The notes under the pieces were generated by a model. It had not been told where the DNA came from. It did no database searches and was given only the letters and a program-made list of their open reading frames with translations. A stretch of DNA of 64,000 bases from Pocillopora damicornis (taxonomy: Eukaryota). The DNA lies in NCBI RefSeq assembly GCF_003704095.1, contig NW_020846275.1, forward strand, positions 1 through 64,000, read 5' to 3'. This document shows positions 1-64,000 of this stretch, piece by piece. The position numbers and the translations under genes are program-made. How positions within the stretch are numbered: position 1 is the first letter of the stretch; each line of letters starts with the position of its first letter.

Positions 1-607
1 CGAGCTCACTTTTCTGGACTGGTAAACAATTTGAGAAGTTTTGGTGCGTGTCCCATTCGTTTTGCCGTTTTCACACTATAGACAAACTCGTGATGAAATT
101 GTTCAGGTTTGGTCGTTACTAATAACGTCACTTTAGCCGTGATGTTATTGGCTGTAAGTCTCAATCACGACTTATCGTAAGTCAGTCGTGATTGGTCAAT
201 TTCGATCCGTCGGTACAGTTAGGTCGTACGGTTCGGTTCGTTTTAAATGTTAATATCGTACATAAGTCGTTTGTATGGAGCCGATAGTAATTGACACCTG
301 TTTAGGGGAGTCTGTAAACCAGCTTTTCAGATTCAGTCGTTGAAAATAATTAGTGCTGCGCAGAGTTTCAGTCAATAGCGTGGTTCGTAAGTCGATCATG
401 TTCAGCAAGTTGATTGTTGACATCACTGACAAATCAGCTTACACCATGCAGTTTTACCACAAGCCGAACAATCAAAGGGCAATTCGTTACTGTAAGCAAG
501 AGTCACCTATTTAAAGAAAAACTTTCAAATGTTATCGTTCAAGACATACACGCACGTAAAAAAACAAAAACGGAATGGTGAGTTCTTTTCTTTTCTCCTA
601 TTAACAG

Positions 608-1641
608 ATGTGTTCAAAGCAGAGGCTGGAAGAAAAATAAAAATCTTGTTTTCGACGAAGGATGCGAAAGGACATCTTTTTTATGAGGCAGATAATCAAG
701 TTGATGTAAGAATTCAGGCTCCGTCAGGAAACTTTGTAAAAAAGAAGATTGAAGACAATCTGAATGGTGACTACACTGTGAGCTTCACATCCGATATTGT
801 AGGTCCGCACAGCGTAACAATTACAGTGAATGGTCAGCCGCTGACTGGCAGTCCCTGGAGTGTAGAGATGTCTCCATATCAATACAAACGTGCGTTTGAT
901 ATAACAGTGGATGAAGGGTCGTTTTCCTCTGCTTTTGCGGTTAACAAGGAGACTAACGAGATCGCAGTCACACGGGATAAATTCATGCTAATACTCAGTG
1001 CTGATCATTCATTCGTAAGGCATTTTTGGTTGGAGGACATCATACTTTCCATGGACTTCACCATAAATGGCAGTTTCGTTGCAATTCTGCTTTCCAACTT
1101 CAACAGAAAATTGTACTTGATTGACAAAAGCGGAGATTCAATTAAAGAAATCGGCCAAGGGTACCTGACACGGCCGGTGGCGGTGTCTGTTTCGCACGAT
1201 GGAAGCATAATCGTTTGTGACTGGGGTAACAGTTCAGTAAAAGTCCTCTCCCCTGATGGTACAAAATTATTACAGTCCTCCAGTGATCCACACTTTCTAA
1301 AATTCCCGCGGTTTTCTGTTTATCATCAGGACATGTTCTTTGTGTCCTATGATTGGCGGGATGCATGCGTCAAAACGTTCAACAAAGATGGAGTGTTTCT
1401 GTATGATATTGGTGGTGAGGGATCCGCCGAGGGACGGTTGACGAGACCAGGTGGTCTTGTCATTGACAAGTTTGACAACCTGATTGTGAGTGAGGATCAT
1501 AATAGGACGCTTAAGGTGTTCACAGTGGAAGGCAACTTTCTTTACAAAATAGAGGTCGAACAGAAAGGAAATTCAATAGCTGCATCTACTACCGGCAACT
1601 TGTATGTCGTTGATGATGACTGTATTCATGTTTTTCAGTAG
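608..1641 (+). CDS. Terminal exon of a filamin-repeat + NHL-repeat protein (TRIM2/3/71-like C-terminal half)
   Basis: ORF 529-1641 has a filamin/ABP280 signature (EDNLNGDYTVSFT..VGPHSVTITVNGQPLTGSPWSV) followed by NHL repeats (RPVAVSVSHDGSIIVCDWGNSSVKVL; RPGGLVIDKFDNLIVSE). A pyrimidine tract plus ttaacag at 607 gives a phase-1 acceptor. A possible short upstream exon is 398-491 (T|gtaagc). Confidence 0.8.
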
Positions 1642-3712
1642 CTAGTGAGCCAGTTACTGTACACCTCGTCAGCTTATCCTCGTCCGGAAAAAAGGCCAAT
1701 AACCCTTCGCTCGTTATCAATGGAAAGGAAACTAAAAAACTTCCTTACTGAAGAGGTTCCTTATGTGACTTAACCACTCTTAACGACTCTTATTACAGGC
1801 ATGGGATGTTTAAATTGTCACAACAGTGTTTGCTTTGAAGAAAACGGTGACGATTTAAGGATGAGGACATCTGAAAGTTCTTTAAACTTTGAGCAAAACT
1901 TTTAAAAACTCCTCTGATATTGCGTTATTTCTGCCTTTTATTCGTTGTTGAATTGTTAAATTTACTTGCGAATCTTATTGTTATCGGTTTGAAAAGACAG
2001 AAAACGTTAATTTGAACAGTAGACTAAAAAATAGTTGGGTAAAATTTATATCTATAAAATAAGAAAAAAACACAACGCAGATGTCACCTGAAGTAACTTT
2101 AAAGATAAAATAGTTGAACGAAGCAAACCGTACAAAGCTCAACGAACGCTCATAGCTGAATGGGATGGCATAATTTACTGTAGCTTTAAGTCTTGGTTTT
2201 TAATTTGAGAAAAAAAACACGATTTGTCATTGTCATTGTCATTGTATTTCTTCACTACTATGTGTAAAGGTCATAACTGCTGCAAAAATAAAGATCAAAG
2301 GCGAAACAAAATTTTTTTTTTTAGCGGTACCTTGTGATCGTGACGAACAGTTCCAAACCATGGTTTTGTGGGCTCCTGATTGAGGTTATAAGGAAATCGT
2401 TGCGATGGTTTCTTGGCTTTTGTTATCAACATCTCGATAATTGAGCTCAAAGGTTTTTCATATGGAAAGGACCAGACTGAAATCTTACTTTTAATTAATC
2501 TAGATCCTCATCGATAATTGAAAATTTTTTTCCGGCTGACCCACAGGGTACCCAGGCTAAGGTCCCGCTGCAACTCTTGCTGTCATGACGTTAACTCCTC
2601 TTCCACACTTTTAACCGTAAAAATGTCCACTAATCATCGAGACAATCTCATTAATTCCCTGTTCCGAACAGTTTATTACAAATACTTTGCAACGGCAGTC
2701 ATACCTAAAATTGTACACCAAACCCCATCCCAGCTTCACCTGATTTACAGTTTTTAAGGCTCTCGCAATTTAATGTTCCGTACAACGAGCCTCAAACTCA
2801 TCTAATAATTCCCAAGCTAAAGGGTAAGAGATAAATATTGTACAATGCTGTATATTGTAAATTTGTATCCATTTACACACGAGCATACTACTACCATTGC
2901 GCGGGGTGGAAATTACTTCATTACGCAGCAGTGATTCCTACTGAAAGCATCACCCAGGGAAATCGTTATGGTTCGGAGATGTGGGAATTTGTAAACAAAT
3001 CCCAAAGGTTTCCCAGGGGAAGAACAAAGTTAGAAAAAAGGTTGCACTCAGTACTGGCGCAAACACATCAGATGAGATATTACTGAAAAAGCTGGCCGCG
3101 AATACAGTCAGCTCTCATTGTCACTGCCCTTGACCAAACGTGAATTATAGAACAGCACAATTGGCTGAAAGCAAACAAAAGGTAGCATACGTAATAGGCT
3201 TTTGATTTAAGTGACACGCACGCGCAGAAAGTCGCGCCCGCGAGAGACGGAGGTCAGTATTGGGGCACACCACTGAGACAAACGGAGCTCTATTTCGCGA
3301 GTCTCTGGTGGGGGCTTTATTAAAAGGTTATCGAGTAAGTTGCCGAACTTTAACATGAACTCGTGAGTAATTGACTAAAAAATTGCAAGGTTAAACGAAG
3401 TAAGCGTGGTCAGTGAGTTACCGCTCACGACCTAAATCTTCTTCTATTATCAGTTACGTTGAGACTTTAAAGCGACGGGTAACGGCGTTGAACACTACCC
3501 CTCTCTGTATGCGCTAGAATGGGGAGTTACTCAGAATAATTTTCCGTGTGAATGATAACAGCTAGAGCTGAGCCATACACTTTCGGGTGGTAAAGATTTC
3601 ACTTACAAACACTTGGTCAAAAAGAAATATGCGCTATATATATAAAATAATTATGATGCGTATTTCAACAAAATAGTACTCAGACTCTGTGTGGAATAAA
3701 TAGCGATTTAGC

Positions 3713-6700
3713 TCACGAATGCGACACATGGTCATCATTAGTAACATTGACTTCTGCTTCTGGCTGCACTGAATCATCGCACCTCTGGCTGTCTTCAGAG
3801 TCTCCTGTTTTTGTCTTCTTAAACCGATGTTGGTGTTCAATCTCGAGGCTCTCTCTTTTGGTCAGCGTTGTTCCCATGGTAACCACACTGAAGGGGCGGT
3901 CAGTCAACAGCGTCTCCGTCGCTTTCGACAAGCAGCAAGGATCACCTGAGCCCGCACACGCCGGATCATCAGATCCAACTGACAAACGACTATTCTCTTC
4001 GCTTGCGCATGTGTAGCTACTCAAGCCACCTAAGATTAGAGACAAGGTTTGTTTGGTCACGTCACTGTTGCTAGTCTTCAGTACCTTCTCCACATCACCT
4101 TCTCCAAAACCGTCGTCGCTATTATTTTCGCTTTCAATGCTGTGAGTAATCGGTGACATGCCATCGTTTGCTAATGTCTGGTGGCCATTGTCAATACTTT
4201 TTTTAACTCCTATCACATCCTCGATCACTCCATCCAACTGATCGCCACCAGCTTCGTTATCATCGATTTCACCCACACTGTCGCTGTCACTTTCCTCACT
4301 TGTACTATCTAAGAAGCTCGTCATGTTTCTTGAGGGGGAGGGGAATGGCGAGTCCATCAATTCGGCACCGTAGAAAATATAACGGCAAGGTGGTTTAAAG
4401 ATGAACCGGGGAGAATCTAGAAATGATGAGTTATGAAAATAAACAAAAATAAAAAAACTCAATATTAGAGAGTTTCTACTACTCCCAGTTAATCTATATT
4501 AGGTCAGAAGACAGTCGATCCGGTTCTTTTCACTGCTGCTATGTGTTAAGTTGCATGGATCTTCCCTAGAAGACTACAAAACTATAAAGAGTATATAAAA
4601 TATACCTTCTTCACATATTGTGCCGTTGTTTGTAGAATGTTTATTTTCTTCTCCAGTAGCTGAAGCTCTCGGATGCTCTCGGTTTAACTCGTCACCAGTG
4701 TCACTACAGCCACTACTCTCACCAACAGTCACGTGACCGTCGAGTTGATTGGGTGTACTTACAGCATCTCGCACTTGCGTTTCATCGTGCAATATGTCTT
4801 CATTGTTTGGTACATTCTGCGGTGTACAAAAGTCAACACATCGTCTAAAAAATACGGCCAATAGTCTGATAATCAATCAATGCTTTAGTTTTAACTTGAA
4901 ATCATCGTCAGGGAAAACAGATTAAAGTAAGGTTAGAAACAGAAGGAAGGGGCAACCACTAATAAAACGAAACCGCTTCTGCTGATAAGAACAAACAATA
5001 CAGTTTGTAGCAATCTTGTTCGGCAATTTTCAAAAGGGTTGTCACGTGACGTCTTTTTTTCCTGTTAACTCGATGATTAGGCCGGTATCGACTGGTATGA
5101 ACCACCACAGTCTTTCTATTTTTGTGCTTCATCAAATTTTAGCGGCAAGTTTAACCATAATTTGTCACGTGATCAGCTGGTCTTTGTAGAGCAAAGGCAC
5201 TCCGGGATTGTACTGGGCTTGCTTCATTTTCTTCAGTTATTGCTCAAGAAAACTAAAATCGATCGCAGCTTAGCCACTCTCAATTTCTCGCAAATGAGAC
5301 AGTTGTTTAATCTGAGTTCTTGTTTCCTCCTTGGAATAATACTTGTTGTAATTGGTCTTCCTGGTTACTTTGATTCTGTTTTTGTTGTTGTTGTTGTTGT
5401 TGTTTGTTATTCTTTAGCACGCAAACAAAAACGCCCTAACACCTATCCATTATACTTACCTCAGACGTTTCTTTCTCTCCCGACGAGTGACCCCTCTCTT
5501 CGATACGTTCCTCAACTGAAGTCAGCTTCGCTGGCAAAGATCGCAATCTTTTCACACAGGGAATTTCCAAATCATCTGACAAACCGCTCCAAGTCCCACC
5601 CAGCCGCTGACAAAGCTCGGAGACGATGACGTCACAGTCGCCCAGTAACTCGACATCAAATGTCAGATGTCTAAGCGGCTCTCTGTTGATAAGCACTTGT
5701 GGAACCTCAGGTGGCACGTGACCTATAGTGAGCAAGGTAAACAAAACTACCATTCACTAAGTGATAGAAATTCATACATCATTAAAATTTCTATCGCTTT
5801 AATCCAAGGTTTCATCTCATAGCACAAATGCCACTACTGTGCACTAAAATATACAGTTGATGCGATCCTACTCTCGATAACTATGAAATCAATGGGAAGC
5901 AATACTTCTTTGCACATGAAAAAATCGTCAGCATCAACAACTAAGAGCCGTTACAAGACACATTATGGTTTATCAAATACTTAACTGGGAGCTGTTTAAA
6001 GGAAGGAAAAGTCTGTTCTCCCTCAATCAATTTCCTAATTTCGTGGACGGAATCGTGAGCGGTTAATAGGAAGGAAAAAGACAATTAACCCTCAAATAAT
6101 TTCCTTTTTTTAGTGGACGGAATCCTACGCTTACACCGGCTTCCGATTAAGTCAACAATAAATATACAAGACAAGATAAATTGTACAAAAACTTACTTGG
6201 AATCAGAGCAACTGGTCGAACTTTTAAGGACGATCCAATGACTATCAGAAGATCAGCCTACAACAGAACAGAACAGTGACACAAGAAACTTCAACTCTGC
6301 TCACTTAGGCCGGGTTTCATAGTTTTCCACGAGTTTCTCTTCCGGAAAACTGTTTGCTTCTTGCAACACATAATGTCCACGAAAAAATATGCAAGCATAT
6401 TTTCGAGCCAAGTGAAGGCTATTGTTTATGTATATGAGATGTTTATCGGGGGATCGCTATAATAGACAGAGCGCAATTAACTCCACCTTCTGATCGCAGA
6501 AGGTAGTTCACTCAATATTACCACAAACAAATGAGGTGATATTCTGCACAAAAAACACTAACCCATCATTTTACATATAAATACCTTTTCTGAATCCTCA
6601 TCCAAGTTGTGATAGAACTCAGAGGGAAGACTCTCGCCAAAGAATACTATATCTAGAATACTCAAGTCAAGAGACCTGTAACTTTCTGAAAACTATACTC

Positions 6701-9700
6701 ATGAGCGAAAGTTAACTCATTCACTATTACTTTTAGCCTCATCACTTCTGAAACAAACATTCACCGTGGCAGTGTATGAATTAATCAGATTCGTGTAATT
6801 CTCGTAAAGAGCATGCAAATGTTCCACAGCAAGGTTCACAACATTGGAGGGGTAAAATTCAACCTTACTCTAGGTCCTTAAAAGTTACATCCTAATAAAT
6901 ATAAGGCTCTTTTGGAGGCAAGATCTAAATTGCCCCAGATAGCATCAGTCCAGGTTTACTGAAAGCAAAGCATCGAACAATACACGGAACATAAATGCAT
7001 TGCTTGTTACTGATCTAACAAACAGTTGTGCAAAAATGGAAGATGTCATCAATATCCTGGATATTAAGAATGAGGAAAATGTTCTTCTTTGGCCTATTCC
7101 AGAGGTAGTTTCATATGAATTTTAAAAGTGAAGTACTATTCAGATTTTTAACACACTTTTGTTGATATAAAAATGTACATGCAACTTCCTATTAATGTGC
7201 AGATCATGTTGCAATGTCTCTGTCAAATACGGTTTTGCTGAAATGTTCAAAGGATACCAGGTTTCATGATAGCAAAACAGCTTCCATCTTGAGGGCACTT
7301 TGGGCAGAGAGGAATGATCTGAAAAAATCACATTAAAACTCTGTCATCATGACTATGCCTAGGGGTGACAAAAAAAAACATCAAAAACAAGTGGTATAAC
7401 CAACGACATTATACCATCTTTCAAAGCCAGGAATCAAGGGTTACAACATAACAAAGAAAATCAATCCTAGCAAAAAATTTAAACAAAAGGTCCTCACATT
7501 TTTAGATCCAGTAAATCAAATGATGAGTGCAAAACAGAAAAATATTGTTTGGTTTCATTTGAGCTGAGTTTGTGCAACATTAGTCTCTGTTGAATTTCAA
7601 ATTCAGACTGCTGCTTTTTTAGTACATTCTCGCAGTTTGGAGTGATACATGTAGGAGTCCACATTGGAAGAACTACAAGCTGCCTTCTGTTACAACCAAG
7701 TAACTGAGCAGGTTGAGAAAAGCTTTCTGAGAGAGCGTCACCTATTAATTCATAATTATTAGCAAAGCACTAGCAGGGTTTGAATCATCCAGTACATTGT
7801 ACTGGACTACAAGCAGTCCCTCCATTTTGGCCAAGTCCGTTGCTGGGTCAAAAGAAAAATCAGAGGAAAAAAAATTGAGAGGAGCTCTTAGATGTCATCA
7901 ATGCACCATGGGAGCTCCATGAGTCAGTTTTGAGTCCCTCACCTATAGAGCTTCAGGGACACATCGGCATCACAACAAGAGCTCCCTGTAGAATGTTAAA
8001 ATCAATTTCGGACATAGCCGAAAAGGAAGGACTGCTCATAGTCTAACACTGTACAAAAAATGCCTTCAAATAGGCTTCAGTTGGGGCAAACCAAGTTTCA
8101 GTAAAAGCCATGTAAAAAAATTATTTTTCTCCTTTTGAATTGTGTGTCATGTATTAGAAAATGCTGTCCGTTTACAACAAAATTACTATGAGAATTTCTT
8201 TCAACAAAACAATAGAAATAAACAAACCTGGTTAAAAATATCATCTCTTATGGCCTCACAAGAAACCTGGTACTTGCAGTTTGTACATGATGCAGTAGAA
8301 AATGACCCTGTGGTTACAGTGTAATTTATCACATTATGTTCCAAAAATCACTGAAGTATTAATAACAGAAAAATTTCAGTTCTCTGCCTGTGTGTATACA
8401 AGTGGTAGAGCTTACAGATAGTTATGATATGCCTGCTGGACAGCAGAAAGGCACAACATCTTTAGGCCACAGAAAAGTAACTGAGTTGTTGTAGTGGACA
8501 AAAAAATTCACTTAATTCATATTTTGTCAACAATGAGTGTACAGGGTGTGAGCACATTGTCAGTGAGACCCCACAAATTACTGAGGCATTGTTTTTTGAA
8601 AGAATGTCATTCCACCCCTAATCACTTTATGCAAAGGAAAAGCTTGGACAGCCATGTTATTTAGTTGCATGTGCAGATCTATTTGCATCTTCTAGTTCTA
8701 CACAGTAAATTAACCATTTACATGCCACAAATTATATGTTGTCCTGTAGAAATAGGCACCCTGTCCAGCATTTGCTTCTTTGAAAAATATTTGACAATGT
8801 CTAGAAAACCTCAAGTTAAAAAGACTTCAAAGTGGAAGAAAAATCTAGCCTCTGAGTAAATTGATGTTAAAGGGGTTACTTAAGGACTAGAAAATTGGAA
8901 CATATGTTATTTTAATTTGATTTTTTCTTATCTAATCTCCAAATGTTTCACCCTGCTTTACCAATCACACTCTTATAGCTAACCATGACATTGTATGACC
9001 CTTGATATGCCAGCAATCTGTTCCAGAGTGTCAATATTCTGGGTATAATTCTTCAAAAGTTGGCCATTCAATTCTAGCTGCCTGATAAATCTGTGACTAC
9101 GGGAAGGTTTAAATTTTCCTGGATATATTTCCTAGGGTAAAAATAATGCATCAAAAGTTAACAAGCAAACAAAAAAAATATATAGCATTTGTGGTGGTTT
9201 GCAATAACACACACTCCTCCACAAATTATGTATTATTCAAAATTTGAGCTTAAATGAAAGTCCATCATGTATTCCTCAAATAACTTGCAATCTAATTTCA
9301 GAAAAGTGGGTGGTGGTTGCTATAAAACACAAGTGGTAAATGATAAGTATATCATCCTGCAATGAAAGCAGTTCCTGTTTCTTAAAGGTGGAGGATCATG
9401 ATGTTTAAGACAATGCAGTCTTTGTTTGAAACAGAGTGCACAAGTTTTGTAACTTTTAATTCATTCTTAACCCTTTAATTCCCAGGTCTGATAACAACTA
9501 CTACCTGATAAGTTTGAGTATTCTCTTTACCCATTTGCGGGATTATGTATAGATACCATACGGAGAAGTTACATGTCAATCACTCCTGGGAGTTAAAGGG
9601 GTAAGAAGGGAATTGTGAGCGATTCTCACTACAAGAAGTAAGTTAAATAAACAAAAGAAATAAGGTGGAGCAAGAAACTGTCATCCTCATTAAATGTTTG

Positions 9701-12659
9701 CTGTCACAATATTGAAAATAGCTAGGCCTAGTGAAATTGACAATTTTCTGGTCCAATCAGGTCCTAAACAATGAGCCAACTTTCCAAACAGAAGCTTTCA
9801 TTTGCCTTGATTCATAACAAGCAAAGATGGATTTACTGTTGGAACTGTTACACTGTATTATAAGTGTTTGGATTAAATGGTATATAGTACATTTGTACAC
9901 TGTGTAAAGGGAAGATGACAGACTCCTGATTACATCCATCCATGCCTACCTGTATGAGTCATTAGATTACAGAAACTGGGCAAACTCTCATCTAATTTAA
10001 TGAATTAATGGACTGTTCTTATACTGTTCATTACAAAGTACATTTACAACGAGCAACTTACTTTTGCAAACTTGTAAAATGGTCGTGGATTCTGACAGAA
10101 GAATGAAATGTCAAACATTGCCTGAGGGTCTGGAAGGTCAGGGTATTCAACACTTAATTTAGCATAGATACCATCTCGAGAGCGAAAGTCTGGAATACCA
10201 CAGGACACTGATACCTGCAATGTAATCATACGACATATCCAGTTTATCATAAACAATGCAGACAGTAAATCTGATAATTTGCGCAAAAAGTTACTGGATT
10301 CTACGTCAATTAAATCCCAAACCAAAGTAAAAACAAATGAACTTCAAACTATGCAACCAATGAGGATTCAATGATTGATTTTTGAAGTGTTAGTACAAAA
10401 GGGAATGAATCAGTGAGAGTGTGAAGTCACCTTAACCAGTTTAAGTTATTTTGCAAACAATATCTGTGGCTTTTGTGGCACAAAAATAAACATACAGATA
10501 CAGTAAATGGTTTAACCTTGTGATTCTCTTGAGAGGGTAAATTTGCATACTTCATCATAAAGAAGCACTATATGGCTATTCTGCAAACAGCTTCCAAGTT
10601 GGCATGCATGAGAACTCAACTGGTCAGTTATTTTTCATCATATTTCACCTCTAACTATATACAATTATTGACTGAATATTGTTGTTGCACACAGGTATAA
10701 GAATTGAAAAAAATATATAATACTAGTAAGAGTAATGTACTCTTACTAGAGAGAAAAGCTACATACCCCAGCTCCAGTTAAAACAACTATGTTCTTTGAT
10801 CCTTTGAGAAGTTCCACAACATCATCAAGAGTATTAAAATGGTCAAGCTTTTGTCTTGGAGAGGGCTCAGTAAGAATGTCAATGATAATCTTCCATAAAG
10901 TTGTTTTATCGAGGTTGGGAGGCTTAAATGAAGAAAATATCATTGAAAACAATAAAGACCACTCAACCAGAGACAATGAAGGACATTTCATATTCAATTC
11001 AATTTTTTAGACCAATTTTGTGCTACAAGTATATAGAGCTGTATCTGACCAGTCACCTCAAATAGTCTGTTATAAAAAAAACTTGCAAAATAGCTGAGAG
11101 AAATCCACAAGGCCAAATCTCATCATCTTGCCTCTTACCACCAGCACAGTGGTATTCATTTTCCATCTCTAATATCTATGTTGATTCACCACATACCTGT
11201 ATAAAAACCACTGAAATGCCAATAAATTCATAACAAGGTCTCAAAAAAGTTTTTTTTAATTACTATCTTAATTTTCACTGAAGATACAAGCTGAAAAGAC
11301 TTATAACTGTAAGAAGAAGGATAGGAATGTTGGTGCAAGTTAAAGTGGGTTTTTTTTTTTTTAATTTTTGAGCAGTTAATGAAACATACACATCCCATGG
11401 GAAATTCATGCCAAAAAGTTGTTAAGTATAAGCAAAATAGTTTTACCAATTGAGCATGGGGTATCATGTAGGTAAGAATATCCTCTGGATTAACATCATG
11501 ACTCATCTGCTGTTCAATCCATCCCATGGGACCTAATATAGCAAATACCAGGAATGATAATCATTAGGAAAGACCAAATTTGAATCTTAATACACCCACA
11601 GGTAGAAACCTCAAGTCTCAAAGTCAGTCTCGAATCTGTTACACAAGCGAGGTATATTGCCGTAAGTATAATTTTGTTATCTGTTTTCATTGAAATGGGA
11701 AATTAAATGTCATGGATTGTCATGGATAAGTTCTAACACCATTCCAAGTCACAAAAGTGATTTCAATACATACACAAAACATTTTTTGTCAACACAGGTC
11801 AATAAAAGTCAGTGAAAGGCTGATGTGGACCTGCCTAATTAAATACAGTAGGATCTGTTGACACTAAAATGTAACTAAGATGTGTTTTTAAGAATAGTAC
11901 TTTTTAAACAAGTTAATAAATACAAAAATAGGTTGAGAAGCTTAGGTATGTATATTGAGTTGGTAACCAGGCTTCACCATGAAATTGATAACAATGAAAT
12001 TCTTTGTTCTTGTTTGTGATCAGACACAACTCTTTGTCAAAGATCAATATGACTATAAGTGCAAATCCTTTCTTAAGACCTTACAAATTTGTGCAAATTT
12101 GCTGTATTCATTATGGAGGGGACAGAGGGTGAAGAAAATTTATTAACTACCACAATCAAGGGTTTCGGTTTCCCAATAGCGCCCAGAGTAGCATGCTTTT
12201 TCGAGGAAAAGCAAGTTTTGATTTGAGAAGTGAAATTTCAAAGCGACCATTTGAAACCGACGAACAAAAACAAAATGGCGGATACAAAAACCGTGTTGAT
12301 GTAATAATTTGCGGGTATTCAAGAGCAAATAAATTATAATTACCGGCAACAGGCTGATAATGATGTTCATCAATATCATCTAAGCCTTCTTCTACGCTGA
12401 AACAAGTCGGAAAGTCGTCAATTTGACGTCTTTCTTGTCCTCCGTGGCCGACATGTTGTTCACGTGACGTAGACTCAGACGACGGCTTTTTCGAATTATC
12501 ACCTTCTCCAGTTGCCGTGAACTGCAATCTGAAATCTTTTTCTGGTTCAAATTTATCTTTATCATCACTATAGCTAATATTTTGAGCGAGAGAAGCGTCA
12601 GATGACAAACGAACCCGCTTTGTGTTGGTGTATTCGTCCATTTCGTCTCGATCCGCCAT
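3713..12659 (-). CDS. SIRT1: NAD-dependent deacetylase sirtuin-1, 12 coding exons, ~768 aa
   Basis: Exons 12659-12344, 11532-11447, 10922-10767, 10214-10062, 9131-8984, 8307-8228, 7318-7258, 6652-6585, 6257-6197, 5722-5460, 4816-4606, 4416-3713 splice in frame (2307 nt). Motifs: GAGVSVSCGIPDFRS, NYTQNIDTLE, QCHGSF, two CxxC, KPDIVFFGE, GSSLKVRPV, LINRE, and the SIRT1 C-terminal regulatory segment (PPCRYIFYGAE). Confidence 0.95.
6653..7257 (-). other. U12-type (minor spliceosome) GT-AG intron, SIRT1 intron 7
   Basis: Donor GTATCCTTT. Branch-like TCTCTTGAC 13 nt before the 3' end (tctcttgacttgagtattctag), with no polypyrimidine tract. Confidence 0.8.
7803..8045. mobile_element. MITE with ~21-bp TIRs in SIRT1 intron 6
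   Basis: tggactacaagcagtccctcc ... ggaaggactgctcatagtcta (near reverse complements). Confidence 0.6.
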
Positions 12660-15178
12660 CTTGGATTCTAGCTAGTTTCAGGCTCTTGCATACCACTCAT
12701 GCTTTCAATATTTTTGACTACTCGACCCAGTGCTTTGCGTCCCAACAAGAAAAGAAGCGGGAAATCACATGATTCACCCGAAGTAATCTATACAGTCAAC
12801 AAAGGTCAACAATGACGACATTGAGCAAAACCATTAGCTAAAGGGTAGAATCGGGAGATAAGATGACTGAAAATCAAAAGATCAGAAGGTCACTTCAGAA
12901 AGGGTCCTTCCCTTTAAGCCTAACCTACTGAAAACATAACCAGTGTACTATTCACTACTCTGTTCATGAAAAAAATGATTGATTGAGGCATTTTGACCTC
13001 ATGAAGCCACAAACAGAACTTTCTTTGTACTCATATCTCACTTGTGGATCATGTGCTACTATCAGCACCTCTAACACTAAGAGTTTGTTACATGGTAAAA
13101 TAGTACACCCTTTTTATGATTCAAAACCTTGATATACTCTGTTGGCAGCACATTTGTTTCTAAGCCAAGTGAAAGTGTCCTTCTTTGCCCTGGCATAGAG
13201 AAGGAAAGGAAAATTTCCATGGATTGAGCATCTCAATTTATTATTTTTTATTGCCATCCTCACCTCCTCCCACCACCCAAAAAAAAAACTTCATGCCAAT
13301 ATACCTCCTCCATGCTGGGAATTAGCCTCTCCACAAACTTTCCTTTTTCTCCTAAATCAATATGCACAAAGTGAGAAAAAAGAAAGCCACAATTTACACA
13401 GTGTTCATGGATCCAATATGGCGGGGTTAAGTGGCACAAAAGTGAAAAAAAGAAACAAAAACAACATAAACAACAAAGAAATAAGTACAAGAAAAAACTG
13501 AAAGGCTGAGAGCAAACCACCATGGATGGACTGCTTGCAAGTTGTGATCCCAAAACAGATATAATGTAAGAAAAATGGAATAATATCATCACATTGAAAG
13601 GGATAGGATTTCTGATATATGGTTCACTAAGGTTCATTGCAGACCAAAAAGGTATTGCTATATCATCTGCTAGCTACAGACAATTCATTGATATGTGTAG
13701 GTGACAAAAATACAGTCCAGTAATTGCATAACATTACATGTAGGTATTGCAACTGCAGAGAGCTTTATTATTAAAATAAACATAACAGGAGATACATCAT
13801 AATATTTATTAACAGTTATACACTACAATTCTGCCAATTTATACTGATACAAAGAGGATTTACAATACAAAACTTCAATAGTAAAAAAAGTGGGTGATGA
13901 TATTTTCAGTACAACAGACAAGCACCTAACTTCTCCTTACTACTGGTAATCACAAAAATGTGTATTCACAACTTGTTATATTATACTAGATACCAAGTGG
14001 CTTGTAAGTCCATTTTCTGAGGAGAATTCAGGTGTTGAATACAGTTTACATGAAAATTCTGAAAGTGTAAATTATGTACAAATGGAAAAGACTCAAGTCA
14101 CAAAAAAAATTCACTTCCAATAAAAGATGTAATTTCAAAAATCAATATTCAGAGCAGCATATTGACATTTGAGGCCATTTTCAAAAAAATTAACACGAAG
14201 GCAAACAGATAATGCACACTTTGACTGACTCCAGTACAAAAGATCTTTACTTTCTCCACCAAATCACTGGATTAAAAAGTGTGATCAAGGAGCCACCAAC
14301 CAAGGTAATTGTGTGAGGAAGGATCACAAGTAAAGTTGTCCTGTCTTGAGACAAAATTTTTTATACTTCCACAGGATGAGGGTGGAGGGGGAAGGAAGGC
14401 TGCTATCAAAACAAACTGGGGCTAGTCTCAAACCCTCATCACCACTGAGAGTATTTTGTTCTTGCTCTTGCCACATAACCTAAGTTGGCAGTTACATGAT
14501 CCAGCATGATGGAAAACCACTTTGCAGAAATTCAGTAGGTGAGGCTTTGTGCATAGTCCAGTAAACAATCAAATGGGTGCTAATTCATTATTTGTGCATA
14601 TGGCAACAAGCTTTGAAGACTGAGTCATAAATAGCCTCTGAAAGCCATTAATAACACTGGCAACCAAGCTTAAAATTTTGAAAAAATACAACCAAAAACA
14701 ACCGCGCATGTATTAGAAAAAAATTCTCCTGCAACTGACCAAGACATAGTAAACATGAGTTTACAATTCACAATTGCATATCTTTTAAACATCTCCTACA
14801 ATATTTACTTGATGCACACAATTAAAACTCTGGTACTGCCTCTGTATTAATGTCTACCTAATGCATTCTAAAAGACTTCGCTGCTGTGATTAATACCTTT
14901 TTAAATTTTTTTTTTTGGCCAAAGCTTTACGGTAATCACAGGTTGATGCTACCATAAATTATTTGAGGATACCCCATTCAAGTTTTGATGAAATAGAGAC
15001 ATTACCCATGACGTCAGATAACTGTACAAATGGTATAGTACATACAAAGTACTAACAATAACTTACAGATTAATGAGGAACATCTGTAGAGATAAGGATA
15101 GACAGTTTTAAGACAAAAGCAAGACTTTACTTCTAGCACAATACAGAAGGAGAGACAGAAACAAGAATCCACCAAACT

Positions 15179-19056
<3,878 letters not shown>

Positions 19057-21271
19057 TTTCTATAAACCCTATTATTCTGTTGAAGTCTCGAGGAAAATAT
19101 AAATTTTACTAATGCGTTAGAGATCGCAAACTTCCTGTTAATGGAGGCCAACAAGAAACGTGTGAGCTGTTTTCCTCTTCACCCATTGGCCGAAAGACAG
19201 TCACGTTCACAGAGAAGAACCGGCCTAGTTCCAGTTCCCTAATGGGTGTTGTTTCTCGAGAGGAGCACGAGATTTTCTGTCCACCGCCAGGTCCCCAACT
19301 GATGACTACTTTGCAGTATTGTGTAGGAAACACTCAAATTCTAATGTGCATTGTAAATGATCTGAGTAGCTTTTAGGACGTTTTTCCATAGATTCTCAGG
19401 TTAGAATAGCTGGCGGTATTAACTGCCACTAATGAGTCACTCAGCTCACCTGTACTTCAATTAGGAAGTCCGGCTAAAGGCTGAGCGTTTGGGGTGTGAT
19501 GAGACAATCGCGAGACTAGGTTTAGGAGATGTATGAAAGGAGGAGATTTGATGTCCACTTGTGGGCTTAATCTGCTGCTATGGAGAAGGGGAAAACAGCA
19601 GAATGGATGACTTATCAGCCATTAGACATCCGGGCAGCATTAGTTTGCATGGGGTCACCTAAGGATATGCGTTGGAAAGGGTGTTTAAGAAGAAGGTACA
19701 TATTGACGCATTCACGCGCGACTTGCTCTGGCTCAAATGTTTCTGATGTTAGGACCAAAGTAGAGGGAAGGATTGCATTTTTTCCCACTCCACCCTCAGT
19801 TTAAGAGCAGTATTCCCTGTTGAAATTACCACCCTCTCTCTTCTTTGGCAAGGCCTAAACCTAGTCTTCCCCAGAAAGAGGAATAACAATTACAACATGA
19901 AAATATTCCCCACCCCCCCCACTTTTTCTTGACCTCTGTTTCCTGATCAATAGTAGATCATAGGAAGAAGCAAGCAGTGAGAAAGAATAGCTATATTTAT
20001 ACTGTGTAATACAAAATGACCTTAAAATATTTCAAACCATAGTATAGCTTGATTTGTATTTCGTTTCAAATTACACTCACATCTTTAGCTCAAATGAAAG
20101 TACATCTCTGTAAAAGGCTATTCTAACCCAAAATTCAAATCTGATTGTAACATATTTTAATCCTCTCCCACCAACTATTCATTTCATTAGTAATTCAAAT
20201 TTGGGATTTAAATGATAACTTTCCCTATTCCCCTTGGTTTTTTCCCTTTTTTTTTGGCATATGAAAACACTTTAATGAGATGGATAGAAAGAGAAATTAC
20301 TTTAAATCACTTTTGGGACCGTAAGGGTTAGTTTAAACTTGGTTCTTAAAGAAAACGAAAAATTTCAAAGACTAATGAAATTAATTGCATTGAGGTTAAT
20401 TTAAGCTAGTCTCCCTTTTTAAAAATAATGTATCTATTAACATATATTGGTTAAGATATTTGTTTCCTTTGTTTAATACTATTAACATTTTGGAGAACTG
20501 AAGAGGATGTAAGAAACTAAAGCAAATCACATTCAAAAGTCAATCACTAAATTTTCTGTTTATTTACCACTTCCAAAAGGAACAAAGAGACAACAAATGT
20601 CAAAGTTTGAAGGTGTTGCAGAAGCCCTAATTAAAATCATTAGCTGTAACTTAAACTACGACCATAGGATAAGTGTTGAAGGTTTTTCCTGGAGGCGGTT
20701 TGCAATTAAATTACTAACACCTAAACAATGTCACTGCCAACTAAGACCAGGTGGAAACTGGAGTTTCAGTAGTAATACAAAACAATAATATACCAAGAAG
20801 TAATTTGACCTCACCAATACAGGTGTACAGAGAATACTTATAATTCCAACTCTTGGGAAAACAAAGCACAAATATAGAGTCAACTGTGGTTAATGTACCT
20901 GCTTAAAGTTGGGCAGAAAGTGCTCACAACAATTTGTATATACAATGAAACAAGTAACACACGCACAAAACGTACAAAAACACTTGCTGCACTTATTCAG
21001 AACAATGTAATTTATTAAAATCTGAATCTGCTACACAAAACATTAACTTGATTTAGAAATATACATATATACTTGCAAACTCCTGTTTATGGCATTCTCT
21101 ACATTTATTTCATCATATGACTGACAGTATATACCTTACACGACAAAGACAAATAGCTAGTAAATCATTCAACAATTCTAAAGAAAGTACTGTAGGACAT
21201 AACATATATTGCACATCACAACAATATGACTTTGCCACAGACAATGCAACAGCAGTGTCTCAATGAAGTCA

Positions 21272-25387
<4,116 letters not shown>

Positions 25388-25710
25388 TCCCCCGAATAAC
25401 TATTACGATGTAAAATAGAATGGGAACAGGCAAACGTCGTGTACTGCGATGAAGAATCGGGAAACTTCCTGTAAAATGGCGACGATAGCTGCGAAGGAAA
25501 AAATGTCGCAGTTTATTGGTTAGTGGCTGTCACATGATCAAATCTTCACCTGCGCAGGACCTTTAGTTCCGTAGTTCCATTCTCCTGTGGAGTGACGCAA
25601 CCAGAGAAGATTTCAACCTTTGGTGCACCCCGCCTATTAATTTAAAAGTATCATTCCTCATTACAAAACGGCACGGGAGGGCAATACGCGATATATATTT
25701 CCACCTGCAA

Positions 25711-25773
25711 GGGGAATGGGGGAGAGGGGTGGAATGGGAGGGGGGAGGGGTGGAATGGGGGGGAGGGGTGGGA
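25711..25773 (+). repeat. G-rich tandem repeat (about GGAGGGGTGGAATGGG x3), G-quadruplex-prone
   Basis: At least 8 runs of 3 or more G within ~63 bp, ~330 bp upstream of the UBE2D-B start codon. Confidence 0.7.
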
Positions 25774-27491
25774 CCATGAAATAAAGCGGCGGAGGATCGA
25801 ACTCGAGAAGCTTATGGTCCAGTGGTTTCTCCCACTATTTCCCTTTCCAAGTCTTCAAAGCGCACTCACAAACGCCATCTACGCCGACTAATATACACTT
25901 GCTTTTGTCTAGGGGAAAGAGTAGCATACAAACTCCGTAACATAACAAGCTCTCAGCTGAAGCAGCGATCACGGGTGAAGTAAAACTTTTTAAGAGTAGG
26001 AAATAAAAGAGTGTTTATTTTGGCTGGTATGAATGAAAATGAAGTTCCTATTTCTACATGTTGCCGAAGATGGGTCTATTGTCTCTCTTTTTGGTACCAC
26101 AACTTTAACTCGAACAGTGTAGAGTCAAAAAATGAATATCCGGTGAAGTAGGAACAATTAAAGAGTCGCGATTGCCGGAGTACCAGCAACATCATCAGCA
26201 ACAGCAACATTTTAGCATGAAGCAAAACACACCGGAAGTTTATAACAAGGGAGATTATTTCGTCAATATTTTTTTCCACACTTGATTTATTCGCTTGCCT
26301 GGGGCATACATGGAGGGAGTAGGGAGTTAATAGGAAAGCAAAGCGCAGAAAGAGTGCGGGCCGCGATCGTCAACGTAAAAGAGCCAGAATATCGATGAAA
26401 TGACGCGAAGTAACTAGAAGTAACTGTTTAGTGTTTCTTGTCACCACCCAACGAGGTGGAAACGTGTCTGTGATAATTAAACGTTGAGTGACCTTGGAGA
26501 GATATGGATACCAATAAAATGCGTTAGCGTTAAAAATTCAAAAGAGAAGATATGCATCACTAAGAACGAATGCTTAGACACTTGATTTCATTCTAAAATC
26601 AAGAACGGTACCCAGTTGTGACAATTAATCACCATGTTAATTGAAACCTCTTGCACTCATCCTAAGGATAGTGCTTCCAGGCGCCTCGCGTCACGTTGCT
26701 TGTGCAAGCGGGACTCTGAGTCACGCCCGATTTGTGAGTTTGGCTGTTAGTGGTCAGGTGTTAGATATGCATAAATCAGACCTCCGGGATGAGGAAGTTG
26801 GCTTTGCCTTTCTTGGTAAGTTTTCATTGAGCTCTCTACTTCAGCCTTTTTTGCCGTCAGCCAACTGGCTGATACCCGATGGTGCGCATCGCGTGGCTGG
26901 CGCGAGACCACGCTCATTGAGTTTTAGCTCTTTTTCCAGATAACGCTTCCGTGCGGAAGACAAGGATTTTACCTTTTTTAGTAATAGTGCTTTCAGTCTT
27001 ATGCACAAGGTCAGGGTATTGGTAAAACCACTCAGAAAAATAAACCGCGACGTAAACCTTCAAAACACGCCCATAAAACTCTTCCTACACTAGAGAGGTA
27101 TATTCTATTTCTTGCAAACAGTTTTGTTTCAGTGGAACGTGACCGTATAATGTTCGAGAACTGTACATGTGTTACAATCAGTTCAAGTTCTAGGGTCGAG
27201 AGGCGATTATTTCGCACAGACCCTCTCATTCGCTTATGTCATTCATTTTCTCCAGCTGTTGGGTTGCCAGATAAACATACCGCCATCATATCATTTCATC
27301 GAGACACGTTAACCAATTACGTGCCCGAGGATGGAGAACGGCGGATGTGACGTCATCCATCGGCCTTGGACACTATTTAAATACAGATTTGACGCACCGA
27401 CGGCTAAGTTATAAAACGAATGTGCGACAATTTGCCAAACCCTTCGTTAAGACTGGTTGTGTGGTGTTCGAAGTGCGGAGCTTAAGTCGCG

Positions 27492-30400
27492 ATGAAAAGT
27501 GGGAGGGTGATCAGCCTGTTCGTGGTTTGGTTACTGCTCTGTTTAGCTGTTTGGATTGAAGCAAGATACTCGAAGACGGTAATTATTAATCCATCCCATC
27601 TTGTAATAAACATATCTCAGTTCACCAAAATGCGTGCATTCGGAATAAATTCTTCTCTCCTTTATTCAAACTTTGATACGGCAAATTTATAGCATGTCGA
27701 TCTATTCCTGTTTTTCCAGGTAAAAGAAAGTCATCGCAGCGCAGAAGAAAAGCAAGGTAAGTCGATCAAAGCGAGTAAATCACAAAATTCTTACCAACAA
27801 GTGATCGGATTCACGTTGGTCTGAAGACTGCAGTCTACATTGAATCCGATTAGTGCTTATATCCTATTAAAAATATATCCCCGCATTTGCGAGGAACACA
27901 AAAAATAAAGAGATCTTGCTGCCCAGCTTGTCAGCAACCCGTGCGCAGAAGATTCCGCCAATTTACCTTTGTCGTTTGTCTCACGCACTGAGAAAACCTC
28001 ACCCTAAGGTGAGGAGTTGTATGGGTGGCTTTGGTCGAAAGAGTTATCATTTAGACATCTGGCCGGCTAGCATGACAAGATCCTTTTTCTTTTCTTTCTA
28101 GCACAATCCCGCACATGCAAAAAATCTCCAATCCTTGCCTCACCAGACACAAAGGGGAACTGTTTATTGGTGGATTTCCTTACGCTACATGCACTTACGC
28201 TAAGTGGTTAAACATTAAGTTTTATCGGCAGATAGTACGACTTCAGTGCAATGATAAACAAAGGAATCAATACATTCTGTCGGTCATTTTCTAAAAGTTT
28301 TGAAGCTTAAGGTCAACCGAATGTCATAGGGGACTATTTTGTGTCTTTTTTCACGTGCAAACGAAGATAGTCGCCAAGTGTAAAGAACCATTTGGTTTCT
28401 TCACCACGCAATACTAGCTTTGAGTAGCGCGCGCTATGTTTAAATAGTCCTGCTTCCTTGGATTTTTTTATTTTATATCGAGTACTCTGTGGGCTGTCCG
28501 TGGCGGCACGTTACCGACAGAGGTTATATAATTAACTGAGGTCCTCTTGAAACACGCGTTGAAAGCTAAATACCGGAAAATTTTTCAACACGCAAATTGA
28601 GTGACGGGATAAACTTGAAAGCTAGTGATCCCAGTGCACTATTTTTACTCCAGTAAAGGGAAGAACAAAGCTAGAGGGTTTTTCTTTGACTAAACGATTT
28701 TTTATTCGGTCAAAAGAACTCGGTTTTAAAAAAAAACATTCAAGCCTATTTGGGGGTTCTTGGCTTTACTCCATGTGTATTTAAGTTTCTTTCGAATAAC
28801 ACCCACTGCAAGTGACCTTTAAATTGTACATTGTAATTTAACCCTTTCGGTAGTAGTTACGGTTTCTTGAAAACAATGAAATGACGCAAGTTACTGCTTG
28901 GAAATGGAAGTTCATATCGGCGCAGTGTAGTATTCAGGTCCTAAAACGCAATGCGTTATTTGATGATTGAATCACGTCATAGGAAGTTCCCAAACATGTG
29001 TACGTTATTTGATTAAATCATGTAATAGGAAGTTCCCAAAAAGATGTGCGTTATATGATTTAATCATTACATATATTTTGCAAGCTTTTTCTCTCTAGTA
29101 ATACAAGTTGCAAAAAACTGATTGCGACCTGCATACTGGCAACAGAAATGCCTTACGTCTTGCAACTGAATAAGACAAAACTAAAACGGACGCGGTCCCA
29201 ACTACTTATGCACAAGAATGCTAAACGTCTTCCTCAGAAAGCCGGCTTACGATGATTCAAACAAGTAGTGTAGTTGATGATCTCGCATATGAACTGGTTG
29301 AAGACGAATCCGCAACATAAAAAATTTGAAACTCATAGCGTAGATTAACAAACGGTCGTTTTATTCGAATCAGTTATGTTGCGTGTCAATTCTAATTCGT
29401 GTTTTCTCACACTCGAGTGTTTCCCCAAATAATTAGGTACCTTAAGCAAACCACAACGGCGACGGCAAAGCAAAGAGGTCAATTTAATGAGTAAAACAAT
29501 AGCTCCACACGTGCGTTTTTAAGACTTGTCACGTCTCTTAGCCTTCCTCTGCCAAACAAAAACGTCAAATCACCAAAATTCGCGTGGTCCGAGAGCTGAA
29601 ACTCCGAAGGCCAATCATTGCAGTTTCATTCAGTTTGGAACTAAAAGCTGCTCGCATACGTCAAGCTAAAGTTCATGTAAGGTGCTGTAAGAGACGGTAA
29701 AAGCATCCGGTCATTCTTAAAATTATATGTAGAGATGTGGACTAATTTATTAATCGACGTGTTCCTTGACGTCGCCGCTACGTACCCTTTTTTTTTTTTT
29801 TTTTTTTTAAGGGCATAGCGCGGTTTTCAGTTATTTTCTTTCAAAAGCAGAAATTTCAAAACGATTGACACCAGAATTTGTCAGAAGTAAAAGCTTACCA
29901 AATGCGAAAGTAAAAAACAATTACAGAATATCGTCATTTCCAGTCCCCGTGAATTCCACTAACCACAATTCTTTTGAGTCTGTGGTTAGCTGTTAGTGTT
30001 TAAATTAAAACGTTTACGCACATTAAGTTTGCTTTAACGAAATTCCTCCTTAGAGCATGTTATGCCAAACCACTCATACCAGAGCATCAAGATATTCAAA
30101 AGATATGGAAGTGCCATTGTTTCTAGTGAGAAGAGGCGGCAGCACAATCTTAGAATGTAGTAGTGCTCTTATCTTCGCGAAGTTGCGTAATTTGTTTTGG
30201 TATGGGGTATACAACAGATTCAGTGTTATAAATGGATGAATTAGAGGGTTAAAATGAAGACCATAGATCATAACTTTTATGCTTTCATGCTCCATTTCTA
30301 CCAGTATCGGAGCTGGCGTTCAGTCCTCTGATTTGCTTATTGGTATTGAAAGATGAGAATGACTTAACTGCTGCAGCAAATCTTATAAAAGTCTGACGTT

Positions 30401-33400
30401 ACAAGTGCACGGTGCATTTCATCAGAGGAAAGGGCGAATCAGACAAATTTTCTGCGGTATACTTAATATATAATGTTCAAACCAGCGCTAATGTTTAAAC
30501 CAGCGTGCACAATCCATATATTTCACCTGGCACTATCTACAATGACAGGTTAAACATGATGTTCGGACATGTTTCAGAAGATTATTGTCGCTTATGTCTA
30601 TCTTTTGTCAATGAGAGGCAGGATCATGTGTAATGTCCTCCTAGTTGATTCATTTTTAAATGCATCATCATTTCCGAATAATTTATTGGATTATATGTAT
30701 GAATTATTTCCTGAACAAGCTTTACCAAACGGAAGTAAGTGGAGTGGACAAACAACTGCTGTTTCAAAGATGGATAATTAGAGTTTAGACGGCCAAATAA
30801 CTGGAGTTCATAATCGAAGGTTCATGAAGACCACGCCTTAAAGTGCTGGCTACAGTGCCATAATGACCTGCCATTACAAGTTTTTCTCTGATTTCCAATT
30901 TCCGCATTAGACAAAAGAGGTCATCAAAACGCCAGTAAATATTTCACTCACAGCCAAAATATCTTTTTTGAAAAAATATTTCTGGCATGCTTTTGTCTCA
31001 TACTGCACAATCCTTTGCCGACGCTCATTCACGCCTCTCCGTCCCATCATCCTCACGTCTACTCCTTTGTGACCATGCATAAGAAAAACTTACTTTAGCG
31101 TTTTTCCGTTAAACGGGTAAAAGCTAACGAATGGTTAACGGACGGATGATAGCATGTAAACTGTTCTGGCGAACTTGCAGGAGCTCAATGAAATGAGCGG
31201 TTTGATCATTGCCAAGACTGTCTCTGAAATTCCAAGAGCAATCTTTTTAGTGGAGATCGTTATTTATCATCAGATGCAAACTCTCCTTTGCTGTGTAGCC
31301 GCCGAAAACTTCTCAAAACCAGTTCCACCTGAACGAAAATGTAAACTTGTACTGATCTGAGGACAATATCATAACCATATAAACCGGATTGTACTCATGA
31401 TTGATACCTACGGATAAAATGAGCCTCTTTGAGCCTTTTGAAAGATCTCCGCAAAGTCGTTGAATTTATAAAGCATATCTAGCCATGGCCATCGATGGCT
31501 TTTTTGATTTGAAGGAGTTTTAAACATCACAAAGTTGATCTTAACGCGCGAAGTCTTGAACAAATACCTCCAATATCGCTAAACCTTTCTGATGTGCTTA
31601 GCAGATTGCTTCAGGAAATTGGACCCCTCCATCTAGAGATAGCTTTTCCATCTGTCTTTTATACAAGAGAAAAGGCCTTACGTATTGTCAGAAAACGTGA
31701 GAAAGACTTTTCAATAAGTTGGCTCTTGTGTGTCATTGATTAATTCGTTGACTGATCTGCTGAATCATTTTTAATAGATTTCTTGATCAAAACATTGGGA
31801 GAGTTTGACATCACTTACCCAACTGAGTTAGATCACCGTGATGAGGTGATCGATCATGTGACAACCCTTTCCAGCCATCGACGTCGCCGGAGGAGCCTGA
31901 CAGAAGAAGCTGGGCCCATCATCTATCAGGTATCATTAGACCCTTTCCAACAGTTGCTCCACCTTAAGTAGGAATTGTCAGAATACTCATGTGACTCGCA
32001 CGTTGTAACTTTCAAAACTTCAAGCATAACTTATTATATTGGGATAAACGTGCAAATCTGCCTTGAGCATGAAGGAAGGCGTGGTACAGTAGTTTGGTAA
32101 GGTAGAGGTATGTTATGATGAGAAGAAAAAGCTTAAAAGGAACGAGGATGGGAATGAATGGAGAGGACTGAAATTAAAACGGATTAAATACTTATAAACC
32201 CAAGAATAAAAAACTGTGACATGACGTTAGTAAGGGTTTTGTTTGTTAAAGGCTACTTACATACTTGCACTCAGAATGAACCTATGCTTGAAAGTGTTAG
32301 AGGCTTACCAGAGAAGGCGTACGGCTTGGTTTTCAACCTGGATTCGTTGATTTGTCTACCCGTCTATCTATTGATCATTTAGATTTTGTTTTCTTTTTTT
32401 TTTTGTTTCTGTAGGTCCAGTTTAAAGGAAAGACTATTAAATTAAACCTACGAATAAACACGTTGCTTTTCGGATCAGATTTCACTACCGAGCGATATAA
32501 AGAAGACGGCACTATTGAAAGAACCAAATCCTCAGACCTTCACTGCTATCTTGTCGGCGAAACAGAATCATTTTACAGTAGCGTGGCTATAAGTGATTGT
32601 GATGGACTGGTACGTATTCTACTCTCAAGGATCTACGCTTGATCCGATAATTACAACTCGTTCGCTCTTACTGTAATGATTCGATTTAGCACCCGGAGCG
32701 CTTATTTACTTAGGGTACTTCAAGAGAGGGCGCTTATCAGGGAAAGGTGCATTCTCTCTTTTGAAATAGCACAGTGTGTGAAACAAAGTTCTGATGTTTT
32801 TTCAAAATGGAACATTAGTAGGTAATGTATAAGTAATGAGGTAGCCATCCTAGGGAGGAAGGGAGTGTGATAAGCCTTGCTTATCTGAAAGGGCATATCA
32901 TTACTATTTAAAAAAAAAAAAGAAATGTTAGCTTGGAGTACTCAAGGTGACACAATCCAAATTATGAAATAAAGAAGAATAAAAAAACTGTTGGTCAGAA
33001 AAAAAACGTTATTTCCAATCTTTTTGCCGTGAAAAAATGAAGCTTTGTTTCTGCTTTTTACCAGCCGTTGATTTACTGGCCGACGATGTTAAGGAGTTAT
33101 TTTGACGGGTGGAACGCGCTTTAGTGGCCGTTTTCGTTCTAGAAATATTAACATGACAGTAAGATTGGGACAGTATGAGCTTCCTTTGGGAATTAGGAAC
33201 TGTAAGGCCGTGGCTAAGGGGGACCGCTTTTGGATGTTTGACTTTACTCTTTTTAAAAGCTTCATCGACTAGAACTTCTTGTAATAAGAATCACTTCATG
33301 AATCGTCAGTAAATAGCTTTAGAGATTATAACCCTCTAGTTAAAAAAAGGAAAATTTCTCTCTCTTTTCCAGGCAGGAATCATAGATCTCGGAAATGACA

Positions 33401-35551
33401 CAATTTATATCGAGCCTGTGCTTAACAAAAGTCTGGTGACGCATCGAGGCTGGATCAGACCAGGAAGACCTCATCTGATGTATAGAAAAGCTGTCTTAGA
33501 AGAAGAAGATCCACATAACTTGGAGTTTGACGAGTTTCAAACGGAGGACTACCCTACAGGACTGAAAGGTTTGTCGACAGATAAATGCCCCATTCTATAT
33601 TTTTGAATAATAAATAAATTAATTCCTCTTGACAAATAAGCTGTAAACACTAGTCTTATTTTTTTGACTAGCATATAAAAGAATAATAGAACTATTGCAT
33701 CGAACCTATACAAAGAGTTCTTTGCAGAAGCTTTTTGATTGAACTTTGTGAAACGAAAATCATACTTTTGAGAACTAGAAATCACAACAAAGCAAAATAT
33801 TTCAAGGAACCATTGAGAATTCAAAGCAAAAACATTCAATTGTTTGAAGCTCGGTAAAGAGGTATAGATCAAGTCGTCATTGGTGTGATTTAACGTGAGT
33901 TTTCCAGACCGATCACGGCGCGTACTGAGGAAGAAAATTAGAAATTGCTCTCTGGATTCTTAAACAGATATAGCCTTTGAAGCAGATAATCAGATAATCG
34001 GACAAATGTTATGTCAGTGCAGGGGCGTTAGCGCGAGTATTTAAAAAAAGTCTCAGGTGAGGAGTGGCGCGCTATAGTGCGTCTCTACAACTCGCATTCC
34101 ACATACTGGGTTATCTGAGCGCCTCAGCAGCAAAATATCTATCAAAAGTTACTCCATTTAGGACCGATAGGTTAAACACGACAGTTTCTTCGTGGTCCAC
34201 GTCCCCAAAATCTTTATGTAACCATTTCTTGAAATAAGAGCAGCTGTTGTTTTGGTCAGAACTATTCTTGCTAATCGTTTTTGGCGCCCAGACGACGTGT
34301 ATTTAACATTCCAACGTAAAAAAGGGGAGTGATAAAAATAAATAAAGATAAAAAACAAACAAACGAATGGCGATTATCCCAGATTACGACTTTTCAAAGA
34401 AGGAAAAAAATTTTTTTTTTCATCACATTTCAAAAGGAGACTATTGAGGCGATGATAATTCTCTTAATTGAATAATCGACTTCGTTGAGTTGTGGAGTGC
34501 CCCAGTTGTTAAAAAATTTACACTTTCTCCTAAAGCAAAGCAGGCTGGATGATACGCATGACAGAATCATGACAGAATCATTTCCGTAAACTAGCGCAGA
34601 TATTCCGGTGTGCTGAAGTTGATGCAGTCTAAAGTATGCTGGCCCGTTAATAGACCAGAAAAGATAGAACAGAACTTTTTAGAAAGGACAACATATGTTG
34701 ATTGTTTTTTCTTTATTTGATCTACACATGTAAAGCTATTTAACCAAAGTCAAATTGTCCGTATTATGGTCGGCGGATAATTCGAGATAATTCGTTTGAG
34801 TCAATCACCCGACGACAAAAAGTTGAACTTTTGCTTTCAGTCATAGCTTGCATTATAAACACGGGTTTTAGACGGCAAGTGAAGTATAATCCGCTTCCAA
34901 TTCGATTTGTCGAGGAACTTTAGTTTGTCGTCAATTCACAGGGTGTTACCGTCTTGCCGACAGATCCGGATAAACTCCTCATCAGACTGATGACTAGCCA
35001 TTAATTATCTAAATCTTAACATATCACACAAGCATTATTTCCGATGTTTCCGATAAGAAGGCGGAAATGTTGATGCGGTGCGTTTATCACAAAGCTTTCA
35101 AATAGAAATGATCGGCACTCTCTTTACCGTCGCTATGTTCATCATAGAACGAGCCATTAGTATAGGAATTATAATCCTCTTAAAGGAGGAATAAGCTCCG
35201 AAGTCTGGGTAATTTTTTCATAGTTAAATCAAATAAATTCTATTTTGACCCACCGATGACATCCAAATAAAGAAAGAATCGTTGTAGGCAAACTGCAATT
35301 GCAGTAATGGTAGAAAATTAAAGAAGCATTCGGAAAAGAAACCCAGGCGGCGATGGGATGCTAACCTGCGCCTGCGCCGACACTACTTGGTTCTTCATCT
35401 TCACTATTAAAAATATGTACAGAAATTTACTTGTTTCTGTGTTCTGAAATGCTCGAGGGTTATTGTATTCAAATGCGCAAAATTCGACTCTGGACGCCAC
35501 CAGTTTGAAAACAATTCAATTAGATAAACGGAGAGTGAATGTTCCCGACGC

Positions 35552-35600
<49 letters not shown>

Positions 35601-38600
35601 GTATTTACGCGAGTTTGAGTTTGACCATTTCGCCAGTTCTTGTTCCATATTGTACGTGTAAGTTGTAAAATTCGGAAGTTGCCGAGAATTTGAAATAGGC
35701 CAGTTTCTATTGTGGTATTTGCTAACTTTTGGGGAGAAGCTATGAAATCAAAACAATGCCCTGTGAAATGTCCTCACGTAGATGGTTTTCCTTTGAAAAA
35801 GAACAGACCATTCATTACTGAGTTGTAAATACATGTTTAGTGCAGTTTGTTAATCAATGGTTGGCTTGTTGAGCCGCCTCGCCGTAAGCCTATGAATTCC
35901 CCACCCCGCCTCCCCGAATCAATAGCATTAAAATCATCATCATCATCATCATCATCAACTTTGGGCCGAGTGATTAACGATTTAAATTTAAACTCTCGTA
36001 TCTTTTGTCTAGCAGTCTAGACTGGACAAAATAACTAGTCTCTTTAAAAAAATAGCTTTGGCTAGTCTAGTTTTAGGACATTTCTTTTGTTACGTATTTT
36101 CCTCATGTATTAATTGCAGATATGCTGTTGTTGTGTGCTGAAGATTGTTGCTATGGCATGTTTGTGCAGTAATGACAGCATTCCACCCTCACCCTCTCCG
36201 CCGTTCCCCCTCCCCCCCCCACCTAAACCTTTCTACCTTTCTTTCAAACAGGGGTCGAGTCTGTTCTTAATCCTTGTTTTCAGTTGTTCGAAAGGTTCTT
36301 TCCTGGGTTAAGGAGTTTTTTACCACCACAAAAACCGACTCTCTATAATCTGATTTGAAGTGGAGACAGTGAATGCGCAACAAAAATTCCATTTTTTTTC
36401 ACTTGTTTTATTTTGCTTTGGTGATTGCGTCACTTGAATTAAACAAGTGTTTAGTGCTTTACAGCTTCACTTTCTAGTGATTAAACTAAGTATGTCAAAC
36501 TCCACTGGAGCATAATTAACAGGGAAATTCATTCAGGGATGTTTCACTGATGACCTCCACACATATTACAACATTTTCCTTGTAGCGGACGGAGAACCGA
36601 ATGAAGCCGAAGCAGCTCGCTCTTTAAGCGCTTACCTTCAAATAATAAACCGCTCAGGCCGAGCGATCAAGGTGATCTTGATATACATTCATCATTCTTG
36701 AAAATGGTTGAGAAGGCTGCCTTTAGTTAAAAGTGGCTTATGAGACCACTCCATTCATGAAGAGTACTCCATTATCAATAAGATTTCCACCTAGATCGAT
36801 CAATTCTGAAATCGTCTCCTATAATCTAAAAGAATGAAAAAGAAAAAAGGGTAAAACCATCAAAAGATAATTAATCCTTTGTGCATTTACCGGTCTGGTA
36901 GGTCTATACCGGAAAATGGTAAACGCCTCTGATATCAAATGTAAATTGTCGTCACCCATGATTTTACTCGGTATATGTAACCTCTTTATATTCTTCACAT
37001 TTTCATAAGGGGGCTCGCTTAATATTTCATTTGACGTTCCCCTTGTAACGCTCACTTCAATAACTATTGTTTAATGGTCAGTTAATTTACTTATCCTTCG
37101 CTCTGACGAAGGGGAAACTTTCGAAATTTCAGCTTTAGAAACTCTTTTAAGTGGCCATTTTACATTATCAACTCTGTTTATAAAAACCAAATTGTCTTGT
37201 AATAACTCTCACCGACGCAGCACCACAGTTTTTGTAGAAATTTAACATATTTAGTTCACTTGTATGTCAATCGATCAAGGAAGTAAGCAATCGGCCGTGA
37301 CCAAATAAACAACGGTTGACGGGGCATTTTTTAAAATATGGTATATTTTCATTGATGACAGATGTATTATGTCTTCGAGGGAAAAGAAAAATACTTTCGA
37401 ATCTTAACAAAAGGAGCAACACTGGAAATAGATACTTATACGGTTCATAAATGGATAGCTAAAGACTACGACACCGGCAAAGCGCTCTTTCTCAATAGGC
37501 AAAAGACTTACACACCACCAACAGGCACCAATGCTAAAAAACCAGCCAATGTTTACGTCACTATACCACGTGAGTTACACACCAAGTTTATCTGTCTCGA
37601 CAAGGACATATGTGGAACACAGCAGTCAAACGTAGGGCATGCACGAGCTCGAGGGTATCAGTTTTGCGCGCCTGCTCGCCAATTTCCCGCGCGAAATTTC
37701 CAAGGAAAAGATATAAAAATCGCAAAACAAGAGTTAGAAATCTGGAAAAGCAAAGAAAATAGGGAGAAGGAAAACTCGAGACTTATTGAACACAAAACTT
37801 ATTCAAGTAAGCGCTTCAGGTTAATTTACCGTTCTGTTTTGAGCCTCACCAAAAAAGTTAAACACTTCTCAAACACCATGATTTACTGGCTTGTGTGGTT
37901 GTTTGCAACTTTTGTGAGACAGCGTGATTTCGACTGCATGAAAGCACGCCACCCAGTCGGTACAATGTTCGTACATTTTCAAATGTTTGACCGTTGTGTT
38001 CATCTAAAGGGGTTGGATTTATTCGCTTTGCTAGATTTATTGTTTAAGAGAGATAAGATAAGTCGTGAGAAATCATTGGCCCATTTCTGCCCGTCCAGAT
38101 TATCCTTGTTTTCACAGAGGAACACATGTAGGTGTTGTTCTAAAATGAATTTTAGTCTATAAAAATAGGAGGATTAGCCTCTTAGGACTGGTATTTAGCC
38201 CTTGATCCTCCATTAACCTTTAAATCCTTGCTGTGAACCCATCCAAGTCCATCGATGGAATCTACACACCTGTCATTCTTTCCACATGACGCAAGCATTT
38301 TGTTATTTTTTAGCTGGACTTAAGCTTCCCGACCCCTTGGGTCCCGCTCAGCCAAACAGCCACATAACATTCATCAACAAATCAAATCGCTTTGTGAAGG
38401 TGAGGCGTCCTTTGCGTCTTGTCGATATTATAAATTAAAGGAACAGGAGTATATTTTCCTTATATTCAGTCAGTTCTCCTAAGAAAAAATAACGCATTGT
38501 GAAACAGGTAAGTGAGTTATGAGAATAAAGTAGATAAACAACTGAGGGGTGTCTTATGTTGTCATCTAATCTTGAGCCAAGCTTCTGCTTTACTGGAAGC

Positions 38601-41600
38601 ATAATAAGCAGGCTCGAGAACAGACAGCGTTTGAAGCGTTTAGTGTTAAATCCTCTAATAATTGGCTAAGAACTCGTTCGAAAATTTTGACCATCAGTAT
38701 TCAGGTTTCCATAGTTGACCATCGAAGAACCAGGAATGTTCATTGGAGGTTCTTCTTTTTGCTCCCAAACCAAAAAGAATGCAAAATTCTGCCCTGTGTT
38801 GCACTACACTGTTTCTTCATTCATTTCTTTGAATCTGTTTGTTTTCGGTTTCCCTTATGTTATGCGCAAGTTCTGCAAGATCTCAGACATTTTTCTTATA
38901 TATGATTTTCCTCTGTAATGTACGTAGCGATGGAGGCTGCCTGTACTTGTGCCTTTTGTTTGATCGTGACCGCTGCATGATAAGTAATCCTCGCGGAAGA
39001 GTCTCTTGACCTTGCCTAATTTTCTTTCCTTTCCGTCTCTCGAAGATTTACTACATCGAGGATGGCGAGACGAGATTTTTTAGCAATCTTTCTCCTGCAG
39101 AGGAAATGCATGTGAATACTTTCACCTCTCACCGGTGGTTTGCCAAGGACCTGGATACAGGCAAATCTTTCCTTGTGAACGGAGAAAAACAGTACATCCC
39201 GCGGGAATCGCATATTGATCGTCGGATACATGTTGCCATTACCGTGCCAAGTTCGTGATATTTTTGCCGTAAAAAAATTTATTATGTTTTAAGTGACCCA
39301 AAGTTGTAGTTGATGATAATAACAATGATGAGGATATTGATGCTGATGATGATAACGATACTGCTGCTGCTGCTGTTGATGATGATGATGATGATGAGCA
39401 GCTGCTTCATTACGTTTCCCTAAAATATTAAGATTTTTTCGAGATTTTTTGAAAGTGCCTCTCACTTTCATCTAAGCGTTATACACTTACACCAGAAAGC
39501 CAGCTCTAAGAAGCACGGACTGTACTCACAACTTGGTGCTCTCATGTTAAGAGAATATCAAATATTTTCAGCGTACGTACATGCTTACTGACCCTACTGC
39601 TTTGTCAAGTAAATAAATTGCGGTTTTCATTGGTAAACGATCTCCATTGGTTTCACAGGTACAATCTCCCTGCCCGATATGAAGTTCCCTGAAATGGTCA
39701 AAACCCAACCAAAATACATAGAAGTAATGGCAGCCGCTGATAGTTCTGTGGTGAAGTTTCATGGCAAAGAGAAAGCAGAGAAATATGTCTTAACTTTGAT
39801 GAACATAGTAAGTAAATTCCTTCATATCTTTTCTATTACCTTTTTACGGCGGCAAATTTATATTATCAACTTAGTTGATAAGACAAAATTATGTTGCTAT
39901 ACCCCACAGATAGAGCACCGAAGTTTCTTTAAAAACTGATCCCCTTATACCAAAGGAGGACTGTTACCGACAGTAGTGACTACCATTTCTACAAACTGAG
40001 AGGAAGTCACTATCAGAGAGTCAAGACTTGACTTGACTAGAGTACCTTGACTGATGATAACTCCCGCTCAGGATGTCGAACGTCAGTTGCCGACAAAAGC
40101 CCATTTCAGAACTGCTCTCACCCAAAGACACCCATCACGATCAAGTGAAGCTAATTAAGCTGGTCCTTTTGTGGGGACTCTCTTTTTGCATCAGGGAGGT
40201 GGATGTAAAAGAATATCTCCATAGTGATATAACTAGCCTGTACCTGTCCTTTTTCAATGTTTCCTTTGTCACAGGTCTCCAGAATATTTCAGCACAAGTC
40301 AATTGGTGCTCCTATCTATTTTGTGGTCGTTAAACTTGTTCTTCTGGAAAGAGACCCGGTAAGACACGATTCCTAATAATTTATAGAGTGTGAAGTTTTC
40401 TTAAATTACGTTCACTTGGACAGGATGGCACGGAAAAAAGCTTGATTTTGCTTAACTTTCCCGCTCTAATCGTTGAATCACGTTTTCACGTTTGTTTGTA
40501 AATTGTTTCCAGTGCTGCCCCTTCAATAATTTCATCATTCAGTATTGCGAATGAAGGAAAGTATTCGTGCATATCCGGATATGGACGACGCGATTCATAT
40601 GGTAAATACGTAGTAAGCTGCCATGAGAATGAACAGAACATAAGGATTAGGGCAAGAGTGTTTTTTGCTCAAAGGTTCAGATCTCACCCTAGAAATAACG
40701 GTTCCAGCTGATTTTCATACGCTCGTATTCTGCACGTCCGATGCGCAAAGAAGGGACCGTAGTTTAACCCTTTACCCACCAACATCAGTATGCATATTCT
40801 CCATACTGTTCTCTATACATTTCCAAAGAGGCTAACAGGGAGAATTTGTGTAACAGTCAAGAGCTTCTTTAGTTGATAATCATCTCTTCTCTTCTCATAA
40901 CTTTCATGTTTGATTCAGGGATGATTAAGTAAGGAGAAACAAGATACTAGTCACTCTTGGGGGCTAAAGGGTTAAGCAATCAGGACGGCAACGCTTAGGA
41001 AAACGTCGATTAAAAAAATTAATCTGTGTTTTTCTTCTAAGAATGTCTAGAATGAGTTGATGCGATTACCGTCTTAAACGGCGTCAGACCTCATCTTCAG
41101 CATAAGATTTGTGAGCAACGTTCAGTTCTAAATGGAAACATAATAATTAGCCGTCAGTGCCGCGCAACTTTTGGTGATTTTACGTTGTTGTTCTGCAGAG
41201 GACGGCTAGGAAATGTACAAAATTTTAAAACGCACATGCCGTTGTGTGCTTATAAAATATTCTGTTTTGCCACTTTCTCGTTGCCGTCGCTATCGTGGTT
41301 TGTTTAAGTCTCTGCTTAGACGTTTTGATCGAGTTTGCAGCGTGGGCTGTGTAAAGTTAAAACATATTGCAATTATTTGTTGTATCTTAGAGAGAAATCA
41401 AAATTACCGGCAAACCGATGGCAAGCTTATCAAGTGTTTGTTACTGGGGCCATAAGACGAGGAAAGGCTTTGACAAAGTCGACAAAGATTTTTACGATCA
41501 GACCGTGTTTCTTACAAGGTAACAGTCTTTCACTTGTACCATATCATATGTATATTGGGTAATCTGAGTGAACGTAATCTGCGAAATGTTACTTGCGTCT

Positions 41601-44600
41601 GTCTTTAAGGGCATCGGTAGTCAGGGGCGACGCCTACAAAGAAGCAAACTCCGATCCCAGTTGAATAAAATACATATACGTTACTGTCACATTTGTGTCA
41701 CCATTAAAGGGACAACTCTCTTTGGAGGACTTCTGGCGGATATTTTCATTTATTCTTACAAGATCGTCGAGGCTTTCCGAACACTTCGGAAAGTGTCACT
41801 CATATGTCACTACACTGCTTTCGAATGTGTATCTTATTATTGGGTGCGAACCGTATCTTTAGCAGGAACTCTTAATTGCTTATCGTGTATATCGCTTAAC
41901 TAATGTGCTTTTGTTTTGTATCTTTTATCTTTTCACAGAAAAGACTTTGGACCTTCAGGTACTAGACTTAATCGAAGCAGTTTCTTTCGACTGGTCTGTT
42001 GAGGGATGCGAACTTGAATGTGCATTCATCAGTATAGCTTTCATTGTCTTTCGTCATTAAAAACTGAATTCGAGCTAATTAGACCAATTTTCATCTTTGA
42101 TCTATTTTTTTTATTCGGAAGGCTTGTATCAGTCTGAGGTTTTCCTGTCAGTTGAAATTAATTATTCGATTTTGCTATGTTGACGAGAATATTATTATGA
42201 GAATCGTAAACGATGAAGGAAAACTGGAAAGATGTTCATAAGGTCTCCAGATGTGCCGGTTTCAAGTCTGTCATTGCCGCTGCTCGGTAGTGTAAAGGGT
42301 CTGACGCATGCAAAGCATTTATTATTGTTCTCTACCAGTGTTTAAATCATTCCATATCCAAACGTTTCAATAAGTACGAGTTTTAAACCAATTGAATTGC
42401 CGATCTCCAGGTTACGCCCCAGTTCACGGCATGTGTTATCGAGTACGAAGCTGCACTCTGAACGAAGAAGACGGATTCACTTCATCGTTTATCATCGCTC
42501 ATGAGACAGGACATACGTAAGTTGTAGCTCATAGCGCATAGATTATTGTGCATTTTGCAACATGCGCTGAATCTTCGTTACGCATTAAGCGTTGCGCATG
42601 TTATACAGTTTAAAGAGCTTGGTGTTTGCGTATATATATATTGCCCGTGAAGTTTCAGATCCCATAAACCTACTTTTCTAGTTACATAAACCAAAAAAAA
42701 ACACGATACTTTCTTATTATAAACAGACTAGGAATGGAACATGATGGAGTGAAGAACAACTGTTCTAATGACGTCATCAAAGGCAGTATCATGGCGCCTC
42801 TGGTGCGCTCCCGGTTTGACCGCTTTTACTGGTCTTCCTGTAGTCGGCGGGATCTGATTACGAAACTCAGGTACGTCACAGGATTATGTAATGCCATTTA
42901 TGATTAACTGGTGGGTTGATTTGTCGATTATTCCCAAAAATGAAAATATTTTATGCCTTATCATCTTACCTCGCATCAAATTACCCGTTAGCGTTTTACA
43001 CCATTTTATCTTAGTTCTCCTCCTCATAAAGAAAATTAGATTGTGTTTTTATAATTCTTAGTCACCTTAAAATTTTTTTCACTTTTTTTTCTTGGTGTTT
43101 TTTTTTTCGTAGAGCTCTTTGGTGTATAGATGACGTACCATTTAGAAATGAAATACCATACTTGAAGAAGCTTCCAGGCCAGATTTACTCTATTGATGAA
43201 CAATGTCAGCGTGAATTTGGTAAAAATACCAGATTCTGTAGCGGGGTTAGTTCAACTAGTTCATTTTGTGCGATAGAAGATATCGAAGGAACCGTAGGTC
43301 CATGATAAAACTCTCTTGGGTCTTAATGAGTGTCTTATGTGAGGTGATGGTTGTTTAGTTCGTGCATCTTGAAAAATAGGCGTATATTTGAGTTGTTTTT
43401 ATGTACGATCCCTGCCACGTTTTTTCTTATTCGTCTTTTTTTTTAGAGCTGTTTTCAATTGAGCGTCGAAAGTAATCCATGATAACTTTGGTTTTGCTCA
43501 ACTTCACTTGACGATTGTCTAGAAAACTGAGGCCACCCTCTCGATCAATCAAATTCAAAACTAAAATCAATCCTGATTTGAACAATCTCTTGTTTTCCTG
43601 CCTTTCATGCATTATTCCCGTTATTTCTTGGTGCTCTAATTGACTAATCAAGACCTTCGCTCAGACTGATTGAGGTTACATTGGTTTTGGTTTTTGGAAA
43701 CTCAGTGAAAACTGCTCTATACTTGTTCCCTTTTACTTTATTCTTGCAAATTGGGCGTCTTTGCACAGAACTATTGTTCTGACACTTTTTATGCTAGTTT
43801 ACATTTCAGAAACGACTGAAGTTACGGTGATGTAGCTCGGTTATAGTCCTGTAGTTGCTCTCCTTCGCAAATTGTAATTTGGATTTTTTTTCGCTTCAAC
43901 TTGGCAGATGAAGCGCGATCCGTGTAAAGAGTTATGGTGCAGCCGTTTGTCCTTTTCAACTTATAACAACCGCTTTTGTCAAACAAGACGTACAGCGGCC
44001 TTGGAAGGAACAAAATGCGGAGTTGATAAAGTGAGATATGAATTACGTTTTTCTGCTTGATTCTGATATATATTATATACAGCAAAAATTATACCGGTCA
44101 TTAGCTGCACTTGAAATAGGGAGGACTCTTGACACACATTCAAGAAAAATTCCTGCTTTATCAGTCTCTAATAAGCCCTTTAGCAGTTGCAAGAACCTAT
44201 ACGGAAGATTGATCAAATTGTCAGACTGCGTTTTGCCGATAAATAAGACCTTATCATGTCTCGACGTAATGCTTTTACTCTACCAGTTGTGCGCGTATAA
44301 TCCTTCATAATACTTACTGTTGTAACGGTTTTCTTCTACGCCAAAGAAAGGTCCGGTTGATGTTAAAATTTTATTCTAAAGCATAAATGTCACATGCATT
44401 TCCAACGAACTCAGCGTTCTTTCAACAGCTCTTACGTTGTCTCAATTAGAAGGCGATGATTTGGTACATATCTAAGTCAACCCAAGACAGGACTCTGTTT
44501 CTATATGTCATTTAAATAGCGACTGTCTGAAGAACAACTGAATGTTTCTATTCCCCAGTGGTGTCGATTGGGAGAATGCGTCCCGGTGGATGATGATGAA

Positions 44601-47600
44601 GATATCAGCATTCCTCTGCCTCGACCAAAAGTTAAACCGGTTCATGGTGGCTGGAGTGAATGGAGTGGACTCAGTGAATGTTCAAAACCGTGCGGTGTAG
44701 GGATCCGTTACCAAACAAGGAAGTGCAATAATCCAGTGTAAGTGTTGTCACAGTTTAAAGAATCGAGTCAATATTTAGCACCGTATGTTAGATTGAGAGG
44801 ATGTAACGGATTTCATTCACACAGTTAAGGTAAATGTGCACGATATGTCTTTTACGCACCCTACATTCTGAATTTCTAGAGAGTGTCGTTCATCTCTGGA
44901 ACAAAACCAGCCAACGGTCAAGATTGGCTGTTATTTTGAATATCTCTAACCTTTAAACAGAATATAAGCTTTTGCTGGTGTATTATGTGGTTATGAGTGC
45001 GGGTTTCGAGTTTGCCTTTATCGTTAGCTTTCAATTTTGGAGGTTAAGTACGTAACGGCCATACTTGAAGGGCGTGGTAAGTTCGGCCTGATGCAATTCT
45101 GCCAGTTTTCTGAACAGAATTAATAGCGGTAATTGAACTAAGTGCAATTTGGTCTGAAATAATGCTCGTAATTTCAAAATTAAATCTCCATTTGGTATGA
45201 CTCCTTATGTTTTTCTATAACTTTATATCATAAATTGAATTTTTGATTATCAGTATTTACAATGTAACTATTGTATTGTAGCCTTTTACTCAGAAGAAGA
45301 ATAATGATGTAGAAAATTAATTTATTTTGCTTGTAGGCCTCAAAACCTCGGGAGACCTTGTGAGGGGGAAGATGCTAAATTTGAACTTTGTAACACTGAG
45401 GTACGTTTTAATAACGTCTGTTGCGTCATCAATAGCATCGTAAATGCTATAATAACCAACCAATGACTGCTTACCGGCTAAAGATAGCAGCATGAATAAG
45501 AGCCAACGTATGCAAGTGACTTACATCTACGAACTTGAGGACTTTTAAAGTCTACCATAATGGCTTGTTTATCTTTTTCACCAGGACTGCCCTGGTCAGC
45601 TGTTAACGTTCGAGGCGTCAAGAAATGAACAGTGCAAGAGACGCGCACCTTTGATTTTACCAGAAATTGCCGGCAACTGGGCAGCACATGATATCTTTAA
45701 AGGTTAGATCTCACTTTGTTCAGGTTTTGTTATTGTTGTTGTCATAAGTTTTCCTGCATGCTTGCTTTCTGTTTTCCTTGTTTTTGTTCTTTTCTTGCGG
45801 AGTTCATTCTTCAAGAAGTTAAATTTTATCTTTAAATTCCTGACTTGCCTGCTGATATCAAGACCCTTTGGAAGTATCTTTTTATGTTTTTAACTCATAT
45901 TCTAAACAATTTCGCAAACAAAAAGGTGGAAGACATGTGGAATGAATGATAATATATATCGCGGGAAAAATGTATTAGTCTTGGTATGACCTGCTCTATG
46001 ATTAAACAGCCACGGCCACGGAAAAAAGGATGAATACTCTTGTAATTTTCAGCGCTTCTTACCGAGTACCATAGTTTTGGTTGCGTTTAATTCTTCTTTC
46101 AGAAATTTGCTCAATGATAAGGACTCCATTTCCCTGATGCCTCATGCTGTCGAATTAAAGAGTAAATTCATCAAACCTTATCTTTCCTGGCTAATGCTGC
46201 TTTTTCATTTCTCTTAAAATCACTTAGCGAGCATTGACTGTGACTTTGAGACTGGTCTGTGTGGCTGGACAAATGATGCTCATGATAATTATGACTGGAA
46301 GCACAACAAGGGTCGCACCCCGACCGCTGGTACAGGACCCTCCGCAGATCACACTAAAGGACGAGATGGTGAGGAAGGAAAAAACCCAGCATTTGGTTAT
46401 TACTGTAATCCTTACTTCTTTCCCTTTTCTATTCATTGCTATTTGGTAGTAAGGTAATTTGGTATCATCAACTGAGTTGATAACGTAAATTGGCCACCGT
46501 AAAGAGTTCCAAAGCGGACGTTTCGAGCATTAGCCCCTCTCAGAGGGAATAACGAAGAGCTAACGCTCTAAACGTTAGCTTTGAAACTCTCTACGGTGGC
46601 CAATTTACGTTATCAATTCAGTTGATAATACCAAATTACTGTGTTATACTCTCCCACCGACGCAGCAGTACAGTTTCTTTAGAAACTTACCCCTTCATTG
46701 TTATTGTGTAGTGTTAAGTTCTGCAAGCTGGTTAAAATGAAGACAATTTTGGCTCTTAGAAGTTAGTTGTTCTTCTGCATCCAATATTAGCTTCGTTTTC
46801 ATTAACTCTTTAATCCCCGAGGGTGACTAGAATCTTATTTCTCACTAAGGTATCATTACTGAATCCAACATAAAGGCTTATGAGAATCAAGGGAACGATC
46901 ACAAACTTGGACAGCTCTTGATTTTTTATGTCATAGATATGATTTTTTTTTTAAATTGAGGTATATTTTTTTAAAATATGGCGTAAATTTGCCTGGAGTA
47001 AGATCGGAATCAAATAAGAACAAGAACACTGAGCAGTTTTCTCATCAACAGGGTTATGTGACTGTTAACATATGTTTCTTCGTACTTTGTGTGTAGGCCA
47101 TTACGTATTTTTGGAGACGTCTCGGCCACTTAACCCTCGAGACAAGGCCCGTTTGATCAGTCCGTATATAGGACTTAAGGTTGCATGTCTAAAGTTCTGG
47201 TATCATTCGTTTGGTGACAATGCACATATGGGAGAGCTTCAACTTATCATCAAAAGCGATACAGTGAGTATAATTCTGAATGCACAAATGACTTACATGT
47301 GGTGATGAAATCAAATAATCCTTGCAGTTAAATCGCGTCAATTTGAAGTCCTTAATGTTTTTTTTTTCTGAACTCTTATGACCAGTTTGAGTTCAGAAGG
47401 TGTGTGTAAATAACGTAACAGCAACTTTTCGTCAAGGAAGAAAAGTTCCTCAACCCGATCCGAATCAATGTCAGTTTAGGGTGGTCAAGCGAAAGAAAAA
47501 AAAAACTTGTGTACCGTTCATAGGTTTCTTATTTAGTCTCGAGCCTAGAAACATGACATGTGGCTGCTTTTTTTTTTCAATCTGTTCTTTTCATGTTTTT

Positions 47601-50600
47601 CTTCTCTGACTCTTTTCAGAAAGAGATCCGGTGCCAAAAGAAGCAAAATTTTTGACATACTGTGCGGTTCTTTTCTTGATATTCTACGATAAACTTTTAT
47701 TCAAGCATTTCCTCATTTTGCAGGGCGAAAAAGTTGTCTGGGCGGTTAACAGGAATAGAGGAGACAATTGGGTATGGAGGCACGTCACGATATTCAGCAA
47801 GAGGCCATATAGGGTAAGTAGCGCTATAGGTTGTGCAGTCTGAGAGGTTTAACCCTCAAACATCCAAACATCAGTATGTGTATTCTCCATATTTTCTTTA
47901 TACATTTCCTAAGTTGCTGACATGGAGAATTTGTTTACTGATCAAAAGCTTCTTTCGTTGGTGATTATTTCCTTTATTCTCGTGACCACAATGTGTGATT
48001 CAGGGCTGATATTGTAGGGAGAAATAAGATGCTAGTCACTCTTAGAGCTTAAAGGGTTAAAGCATACTATGATTAGGAATGAGGTCATATCTTCATTTTT
48101 TAATTAAATATTAACTTACTTTTCTTCAACTGACTTTGAAGGTAACTTTTCACGTCTGATCATAGGCAACCACGCTATGTTTTTCTTATTCTTTTGCGCC
48201 TTTCGTTCCCAAGAACGAAAGCGACGTAGAAAGGAGTGACAAAGATGCATCCAAACCATAAGCCGGTCTCTTTAATTTCCCAAATCAATATTAGCAACGC
48301 ATGGCAGTCTTCGGCTTATCTCAGCACCTAAGCAATTCGGACAATCGCAAGGCTCTAGAAAAAAAAAAACGACAGATGTCAACGAGAGAACTTCGGAACC
48401 TATTATTAGCTAAGCGTGGAGCATGTAATCATGAACGGAGGCATAAAAGAGTTTACTCGCTGCCATTAATCAAGACTAACAGATTTAAGAACTCATTTAT
48501 TATGCGCAATGCAGTCAGGGCTACTTGATAGTCCAAATTTCATTATTATATTTGCCGTATATATATATATAGATTATCCATTATTTTTTTAAAACATGTA
48601 ATTCAGCCTCACGACTGCCAGATATTATTTTAATAAACGACTTGTCTCTCAAAAAAAATTATCTTTCAAACCGGTCTTCTTAATCCCTGCAGTATCTACA
48701 AACGTTTTTCATTCTACTAATTCGTTCTTGTTTTTATGTTACCAATTTTCCATCAATAGAGTGGCTCCATTTTTCTGCATATAAAACACACACAACCCAC
48801 AATTCCTCCATTCGCTCTGGAAACGCTCGAAACGGCAGCTTTAAAAACTCTTTACGGTGGTTAACTTAGATCATTCATACATTTGATAAACCCAAATTAT
48901 CTTGTAATATCCCCGCTGAAGTAGCAACACAGTATCTTTAGAAACTACTCCCTTTCTTGATTAGCGCATAGTCTCTTCCACACCGCTCTACACACATGTT
49001 CAGCCTCGTCACATCCAACGCCCTCTTTTCCTGAGAATAAGATAGCTGCGCAGACTCGGAAGTTGCTTGTTAGACATGAAGATGACAGATTTTCGAGCTC
49101 ATCAAGCCTCATCATTTTACCCATCATTTCATTGTTGCAGATCGTATTCCAAGGAGTGAGAGGTGACGGATACCTCAGTGATTTCGCTTTGGATGACATC
49201 TCACTTGAAAACAACCCATGTGGCCTGGGAATGATGAGATTCACAACAATTAACAACAGTATGTTCCTCTTCAGTAAAATCCACCCTCTAAGTAACATTA
49301 GAAGTAAATCTAATCGTTTCTGTTTTAACTGAATTGGGTGACTATGAAATGTTGCATGGTAACAATCTCAGTAAAACTTTTCTCTTTTTATTCGTCTGAC
49401 ATTTGTAGATAGACTGATATTAAGGGTGTTTCGACCACACAGTACATCATTTGCTAACGACCACATCTCTACAAATACCACCTCACTACAATAGCTACAT
49501 TTATTGTCCCGGCCGAAGGTCCATACATACACACCTCTCTACGACGACCACCTCTCCAGAAAGACATAGGCCTTTAGGCGCGTTCGAGCTGCGAATTACC
49601 AGAATATAACAGTCAATTAGTAACCGACAGTCAGGCGAAACGTGCGACGACTCACTCACTCTTGACGTTTGTACGTGGTAAAAACATCAGTGACTCACTC
49701 GGCTGCGCCTTAAGTGCCACCTTTTTGCTCTTACCACATGTTGACGCCATCTGTGATCTATTACTGAAAAGACTCACGACAACATAAAATCTATTTTTTA
49801 TCACCTTTCTCTGACAGCACTTTTTTTTTTCTTTTCTTAAGGTGTCCGTTGTAAGAAGGTTCGACTTTGAGTTAAGATTAGTCTTGTTTTCTCTACAGGA
49901 CTCGACCTCAATCCTTGTCAACAGTTCTGTGAGGCAACTGAGAACGGCAAAAGGGTTGATATCGTACCACTGGACGTCGAAAACGGAACCAAATGTAACG
50001 ACGATCTGACATCGTTTGATGTCTGTATTCAGAGTAAATGTCAGGTAAGTACCGTTTCGATCAGCGTAAGTGCTGTTAACCTTTAATTCCCGTGAGTGAT
50101 CAACACAGAATTTCTCCTTACATTATCACAACAATATCAAGCAGACAAGTGATGAGAACGAAAAAAAATATCAATCAGGGGATTGTTAGGTGATGCAATG
50201 CCAAATTATTAGAAATAATATCATAGGAATTGTTTGGCAGACAATGAGGAGAATTACTATTTAGATCATAGGATTGAAAGGGTTACGGTAAATAACTTCG
50301 TCATTCTCTTATTTATCCTTTTTGGGAGATACAGTCGCCCAATGATAAGCGAATTTAACTAATTGCGGATAAAACTTTTCCCGATCCACAGAAAGTCGGA
50401 TGTGATGGCATCGTTGGATCAAATAAAACTCTGGACAATTGTGGCGTTTGTGGCGGCGACGGTCACTTATGCACACCAAGTGAAGGATCCATCTCTTTGT
50501 TACCTAAAGAAGGTATTCTATCTTGCAATCGAATAAGGACCTTTCGTTCTTTAAAGAGTAGCGAAAAAAAATTAGTTCTGGTGGAAATCTTGCGGTAATG

Positions 50601-53600
50601 ATGTGAACTGTTGTTCAATAGAGGTTGACAAGAGTAATTTAATTGCGACGCAGAGTAACACTCGAAATGTTAGCTTTGTTATGATTCTCTGGTTTAGTGA
50701 TCATCAATCAACCGATAGCTTTACTTGCGTGCCACTAGTCCGAGGACACAGCAACGCAGTTTCTTCAGAAAATAAGGACTTTTGGTCATCCATAAAGGCT
50801 GGTTTTGGTTACCTTCATTTCAACTTACGTACCCAGTTGTTACCTATTTCTGCGTGTTATGTCTTCTAAAAGTTATCACGTGTGTCTTCTATTGTAACTG
50901 TTTTGTTTTTAACATCTCAGATCTTCAGACATTACTCGAGTGTCCGGTGGGGTCAACCAACATTATGTTGGAGGACACATCCCCCAATTTCTTAGGTTAG
51001 TATTTTGCATGTTGTGGTTCATATTAGGCAAACATTATCTCTAAATAAATAACGGCTTATGGTTAATCCTCCAATTTCAAAGCAGTCATAAATAAAAGTT
51101 CCACGATCTTATAAACCCAACACTTTACCGTGAAAGAAAACTTTCTGTATTTAAGGTAATCTTCGCATGTCCATACAAGTGACTCATTAAACGAGAGTTG
51201 ATTCTCGAAGCGTTAGGTACACACGTAAAAGGAAGGATAACATGTAGATTGAGTCTTTTGTATGAAAACCCGCCTCTGTCAGGAAGCTCGGTACAAAGTA
51301 GTGGGCGTCCTTATGATTTTTTCGCTTATAATGGTTGCATTTCGTAACGATGGTGAGGGGTATTTTTCGTGTAAAACGTTGAAAAGAATTGCAACAAACT
51401 ATCACAGCATGATTGATTGATCAACAGTTCTAGAAGCTATGGGTGCAGAGAAACAGTATTTTAATGGGGCCGAGGTGAAATCCGTCTCCTCAGTGTACAA
51501 ATTTGCTGGCGCTAAGTTTATTTATACACGACATGGAAACAAAGAGAGTCTCAATGCGCTGGGGCCTCTCACGGATAGGATCAAAGTGAAGGTTAGTCTA
51601 TAAATTCAAACAGGTATCAAAACATTTGAACGTGACAAAATACGTTTGAATTGCTCAACCATGTCAACATTGGTTATTATTAAGACGCATCCCACAGGCA
51701 CCAATTAGGGAATACAAAAATAAAGTTAGTATCTGTGGAAGAAGTGAAAATGGAGTTACGTAGTTTCTAAGAGGGGTGTCCGAAAATTTGTCTGATTTTA
51801 AATGATATTGTGGGCCTGATTACATGAGCCGGGTTGGCCTAGTTTTGCCAGGTTTTGACGAGATCTCGTCACTTTTGTCTAACGTAACAAAAATCAACTT
51901 CGTGATTACATGAAATTATGACGATGATTACACAAAAAAATGAACCGTCAGCCGTAGAATGGCCAAAATTTAAACGGTTAACCATCACCCTATTAAGACC
52001 CTCCACTTATCGCTTACGAACAAGAAGTATGTGGTTACTTTATACATATACTCTTAATCAAATACAACGCTTATAGTTTACCCTCCACCTGTGATGTAAC
52101 GTATCAAAGTAATAAATTCACGAGCCTCAGGATGACAAGGAACCTTTCTTTTGGAACGTCTCTTAACAAGGGATGTTAACTTCTGTCCCAGCAAGAATAA
52201 TGTTCCTGTAACTCCTTTACCTGTAATCCACACTCAAGGAACACGTCTGTGCAGGGAACACTTTCTCTAGTCCCAAGGGTATCCACCTTACAGAGGATCC
52301 TACTGTAGCGAGAACTTGATAATTCTTAGTATGCAAGATAAGATTCAAATATCCATTTACCGTGCAGTTACCCAGGAGAGTTTCCTAAGTTGTTCAAATT
52401 AGTACTCGTTCTTTCCCCGGCTACAACTGTTCAATTAAATTCATTCAGAAAGAAATGCTCTGTTGTTGCAGGTAAAGATTAGTGAGTCACCAGCGCCTGT
52501 AACTCTGCGTTATTCGCTTAACAAACCAAACAGCAATGAAAGTGATTTCTATTGGTCTCATCTCAAATGGTCTGAATGTTCCAGAACCTGCGGAGAAGGT
52601 TTGTAAATTAACAATAATAAATTAACTTTCCGGGTTCCACTTCAAGGAAAGAGAATGCTATTTAGGTTGTTAATTTTAGCGAATGCAAAGAATTTAAGAG
52701 AATTTTAAACGTGAGCTGAGAGTTGACAACGAAATCTGTTTTTTGCTAAATAGAGGCAGGAGTTAGTGCATTTCCTTGCTTGTGAAAATGATGACTCTTC
52801 AGTTTGGTAAAAGTGTAACGCTTAAGCGCGCATCGATCGGTTAGTCGAGCTGCACTTGCCAATTCAAATTACCTACCTTTTCTGCTCTAACTCAAAATTC
52901 AATATCTTCTCTATTTTTAAGGAATACAAACACGCATATACAGATGCCTCAAAAGAGAAGACGACAATGAAGTTTCAGAAAAAAACTGCTTTACCGTCAA
53001 TAAACCCGAACCTTTGACCAGACCTTGCAATTTAACAGCATGTGAGAGGTATGAAAGCAGCTATTTATCTTGCCTCAGGATTCATTTTCTAATTAAGGTT
53101 AATGTTAATGTTTTTCCTTGTCCTATATCTGTAACCACTGCAACACAAATTTATCAAAACTGTACTGATAGAAGTGAACTTTTTGCGGAAAGATTTTTCA
53201 GTTCTTGTGAAACAAAGGCTATTCTGCCTTTAAGCCGTACGCATAAAATTCCGCCGAAGTGATTCGCGTTGTGGTATCATAAAGTCTTGAAATGATATTT
53301 TGCTATGGTCAGCAAACATCAAAGAGGCAGGAATAAATTATAAAGGTCTATGATAATAAATGATGTTAAATATTGACATGTATTGGTAATAACTTAGTTA
53401 CAAGATTTTGGCCAAGATTTTGCGATGTACAAGCTGTCTTGTAAGTCCAGGAACCCTTTAGGCCTGACCATCAGTATGTATATCCTCCATACTGTCCTCT
53501 TAACATTTTCTTTGGTACTGTCGCTTGGTCACGATCAAGAGCTTCTTCAATTACCGATCATATTCCCTATTCTCATTACCTTCACGTTTGATTCATCTGT

Positions 53601-56416
53601 AATACTTGAAGGAGAAATTAGATGGGTATGATCACTTCTGTGGTTGAGAATCAGCTCTACAATTAACTTGTGTGATTCAGGTATGAATGGAGGGTCTCTG
53701 AGTGGAGCAACTGTTCAAAGCCATGTGATCGTGGAAAGCAAAACCGTACTGCAGAATGCAAAGGTGTCTTGGGTAAAATGCTGGTTAACTCCTCACTTTG
53801 TACAGCGGATAAACCTGAAATCGAACAAATATGTAACGATGATTCGTGTCCTGCAAAGTGGGTTACGGGAAACTGGTCAGAGGTGGGTGATTACGTTTGT
53901 TACATAGTTAACAATTATGAAAGATGCTGCCTCAGATGTTCAGTCAGTGACAACTTCTTTTTCGGAAAGCTACACTGTATTGAAAACTGCCCCAGAGGAT
54001 ACGTATTTTGGTGCTTGAATAGACTAACTGTTCATTCTAGTACTAAGTGATTTGATTTTTGTTTCGGTCCAAAGTGTTCACGAACGTGTGGGAGAAGTTA
54101 CCAGTCTCGCTCAGTAGAGTGCCGCGATATACTGGGGGCCTTGTCTTTGAATTGTCCAAGGGAAACAAAAGAAGGCGTTATTAGGAGATGTAGGAAAGAG
54201 CCATGTGCAGGTGAAGGTGAGTATTCAGGGTGCATGTCACGCATCTTAGAGGAGTTAGAGCATCTCTAAAAATTGAACTTAGATATTTCGAGTTCAACAT
54301 ATGGCTGTTCTATACTCGTTCCATTTCAGTTAAGAATATTCTTCCCTAATTTGTGCCTCGCTGGCAAAACCGACTAACTTCTTCAAAGGAGCGGAAAATA
54401 CTGCTAGGAGCAACCACATACGCTGTACTAATATGCTATGTTTTTTTGCCCTCATTTCTTTCAGATTTTGTCAACATTTCATGTACTTTCGAGCAAGGTC
54501 TTTGCGGTTGGGAGAATGTACGTGGATCTAGTCTAGATCAATTTGATTGGACTCTGTGGAACGGCAGTACACCAAGTAGGAAGACAGGCCCCTCCGTAGA
54601 TCACACTCATGGGACATCCAAAGGCGAGTCCCTCAACTCTTGGTACTGTATTTTAGATGTATCTTTAGTATTCCGTAAGCGACTTTTGGTAATGAACTTT
54701 CTGAGGAATTTAGTAACGATTTCGGAGATATGTTTTATCATGCAACTACACCAGTAATGTTGGATACTGCAACGCGCTCTCAATAACATTGAGACAGACA
54801 GAGTTAGACAGACCATGCCAGCTAACAGGCTAACTGATGAATAATTAAGCAGCTCTGAGGCTGGCTAGTTGACTGACTGACTGACTGACTACTTGATTGA
54901 TTTCTGCAGGTTTTTACGTTTACATAGAGGCATCAGATCCACAGAAACGAAATTATCGCGCCAGGTTAGCAAGTCCAATGGTGAAGGCTAAAAGAGTGTG
55001 TATTGACTTCTGGTATCATATGTACGGGGCAAATATGGGCTCGCTCCGGGTAATCCACAGGGACCCAAAATCCAGAAGAGAACGGCGATTATGGTATAAG
55101 TCGAAAAACCAACTCAATGAATGGCATAATGAGCGACTTCTCATCTCATCTTACTTGCCTTATCAGGTAAAATGCAATGCCTTGTGTGGCTCATGTGAGT
55201 TTAAGAGTTTTCGTGAGGAGAATAGTAAGCTCTTTCTAGACGCTTATTTACAAAAATTAAGGTGCCACCGTAGCAAGACGAACAGTTCTGACCAGTTCTT
55301 TAAAATTCTGCTGTGCAGGAAAAAAAAAGAAAAACTAACTATCGTGCCTAGTCAATCACAAAGGAATTTCCTTTAGTTGGGATTCTTATTATCTCTCTCT
55401 AATTCTTCTGGCTAGTAAATGACACATGATTCTCTTTACTACCAGAAAGAGCGTAAAAACTAACACGATTTGGGCGTAAACACCAAGTCTACTGTAGTAC
55501 CTGGTCATTGATAAGGTGACATACCGTTGCATTGACATATTCTTTGTTTTTATTCTTAGATTATATTTGAGGCAGTTCGAGGTAGAGGATTTTCCAGTGA
55601 CGTAGCACTAGACGATATTAAAGTGTCGAGCGGTAGCTGTCCTTCCAAAAATACCAAAACACGTGGGTTTGTACAATGATCTGTTACAAAGTCGTTGCTA
55701 TTGCGCTCTCTTGCGCAGATCATCATAGCTTTCAGAATAAGCTCTAATTACATAAATTAATTGCATCTAATTAAATAAGCTTTGGATGGATGTGACATGC
55801 ATTGTTTACGGTATAACAAAGAAATTTACTCTGAGTTGATTCACTTTTCCTATTATCCTTAAGTAATTTTTGAAGAATTAGCTTGAACCGTTTTATGTCT
55901 GGGGCACTCACTCGCCTGGCTTCATTCATTATTTCGGCTTCCCCACACGCATAACGTAATATTCACAAATTTCTTTCTCTACCTGAATTTTTTCCTTTTT
56001 TTAATTTTCATTTTCCCTATTTTTAAAATATGAAGAGTGCTCTTTTTCAGTTACACGAAGTCTCTTTTTCGCCGGTCAACTTAACTTCTAGGAGCAGTCA
56101 AGTCTCGGATTGTCAATAGATAAATGAAATTTCAACTGGTCACTCTTTCTAAAACGTCTCTAATCAAATCAACGCAGTTGCGTGATTCGCACTAGCGTGA
56201 CTAGTTTCAAGAACGTAACGCAAGTAGAGGTTGTAACTTTCTTCAGTTACTTAACGTTGTCTATACGTATTTCCCATTTCAGCTCAAAATCGGTGTATCG
56301 GTGACCGGTCCAAATACTGCAAAACTGCACTGCGTCTTAACTGGTGTTCTTCGAGGAAATGGGGGCCAATTTGCTGTAAGACTTGCGAACTGTATGCACA
56401 GAGCGGATCGAAATGA
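27492..56416 (+). CDS. ADAMTS: ADAMTS2/3/14-like secreted metalloprotease with extra domains: signal-prodomain-2xVHL-beta-like-M12B-disintegrin-TSP1-Cys-rich(MAM insert)-spacer-3xTSP1-MAM-PLAC; 36 exons, ~1590 aa
   Basis: Exons 27492-27578, 27720-27756, 31778-31929, 32415-32609, 33373-33568, 36586-36671, 37362-37569, 38314-38399, 39046-39250, 39659-39807, 40275-40358, 41391-41518, 41939-41958, 42411-42516, 42727-42870, 43113-43245, 43908-44030, 44559-44737, 45337-45400, 45585-45702, 46228-46368, 47097-47263, 47724-47813, 49141-49258, 49899-50044, 50392-50512, 50921-50995, 51428-51591, 52472-52598, 52922-53048, 53681-53882, 54075-54216, 54465-54623, 54910-55166, 55560-55662, 56283-56416 are phase-compatible (4773 nt). 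Active site [60 protein letters not shown] matches the ADAMTS2/3/14 clade. [18 protein letters not shown]. Confidence 0.9.
37092..37245 (+). repeat. Penelope-derived terminal repeat with a minimal hammerhead-ribozyme-like core
   Basis: gct-CTGACGA-aggggaaactttc-GAAA-tttc-agc followed by the family tail (ggccattttacattatcaactc..accgacgcagcaccacagttt). Confidence 0.65.
40764..40975. mobile_element. piggyBac-like MITE (TTAA-flanked, CCCT..AGGG termini), 212 bp
   Basis: TTAACCCTTTA...TAAAGGGTTAA. An equal-length homologous copy lies at 47849-48060, with partial or related copies near 9467-9604, 46802-46925, 50076-50285, 53452-53640 and 58290-58422. Confidence 0.75.
46454..46690. repeat. Inverted pair of the same Penelope terminal repeat (~85-bp-arm hairpin)
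   Basis: gtaatttggtatcatcaactgagttgataacgtaaattggccaccgta.. is the near reverse complement of ..tacggtggccaatttacgttatcaattcagttgataataccaaattac. Confidence 0.8.
47849..48060. mobile_element. piggyBac-like MITE, second full copy
   Basis: TTAACCCT..aacatcagtatg..attctccat..gagaatttgt..ctagtcactctt..AAAGGGTTAA; internal sequence shared with 40764-40975. Confidence 0.75.
48210..48945 (+). mobile_element. Second Penelope remnant of the same family in an ADAMTS intron, interrupted by a LINE 3' end
   Basis: gtagaaaggagtgacaaagatgcatccaaacc..gcatggcagt..aaaattatctttcaaac..taaaacacacacaacccacaa..gaaact aligns by eye with 60837-61384. Confidence 0.75.
48370..48650 (+). mobile_element. 5'-truncated non-LTR (L2/CR1-group-like) retrotransposon 3' end nested in the Penelope remnant
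   Basis: Translates [16 protein letters not shown], a typical RT-ORF C-terminus, then a 3'UTR with aataaa. Flanked on both sides by A-tracts and absent from the homologous site in the 60.9-kb copy. Confidence 0.6.
54624..54909 (+). other. Non-canonical GC-AG intron within the second MAM domain
   Basis: AAAG|GCGAGT donor gives DHTHGTSKG|FYVYIEAS, the same phase-1 position as the GT donor in MAM1 (DHTKGRDG|HYVFLETS). Confidence 0.75.
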
Positions 56417-57719
56417 TCTCCTCACACCACGATACAGCATCATTCGAGCAATTGCCTGTTTTGTGTTTATTACATATGCATTACGTATTACAGATGTAGA
56501 ATGCAAGATTTGCACATGTTGAAACGAATATCTGTACAGTATAAACTGAAAACAATTATATGAAAGGCAGTTAAGGATATTTATCCAAATCATTGTAGGC
56601 ATTCTAAAGGCAAAATTCAAACGAAATTACTGAATTATACAATTATATCCTATAAACGATTTTCTATTAACAAACCATTTTTGTGGGAATTTATCAAATT
56701 GAGTTTACTGACATGGAAGTGTCCTGGTTGGAAAATCTTTCTATCTTGAATAACTGCATGGTTCAGTTCATATGCAGATGTACAAATAGGTAGATTTTTG
56801 TAATTGCCGCAGAAAATGAAAGTTATTAATGCCTTAGCCTCCCTTTTAAGATGCCCTATAGGGGGGTGTTGTCGTATCAAAGGATAGTGTTAAGTGTCCA
56901 CAGCTAGATAGGCTTCAATTCACCCCTTAGAGCATCCACTTATGGAGCAAGCAATGCTCACTCATGAAGCTAGCATCAAATGTACAGAAAAAGGACATGA
57001 TGCCTAACTGTATAACTTGTATACCATTTAGAGCTCAAGGTAGAGGAAAATTATGTACATCAACATTGTATAGACTGTGGTTTTTAAAAGTGATATTAAA
57101 AAAAAATGGGCAAAATATAGATGTAGTTGCCAAAAGAATGTAGACATAAATTGATTGCTCCTTTTTCCATTTTCCCATTCTTTTTCCCTCTCAGAGAGGC
57201 TTATGACAGTTCTTGTACCCTACTTCACATTTAATGGCACTAACCACACAATGCCTATCACTTTGACTCATGAAAGCCATATTCACAATGAATTTCTCTT
57301 CACAATTTCCACACACTATCCAGCAAAAAGGTGACAAGAATTAGGGGTATAGCTGAGATTTTACAAAGGGGATTCAAACTACCGGTATGTCACTTCCAAG
57401 GTGACAACATGACTGTCATGTTGATATCCACACTATGTTTTTCTTAAAGTAAGGTTTTGTTAGAAGTGCATTCCATCATGAAAGCTATGTATATATTACA
57501 ATTTGACTTCTTCTCCATCTGAATTATTTTGTTTGTGTGTTTTTGAAACAAAAACATCTCACCAAGGAGAGTGAGGCCCATAACGATCCCTCTCATCCTC
57601 TTGCTATGTCCCTGAGGAGGAAAAAGTATCAACTGCGGCATTCAATCAAGATGGAACACCACATGCTCTTGAGTAAATAGTAGAAGAGAGATGGTACGTT
57701 TTGAGCTCAGTAAAGAAAC

Positions 57720-58067
57720 AGAGAAAGATGTTTTTCATCTTGTCACAAGCCATGGAAGAAAGACAACATTATGAGTACCCATGCAGAATTGAACCTTGGA
57801 CCTTTACATTCCCACTCTATTTCTTTACTGAGCTCAAAACTCACCATCTGTCTTATTTTACTTACTAACATGATGCTATCCACATCACTGATCCTAACAT
57901 GTCACATACGAATCTCATAACAGGCCTTGCTCACCATAGACTCTCTGTAGCTAAGTGGTAGAGCATTAGAGTGCAGAATCCAAAGGTCTGAGGTTTGACT
58001 CCTCGTGGGGATTCAGAATTGTACCTTTGTCCCATGCTTGTAACATGATGAAAAACACCTTTCTCTA
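57720..58067. repeat. Inverted-repeat element whose arms carry tRNA-like A/B boxes (SINE-related)
   Basis: The right arm gtagctaagtggtagagca..gaggtttgactcctc has A- and B-box-like motifs. The left arm 57720-57818 is its diverged reverse complement. A fragment recurs at 61069-61149. Confidence 0.6.
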
Positions 58068-58841
58068 TTCTCTTAAGTAGTTCATAAGGGCTGTATCAAT
58101 ACTACAAGGTCCAGGTGTTGAACAGGGCTCATGGAGGCAAGTATTAAAAGTAGTTTCTACTTTTCCATAAATTAATTTACACAGGTGAGTTTAGTGGTCA
58201 AGGTATTGAAGAGGAAGAGATACTTATCCACTTTCCTCACCAAATAACAGACCCCTTAAAATCATAGTAGGATTCTCCTTGTGTAACACTTTACACTCTA
58301 ACATCAGTATGCATATTCTCCAGACTGTCCTCTACACATTTCTTATGTTGCTGACAAGGAGAATTTGTTTGACAATCATAATCTTCTTTAATTGGTGACC
58401 ATTTTCTTCATTCTTGTGACCTAAATAAATAACCTTATCGGAATCATGTAAACTCACTCCAACCAATAAAGAATTGCAAGTACAAATAGCTTAACTACAA
58501 CATTCCAGTGCATCATATTTAGTTCTCAACTGAATGTTATAAGAAGGTGTTTATTATGCACCTTTTTCACAAAGTGAGGAGTTGAAGTTGACCTACAATC
58601 TATTTCACACCTTTCCTTTGCCAAAATAATTATTTTCATTTCTTCAACCATAACACTTGGATGTAGTATTTATTGAAAACACTAGACCTTAACAGTTTCT
58701 GAAAGGTTCAACCCCTACAAAAAGTGCATCATGTTCTTAGTGCAACATCTACATGTGCCAAAAATACACTCAGTATAAATTTGTGTTTGTTTATAGATGT
58801 GCAGGGGTGTACACTGTAGGTGCAAAATTTCAAGAAGCCTG

Positions 58842-60145
58842 TTAAGATGAAGGTGTGGTTGCTGCAGCAGGTTGAGGCTTCTTTCTCTTCAGCACAAGTG
58901 GTCCCACATTGTCTCCTGTTTCTTTGTTGTGCTTGGTATGTGAGCCATCACACCTTGGGAACTTAAGATTAGAAAAAAGTGTGAGAGTTAGATTGGATTC
59001 ATTTCTCAGATGAAAAATAAAATTTCTGACACAGACCTTGCACACTACATACTCTATAATCTCAATAATAGCTTGGTTGCACATCACCAACTGTAAGTCA
59101 GCATCTCTACTGGTGTACTATTCTCGAGTGACCAGCTCACAAATACAGAACATTATGGGAAAAAAGAGTAACTAATGATTGTATGTTTAGATCATCTGAG
59201 TAAGGGTAGTCTTGAGAATAACTGTTGCCACATAAAGTGAGTTACATTTGGACAACCTGATTGGCAGTCTTCCAGGGCTATTAAGATGATCTTCTATCAG
59301 GTTTTCAATATGTCAATCCCTTCCACTGACAACAGTTCCTCAACAGATAACCCTTACTATGACAACCATACTGTATGATCCACAAATGTAGGAAACAAAC
59401 TTAAAATGGGGCTCAATTTTTCAGGGATTGGTTTACCTCCAATCTCTCATTTCAGTAACTTAAACATCAGACTCCTCCATGGATTCGTTGAGTATGACAC
59501 ACTGAGAGAAAAAAAATTCGTCCGAAGCGAGTATAATGCTCTAACTAGTGGATAGCACCCTCCCTTTGTTGATTCACACTGGGTATTATGTAATACTCTG
59601 TCTCCAACTTTTTGATATAGTGTCGTTACCGAACCCACCGCAGAAGGAAAAATGCTGTTAATGACAGCGAATCAATATAAAAAAGCTTGCAATCTCCCTA
59701 ACGAATGCCACATTAATACCAAAAGAGTCTGCAAGGTCAAATCAATTTCTGAAGCCTAATTTACCTACTCAACTTGTTTTGTTTAAAGCCTGTTGGCTGA
59801 TTTTACCTTTTTCGATTTCCAACAACGACAGAAAGCATGATAAGCTGCCTTCTCTGCTAAATCTTCAATCTGAATTGTATCAGCAACTTTCTCCTTGTCC
59901 TTTTGCTGTGTTTTGTTGACCCAGTCTTGATCTGGGGTCTTCTTCCCAGTGGGCTTCGATGCTGACCGCCGAGTAAACTGCTTAATTACGAGATAAATGA
60001 ACAACGATAGAGTGAGTAAAAGCGGTGCAAGCTGCCGCCATTCCTTTACCGAGAGCTTTAAAAATCCGCCGAAAGTAGAAGGAACCGGCAGAGATCGAAG
60101 ATAGTTTGGGAGCTGCACTTTGATTACACGCGAAACGGCTTCCAT
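58842..60145 (-). CDS. CISD2: CDGSH iron-sulfur (NEET) protein, CISD2/NAF-1-like, copy A, 2 exons, ~152 aa
   Basis: Exons 60145-59807 and 58961-58842. N-terminus [13 protein letters not shown], a TM helix, and the 3Cys-1His motif CRCWKSKK|FPRCDGSH, then ETGDNVGPL. Confidence 0.92.
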
Positions 60146-60630
60146 CTTAGAACGCGCTTCTGTCACGTGACCTATTAATTTGAATATATTAGTTCTTCTG
60201 CGTCCTTAAGAATGTTTAAATTGCCTGTTGCTCACTGTTTCCACTTGTGCACTGACATACTTGCACAAATGTGCGTCAATAGATCAGTTTTTGCAAGGCA
60301 GATTAATGAAGCTAAACAATTAGTGATGATACAATGACTTGACACAGTTTAAAAAAAATTTGTCATGATATTTATCAGAAGTTGATGGCTTGATGTTTCT
60401 TTATATGCCCACTTTTTAACTCTTTGTCGAGGCTCACCTGGTCTTCCCTTAGACTTAAAATGCTCTACAAGCTGGGTGGGGATAAACTTGACAAAATTTT
60501 CAATGAAGTCTGATCCAATGTCCTTCCAAACAATATTTTTACCAAAAATATCATCTTCTCTTAGCTCCTAGTTTACCTAGACACCTCTTTTGGAAAAGGA
60601 GAGACTAAAAATGTTTTATTTTTAAAGATT

Positions 60631-61390
60631 ACGTTTTGAGCATTAGCCCTTTGTCAGAGTGAAACTTGTCCTTTCATTCACAATGTAGAGAAAATGTTGG
60701 AACCCAAGAGATCATTAGGATCACATGTACCTCCACTACTGTCATCAACTGCATAACTTGCACTTATTGCAAAATGTTATACATTGGTGGAACAGGAAGA
60801 CAACTAGGTGACCAATTCCAAGAACTCCTTCGCCAAGTAGAGAGAAATGACAAGGACGCATCCAAACCAGTCACTAGACACTTTAATCTCCCTAAACATT
60901 CTAAACAGCATATGGCAGTTTGCAAACTTTCCTCACATCTGGACAGTTTGGAAAACCGTGGCACAACCGTTTGTGGCACAAAACTGTAGAACAAAAATTT
61001 ATCTTTCAAACTGGCATCATCGATCCCCATGCCATCAATAGGCACTTTCCATTCAACTAATTTATTATTGAGGTTTAATTCCTCATGAGGACTCAGAATT
61101 TTTTCTTTGTCCCACACTTGTGACAAGATGAAAAAGACATCTTTCTCTAATTTATTCTTGTTTTCTCATCACCATATCCCCACCAATAGCATAGCTCCAC
61201 TTTCTGAATATAAACACACACACAACCCACAAATCCTCCGATCGCTCTGACAAAGGGCAAACACTCAAAGGTCAGCTTTGAAACTCTTTACAGTGGCCAA
61301 TTATGTTATCAACTCAGTTGATAATACTAAGTTACCCTGTTATACTCTTCCACTGATGCAGCACCAAAGTTTCTTTAGAAACTTACCCCC
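60631..61390 (+). mobile_element. Truncated, degenerate Penelope-like element (GIY-YIG endonuclease remnant plus terminal repeat, with inverted 5' fragment)
   Basis: ORF 60666-60989 TCTSTTVINCITCTYCKMLYIGGTGRQL..PVTRHFN..H is a Penelope GIY-YIG pattern. The 3' repeat has a decayed hammerhead core (~61243-61275), and an inverted copy of that core lies at 60631-60659. Confidence 0.8.
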
Positions 61391-61931
61391 TTTGTTATGA
61401 TGAATTTGGAGTTTGGATTAATACCATGGTGGCTAAAACTTTACAAAAGTTAACTCATAAAATCTCTAATCACTGGCCTCAAAAGATACCCATTCCAAAT
61501 TGAATCATAAATTCAGAATCCATAACATATAGTAACAGTAGTCACTGCCCCACAAACAATGAAAGCCTAACTAACAAGATTGTATCTATGTTCATATTAC
61601 TTCTTAAAAAAACCCCCACATGGAACAATAAGTCAACAAAGAAGTGTCTACATCAGTTTTATTCAGTTGAAAAAATAATTAGTAGCTTCACAATGGAAAG
61701 TGTTTGTCAAATGCAAAATATTCGTATCTAAAATACATTCACTGTGATCTTTGAACAAACAGAGAAATTTTGAAAAAACCCAACACCTAGCCAAGGGAAT
61801 CAATCCATGCAACCTGCACACTAAAACTGGAATATCTACAAAATTTGACATTTACTTTAGACTGTCTACTTAAGACTACTTGCTGGCTGAGCACAAAAGA
61901 TTACATTTTGCAAGGCACAGAGGAATCTCTT

Positions 61932-63067
61932 TCAAGAGGAAGGGTTTGCTCTCTTGACAATAATAGGACCCACATTGTCTCCAGTTTCCTTGTTGTGTTC
62001 GTTGTGGCTACCATCACAGTAAGGGAACTGAAAAAATAAGAAGACAAACAGAGTGAACTGATTGTTGACTTTGATATAAAAGTATAACATGGTGAAAAAA
62101 TAATAATATCCTAAAACATCTGTGAGAAATACCATGAAAATGATAATATATTTTGTAAGAAAATCCAAATCGAGAAAAATCAGGATGCCTGCACAGAACA
62201 TGGCAAAGATCTCAAAAATTCATATACTCAAGGAGAAATCACTTTTTGTAAGTAACTTACAACATTACTTGATTAAATGCCACCCTCTGATAAATGCTAC
62301 CCTTCATTGAACACCAGTGATGGAAGCAAAATTACTAATAAGACACTCTCCTGTAAAATAATACTGAAATCCTCGATCAGAAGAATGCAGTTATTATTTG
62401 GGTATTATTGGTGTAACTTATAAGTACAGCACAACTAAATAAGTTTGTCATCCCCAGTTTTTTTAAAACCACGCAATCAGAATTCCATCCCAGCAAAAAA
62501 CATATTACATATAATATTCACTGATTAGTAATGTAAATTTTGTCTGTGATTTTCAAAATGTGATTTTGAAATCAGCACTGCCCTTGAATAAACGCTGCAT
62601 TGGAAGCCTTGATTTGGTATGTCAAACAATTTTGAAAGCTGATTTACCCCCCGCCCCCACAGATTTCCATGTCCAAGGGAGGGGCCCAAGAGATCAAAAG
62701 GTTTCGCGTCAGACCTCACTGCCATTTTACCTCTGGTTCTGGTAGAAGTACTAACCTTCTTCGATTTCCAGCAACGGCAACAAACCATTTTGTCTCCTAG
62801 GTCTTCAATTTGAAATGTATCAGCAACTTTTTCCTTCTCCTTCTCTACTGTCTTGTTCACCCACTCATGTTCTTTTTTTTTTGGCTTCGATGGAATCAGA
62901 GCTGAAACTACGAGATACACAGCCACAGAGGTTGTCACCACCAATGGTACAAGCTGCACCCATTCACTGCCAGAAAGCTTTAGAAATCCGCCAAATGTGG
63001 AAGGGATTGGCAGGGATCTCAAATAATTGGGGAGCTGCACTTTAACTCCGCGAGACACGGCGTCCAT
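61932..63067 (-). CDS. CISD2: CDGSH iron-sulfur (NEET) protein, CISD2/NAF-1-like, copy B, 2 exons, 135 aa
   Basis: Exons 63067-62756 and 62027-61932. Motif CCRCWKSKK|[22 protein letters not shown]; same intron position as copy A. Confidence 0.93.
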
Positions 63068-63223
63068 TTCGGTTTCAAGAATCACGTGAACGACGTACCG
63101 GGTAATTGTTTTGTTGTTCTTTTGTACTCTTTGTTTCTTCGCATCGTTAGCGGCTAGTCAGCAGCTTCTGAAAGTAACGTCTAACACGTCATGTTTGACG
63201 ATGTTTAAAAGCAGATTTTCATC
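63068..63223. promoter_or_regulatory. Compact bidirectional promoter region between CISD-B and SLC9B
   Basis: Only 156 bp separate the divergent ATGs; contains TCACGTGA (63082-63089) and is CpG-rich relative to its flanks. Confidence 0.7.
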
Positions 63224-63786
63224 ATGGCGGACGAAAACAACTTGCAAATTCGAAACCAAGAAGCTGCTATAACTAGCAAAAGAGCCAGAGTTTTACAATT
63301 TATTGGACTTTTTATTCCTCCTTCAGGGTTTTTTGGACAAACTTTGACTCGTGCTGTGATTGTCATCCTCAGCTGGGCAGTATTATGGTCCATTCTTGGT
63401 GCTGAACTTCTACCAGGAGGCAACATCTTCGGAATTTTCAACGTGATAGTGCTTGCCGCTTTAGGTGGCTTTATGACCAGAAAAATCTCTAAAGGCACCT
63501 TGCCTTCGCTACTAGGGATGCTTGTTGTTGGATTCATTTTACGTAATGTGCCAGGGATCAATGTAGCGCGCCATATTGACAAGAAATGGTCAGCAACTTT
63601 GCGTAGTATGGCGCTTGTTGTAATTCTTACGCGATCAGGTTTGGAACTGGACCCAGGAGCTTTGCGGCGGCTTAAATTCACTGTAATTCGCTTGGCTTTT
63701 TGCCCATGTATTGGAGAGGCCATCACGGTTGCTGTTGTCGGTAAACTGTTATTAAACATGCCTTGGCTTTGGGGGTTTCAACTTGG
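63224..63786 (+). CDS. SLC9B2: First coding exon of a Na+/H+ antiporter NHA (SLC9B1/2-like); the gene continues beyond the window
   Basis: LPGGNIFG, LPSLLGMLVVGFILRNVP, WSATLRSMALVVILTRSGLELDP and RLAFCPCIGEA are NHA2-type motifs. Donor GG|gtaagt at 63786. Confidence 0.88.
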
Positions 63787-64000
63787 GTAAGTGTCAGCGA
63801 TATTCGACCGCAAGCGCTAGACGAGCCGCTGCAAATGCCGCTTTTAAGACTAACAGGTTTTTTTTTATATCAAACATTGATTGAAATGAGTGCGGTGCTA
63901 TCCAGGATAAAGGGGCATGTGATCAATTAGAATATGTACACCATGAGAAACATATTTCAATGTTTAAAATTATTCTAGGAGCAGTTTGTTTGATTGAGTT

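Follow-up and report, generated by a model that had tools for sequence, protein, structure and literature searches.

The VHL beta domain, which spans roughly residues 63-154 of human VHL, is known almost exclusively as the hydroxyproline (Hyp)-reading half of an intracellular ubiquitin-ligase receptor. Among other matrix metalloproteases, collagen-binding exosites are provided by fibronectin type II inserts (MMP-2/-9) and by hemopexin domains, and we know of no Hyp-specific pocket in either type of module. The residues and hydrogen bonds that make up the Hyp pocket of pVHL have been defined (PMC9528729), and pVHL directly binds unfolded collagen IV chains in a 4Hyp-dependent manner (PMC7619536). 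A recent cnidarian survey reported the VHL beta domain in no other gene family (PMC9887271). For the procollagen-type ADAMTS proteases, a reference domain architecture is available for ADAMTS2 (PMC12362006), the zinc motif of which is given as HETGH (PMC12186411). Analysis of a 64,000-nt window of the Pocillopora damicornis genome (positions 1-64,000 of the forward strand of contig NW_020846275.1, assembly GCF_003704095.1) revealed, in one expressed ADAMTS gene, a duplicated two-exon cassette placed in the linker that joins the propeptide core to the catalytic domain; it encodes two VHL beta-domain modules, each probably complete. This architecture and the fold of the modules can be regarded as practically certain. 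The literature that we searched describes no ADAMTS of this kind, as the initial annotation of the locus had supposed.

All exons of the host gene lie on the forward strand. A script scan placed a candidate first exon at 27492-27633, with an ATG, a signal-peptide-like hydrophobic core and a phase-1 GT donor. Two propeptide exons follow, covering Pep_M12B_propep positions 1-54 (31778-31929; PF01562, 21.7 bits, E 3.3e-4; borders read from the sequence) and 59-91 (32415-32609; PF01562, E 0.02; AG/GT borders), and then a last propeptide/linker exon with an acidic tail and a phase-1 end (33373-33568), which was located through an RNA overhang and whose 5' border was set by the AG at 33371-33372. 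Downstream of the modules, the first catalytic-domain exon (39659-39807; entered through the joint 39250>39659, its 3' end set by a GTAAGT donor) leads to catalytic exons (42392-42907; PDB ADAMTS4/5/1, E 3e-5; weak Reprolysin match) that carry the zinc site HETGH, read in exon 42392-42520, as well as MEHDG and the Met-turn region. Single catalytic exons score below the Pfam cut-off because they are short. The remainder of the gene encodes disintegrin-like (ADAMTS_CR_2) and central TSP1 exons (43162-44741; PF17771 30.7 bits, PF00090 29.7 bits), MAM exons (46218-49332; PF00629 36.8, 37.9 and 22.8 bits) amid cysteine-rich-domain exons that extend to 50595 (ADAMTS_CR_3, 18.6 bits), and finally three C-terminal TSRs, a second MAM and a PLAC domain (52921-56413; TSP1_ADAMTS 18.8, 43.6 and 25.5 bits; MAM 66.7 bits), the last scoring 24.7 bits, slightly under its cut-off of 26.4.

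Exon by exon, Pfam and PDB matches cover the features expected of an ADAMTS, namely an M12B propeptide, a reprolysin domain with its zinc motif, a disintegrin-like domain, a central TSR and a Cys-rich/spacer region. Together with the candidate signal peptide, the three C-terminal TSRs and the PLAC-type C-terminus, these give the coral protein a backbone resembling that of the procollagen N-proteinases ADAMTS2/3/14. The initial description of the host as ADAMTS2/3/14-like holds in this sense (HETGH, 1+3 TSRs, PLAC), that is, judged from domain order and motifs, as a resemblance as opposed to orthology; PLAC is not exclusive to this subfamily. Unlike ADAMTS2/3/14, the coral protein carries two VHL-beta modules between propeptide and catalytic domain and two MAM domains, and it has no furin motif where activation cleavage usually takes place. 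The sole canonical furin-type motif seen consists of five Arg at 31879-31893, in a propeptide exon far upstream of the modules, and no R-x-K/R-R motif was found in the stretch from module 2 to the catalytic exon in this locus, nor in L001 and L002, two of the related coral-type loci.

This bears on the idea that the modules are a functional part of the propeptide, acting in folding, secretion or latency, perhaps by docking to the enzyme itself or to a partner in the ER, for example hydroxylated procollagen, and discarded at activation. They do sit in the propeptide-to-catalytic linker, the usual place of the activation site; in ADAMTS2, moreover, the pro-domain is needed for correct folding, and furin-like cleavage before the metalloproteinase domain activates the enzyme (PMC12362006). 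Basic clusters are also found in the loop preceding the last strand of the modules, with R-R-K-R there in module 1 of L004. The missing furin-type motif in this species and in L001/L002 nevertheless speaks against their removal, and the conserved pocket described below suggests an external ligand over a pure spacer or chaperone, so that we consider such a propeptide role unlikely. We favour instead an exosite or tether role. The stretch leading from module 2 to the catalytic domain contains no furin motif, so that the module pair probably remains attached to the protease.

Four of the five junctions that had been proposed around the modules were recovered as GT..AG joints in RNA contigs, from three to four independent studies each: 36671>37362 (contigs X1, X6 and X16), and 37569>38314, 38399>39046 and 39250>39659 (each in four RNA runs). 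The fifth, 33568>36586 to the last propeptide exon, we infer from the contig overhang, as the loose 28-nt end of X1 and X16 upstream of 36586 matches window positions 33539-33566 exactly. A single 617-nt RNA contig covers all four module exons (E1-E4) plus 28 nt of the upstream exon, and RNA depth reaches 100-360 on exons versus 4-15 in most intron bins. As these joints run from the last propeptide exon through all four module exons to the first exon of the catalytic domain, the ADAMTS mRNA includes the modules. We also considered whether the module exons might instead make up a gene of their own within an ADAMTS intron, or reflect an error of annotation or assembly. Nothing but a priori caution commends this, along with the representation of E1-E4 in public protein collections by read-through ORF fragments only; it is refuted by the joints that splice the module exons directly to the preceding propeptide exon and the following catalytic exon, and by the same linkage in the DNA of other species, and its probability is close to nil.

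Each cassette comprises a short and a long exon, at the positions and with the peptides that the initial annotation had given them (E1 in frame from 36588, E3 from 38316). In module 1, E1 (36586-36671, ending at the joint 36671>37362) is predicted to encode a linker and the first beta strand (F/I-x-N-x-x-x-R-x-V), and E2 (37362-37569; PF01847, AF2) corresponds to pVHL 86-154, with pocket positions Y3, F12, T25, H29 and W31. In module 2, a Pro-rich linker and the predicted first beta strand are encoded by E3 (38314-38399; delimited by RNA joints), and the equivalent of pVHL 86-154 by E4 (39046-39250; PF01847, AF2, Foldseek). The cassettes measure 86+208 nt (98 codons) and 86+205 nt (97 codons), respectively. 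As read from the sequence, each has phase-1 introns on both sides and a phase-0 intron inside, and this symmetric 1-1 phase makes its insertion frame-neutral.

Scored singly, both long exons exceed the curated gathering cut-off of 21 bits for Pfam PF01847 (E2: 24.2 bits, E 3.4e-5; E4: 28.3 bits, E 1.9e-6), and both were again matched in a whole-genome six-frame search with the same model (25.5 and 27.8 bits). When a profile of E2+E4 was compared with the PDB, pVHL ranked first (E 6e-4; query 5-69 = pVHL 91-154), placing F12 on Y98, T25 on S111, H29 on H115 and W31 on W117. The earlier by-eye reading that both modules follow the pVHL beta domain is thereby borne out. Short-exon peptides all align in register (8/8) with positions 11-31 of a canonical-VHL profile, and five of the eight outscore all 800 shuffles; E3 (7.7 bits) scores higher than every shuffle, and E1 matches weakly (2.7 bits, positions 16-31). 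Searches of E2, E4 and the exon that follows for the alpha/VHL-box domain (PF17211), with E limits of 10 or 1, gave no match; module 1 is followed by the linker of module 2, and this second module by the catalytic domain. The elongin-binding alpha domain is thus absent from these exons, as first noted, and the modules are accordingly not expected to recruit Elongin C/Cul2.

The AF2 models were built for the long exons, which do not include the first strand predicted in the short exons, and from input alignments that included canonical VHLs. Both superpose on pVHL 86-154, E4 (pLDDT 94.4) with Z 9.6 and an rmsd of 1.4 Å over 68/68 residues (VIA), E2 (pLDDT 85.2) with Z 9.1 and 1.8 Å over 68 residues; among 48,161 PDB representatives, the next-best structure after pVHL reaches only Z 4.8 (E4) or 4.5 (E2). 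Foldseek aligns the E4 model to pVHL with TM 0.88-0.90, and its top 50 matches are all pVHL (TM 0.84-0.90). Sequence profile and predicted fold agree in marking the modules as true VHL beta-domain homologues. They share fold and pocket positions with pVHL and differ from it in forming a tandem pair embedded in a putatively secreted protease.

The coral also possesses a separate canonical VHL-like gene on another contig, with a beta exon scoring 56-58 bits and a weak SOCS/VHL-box exon downstream; its beta exon lacks the internal phase-0 intron found in each ADAMTS module. By profile, the nearest non-orthologous relatives of the modules include giant Rhodobacteraceae proteins of 9-10 repeats, a bacterial protein of 316 aa that has three repeats and a signal peptide, and a secreted protein from Owenia; in the ESM Atlas, bacterial VHL clusters make up most of the modules' neighbours. 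Like the coral modules, the bacterial (Rhodobacteraceae/Paracoccaceae; P0004, P0064-65) and Owenia fusiformis (P0021) proteins bear tandem VHL-beta repeats without an alpha domain, and signal-peptide-like sequences are present at the N-termini of bacterial P0022 and of P0021; unlike the coral protein, they contain 3-10 repeats and no protease domain. The domain tree unites modules 1 and 2 in one group (94/80) and recovers module 1 as a clade (99/97), and it supports no placement of the ADAMTS modules relative to the canonical VHL gene or the bacterial and Owenia repeats. Given VHL-beta repeats in signal-peptide-bearing bacterial and annelid proteins, and VHL-beta modules in a Paulinella SAM-TIR protein as well, the proposal that an intracellular fold was repurposed for extracellular use is weakened.

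HMMER, MAFFT and the structural range concur that pVHL W88, Y98, H110, S111, H115 and W117 correspond in the modules to Tyr, Phe(/Tyr), Asn/Asp, Thr, His and Trp. The alignments thereby reproduce the originally noted retention of H115 and W117 in both copies, with S111->T, W88->Y and Y98->F, and judged by residue chemistry these substitutions are conservative. Nine of 68 positions are invariant across nine modules with a mean identity of 43%, among them T25 (S111), H29 (H115), W31 (W117) and Y3, which is probably equivalent to W88 since the structural alignment begins at pVHL 86. The counterpart of Y98 is aromatic in all nine and is Phe in most, in which case the hydroxyl is gone. The coral's own canonical VHL likewise shows Thr for S111 and Phe for Y98.

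These residues admit two readings. According to one, the modules bind a ligand other than Hyp, be it a glycan or a peptide, Pro-rich and unmodified or of another kind, and the motif serves structure or that other ligand. The kinship with bacterial and annelid repeats is compatible with this, as is a reading of the short exons in which pVHL N67 and R69, first-strand residues that shape the peptide groove for HIF, are not conserved. Furthermore, VHL-beta domains throughout the family, those of bacteria among them, have T-x-x-x-H-x-W as their core signature; its retention alone is therefore no proof of Hyp binding and may reflect folding. On the other hand, all pocket positions keep Hyp chemistry (a hydroxyl donor, His and three aromatics), and the same residues occur in the canonical coral VHL, which presumably reads Hyp in HIF. 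We consider a non-Hyp ligand rather improbable. According to the reading that we prefer, each module would form a pVHL-type pocket, with Thr and His as hydrogen-bond partners within a cage formed by the aromatics Tyr, Phe/Tyr and Trp, and would bind 4-hydroxyproline on an extended, non-triple-helical peptide. The Phe in place of Y98, which removes the hydrogen bond to the Hyp carbonyl, counts against this, and we give Hyp-peptide binding a chance just short of even.

At least three further coral-type assemblies, all divergent, show the same exon order, in keeping with the orthologue survey that had been suggested: E3-E4-catalytic in L001 and L002, E1-E2-E3 in L011, and E1-E4 in L004. Duplication of the cassette is, on this distribution and the domain tree, older than the split of the sampled coral lineages. 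Substitution patterns (pN/pS 0.28/0.84 for E4 and 0.17/0.80 for E3) point to purifying selection on the modules. Hence there is little room for the view that the cassette is a tolerated, essentially functionless passenger of exon shuffling in a flexible linker: its phase makes it frame-neutral, the MAM domains show that coral ADAMTS do accrete foreign modules, and the modules diverge faster than the first catalytic exon (56% versus 86% identity to L001), but pN is much lower than pS across saturated divergence, every sampled lineage retains both copies, invariant positions cluster in the pocket, and RNA contigs from four studies show constitutive inclusion of the exons. We regard this view as very unlikely.

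If the pockets do bind Hyp, the two modules together could serve as an N-terminal exosite or tether, bivalent in nature, guiding the enzyme to Hyp-bearing chains or keeping it there; candidate substrates are procollagen, unfolded collagen and other hydroxylated matrix proteins. We rate this mechanism as a whole slightly below even, and a role directed specifically at collagen as a tentative suggestion. Equally speculative is the broader proposal that two pVHL-type pockets on a procollagen-type ADAMTS read 4-Hyp of unfolded or non-helical collagen, so that proteolysis would be targeted or gated by prolyl hydroxylation and, indirectly, by oxygen. The arrangement parallels the MMP exosites in that an accessory non-catalytic module beside the catalytic domain could anchor the enzyme to (denatured) collagen; the folds are unrelated, and in the coral case the function is a prediction. 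In pVHL, the Hyp of an extended peptide is buried; a Hyp residue within an intact triple helix might be unable to enter such a pocket.

The VHL beta domain is found here as a constitutively spliced, conserved and duplicated module of a putatively secreted matrix protease, with the Hyp-pocket residues largely kept, which suggests an extracellular hydroxyproline reader in a coral ADAMTS. Were this true, Hyp reading by the VHL fold would no longer be confined to degradation signalling inside the cell but would extend to the extracellular matrix. A working pocket would represent a natural extracellular Hyp-binding module and a new principle of substrate targeting in ADAMTS and collagen processing; it would offer an entry point to the biology of the mesoglea and skeletal matrix of cnidarians, and could yield a compact, disulfide-free Hyp-peptide binder as a reagent. 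Whatever the ligand, the assumed distribution of the VHL beta domain has to be corrected, with consequences for HMM-based surveys of VHL presence in corals.

A coral gene encoding an ADAMTS-type protease contains two VHL beta-domain modules, a feature that is real, expressed and conserved. The modules are encoded by four exons whose placement in the initial annotation proved exact: module 1 is split between E1 (36586-36671) and E2 (37362-37569), and module 2 between E3 (38314-38399) and E4 (39046-39250), giving lengths of 294 nt (E1+E2) and 291 nt (E3+E4). The first two bases of E1 and E3 finish a codon, reading starts at 36588 and 38316, and the product of these short exons is a linker followed by a strand of the pattern F/I-x-N-x-S-x-R-x-V-K. 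The peptides originally quoted for E2 and E4 were likewise recovered, as bodies of 69 and 68 residues. The introns on either side of the four exons and the one separating the two modules are in phase 1, and the intron within each module is in phase 0; the upstream exon (ending at 33568) and the downstream exon (starting at 39659) are mutually phase-1 compatible. The cassette is therefore a duplicated, symmetric 1-1 unit that is frame-neutral.

Four studies of coral samples supplied the RNA contigs that were aligned to window positions 33810-39809. Splice joints bordered by GT..AG were found at 37569>38314, 38399>39046 and 39250>39659 (4 runs each) and at 36671>37362 (3 runs), as had been proposed from the sequence, and a single 617-nt contig spans E1-E4. 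Summed contig depth is ~100-360 in exon bins, as opposed to 4-15 in most intron bins. The fifth proposed junction, 33568>36586, is represented by a loose end rather than by a listed joint: contigs of two runs extend 28 letters upstream of 36586, and these match window 33539-33566 exactly. No alternative joints were listed among the contigs on 33810-39809, a type of data that drops rare isoforms. The possibility that the modules belong to a separate nested gene, or are an artefact, is ruled out by the splice joints to the flanking ADAMTS exons. Within the E1-E2 intron, contig depth reaches ~2,300-4,400 at window 37010-37410 in each of the four runs, and loose ends are frequent at 37113-37244; this points to a short, highly repeated, transcribed element. 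The intron following E4 contains a low-complexity, trinucleotide-rich stretch (GAT/GCT runs; 39302-39412), at which reads are cut.

The likeness of the modules to the pVHL beta domain, first noticed by eye, is borne out by profile searches, fold prediction and structural comparison, all performed on single exons. Both E2 (24.2 bits) and E4 (28.3 bits) exceed the curated cut-off of the Pfam VHL family (PF01847; 21 bits), and both were matched again in a six-frame PF01847 search of the whole 234-Mb genome. With a two-sequence profile of E4 and E2, the top-ranking PDB sequence is pVHL (E 6e-4; profile 5-69 corresponding to pVHL 91-154), and the neighbours in the ESM Atlas are VHL clusters (score 0.95). 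AlphaFold2 models of E4 (pLDDT 94.4) and E2 (pLDDT 85.2) match pVHL in structure; canonical VHLs were present in the folding alignments, and both models lack the first beta strand because only single exons were used. Among 48,161 PDB representatives, pVHL was the sole strong structural match, its residues 86-154 aligning with the E4 model at Z 9.6 (rmsd 1.4 A, 68/68 residues) and with the E2 model at Z 9.1 (rmsd 1.8 A); the runners-up scored Z 4.8 and 4.5, respectively. The top 50 Foldseek matches were all pVHL (TM 0.84-0.90). Aligned to a profile built from 16 single-domain VHLs, the short exons all fall in register with the strand directly preceding the E2/E4 region, and 5 of the 8 score above all 800 shuffles (7.7 bits for E3 of the window, just 2.7 bits for E1). 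Pfam detected no VHL-box/alpha domain in E2, E4 or the exon that follows, in agreement with the elongin-binding alpha-domain having been reported as absent.

As for the host protease, Pfam identifies the M12B propeptide in exons 31778-31929 and 32415-32609, and the catalytic exons match ADAMTS4, ADAMTS5 and ADAMTS1 in the PDB. Downstream follow ADAMTS_CR_2, TSP1, a MAM domain among the cysteine-rich-domain exons (46218-49332) and three TSP1_ADAMTS repeats; another MAM domain (54350-55373) separates the last of these TSRs from PLAC. A candidate first exon (27492-27633), derived by script, is signal-peptide-like and returned nothing meaningful from Pfam. The coral gene shares the HETGH zinc site with ADAMTS2 (PMC12186411), and its 1+3 TSR layout agrees with the ADAMTS2 architecture (PMC12362006); judged from sequence, its relation to ADAMTS2/3/14 would be one of resemblance only.

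Activation of ADAMTS2 occurs through furin-like cleavage between the pro-domain and the metalloproteinase (PMC12362006). In the coral gene, the R-x-K/R-R motif is absent from the stretch linking module 2 to the catalytic exon (39230-39700), as it is in the orthologous contigs L001/L002, and the N-terminal half yielded a single canonical furin-type motif, a five-Arg run early in the propeptide (31879-31893). The main rival to a tether or exosite role is that the modules, lying between the propeptide and catalytic exons, have a propeptide-type role in folding, latency or ER docking. Since no R-x-K/R-R separates module 2 from the catalytic exon, and the only clear motif lies far upstream, we lean towards modules that are retained on the enzyme, where the pair would form a bivalent N-terminal tether or exosite. 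In the divergent orthologue L004, module 1 (344-550) carries R-R-K-R, a canonical furin-type motif, in the loop preceding the last strand; the same loop is basic yet non-canonical in other orthologues.

In pVHL, hydroxyproline (Hyp) sits in a site made up of W88, Y98, H110, S111, H115 and W117, with the Hyp hydroxyl contacting S111 and H115, its carbonyl the Y98 hydroxyl and its NH the H110 backbone (PMC9528729). Counting along the 68-residue long-exon body, HMMER reproduced the residue mapping of the initial annotation (F12=Y98, T25=S111, H29=H115, W31=W117). Y3 corresponds to W88 according to MAFFT and to the structural range, which starts at pVHL 86; the ungapped HMMER register would instead pair W88 with Y2, a position occupied by Tyr or Phe in all copies. 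Mean identity among nine ADAMTS modules is 43%, and only 9 of 68 positions are invariant: Y3, T25, H29, W31, D35, D37, T38, T66 and P68. Position 12 is Phe or Tyr in all nine. That four of the five pocket positions fall within this set has a simple hypergeometric probability of ~7e-4, a figure that takes no account of the general conservation of aromatic core residues. Thr at position 111 is usual in invertebrate VHLs, and the coral's own canonical VHL has Thr111 and Phe98; the substitutions noted in the modules thus represent the normal cnidarian state rather than decay of the pocket. Of the groove residues, neither N67 nor R69 is retained, and a preference for flanking sequence, if there is one, must therefore be unlike that for HIF.

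We propose that the modules may bind Hyp on extended peptide chains, for which the direct, 4Hyp-dependent binding of pVHL to unfolded collagen IV chains is a precedent (PMC7619536). Binding of a non-Hyp ligand, the second rival, has to be weighed against the invariant pocket positions, and no observation pointing to some other kind of function was found in this analysis. Hyp reading by the modules would be an attractive, if putative, function.

A profile search of 1.84 billion representatives retrieved exon-sized orthologue fragments from coral metagenomes and Logan assemblies. The order E3-E4-catalytic exon is found in L001/L002 (E4 56% and catalytic exon 86% identical), E1-E2-E3 in L011, E1-E2 in L013, and all four exons together within 1.1 kb in L004. 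Synonymous sites are saturated relative to L001 and we therefore give pN and pS instead of dN/dS: pN is 0.28 (E4), 0.17 (E3) and 0.07 (catalytic exon), with pS ~0.8. These values indicate that the modules are under purifying selection, weaker than that on the protease. Modules 1 and 2 group together (94/80) in a tree of 42 domains, in which module 1 is itself a clade (99/97); the duplication is accordingly an old one, confined to this lineage of genes. Branching relative to canonical VHL and to the modules of bacteria, Owenia and Paulinella is not settled by the tree, and we therefore claim no donor.

Only three loci in this genome match PF01847 in the six-frame whole-genome search, and none of the other ADAMTS genes does. 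Besides the present gene, these are a VHL-like gene on contig C3839 and a tandem pair on contig C2604. The former (33520-33756, minus strand; L005 1420-1944, 501-659) is probably the canonical coral VHL: its beta domain (56-58 bits) is encoded by a single exon and has Trp88, Phe98, Thr111, His115 and Trp117, and an exon ~0.8 kb downstream gives weak SOCS-box/VHL-box matches (E 0.011, 0.059). The C2604 locus (65151-67096; L006 1324-1809, L009 1408-1827; also L010 7005-7457) has tandem VHL-beta matches of 32.8 and 25.2 bits, one open frame each, with Phe replacing W117 in one; ~2.4 kb upstream, in the same orientation, there is an open frame rich in Pro/Gly. Open frames neighbouring the ADAMTS gene (529-1641, plus; 59783-63085, minus; 63224-63790, plus) resemble an NHL/filamin-repeat protein, two CDGSH-type small proteins (C-x-C-W-x-S-K-K pattern) and a membrane transporter fragment, and have no obvious tie to collagen or prolyl hydroxylation.

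The architecture is a variant that unites an ADAMTS with the VHL-beta domain, both of them known kinds. The full-text literature searched yielded no description of VHL modules in an ADAMTS or in any other matrix protease of metazoans, a matrisome paper and its supplements (PMC12549020) hold no VHL entry, and a cnidarian HIF-pathway survey reported the VHL domain in no other gene family (PMC9887271). VHL-beta modules are also carried by proteins other than VHL, among them Rhodobacteraceae proteins that have 9-10 repeats and bear the name 'VHL beta domain-containing protein', and a bacterial protein with three repeats and a signal peptide; the open literature searched mentions bacterial cases only. 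Two further proteins have uncharacterised architectures: P0016 of the rhizarian Paulinella chromatophora (783 aa; SAM, TIR and three VHL-beta modules) and the secreted P0021 of the annelid Owenia fusiformis (973 aa; signal peptide and at least four modules). The full-length spliced coral protein was not retrieved from public protein collections, which returned just ORF-style exon fragments, a blank that is uninformative on the full architecture. The public 'proteins' at window 37362-38162 and 38687-39258 (P0062, P0001-P0003, P0005) are exon ORFs reading through into introns, with one 266-aa cluster counting 305 members. They arose when coral DNA in metagenomes underwent prokaryote-style gene calling, and such entries would mislead homology searches.

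Follow-up and report, generated by a model that had tools for sequence, protein, structure and literature searches.

The window, that is, the whole stretch of 64,000 nucleotides analysed here, harbors an ADAMTS2/3/14-like gene of Pocillopora damicornis on its forward strand. As the reference for residue numbers we used P0001, a near-identical relative of 1590 aa, in which a hydrophobic leader is followed by a prodomain, two VHL-beta domains, the M12B protease, a disintegrin-like domain, a TSP1 repeat, a cysteine-rich domain split by a first MAM domain (MAM1), a spacer, three TSP1 repeats, a second MAM domain (MAM2), and a PLAC-like end. An earlier note on this DNA had described MAM1 but overlooked the two VHL-beta domains that precede the protease, MAM2 near the C terminus, and the affiliation of the gene with ADAMTS2/3/14. 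The architecture is already displayed in the automatic annotation of the RefSeq proteins. The features are the following.

27492..56416, +, whole gene, ADAMTS2/3/14-like (exon map of P0001 on the window, Pfam, named Pocillopora records of the same 90% cluster)
36586..37569, +, VHL-beta domain 1, exons 36586-36671 and 37362-37569 (Pfam PF01847, E 3.5e-5 on the second exon; isoform alignment)
38314..39250, +, VHL-beta domain 2, exons 38314-38399 and 39046-39250 (Pfam, E 2e-6; phmmer against human pVHL chains, E 0.003-0.016; isoform alignment)
39659..43245, +, exons of the M12B catalytic domain (Pfam, motif reading, exon map)
44559..45400, +, end of the disintegrin-like domain and central TSP1 repeat (exon reading, Pfam)
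45585..45702, +, N-terminal half of the cysteine-rich CA subdomain, ending at a phase-1 donor (exon reading, alignment to ADAMTS13)
46228..46368, +, MAM1 exon 1, phase 1-1 (Pfam MAM 1-40, RNA joint)
47097..47263, +, MAM1 exon 2, phase 1-0 (Pfam MAM 43-96, RNA joint)
47724..47813, +, MAM1 exon 3, phase 0-0 (Pfam MAM 102-129, weak alone; RNA joint)
49141..49258, +, MAM1 exon 4 and return linker, phase 0-1 (Pfam MAM 131-157, RNA joint)
49899..50044, +, C-terminal half of the CA subdomain (exon reading, alignment to ADAMTS13)
50392..52598, +, end of the cysteine-rich region and spacer, the last exon extending into TSP1-2 (Pfam PF19236, PF05986; exon map)
52472..54216, +, three C-terminal TSP1 repeats (Pfam PF19030, 3 stretches)
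54465..55662, +, MAM2, a phase 1-1 module of 3 exons whose first internal donor is GC (exon reading, Pfam)
56285..56416, +, last exon, PLAC-like, with the stop codon (Pfam PLAC 18.2 bits, under the cut-off of 26.4; exon map)

Several features characteristic of ADAMTS proteases are in place. Both the prodomain (PF01562) and the M12B domain (PF01421) are present, the zinc motif HExxHxxGxxHD, interrupted in the gene by the intron 42517-42726, is intact, and a Met-turn is present. The order disintegrin-like, TSP1, cysteine-rich, spacer, and more TSP1 is kept, with the cysteine-rich domain split by MAM1 and with MAM2 placed between the three TSP1 repeats and the PLAC-like end. The N terminus of P0001 is hydrophobic as read by eye, and an early polybasic site lies within its prodomain. 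ADAMTS proteases usually have a furin-type site directly before the catalytic domain. Here, none of 17 proteins has an R-x-K/R-R motif in the 35 residues that follow the VHL domain, and five of them have one ahead of the VHL domain, none of these five being from stony corals or anemones. Since stony corals and anemones have no such site just before the VHL or the catalytic domain, activation may differ in these animals.

MAM1 and its site in the cysteine-rich domain

The six exons 45585-45702, 46228-46368, 47097-47263, 47724-47813, 49141-49258, and 49899-50044 all have GT-AG ends and share a single open frame, with successive intron phases of 1, 1, 0, 0, and 1. The earlier note had placed a complete four-exon MAM domain, entered via a phase-1 intron, at 46228..49258, and its coordinates, motifs, and phases are correct to the base: the four exons match the Pfam MAM profile in order (E 1.8e-9, 6.2e-9, 0.057, and 3.5e-4), the module is phase 1 at both ends, and the spliced residues 838-993 of P0001 match positions 1-157 of the 158 in the profile. 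MAM1 contains only four cysteines.

Splicing was inspected in assembled contigs of four runs from four studies, one of which (X11) is merely guessed to be RNA. Both outer junctions named in the earlier note, 45702>46228 and 49258>49899, are present in all four runs, the latter with a shorter side of just 29 letters in X5 and X11. The joints 47263>47724 and 47813>49141 were likewise found in every run, while 46368>47097 is listed in two of the four, with run X12 adding a loose end that continues into the following exon. A fifth run, X9, yielded none of these joints, probably owing to low cover. One X11 contig of 2266 nt holds the upstream cysteine-rich exon together with all four MAM exons. A gene-model artefact or a separate MAM gene is ruled out by the RNA joints and by P0001, which is encoded on one 5464-nt contig. 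The skip 45702>49899, a form that the earlier note had also raised, would keep the frame as well; no such joint is listed for the contigs of the four runs, although contigs drop rare forms, and the 15 members listed from the Pocillopora cluster of 32 all retain MAM1, with no MAM-skipped form among them.

When aligned via chicken ADAMTS3, MAM1 sits between Trp826 and Cys1012 of P0001, which are the equivalents of Trp470 and Cys483 of ADAMTS13 and are separated by 186 residues as opposed to 13 in the latter. Exosite 2 of ADAMTS13 consists of Gly471-Val474 at the base of the loop and of His476-Gln478 in the V-loop (PMC4885070); by this alignment, the graft lies in the V-loop. On either side, Cys811 and Cys1016 correspond to ADAMTS13 Cys450 and Cys487, whose disulfide (PMC6706451) maps onto two cysteines that flank MAM1 and do not vary in any of the 26 aligned rows, and the host disulfide Cys811-Cys1016 is predicted to span the insert. 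The AlphaFold model (pLDDT 80.9, pTM 0.72) gave two separate matches by structure search, one of residues 3-401 to ADAMTS13 439-682 (Z 12.9, rmsd 4.5, 205 aligned) and one of residues 37-202 to the MAM domain of neuropilin-1 (5L73; Z 17.1, rmsd 2.5, 149 aligned). The former is given by its first and last aligned residues only, and the input alignment of the model included uninserted ADAMTS rows. The host domain is predicted to refold around the insert and MAM1 to fold on its own. Mapping and model together uphold the earlier proposal of a true domain-within-domain insertion, away from any domain boundary and in a substrate-exosite region.

Each of the 12 other ADAMTS-type loci in the Pocillopora genome has a phase-1 site as its best acceptor ahead of the resuming cysteine, and in 8 of these both flanking exons are found 167-666 nt apart with no MAM match between them. 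The phase-1 intron is common to these loci, and exon shuffling would have brought the module into this pre-existing intron in an early cnidarian. MAM1 and MAM2 are 44% identical and have two intron positions in common. Derivation of MAM1 from MAM2 is left undecided by this identity, which is no higher than that between MAM domains of cnidarian orthologues.

Distribution and relation to ADAMTS2/3/14

Among 330 proteins having both flanks of the site, 31 carry a MAM domain inside (15 from the Pocillopora cluster and 16 others), and every named one is cnidarian. The same-site MAM is found in stony corals, sea anemones (Exaiptasia, Actinostola, Actinia), octocorals, and Hydractinia, whose P0306 keeps MAM1 without MAM2. 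The Actinia protein P0247, outside the count of 330, has the MAM after the N-terminal half and is truncated. Five further proteins with spans of 190-215 at the site gave no MAM match, and the long span of the Actinostola protein P0374, considered as a second insertion type, is a 12-residue tandem repeat that we read as a gene-model artefact. No insertion was found in the named bilaterian proteins examined, and PF00629 is missing from the listed vertebrate ADAMTS members, as the earlier note had said of vertebrates. The broader comparison that it had proposed could be drawn for anemones, octocorals, Hydractinia, and bilaterians, with no sponge or placozoan orthologue identified among the named matches. 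Across five other stony-coral proteins, MAM1 is 73-78% identical, compared with 62-66% for the host half-domain.

In the tree of the catalytic region (IQ-TREE, LG+G4; 45 rows chosen from 102, 286 columns), 13 MAM-bearing and 18 ADAMTS2/3/14-like rows form one group with 100/100 support, by which the Pocillopora gene is the cnidarian counterpart of ADAMTS2/3/14. Only 50% of the bootstrap trees unite the MAM-bearing rows, so that the tree does not tell a cnidarian gain from an earlier gain followed by loss in bilaterians; a single clade is not rejected (p-AU 0.51), and the FastTree tree splits these rows. The catalytic and disintegrin-like region is 46-49% identical to that of the listed chordate members. 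ADAMTS2/3/14 are described as having three TSP1 repeats at the C terminus and a PLAC domain (PMC4349717); the coral gene has three such repeats and a PLAC-like end that scores under the Pfam cut-off. It differs by the MAM domain in its cysteine-rich domain, the VHL-beta domains before the catalytic domain, and MAM2 after the last TSP1 repeat; the bilaterian ADAMTS2/3/14 members examined gave no MAM or VHL matches, whereas the cnidarian proteins carry one or two VHL-beta domains and those of stony corals lack a furin-type site adjoining the catalytic domain. ADAMTS13 (3GHM, 3GHN, 3VN4, 6QIG) resembles the coral protein in its cysteine-rich and spacer fold (Z 12.3-13.0), but its foreign domains (CUB) are at the C terminus only and its substrate is another one. 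In the literature searched, we found no earlier description of a cnidarian ADAMTS with an inserted MAM or VHL beta domain.

Possible roles of MAM1 and of the VHL-beta domains

We give about an even chance to the reading in which MAM1 is a folded docking module that holds this ADAMTS2/3/14 counterpart on a matrix substrate. MAM1 would replace the short exosite loop and grip the substrate or the matrix, the substrate would most likely be fibrillar procollagen of the mesoglea, and the enzyme would cut procollagen N-propeptides. Exosite use of the V-loop is established for ADAMTS13 with VWF (PMC4885070); for ADAMTS2/3/14, we met no such evidence in the literature searched. Nematostella has fibrillar collagens, and NvADAMTS-4 (NV2t009914001.1), an ADAMTS3-like member of a Cnidaria-specific orthogroup and a candidate orthologue, is detected in the mesoglea at all three stages (PMC12549020).

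MAM1 might instead serve self-association or cell-surface adhesion, clustering or localising the enzyme with no contact to the substrate, a role that we consider possible if somewhat unlikely. MAM domains mediate oligomerisation in meprins and RPTP-mu. The closest solved folds include the MAM domains of meprin alpha/beta and RPTP-mu/kappa (Z 16-17), and two MAM domains per chain would permit head-to-tail contacts. Meprin alpha/beta and the horseshoe-crab astacin LAST-MAM are also zinc metalloproteases with a MAM accessory (MAM fold Z 14-17), yet they belong to the astacin family and have the MAM appended after the catalytic domain, not nested in another domain. However, MAM folds all score alike, so the fold is uninformative on function, and the four cysteines of MAM1 leave none spare for a covalent link of the meprin type. 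MAM1 also lies in the exosite loop, which in ADAMTS13 is on the side that faces the substrate (PMC6706451), and this fits substrate docking better.

It is rather improbable that MAM1 acts as an autoinhibitory or gating cap over the exosite until the substrate, MAM2, or a partner displaces it. A domain of 160 residues at this place would block the path taken by the substrate in ADAMTS13, CUB-spacer closure of ADAMTS13 (PMC6706451) offers a loose parallel, and the missing second furin-type site in stony corals and anemones makes another control of latency conceivable. The argument is nevertheless purely positional, and MAM1 is likewise present or expected in the five of 17 proteins that have such a site ahead of the VHL domain.

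The V-loop is variable and mobile, and most charged residues of that subdomain were dispensable in one study (PMC4885070). Such a loop is the easiest place to tolerate an insert, which speaks against docking, and a 1-1 module can enter a phase-1 intron without shifting the frame. We still deem it quite unlikely that MAM1 is a tolerated passenger with no specific function, since it is kept from hydrozoans to stony corals, is more conserved than the host half-domain, and is constitutive despite the possible in-frame skip.

The weakest case is that of the earlier note, in which MAM1 would direct the enzyme to the organic matrix of the stony-coral skeleton. MAM-containing proteins do occur in coral skeletal proteomes, and MAM1 is well conserved among stony corals, but the same-site MAM1 of octocorals, Hydractinia, and anemones, the last of which build no mineral skeleton, predates the scleractinian skeleton, and no paper linking skeletal organic matrix, coral, MAM, and ADAMTS was found in the literature searched; we hold this reading to be highly improbable. 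MAM1 may still have a secondary role in calcifying tissue, and targeting to matrix in general is plausible. Given that anemones, soft corals, and a hydrozoan share the graft, the matrix of soft tissue is a likelier destination of the enzyme than the skeleton.

The VHL-beta domains match PF01847 above its cut-off (57.8 bits, 2 stretches). Domain 1 is skipped in the RefSeq isoforms X3 and X4, and the latter also skips domain 2. Of the pVHL residues which we take to form the hydroxyproline pocket (Trp88, Tyr98, Ser111, His115, and Trp117), the equivalents of Trp117 (25/25 domains), His115 (20/25), and Ser111 as Thr/Ser (23/25) are kept, and Trp88 and Tyr98 are conservatively replaced by Tyr/Phe and Phe, respectively (22/25 each). 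These domains differ from pVHL in standing in a putatively secreted protein and in having no Elongin-binding alpha domain. The single-sequence fold prediction of one VHL exon was uninformative (pLDDT 44). We put forward, as a speculative and rather unlikely reading, that cnidarians rebuilt their procollagen N-proteinase with two borrowed recognition modules, with MAM1 for the exosite-2 loop and VHL-beta beside the active site reading collagen hydroxyproline outside the cell. If so, collagen trimming would depend on prolyl hydroxylation and would be tuned by alternative splicing that varies the number of VHL domains from none to two.

From protease to spacer, the core of ADAMTS enzymes has been treated as fixed, with variation only in the C-terminal domains (PMC6706451). 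The coral gene breaks this core in two places, and does so across the sampled cnidarian groups; the novelty lies in recognising the architecture, not in the sequence. That the V-loop can hold a whole domain supports it as a specificity site and as a natural graft point for engineering, and the gene offers a testable handle on collagen processing in the mesoglea.

Exon structure and splicing of the inserted MAM domain

According to our analysis, a MAM domain (MAM1) interrupts the cysteine-rich domain of the ADAMTS whose gene spans 27492-56416 (+), as the earlier note had proposed for 46228-49258, with exon ends, phases, frame and Pfam tiling in agreement. The features discussed are the following.

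45585-45702 (+), exon flanking MAM1 upstream
46228-46368, 47097-47263, 47724-47813 and 49141-49258 (+), the four MAM1 exons, in open frame, Pfam MAM
49899-50044 (+), exon flanking MAM1 downstream
36586-39250 (+), tandem VHL-beta domains, each a two-exon module, in a probably secreted protease

The intron phases from 45702 to 49899 are 1, 1, 0, 0 and 1 with GT-AG at every end, and the four exons tile the Pfam MAM profile in sequence within a single uninterrupted frame. Searching with the downstream exon returned P0001 as the sole protein (1590 aa, one 5464-nt contig), whose exons could all be placed one by one along 27492-56416 and whose 90% cluster contains Pocillopora damicornis, P. verrucosa and P. 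meandrina entries titled ADAMTS2-, 3- or 6-like. In contigs assembled from four runs of four studies, one run being merely guessed to be RNA, both boundary joints singled out for checking (45702 to 46228 and 49258 to 49899) were found in 4/4 runs, as were two internal joints, the third occurring in 2/4. The skipping joint envisaged earlier (45702 to 49899) is not listed in these four runs, and MAM1 is kept in all 15 cluster members listed, of 32. MAM1 therefore looks constitutively spliced, with occasional skipping possible. A fifth run, X9, contains none of the listed joints.

Short high-copy interspersed repeats of the MAM introns (46470-46700, 47860-48050, 48770-48950 and 50090-50290) attract many unrelated RNA contigs, and 46489-46544 and 46575-46640 form an apparent inverted pair. 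Elsewhere in the window lie an intronless frame of 381 codons with filamin and NHL repeats, resembling the C-terminal half of TRIM-NHL proteins (496-1638, +), genes for a Sirtuin-1-like protein (SIR2, DUF592) and for a ubiquitin-conjugating enzyme (about 3700-12700 and 16000-25200, both -), and a tandem pair of small CDGSH-motif genes (58845-63157, -), which we take to resemble CISD1/2 and whose last exons have no Pfam match at E 0.001. A hydrophobic frame of 193 codons, truncated by the window edge (63209-63787, +), presumably similar to a sodium/proton exchanger (SLC9B-like), faces an opposite strand likewise open for 190 codons.

Position of the insertion within the cysteine-rich subdomain

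When P0001 was aligned to the ADAMTS13 chain of 6QIG by way of chicken ADAMTS3, its Trp826 and Cys1012 corresponded to ADAMTS13 Trp470 and Cys483, the stretch between which is the V-loop, where MAM1 sits. According to excerpts of a review (PMC4885070), the hydrophobic pocket that receives VWF is made up of Gly471-Val474 at the V-loop base, V-loop deletion or His476-Gln478 mutation lowers activity (exosite 2), and 11 mostly charged residues of the subdomain were without major effect in one study cited there. The ADAMTS13 disulfide Cys450-Cys487 (PMC6706451, in part) has its counterparts in P0001 Cys811 and Cys1016, which lie on opposite flanks of MAM1 and are invariant across 26 aligned rows. 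Since this bond maps across MAM1, the insertion lies inside the CA subdomain, and the claim of a domain within a domain, rather than at a boundary, holds. The AlphaFold model of residues 795-1198 (pLDDT 80.9, pTM 0.72, low-confidence loops at model residues 64-85) is consistent with this arrangement: predicted residues 3-401 match ADAMTS13 439-682 (Z 12.9, rmsd 4.5, 205 aligned) and 37-202 the neuropilin-1 MAM (Z 17.1, rmsd 2.5), these ranges being first and last aligned residues alone.

Family placement, distribution and origin

The catalytic and disintegrin-like regions of 45 rows picked from 102 gave a tree (IQ-TREE, LG+G4) that sets 13 MAM-bearing and 18 ADAMTS2/3/14-like rows, united at 100/100, apart from the remaining 14 ADAMTS; the 18 are themselves grouped at 91/99. 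The MAM-bearing rows are monophyletic in 50% of bootstrap trees and a single clade is not rejected (p-AU 0.51). Tree position indicates membership of the ADAMTS2/3/14 subgroup and domain order that of the ADAMTS family; a furin-type site adjoining the catalytic domain, another mark of ADAMTS proteases, was not found. Judged by sequence, the host is an ADAMTS2/3/14 orthologue with putative procollagen cleavage. Brunet et al. recorded an incomplete Nematostella ADAMTS2/3/14-like sequence, and the available portion of their text mentions no MAM for it (PMC4349717).

Both flanks were detectable in 330 of the 394 proteins screened (best 120 or 150 matches per search). A MAM lies between the flanks in 31 of these, of which 15 belong to the Pocillopora cluster; the named ones among the other 16 come from Oculina, Porites, Acropora, Actinostola, Exaiptasia, Dendronephthya, Paramuricea and Xenia and from Hydractinia, the last with two paralogues. 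All 31 also have a VHL-like match, bar three X4 isoforms. The inserted MAM is absent in the named bilaterian relatives among these matches, which include vertebrates, amphioxus, Priapulus, Lingula, Gordionus and echinoderms, and the vertebrate members of the matches listed bear out the statement that vertebrate ADAMTS proteins have none. Among the best 120 or 150 matches per search, none could be identified as an orthologue from a sponge or placozoan. The simplest reading is one MAM1 gain in the cnidarian stem. P0375 (Xenia), P0340 and P0352 are divergent short paralogues retaining the VHL-like domain and MAM1; P0375, without the third zinc histidine, may be inactive, and the other two, which stop before a spacer, may be incomplete.

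For comparison, the corresponding site was inspected in 12 further ADAMTS-type loci of this genome (locus L002 and 11 of 14 other matches), with acceptors called from sequence alone. The best acceptor immediately ahead of the cysteine at which the domain resumes is phase 1 in 12/12; where both flanking exons are visible, in eight loci, they lie 167-666 nt apart without a MAM match. Exon shuffling characteristically leaves a phase 1-1 module lying in a phase-1 intron that the whole family shares, and MAM1 was probably acquired in this way. The second MAM domain, MAM2 (54465-55662, +, before the PLAC-like end, GC donor at 54623), is likewise a phase 1-1 module and has two intron positions and phases in common with MAM1. 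ADAMTS-type loci cluster in the genome at C1390:176178-258405, C2282:69798-71882 and C3577:823285-849381; the two of C2282 are near-identical, inverted and ~2 kb apart, a recent duplication or an assembly artefact.

We found no prior description of this architecture in the literature searched, mostly outside subscription journals. The protein may already be drawn in Figure 2 of PMC5446238, which concerns cnidarian TSR architectures, or in Figure 4-supplement 2 of PMC12549020. The MAM insertion is real and conserved.

VHL-beta domains and possible functions

Two VHL-beta domains (Pfam, 57.8 bits; weak phmmer matches to human pVHL) lie between the prodomain and the catalytic domain, and octocoral and hydrozoan orthologues have a single one. 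RefSeq isoforms include 2, 1 or 0 copies, X3 and X4 omitting one or both. We take Trp88, Tyr98, Ser111, His115 and Trp117 to form the hydroxyproline pocket of pVHL. Across 25 domains, His115 is kept in 20, Trp117 in all 25 and Ser111 (as Thr/Ser) in 23, while Trp88 is replaced by Tyr/Phe and Tyr98 by Phe; the His115/Trp117/Thr111 equivalents are conserved in the cnidarian orthologues. Such conservation may be merely structural, and single-sequence fold prediction gave no usable structure for the domain. No furin-type site was found on its catalytic side, so it would remain on the mature enzyme. This retention, the kept pocket residues and the binding of prolyl-hydroxylated collagen IV by pVHL, as stated in part of a review (PMC13560369), underlie the unlikely proposal that VHL-beta domains reading hydroxyproline on extracellular collagen and a MAM at the exosite-2 loop are two borrowed, putative recognition modules; collagen trimming would in that case hinge on prolyl hydroxylation and be tuned by the number of VHL domains spliced in. 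Other VHL-beta matches in the genome are C3839:33520-33756 (L003), a probable canonical VHL, and two tandem VHL-beta exons at C2604:65151-67096 (L004, L007), a possible donor family for the ADAMTS copies.

For MAM1 itself, identity among stony corals is 73-78% against 62-66% for the host half-domain; that it is a mere passenger is highly improbable, and targeting to the skeleton is the least credible reading of all. Nematostella mesoglea contains, at a level that stays steady from larva through polyp to adult, a protein described as ADAMTS3-like and placed in an orthogroup specific to Cnidaria (PMC12549020, in part). In this ADAMTS2/3/14 orthologue, a conserved and apparently constitutive MAM sits where the exosite loop would be. 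A self-association module is conceivable if rather unlikely, and a gating element is improbable. The reading we favor, with about even confidence, is that MAM1 is a docking module, which would bring the enzyme onto its substrate or matrix.
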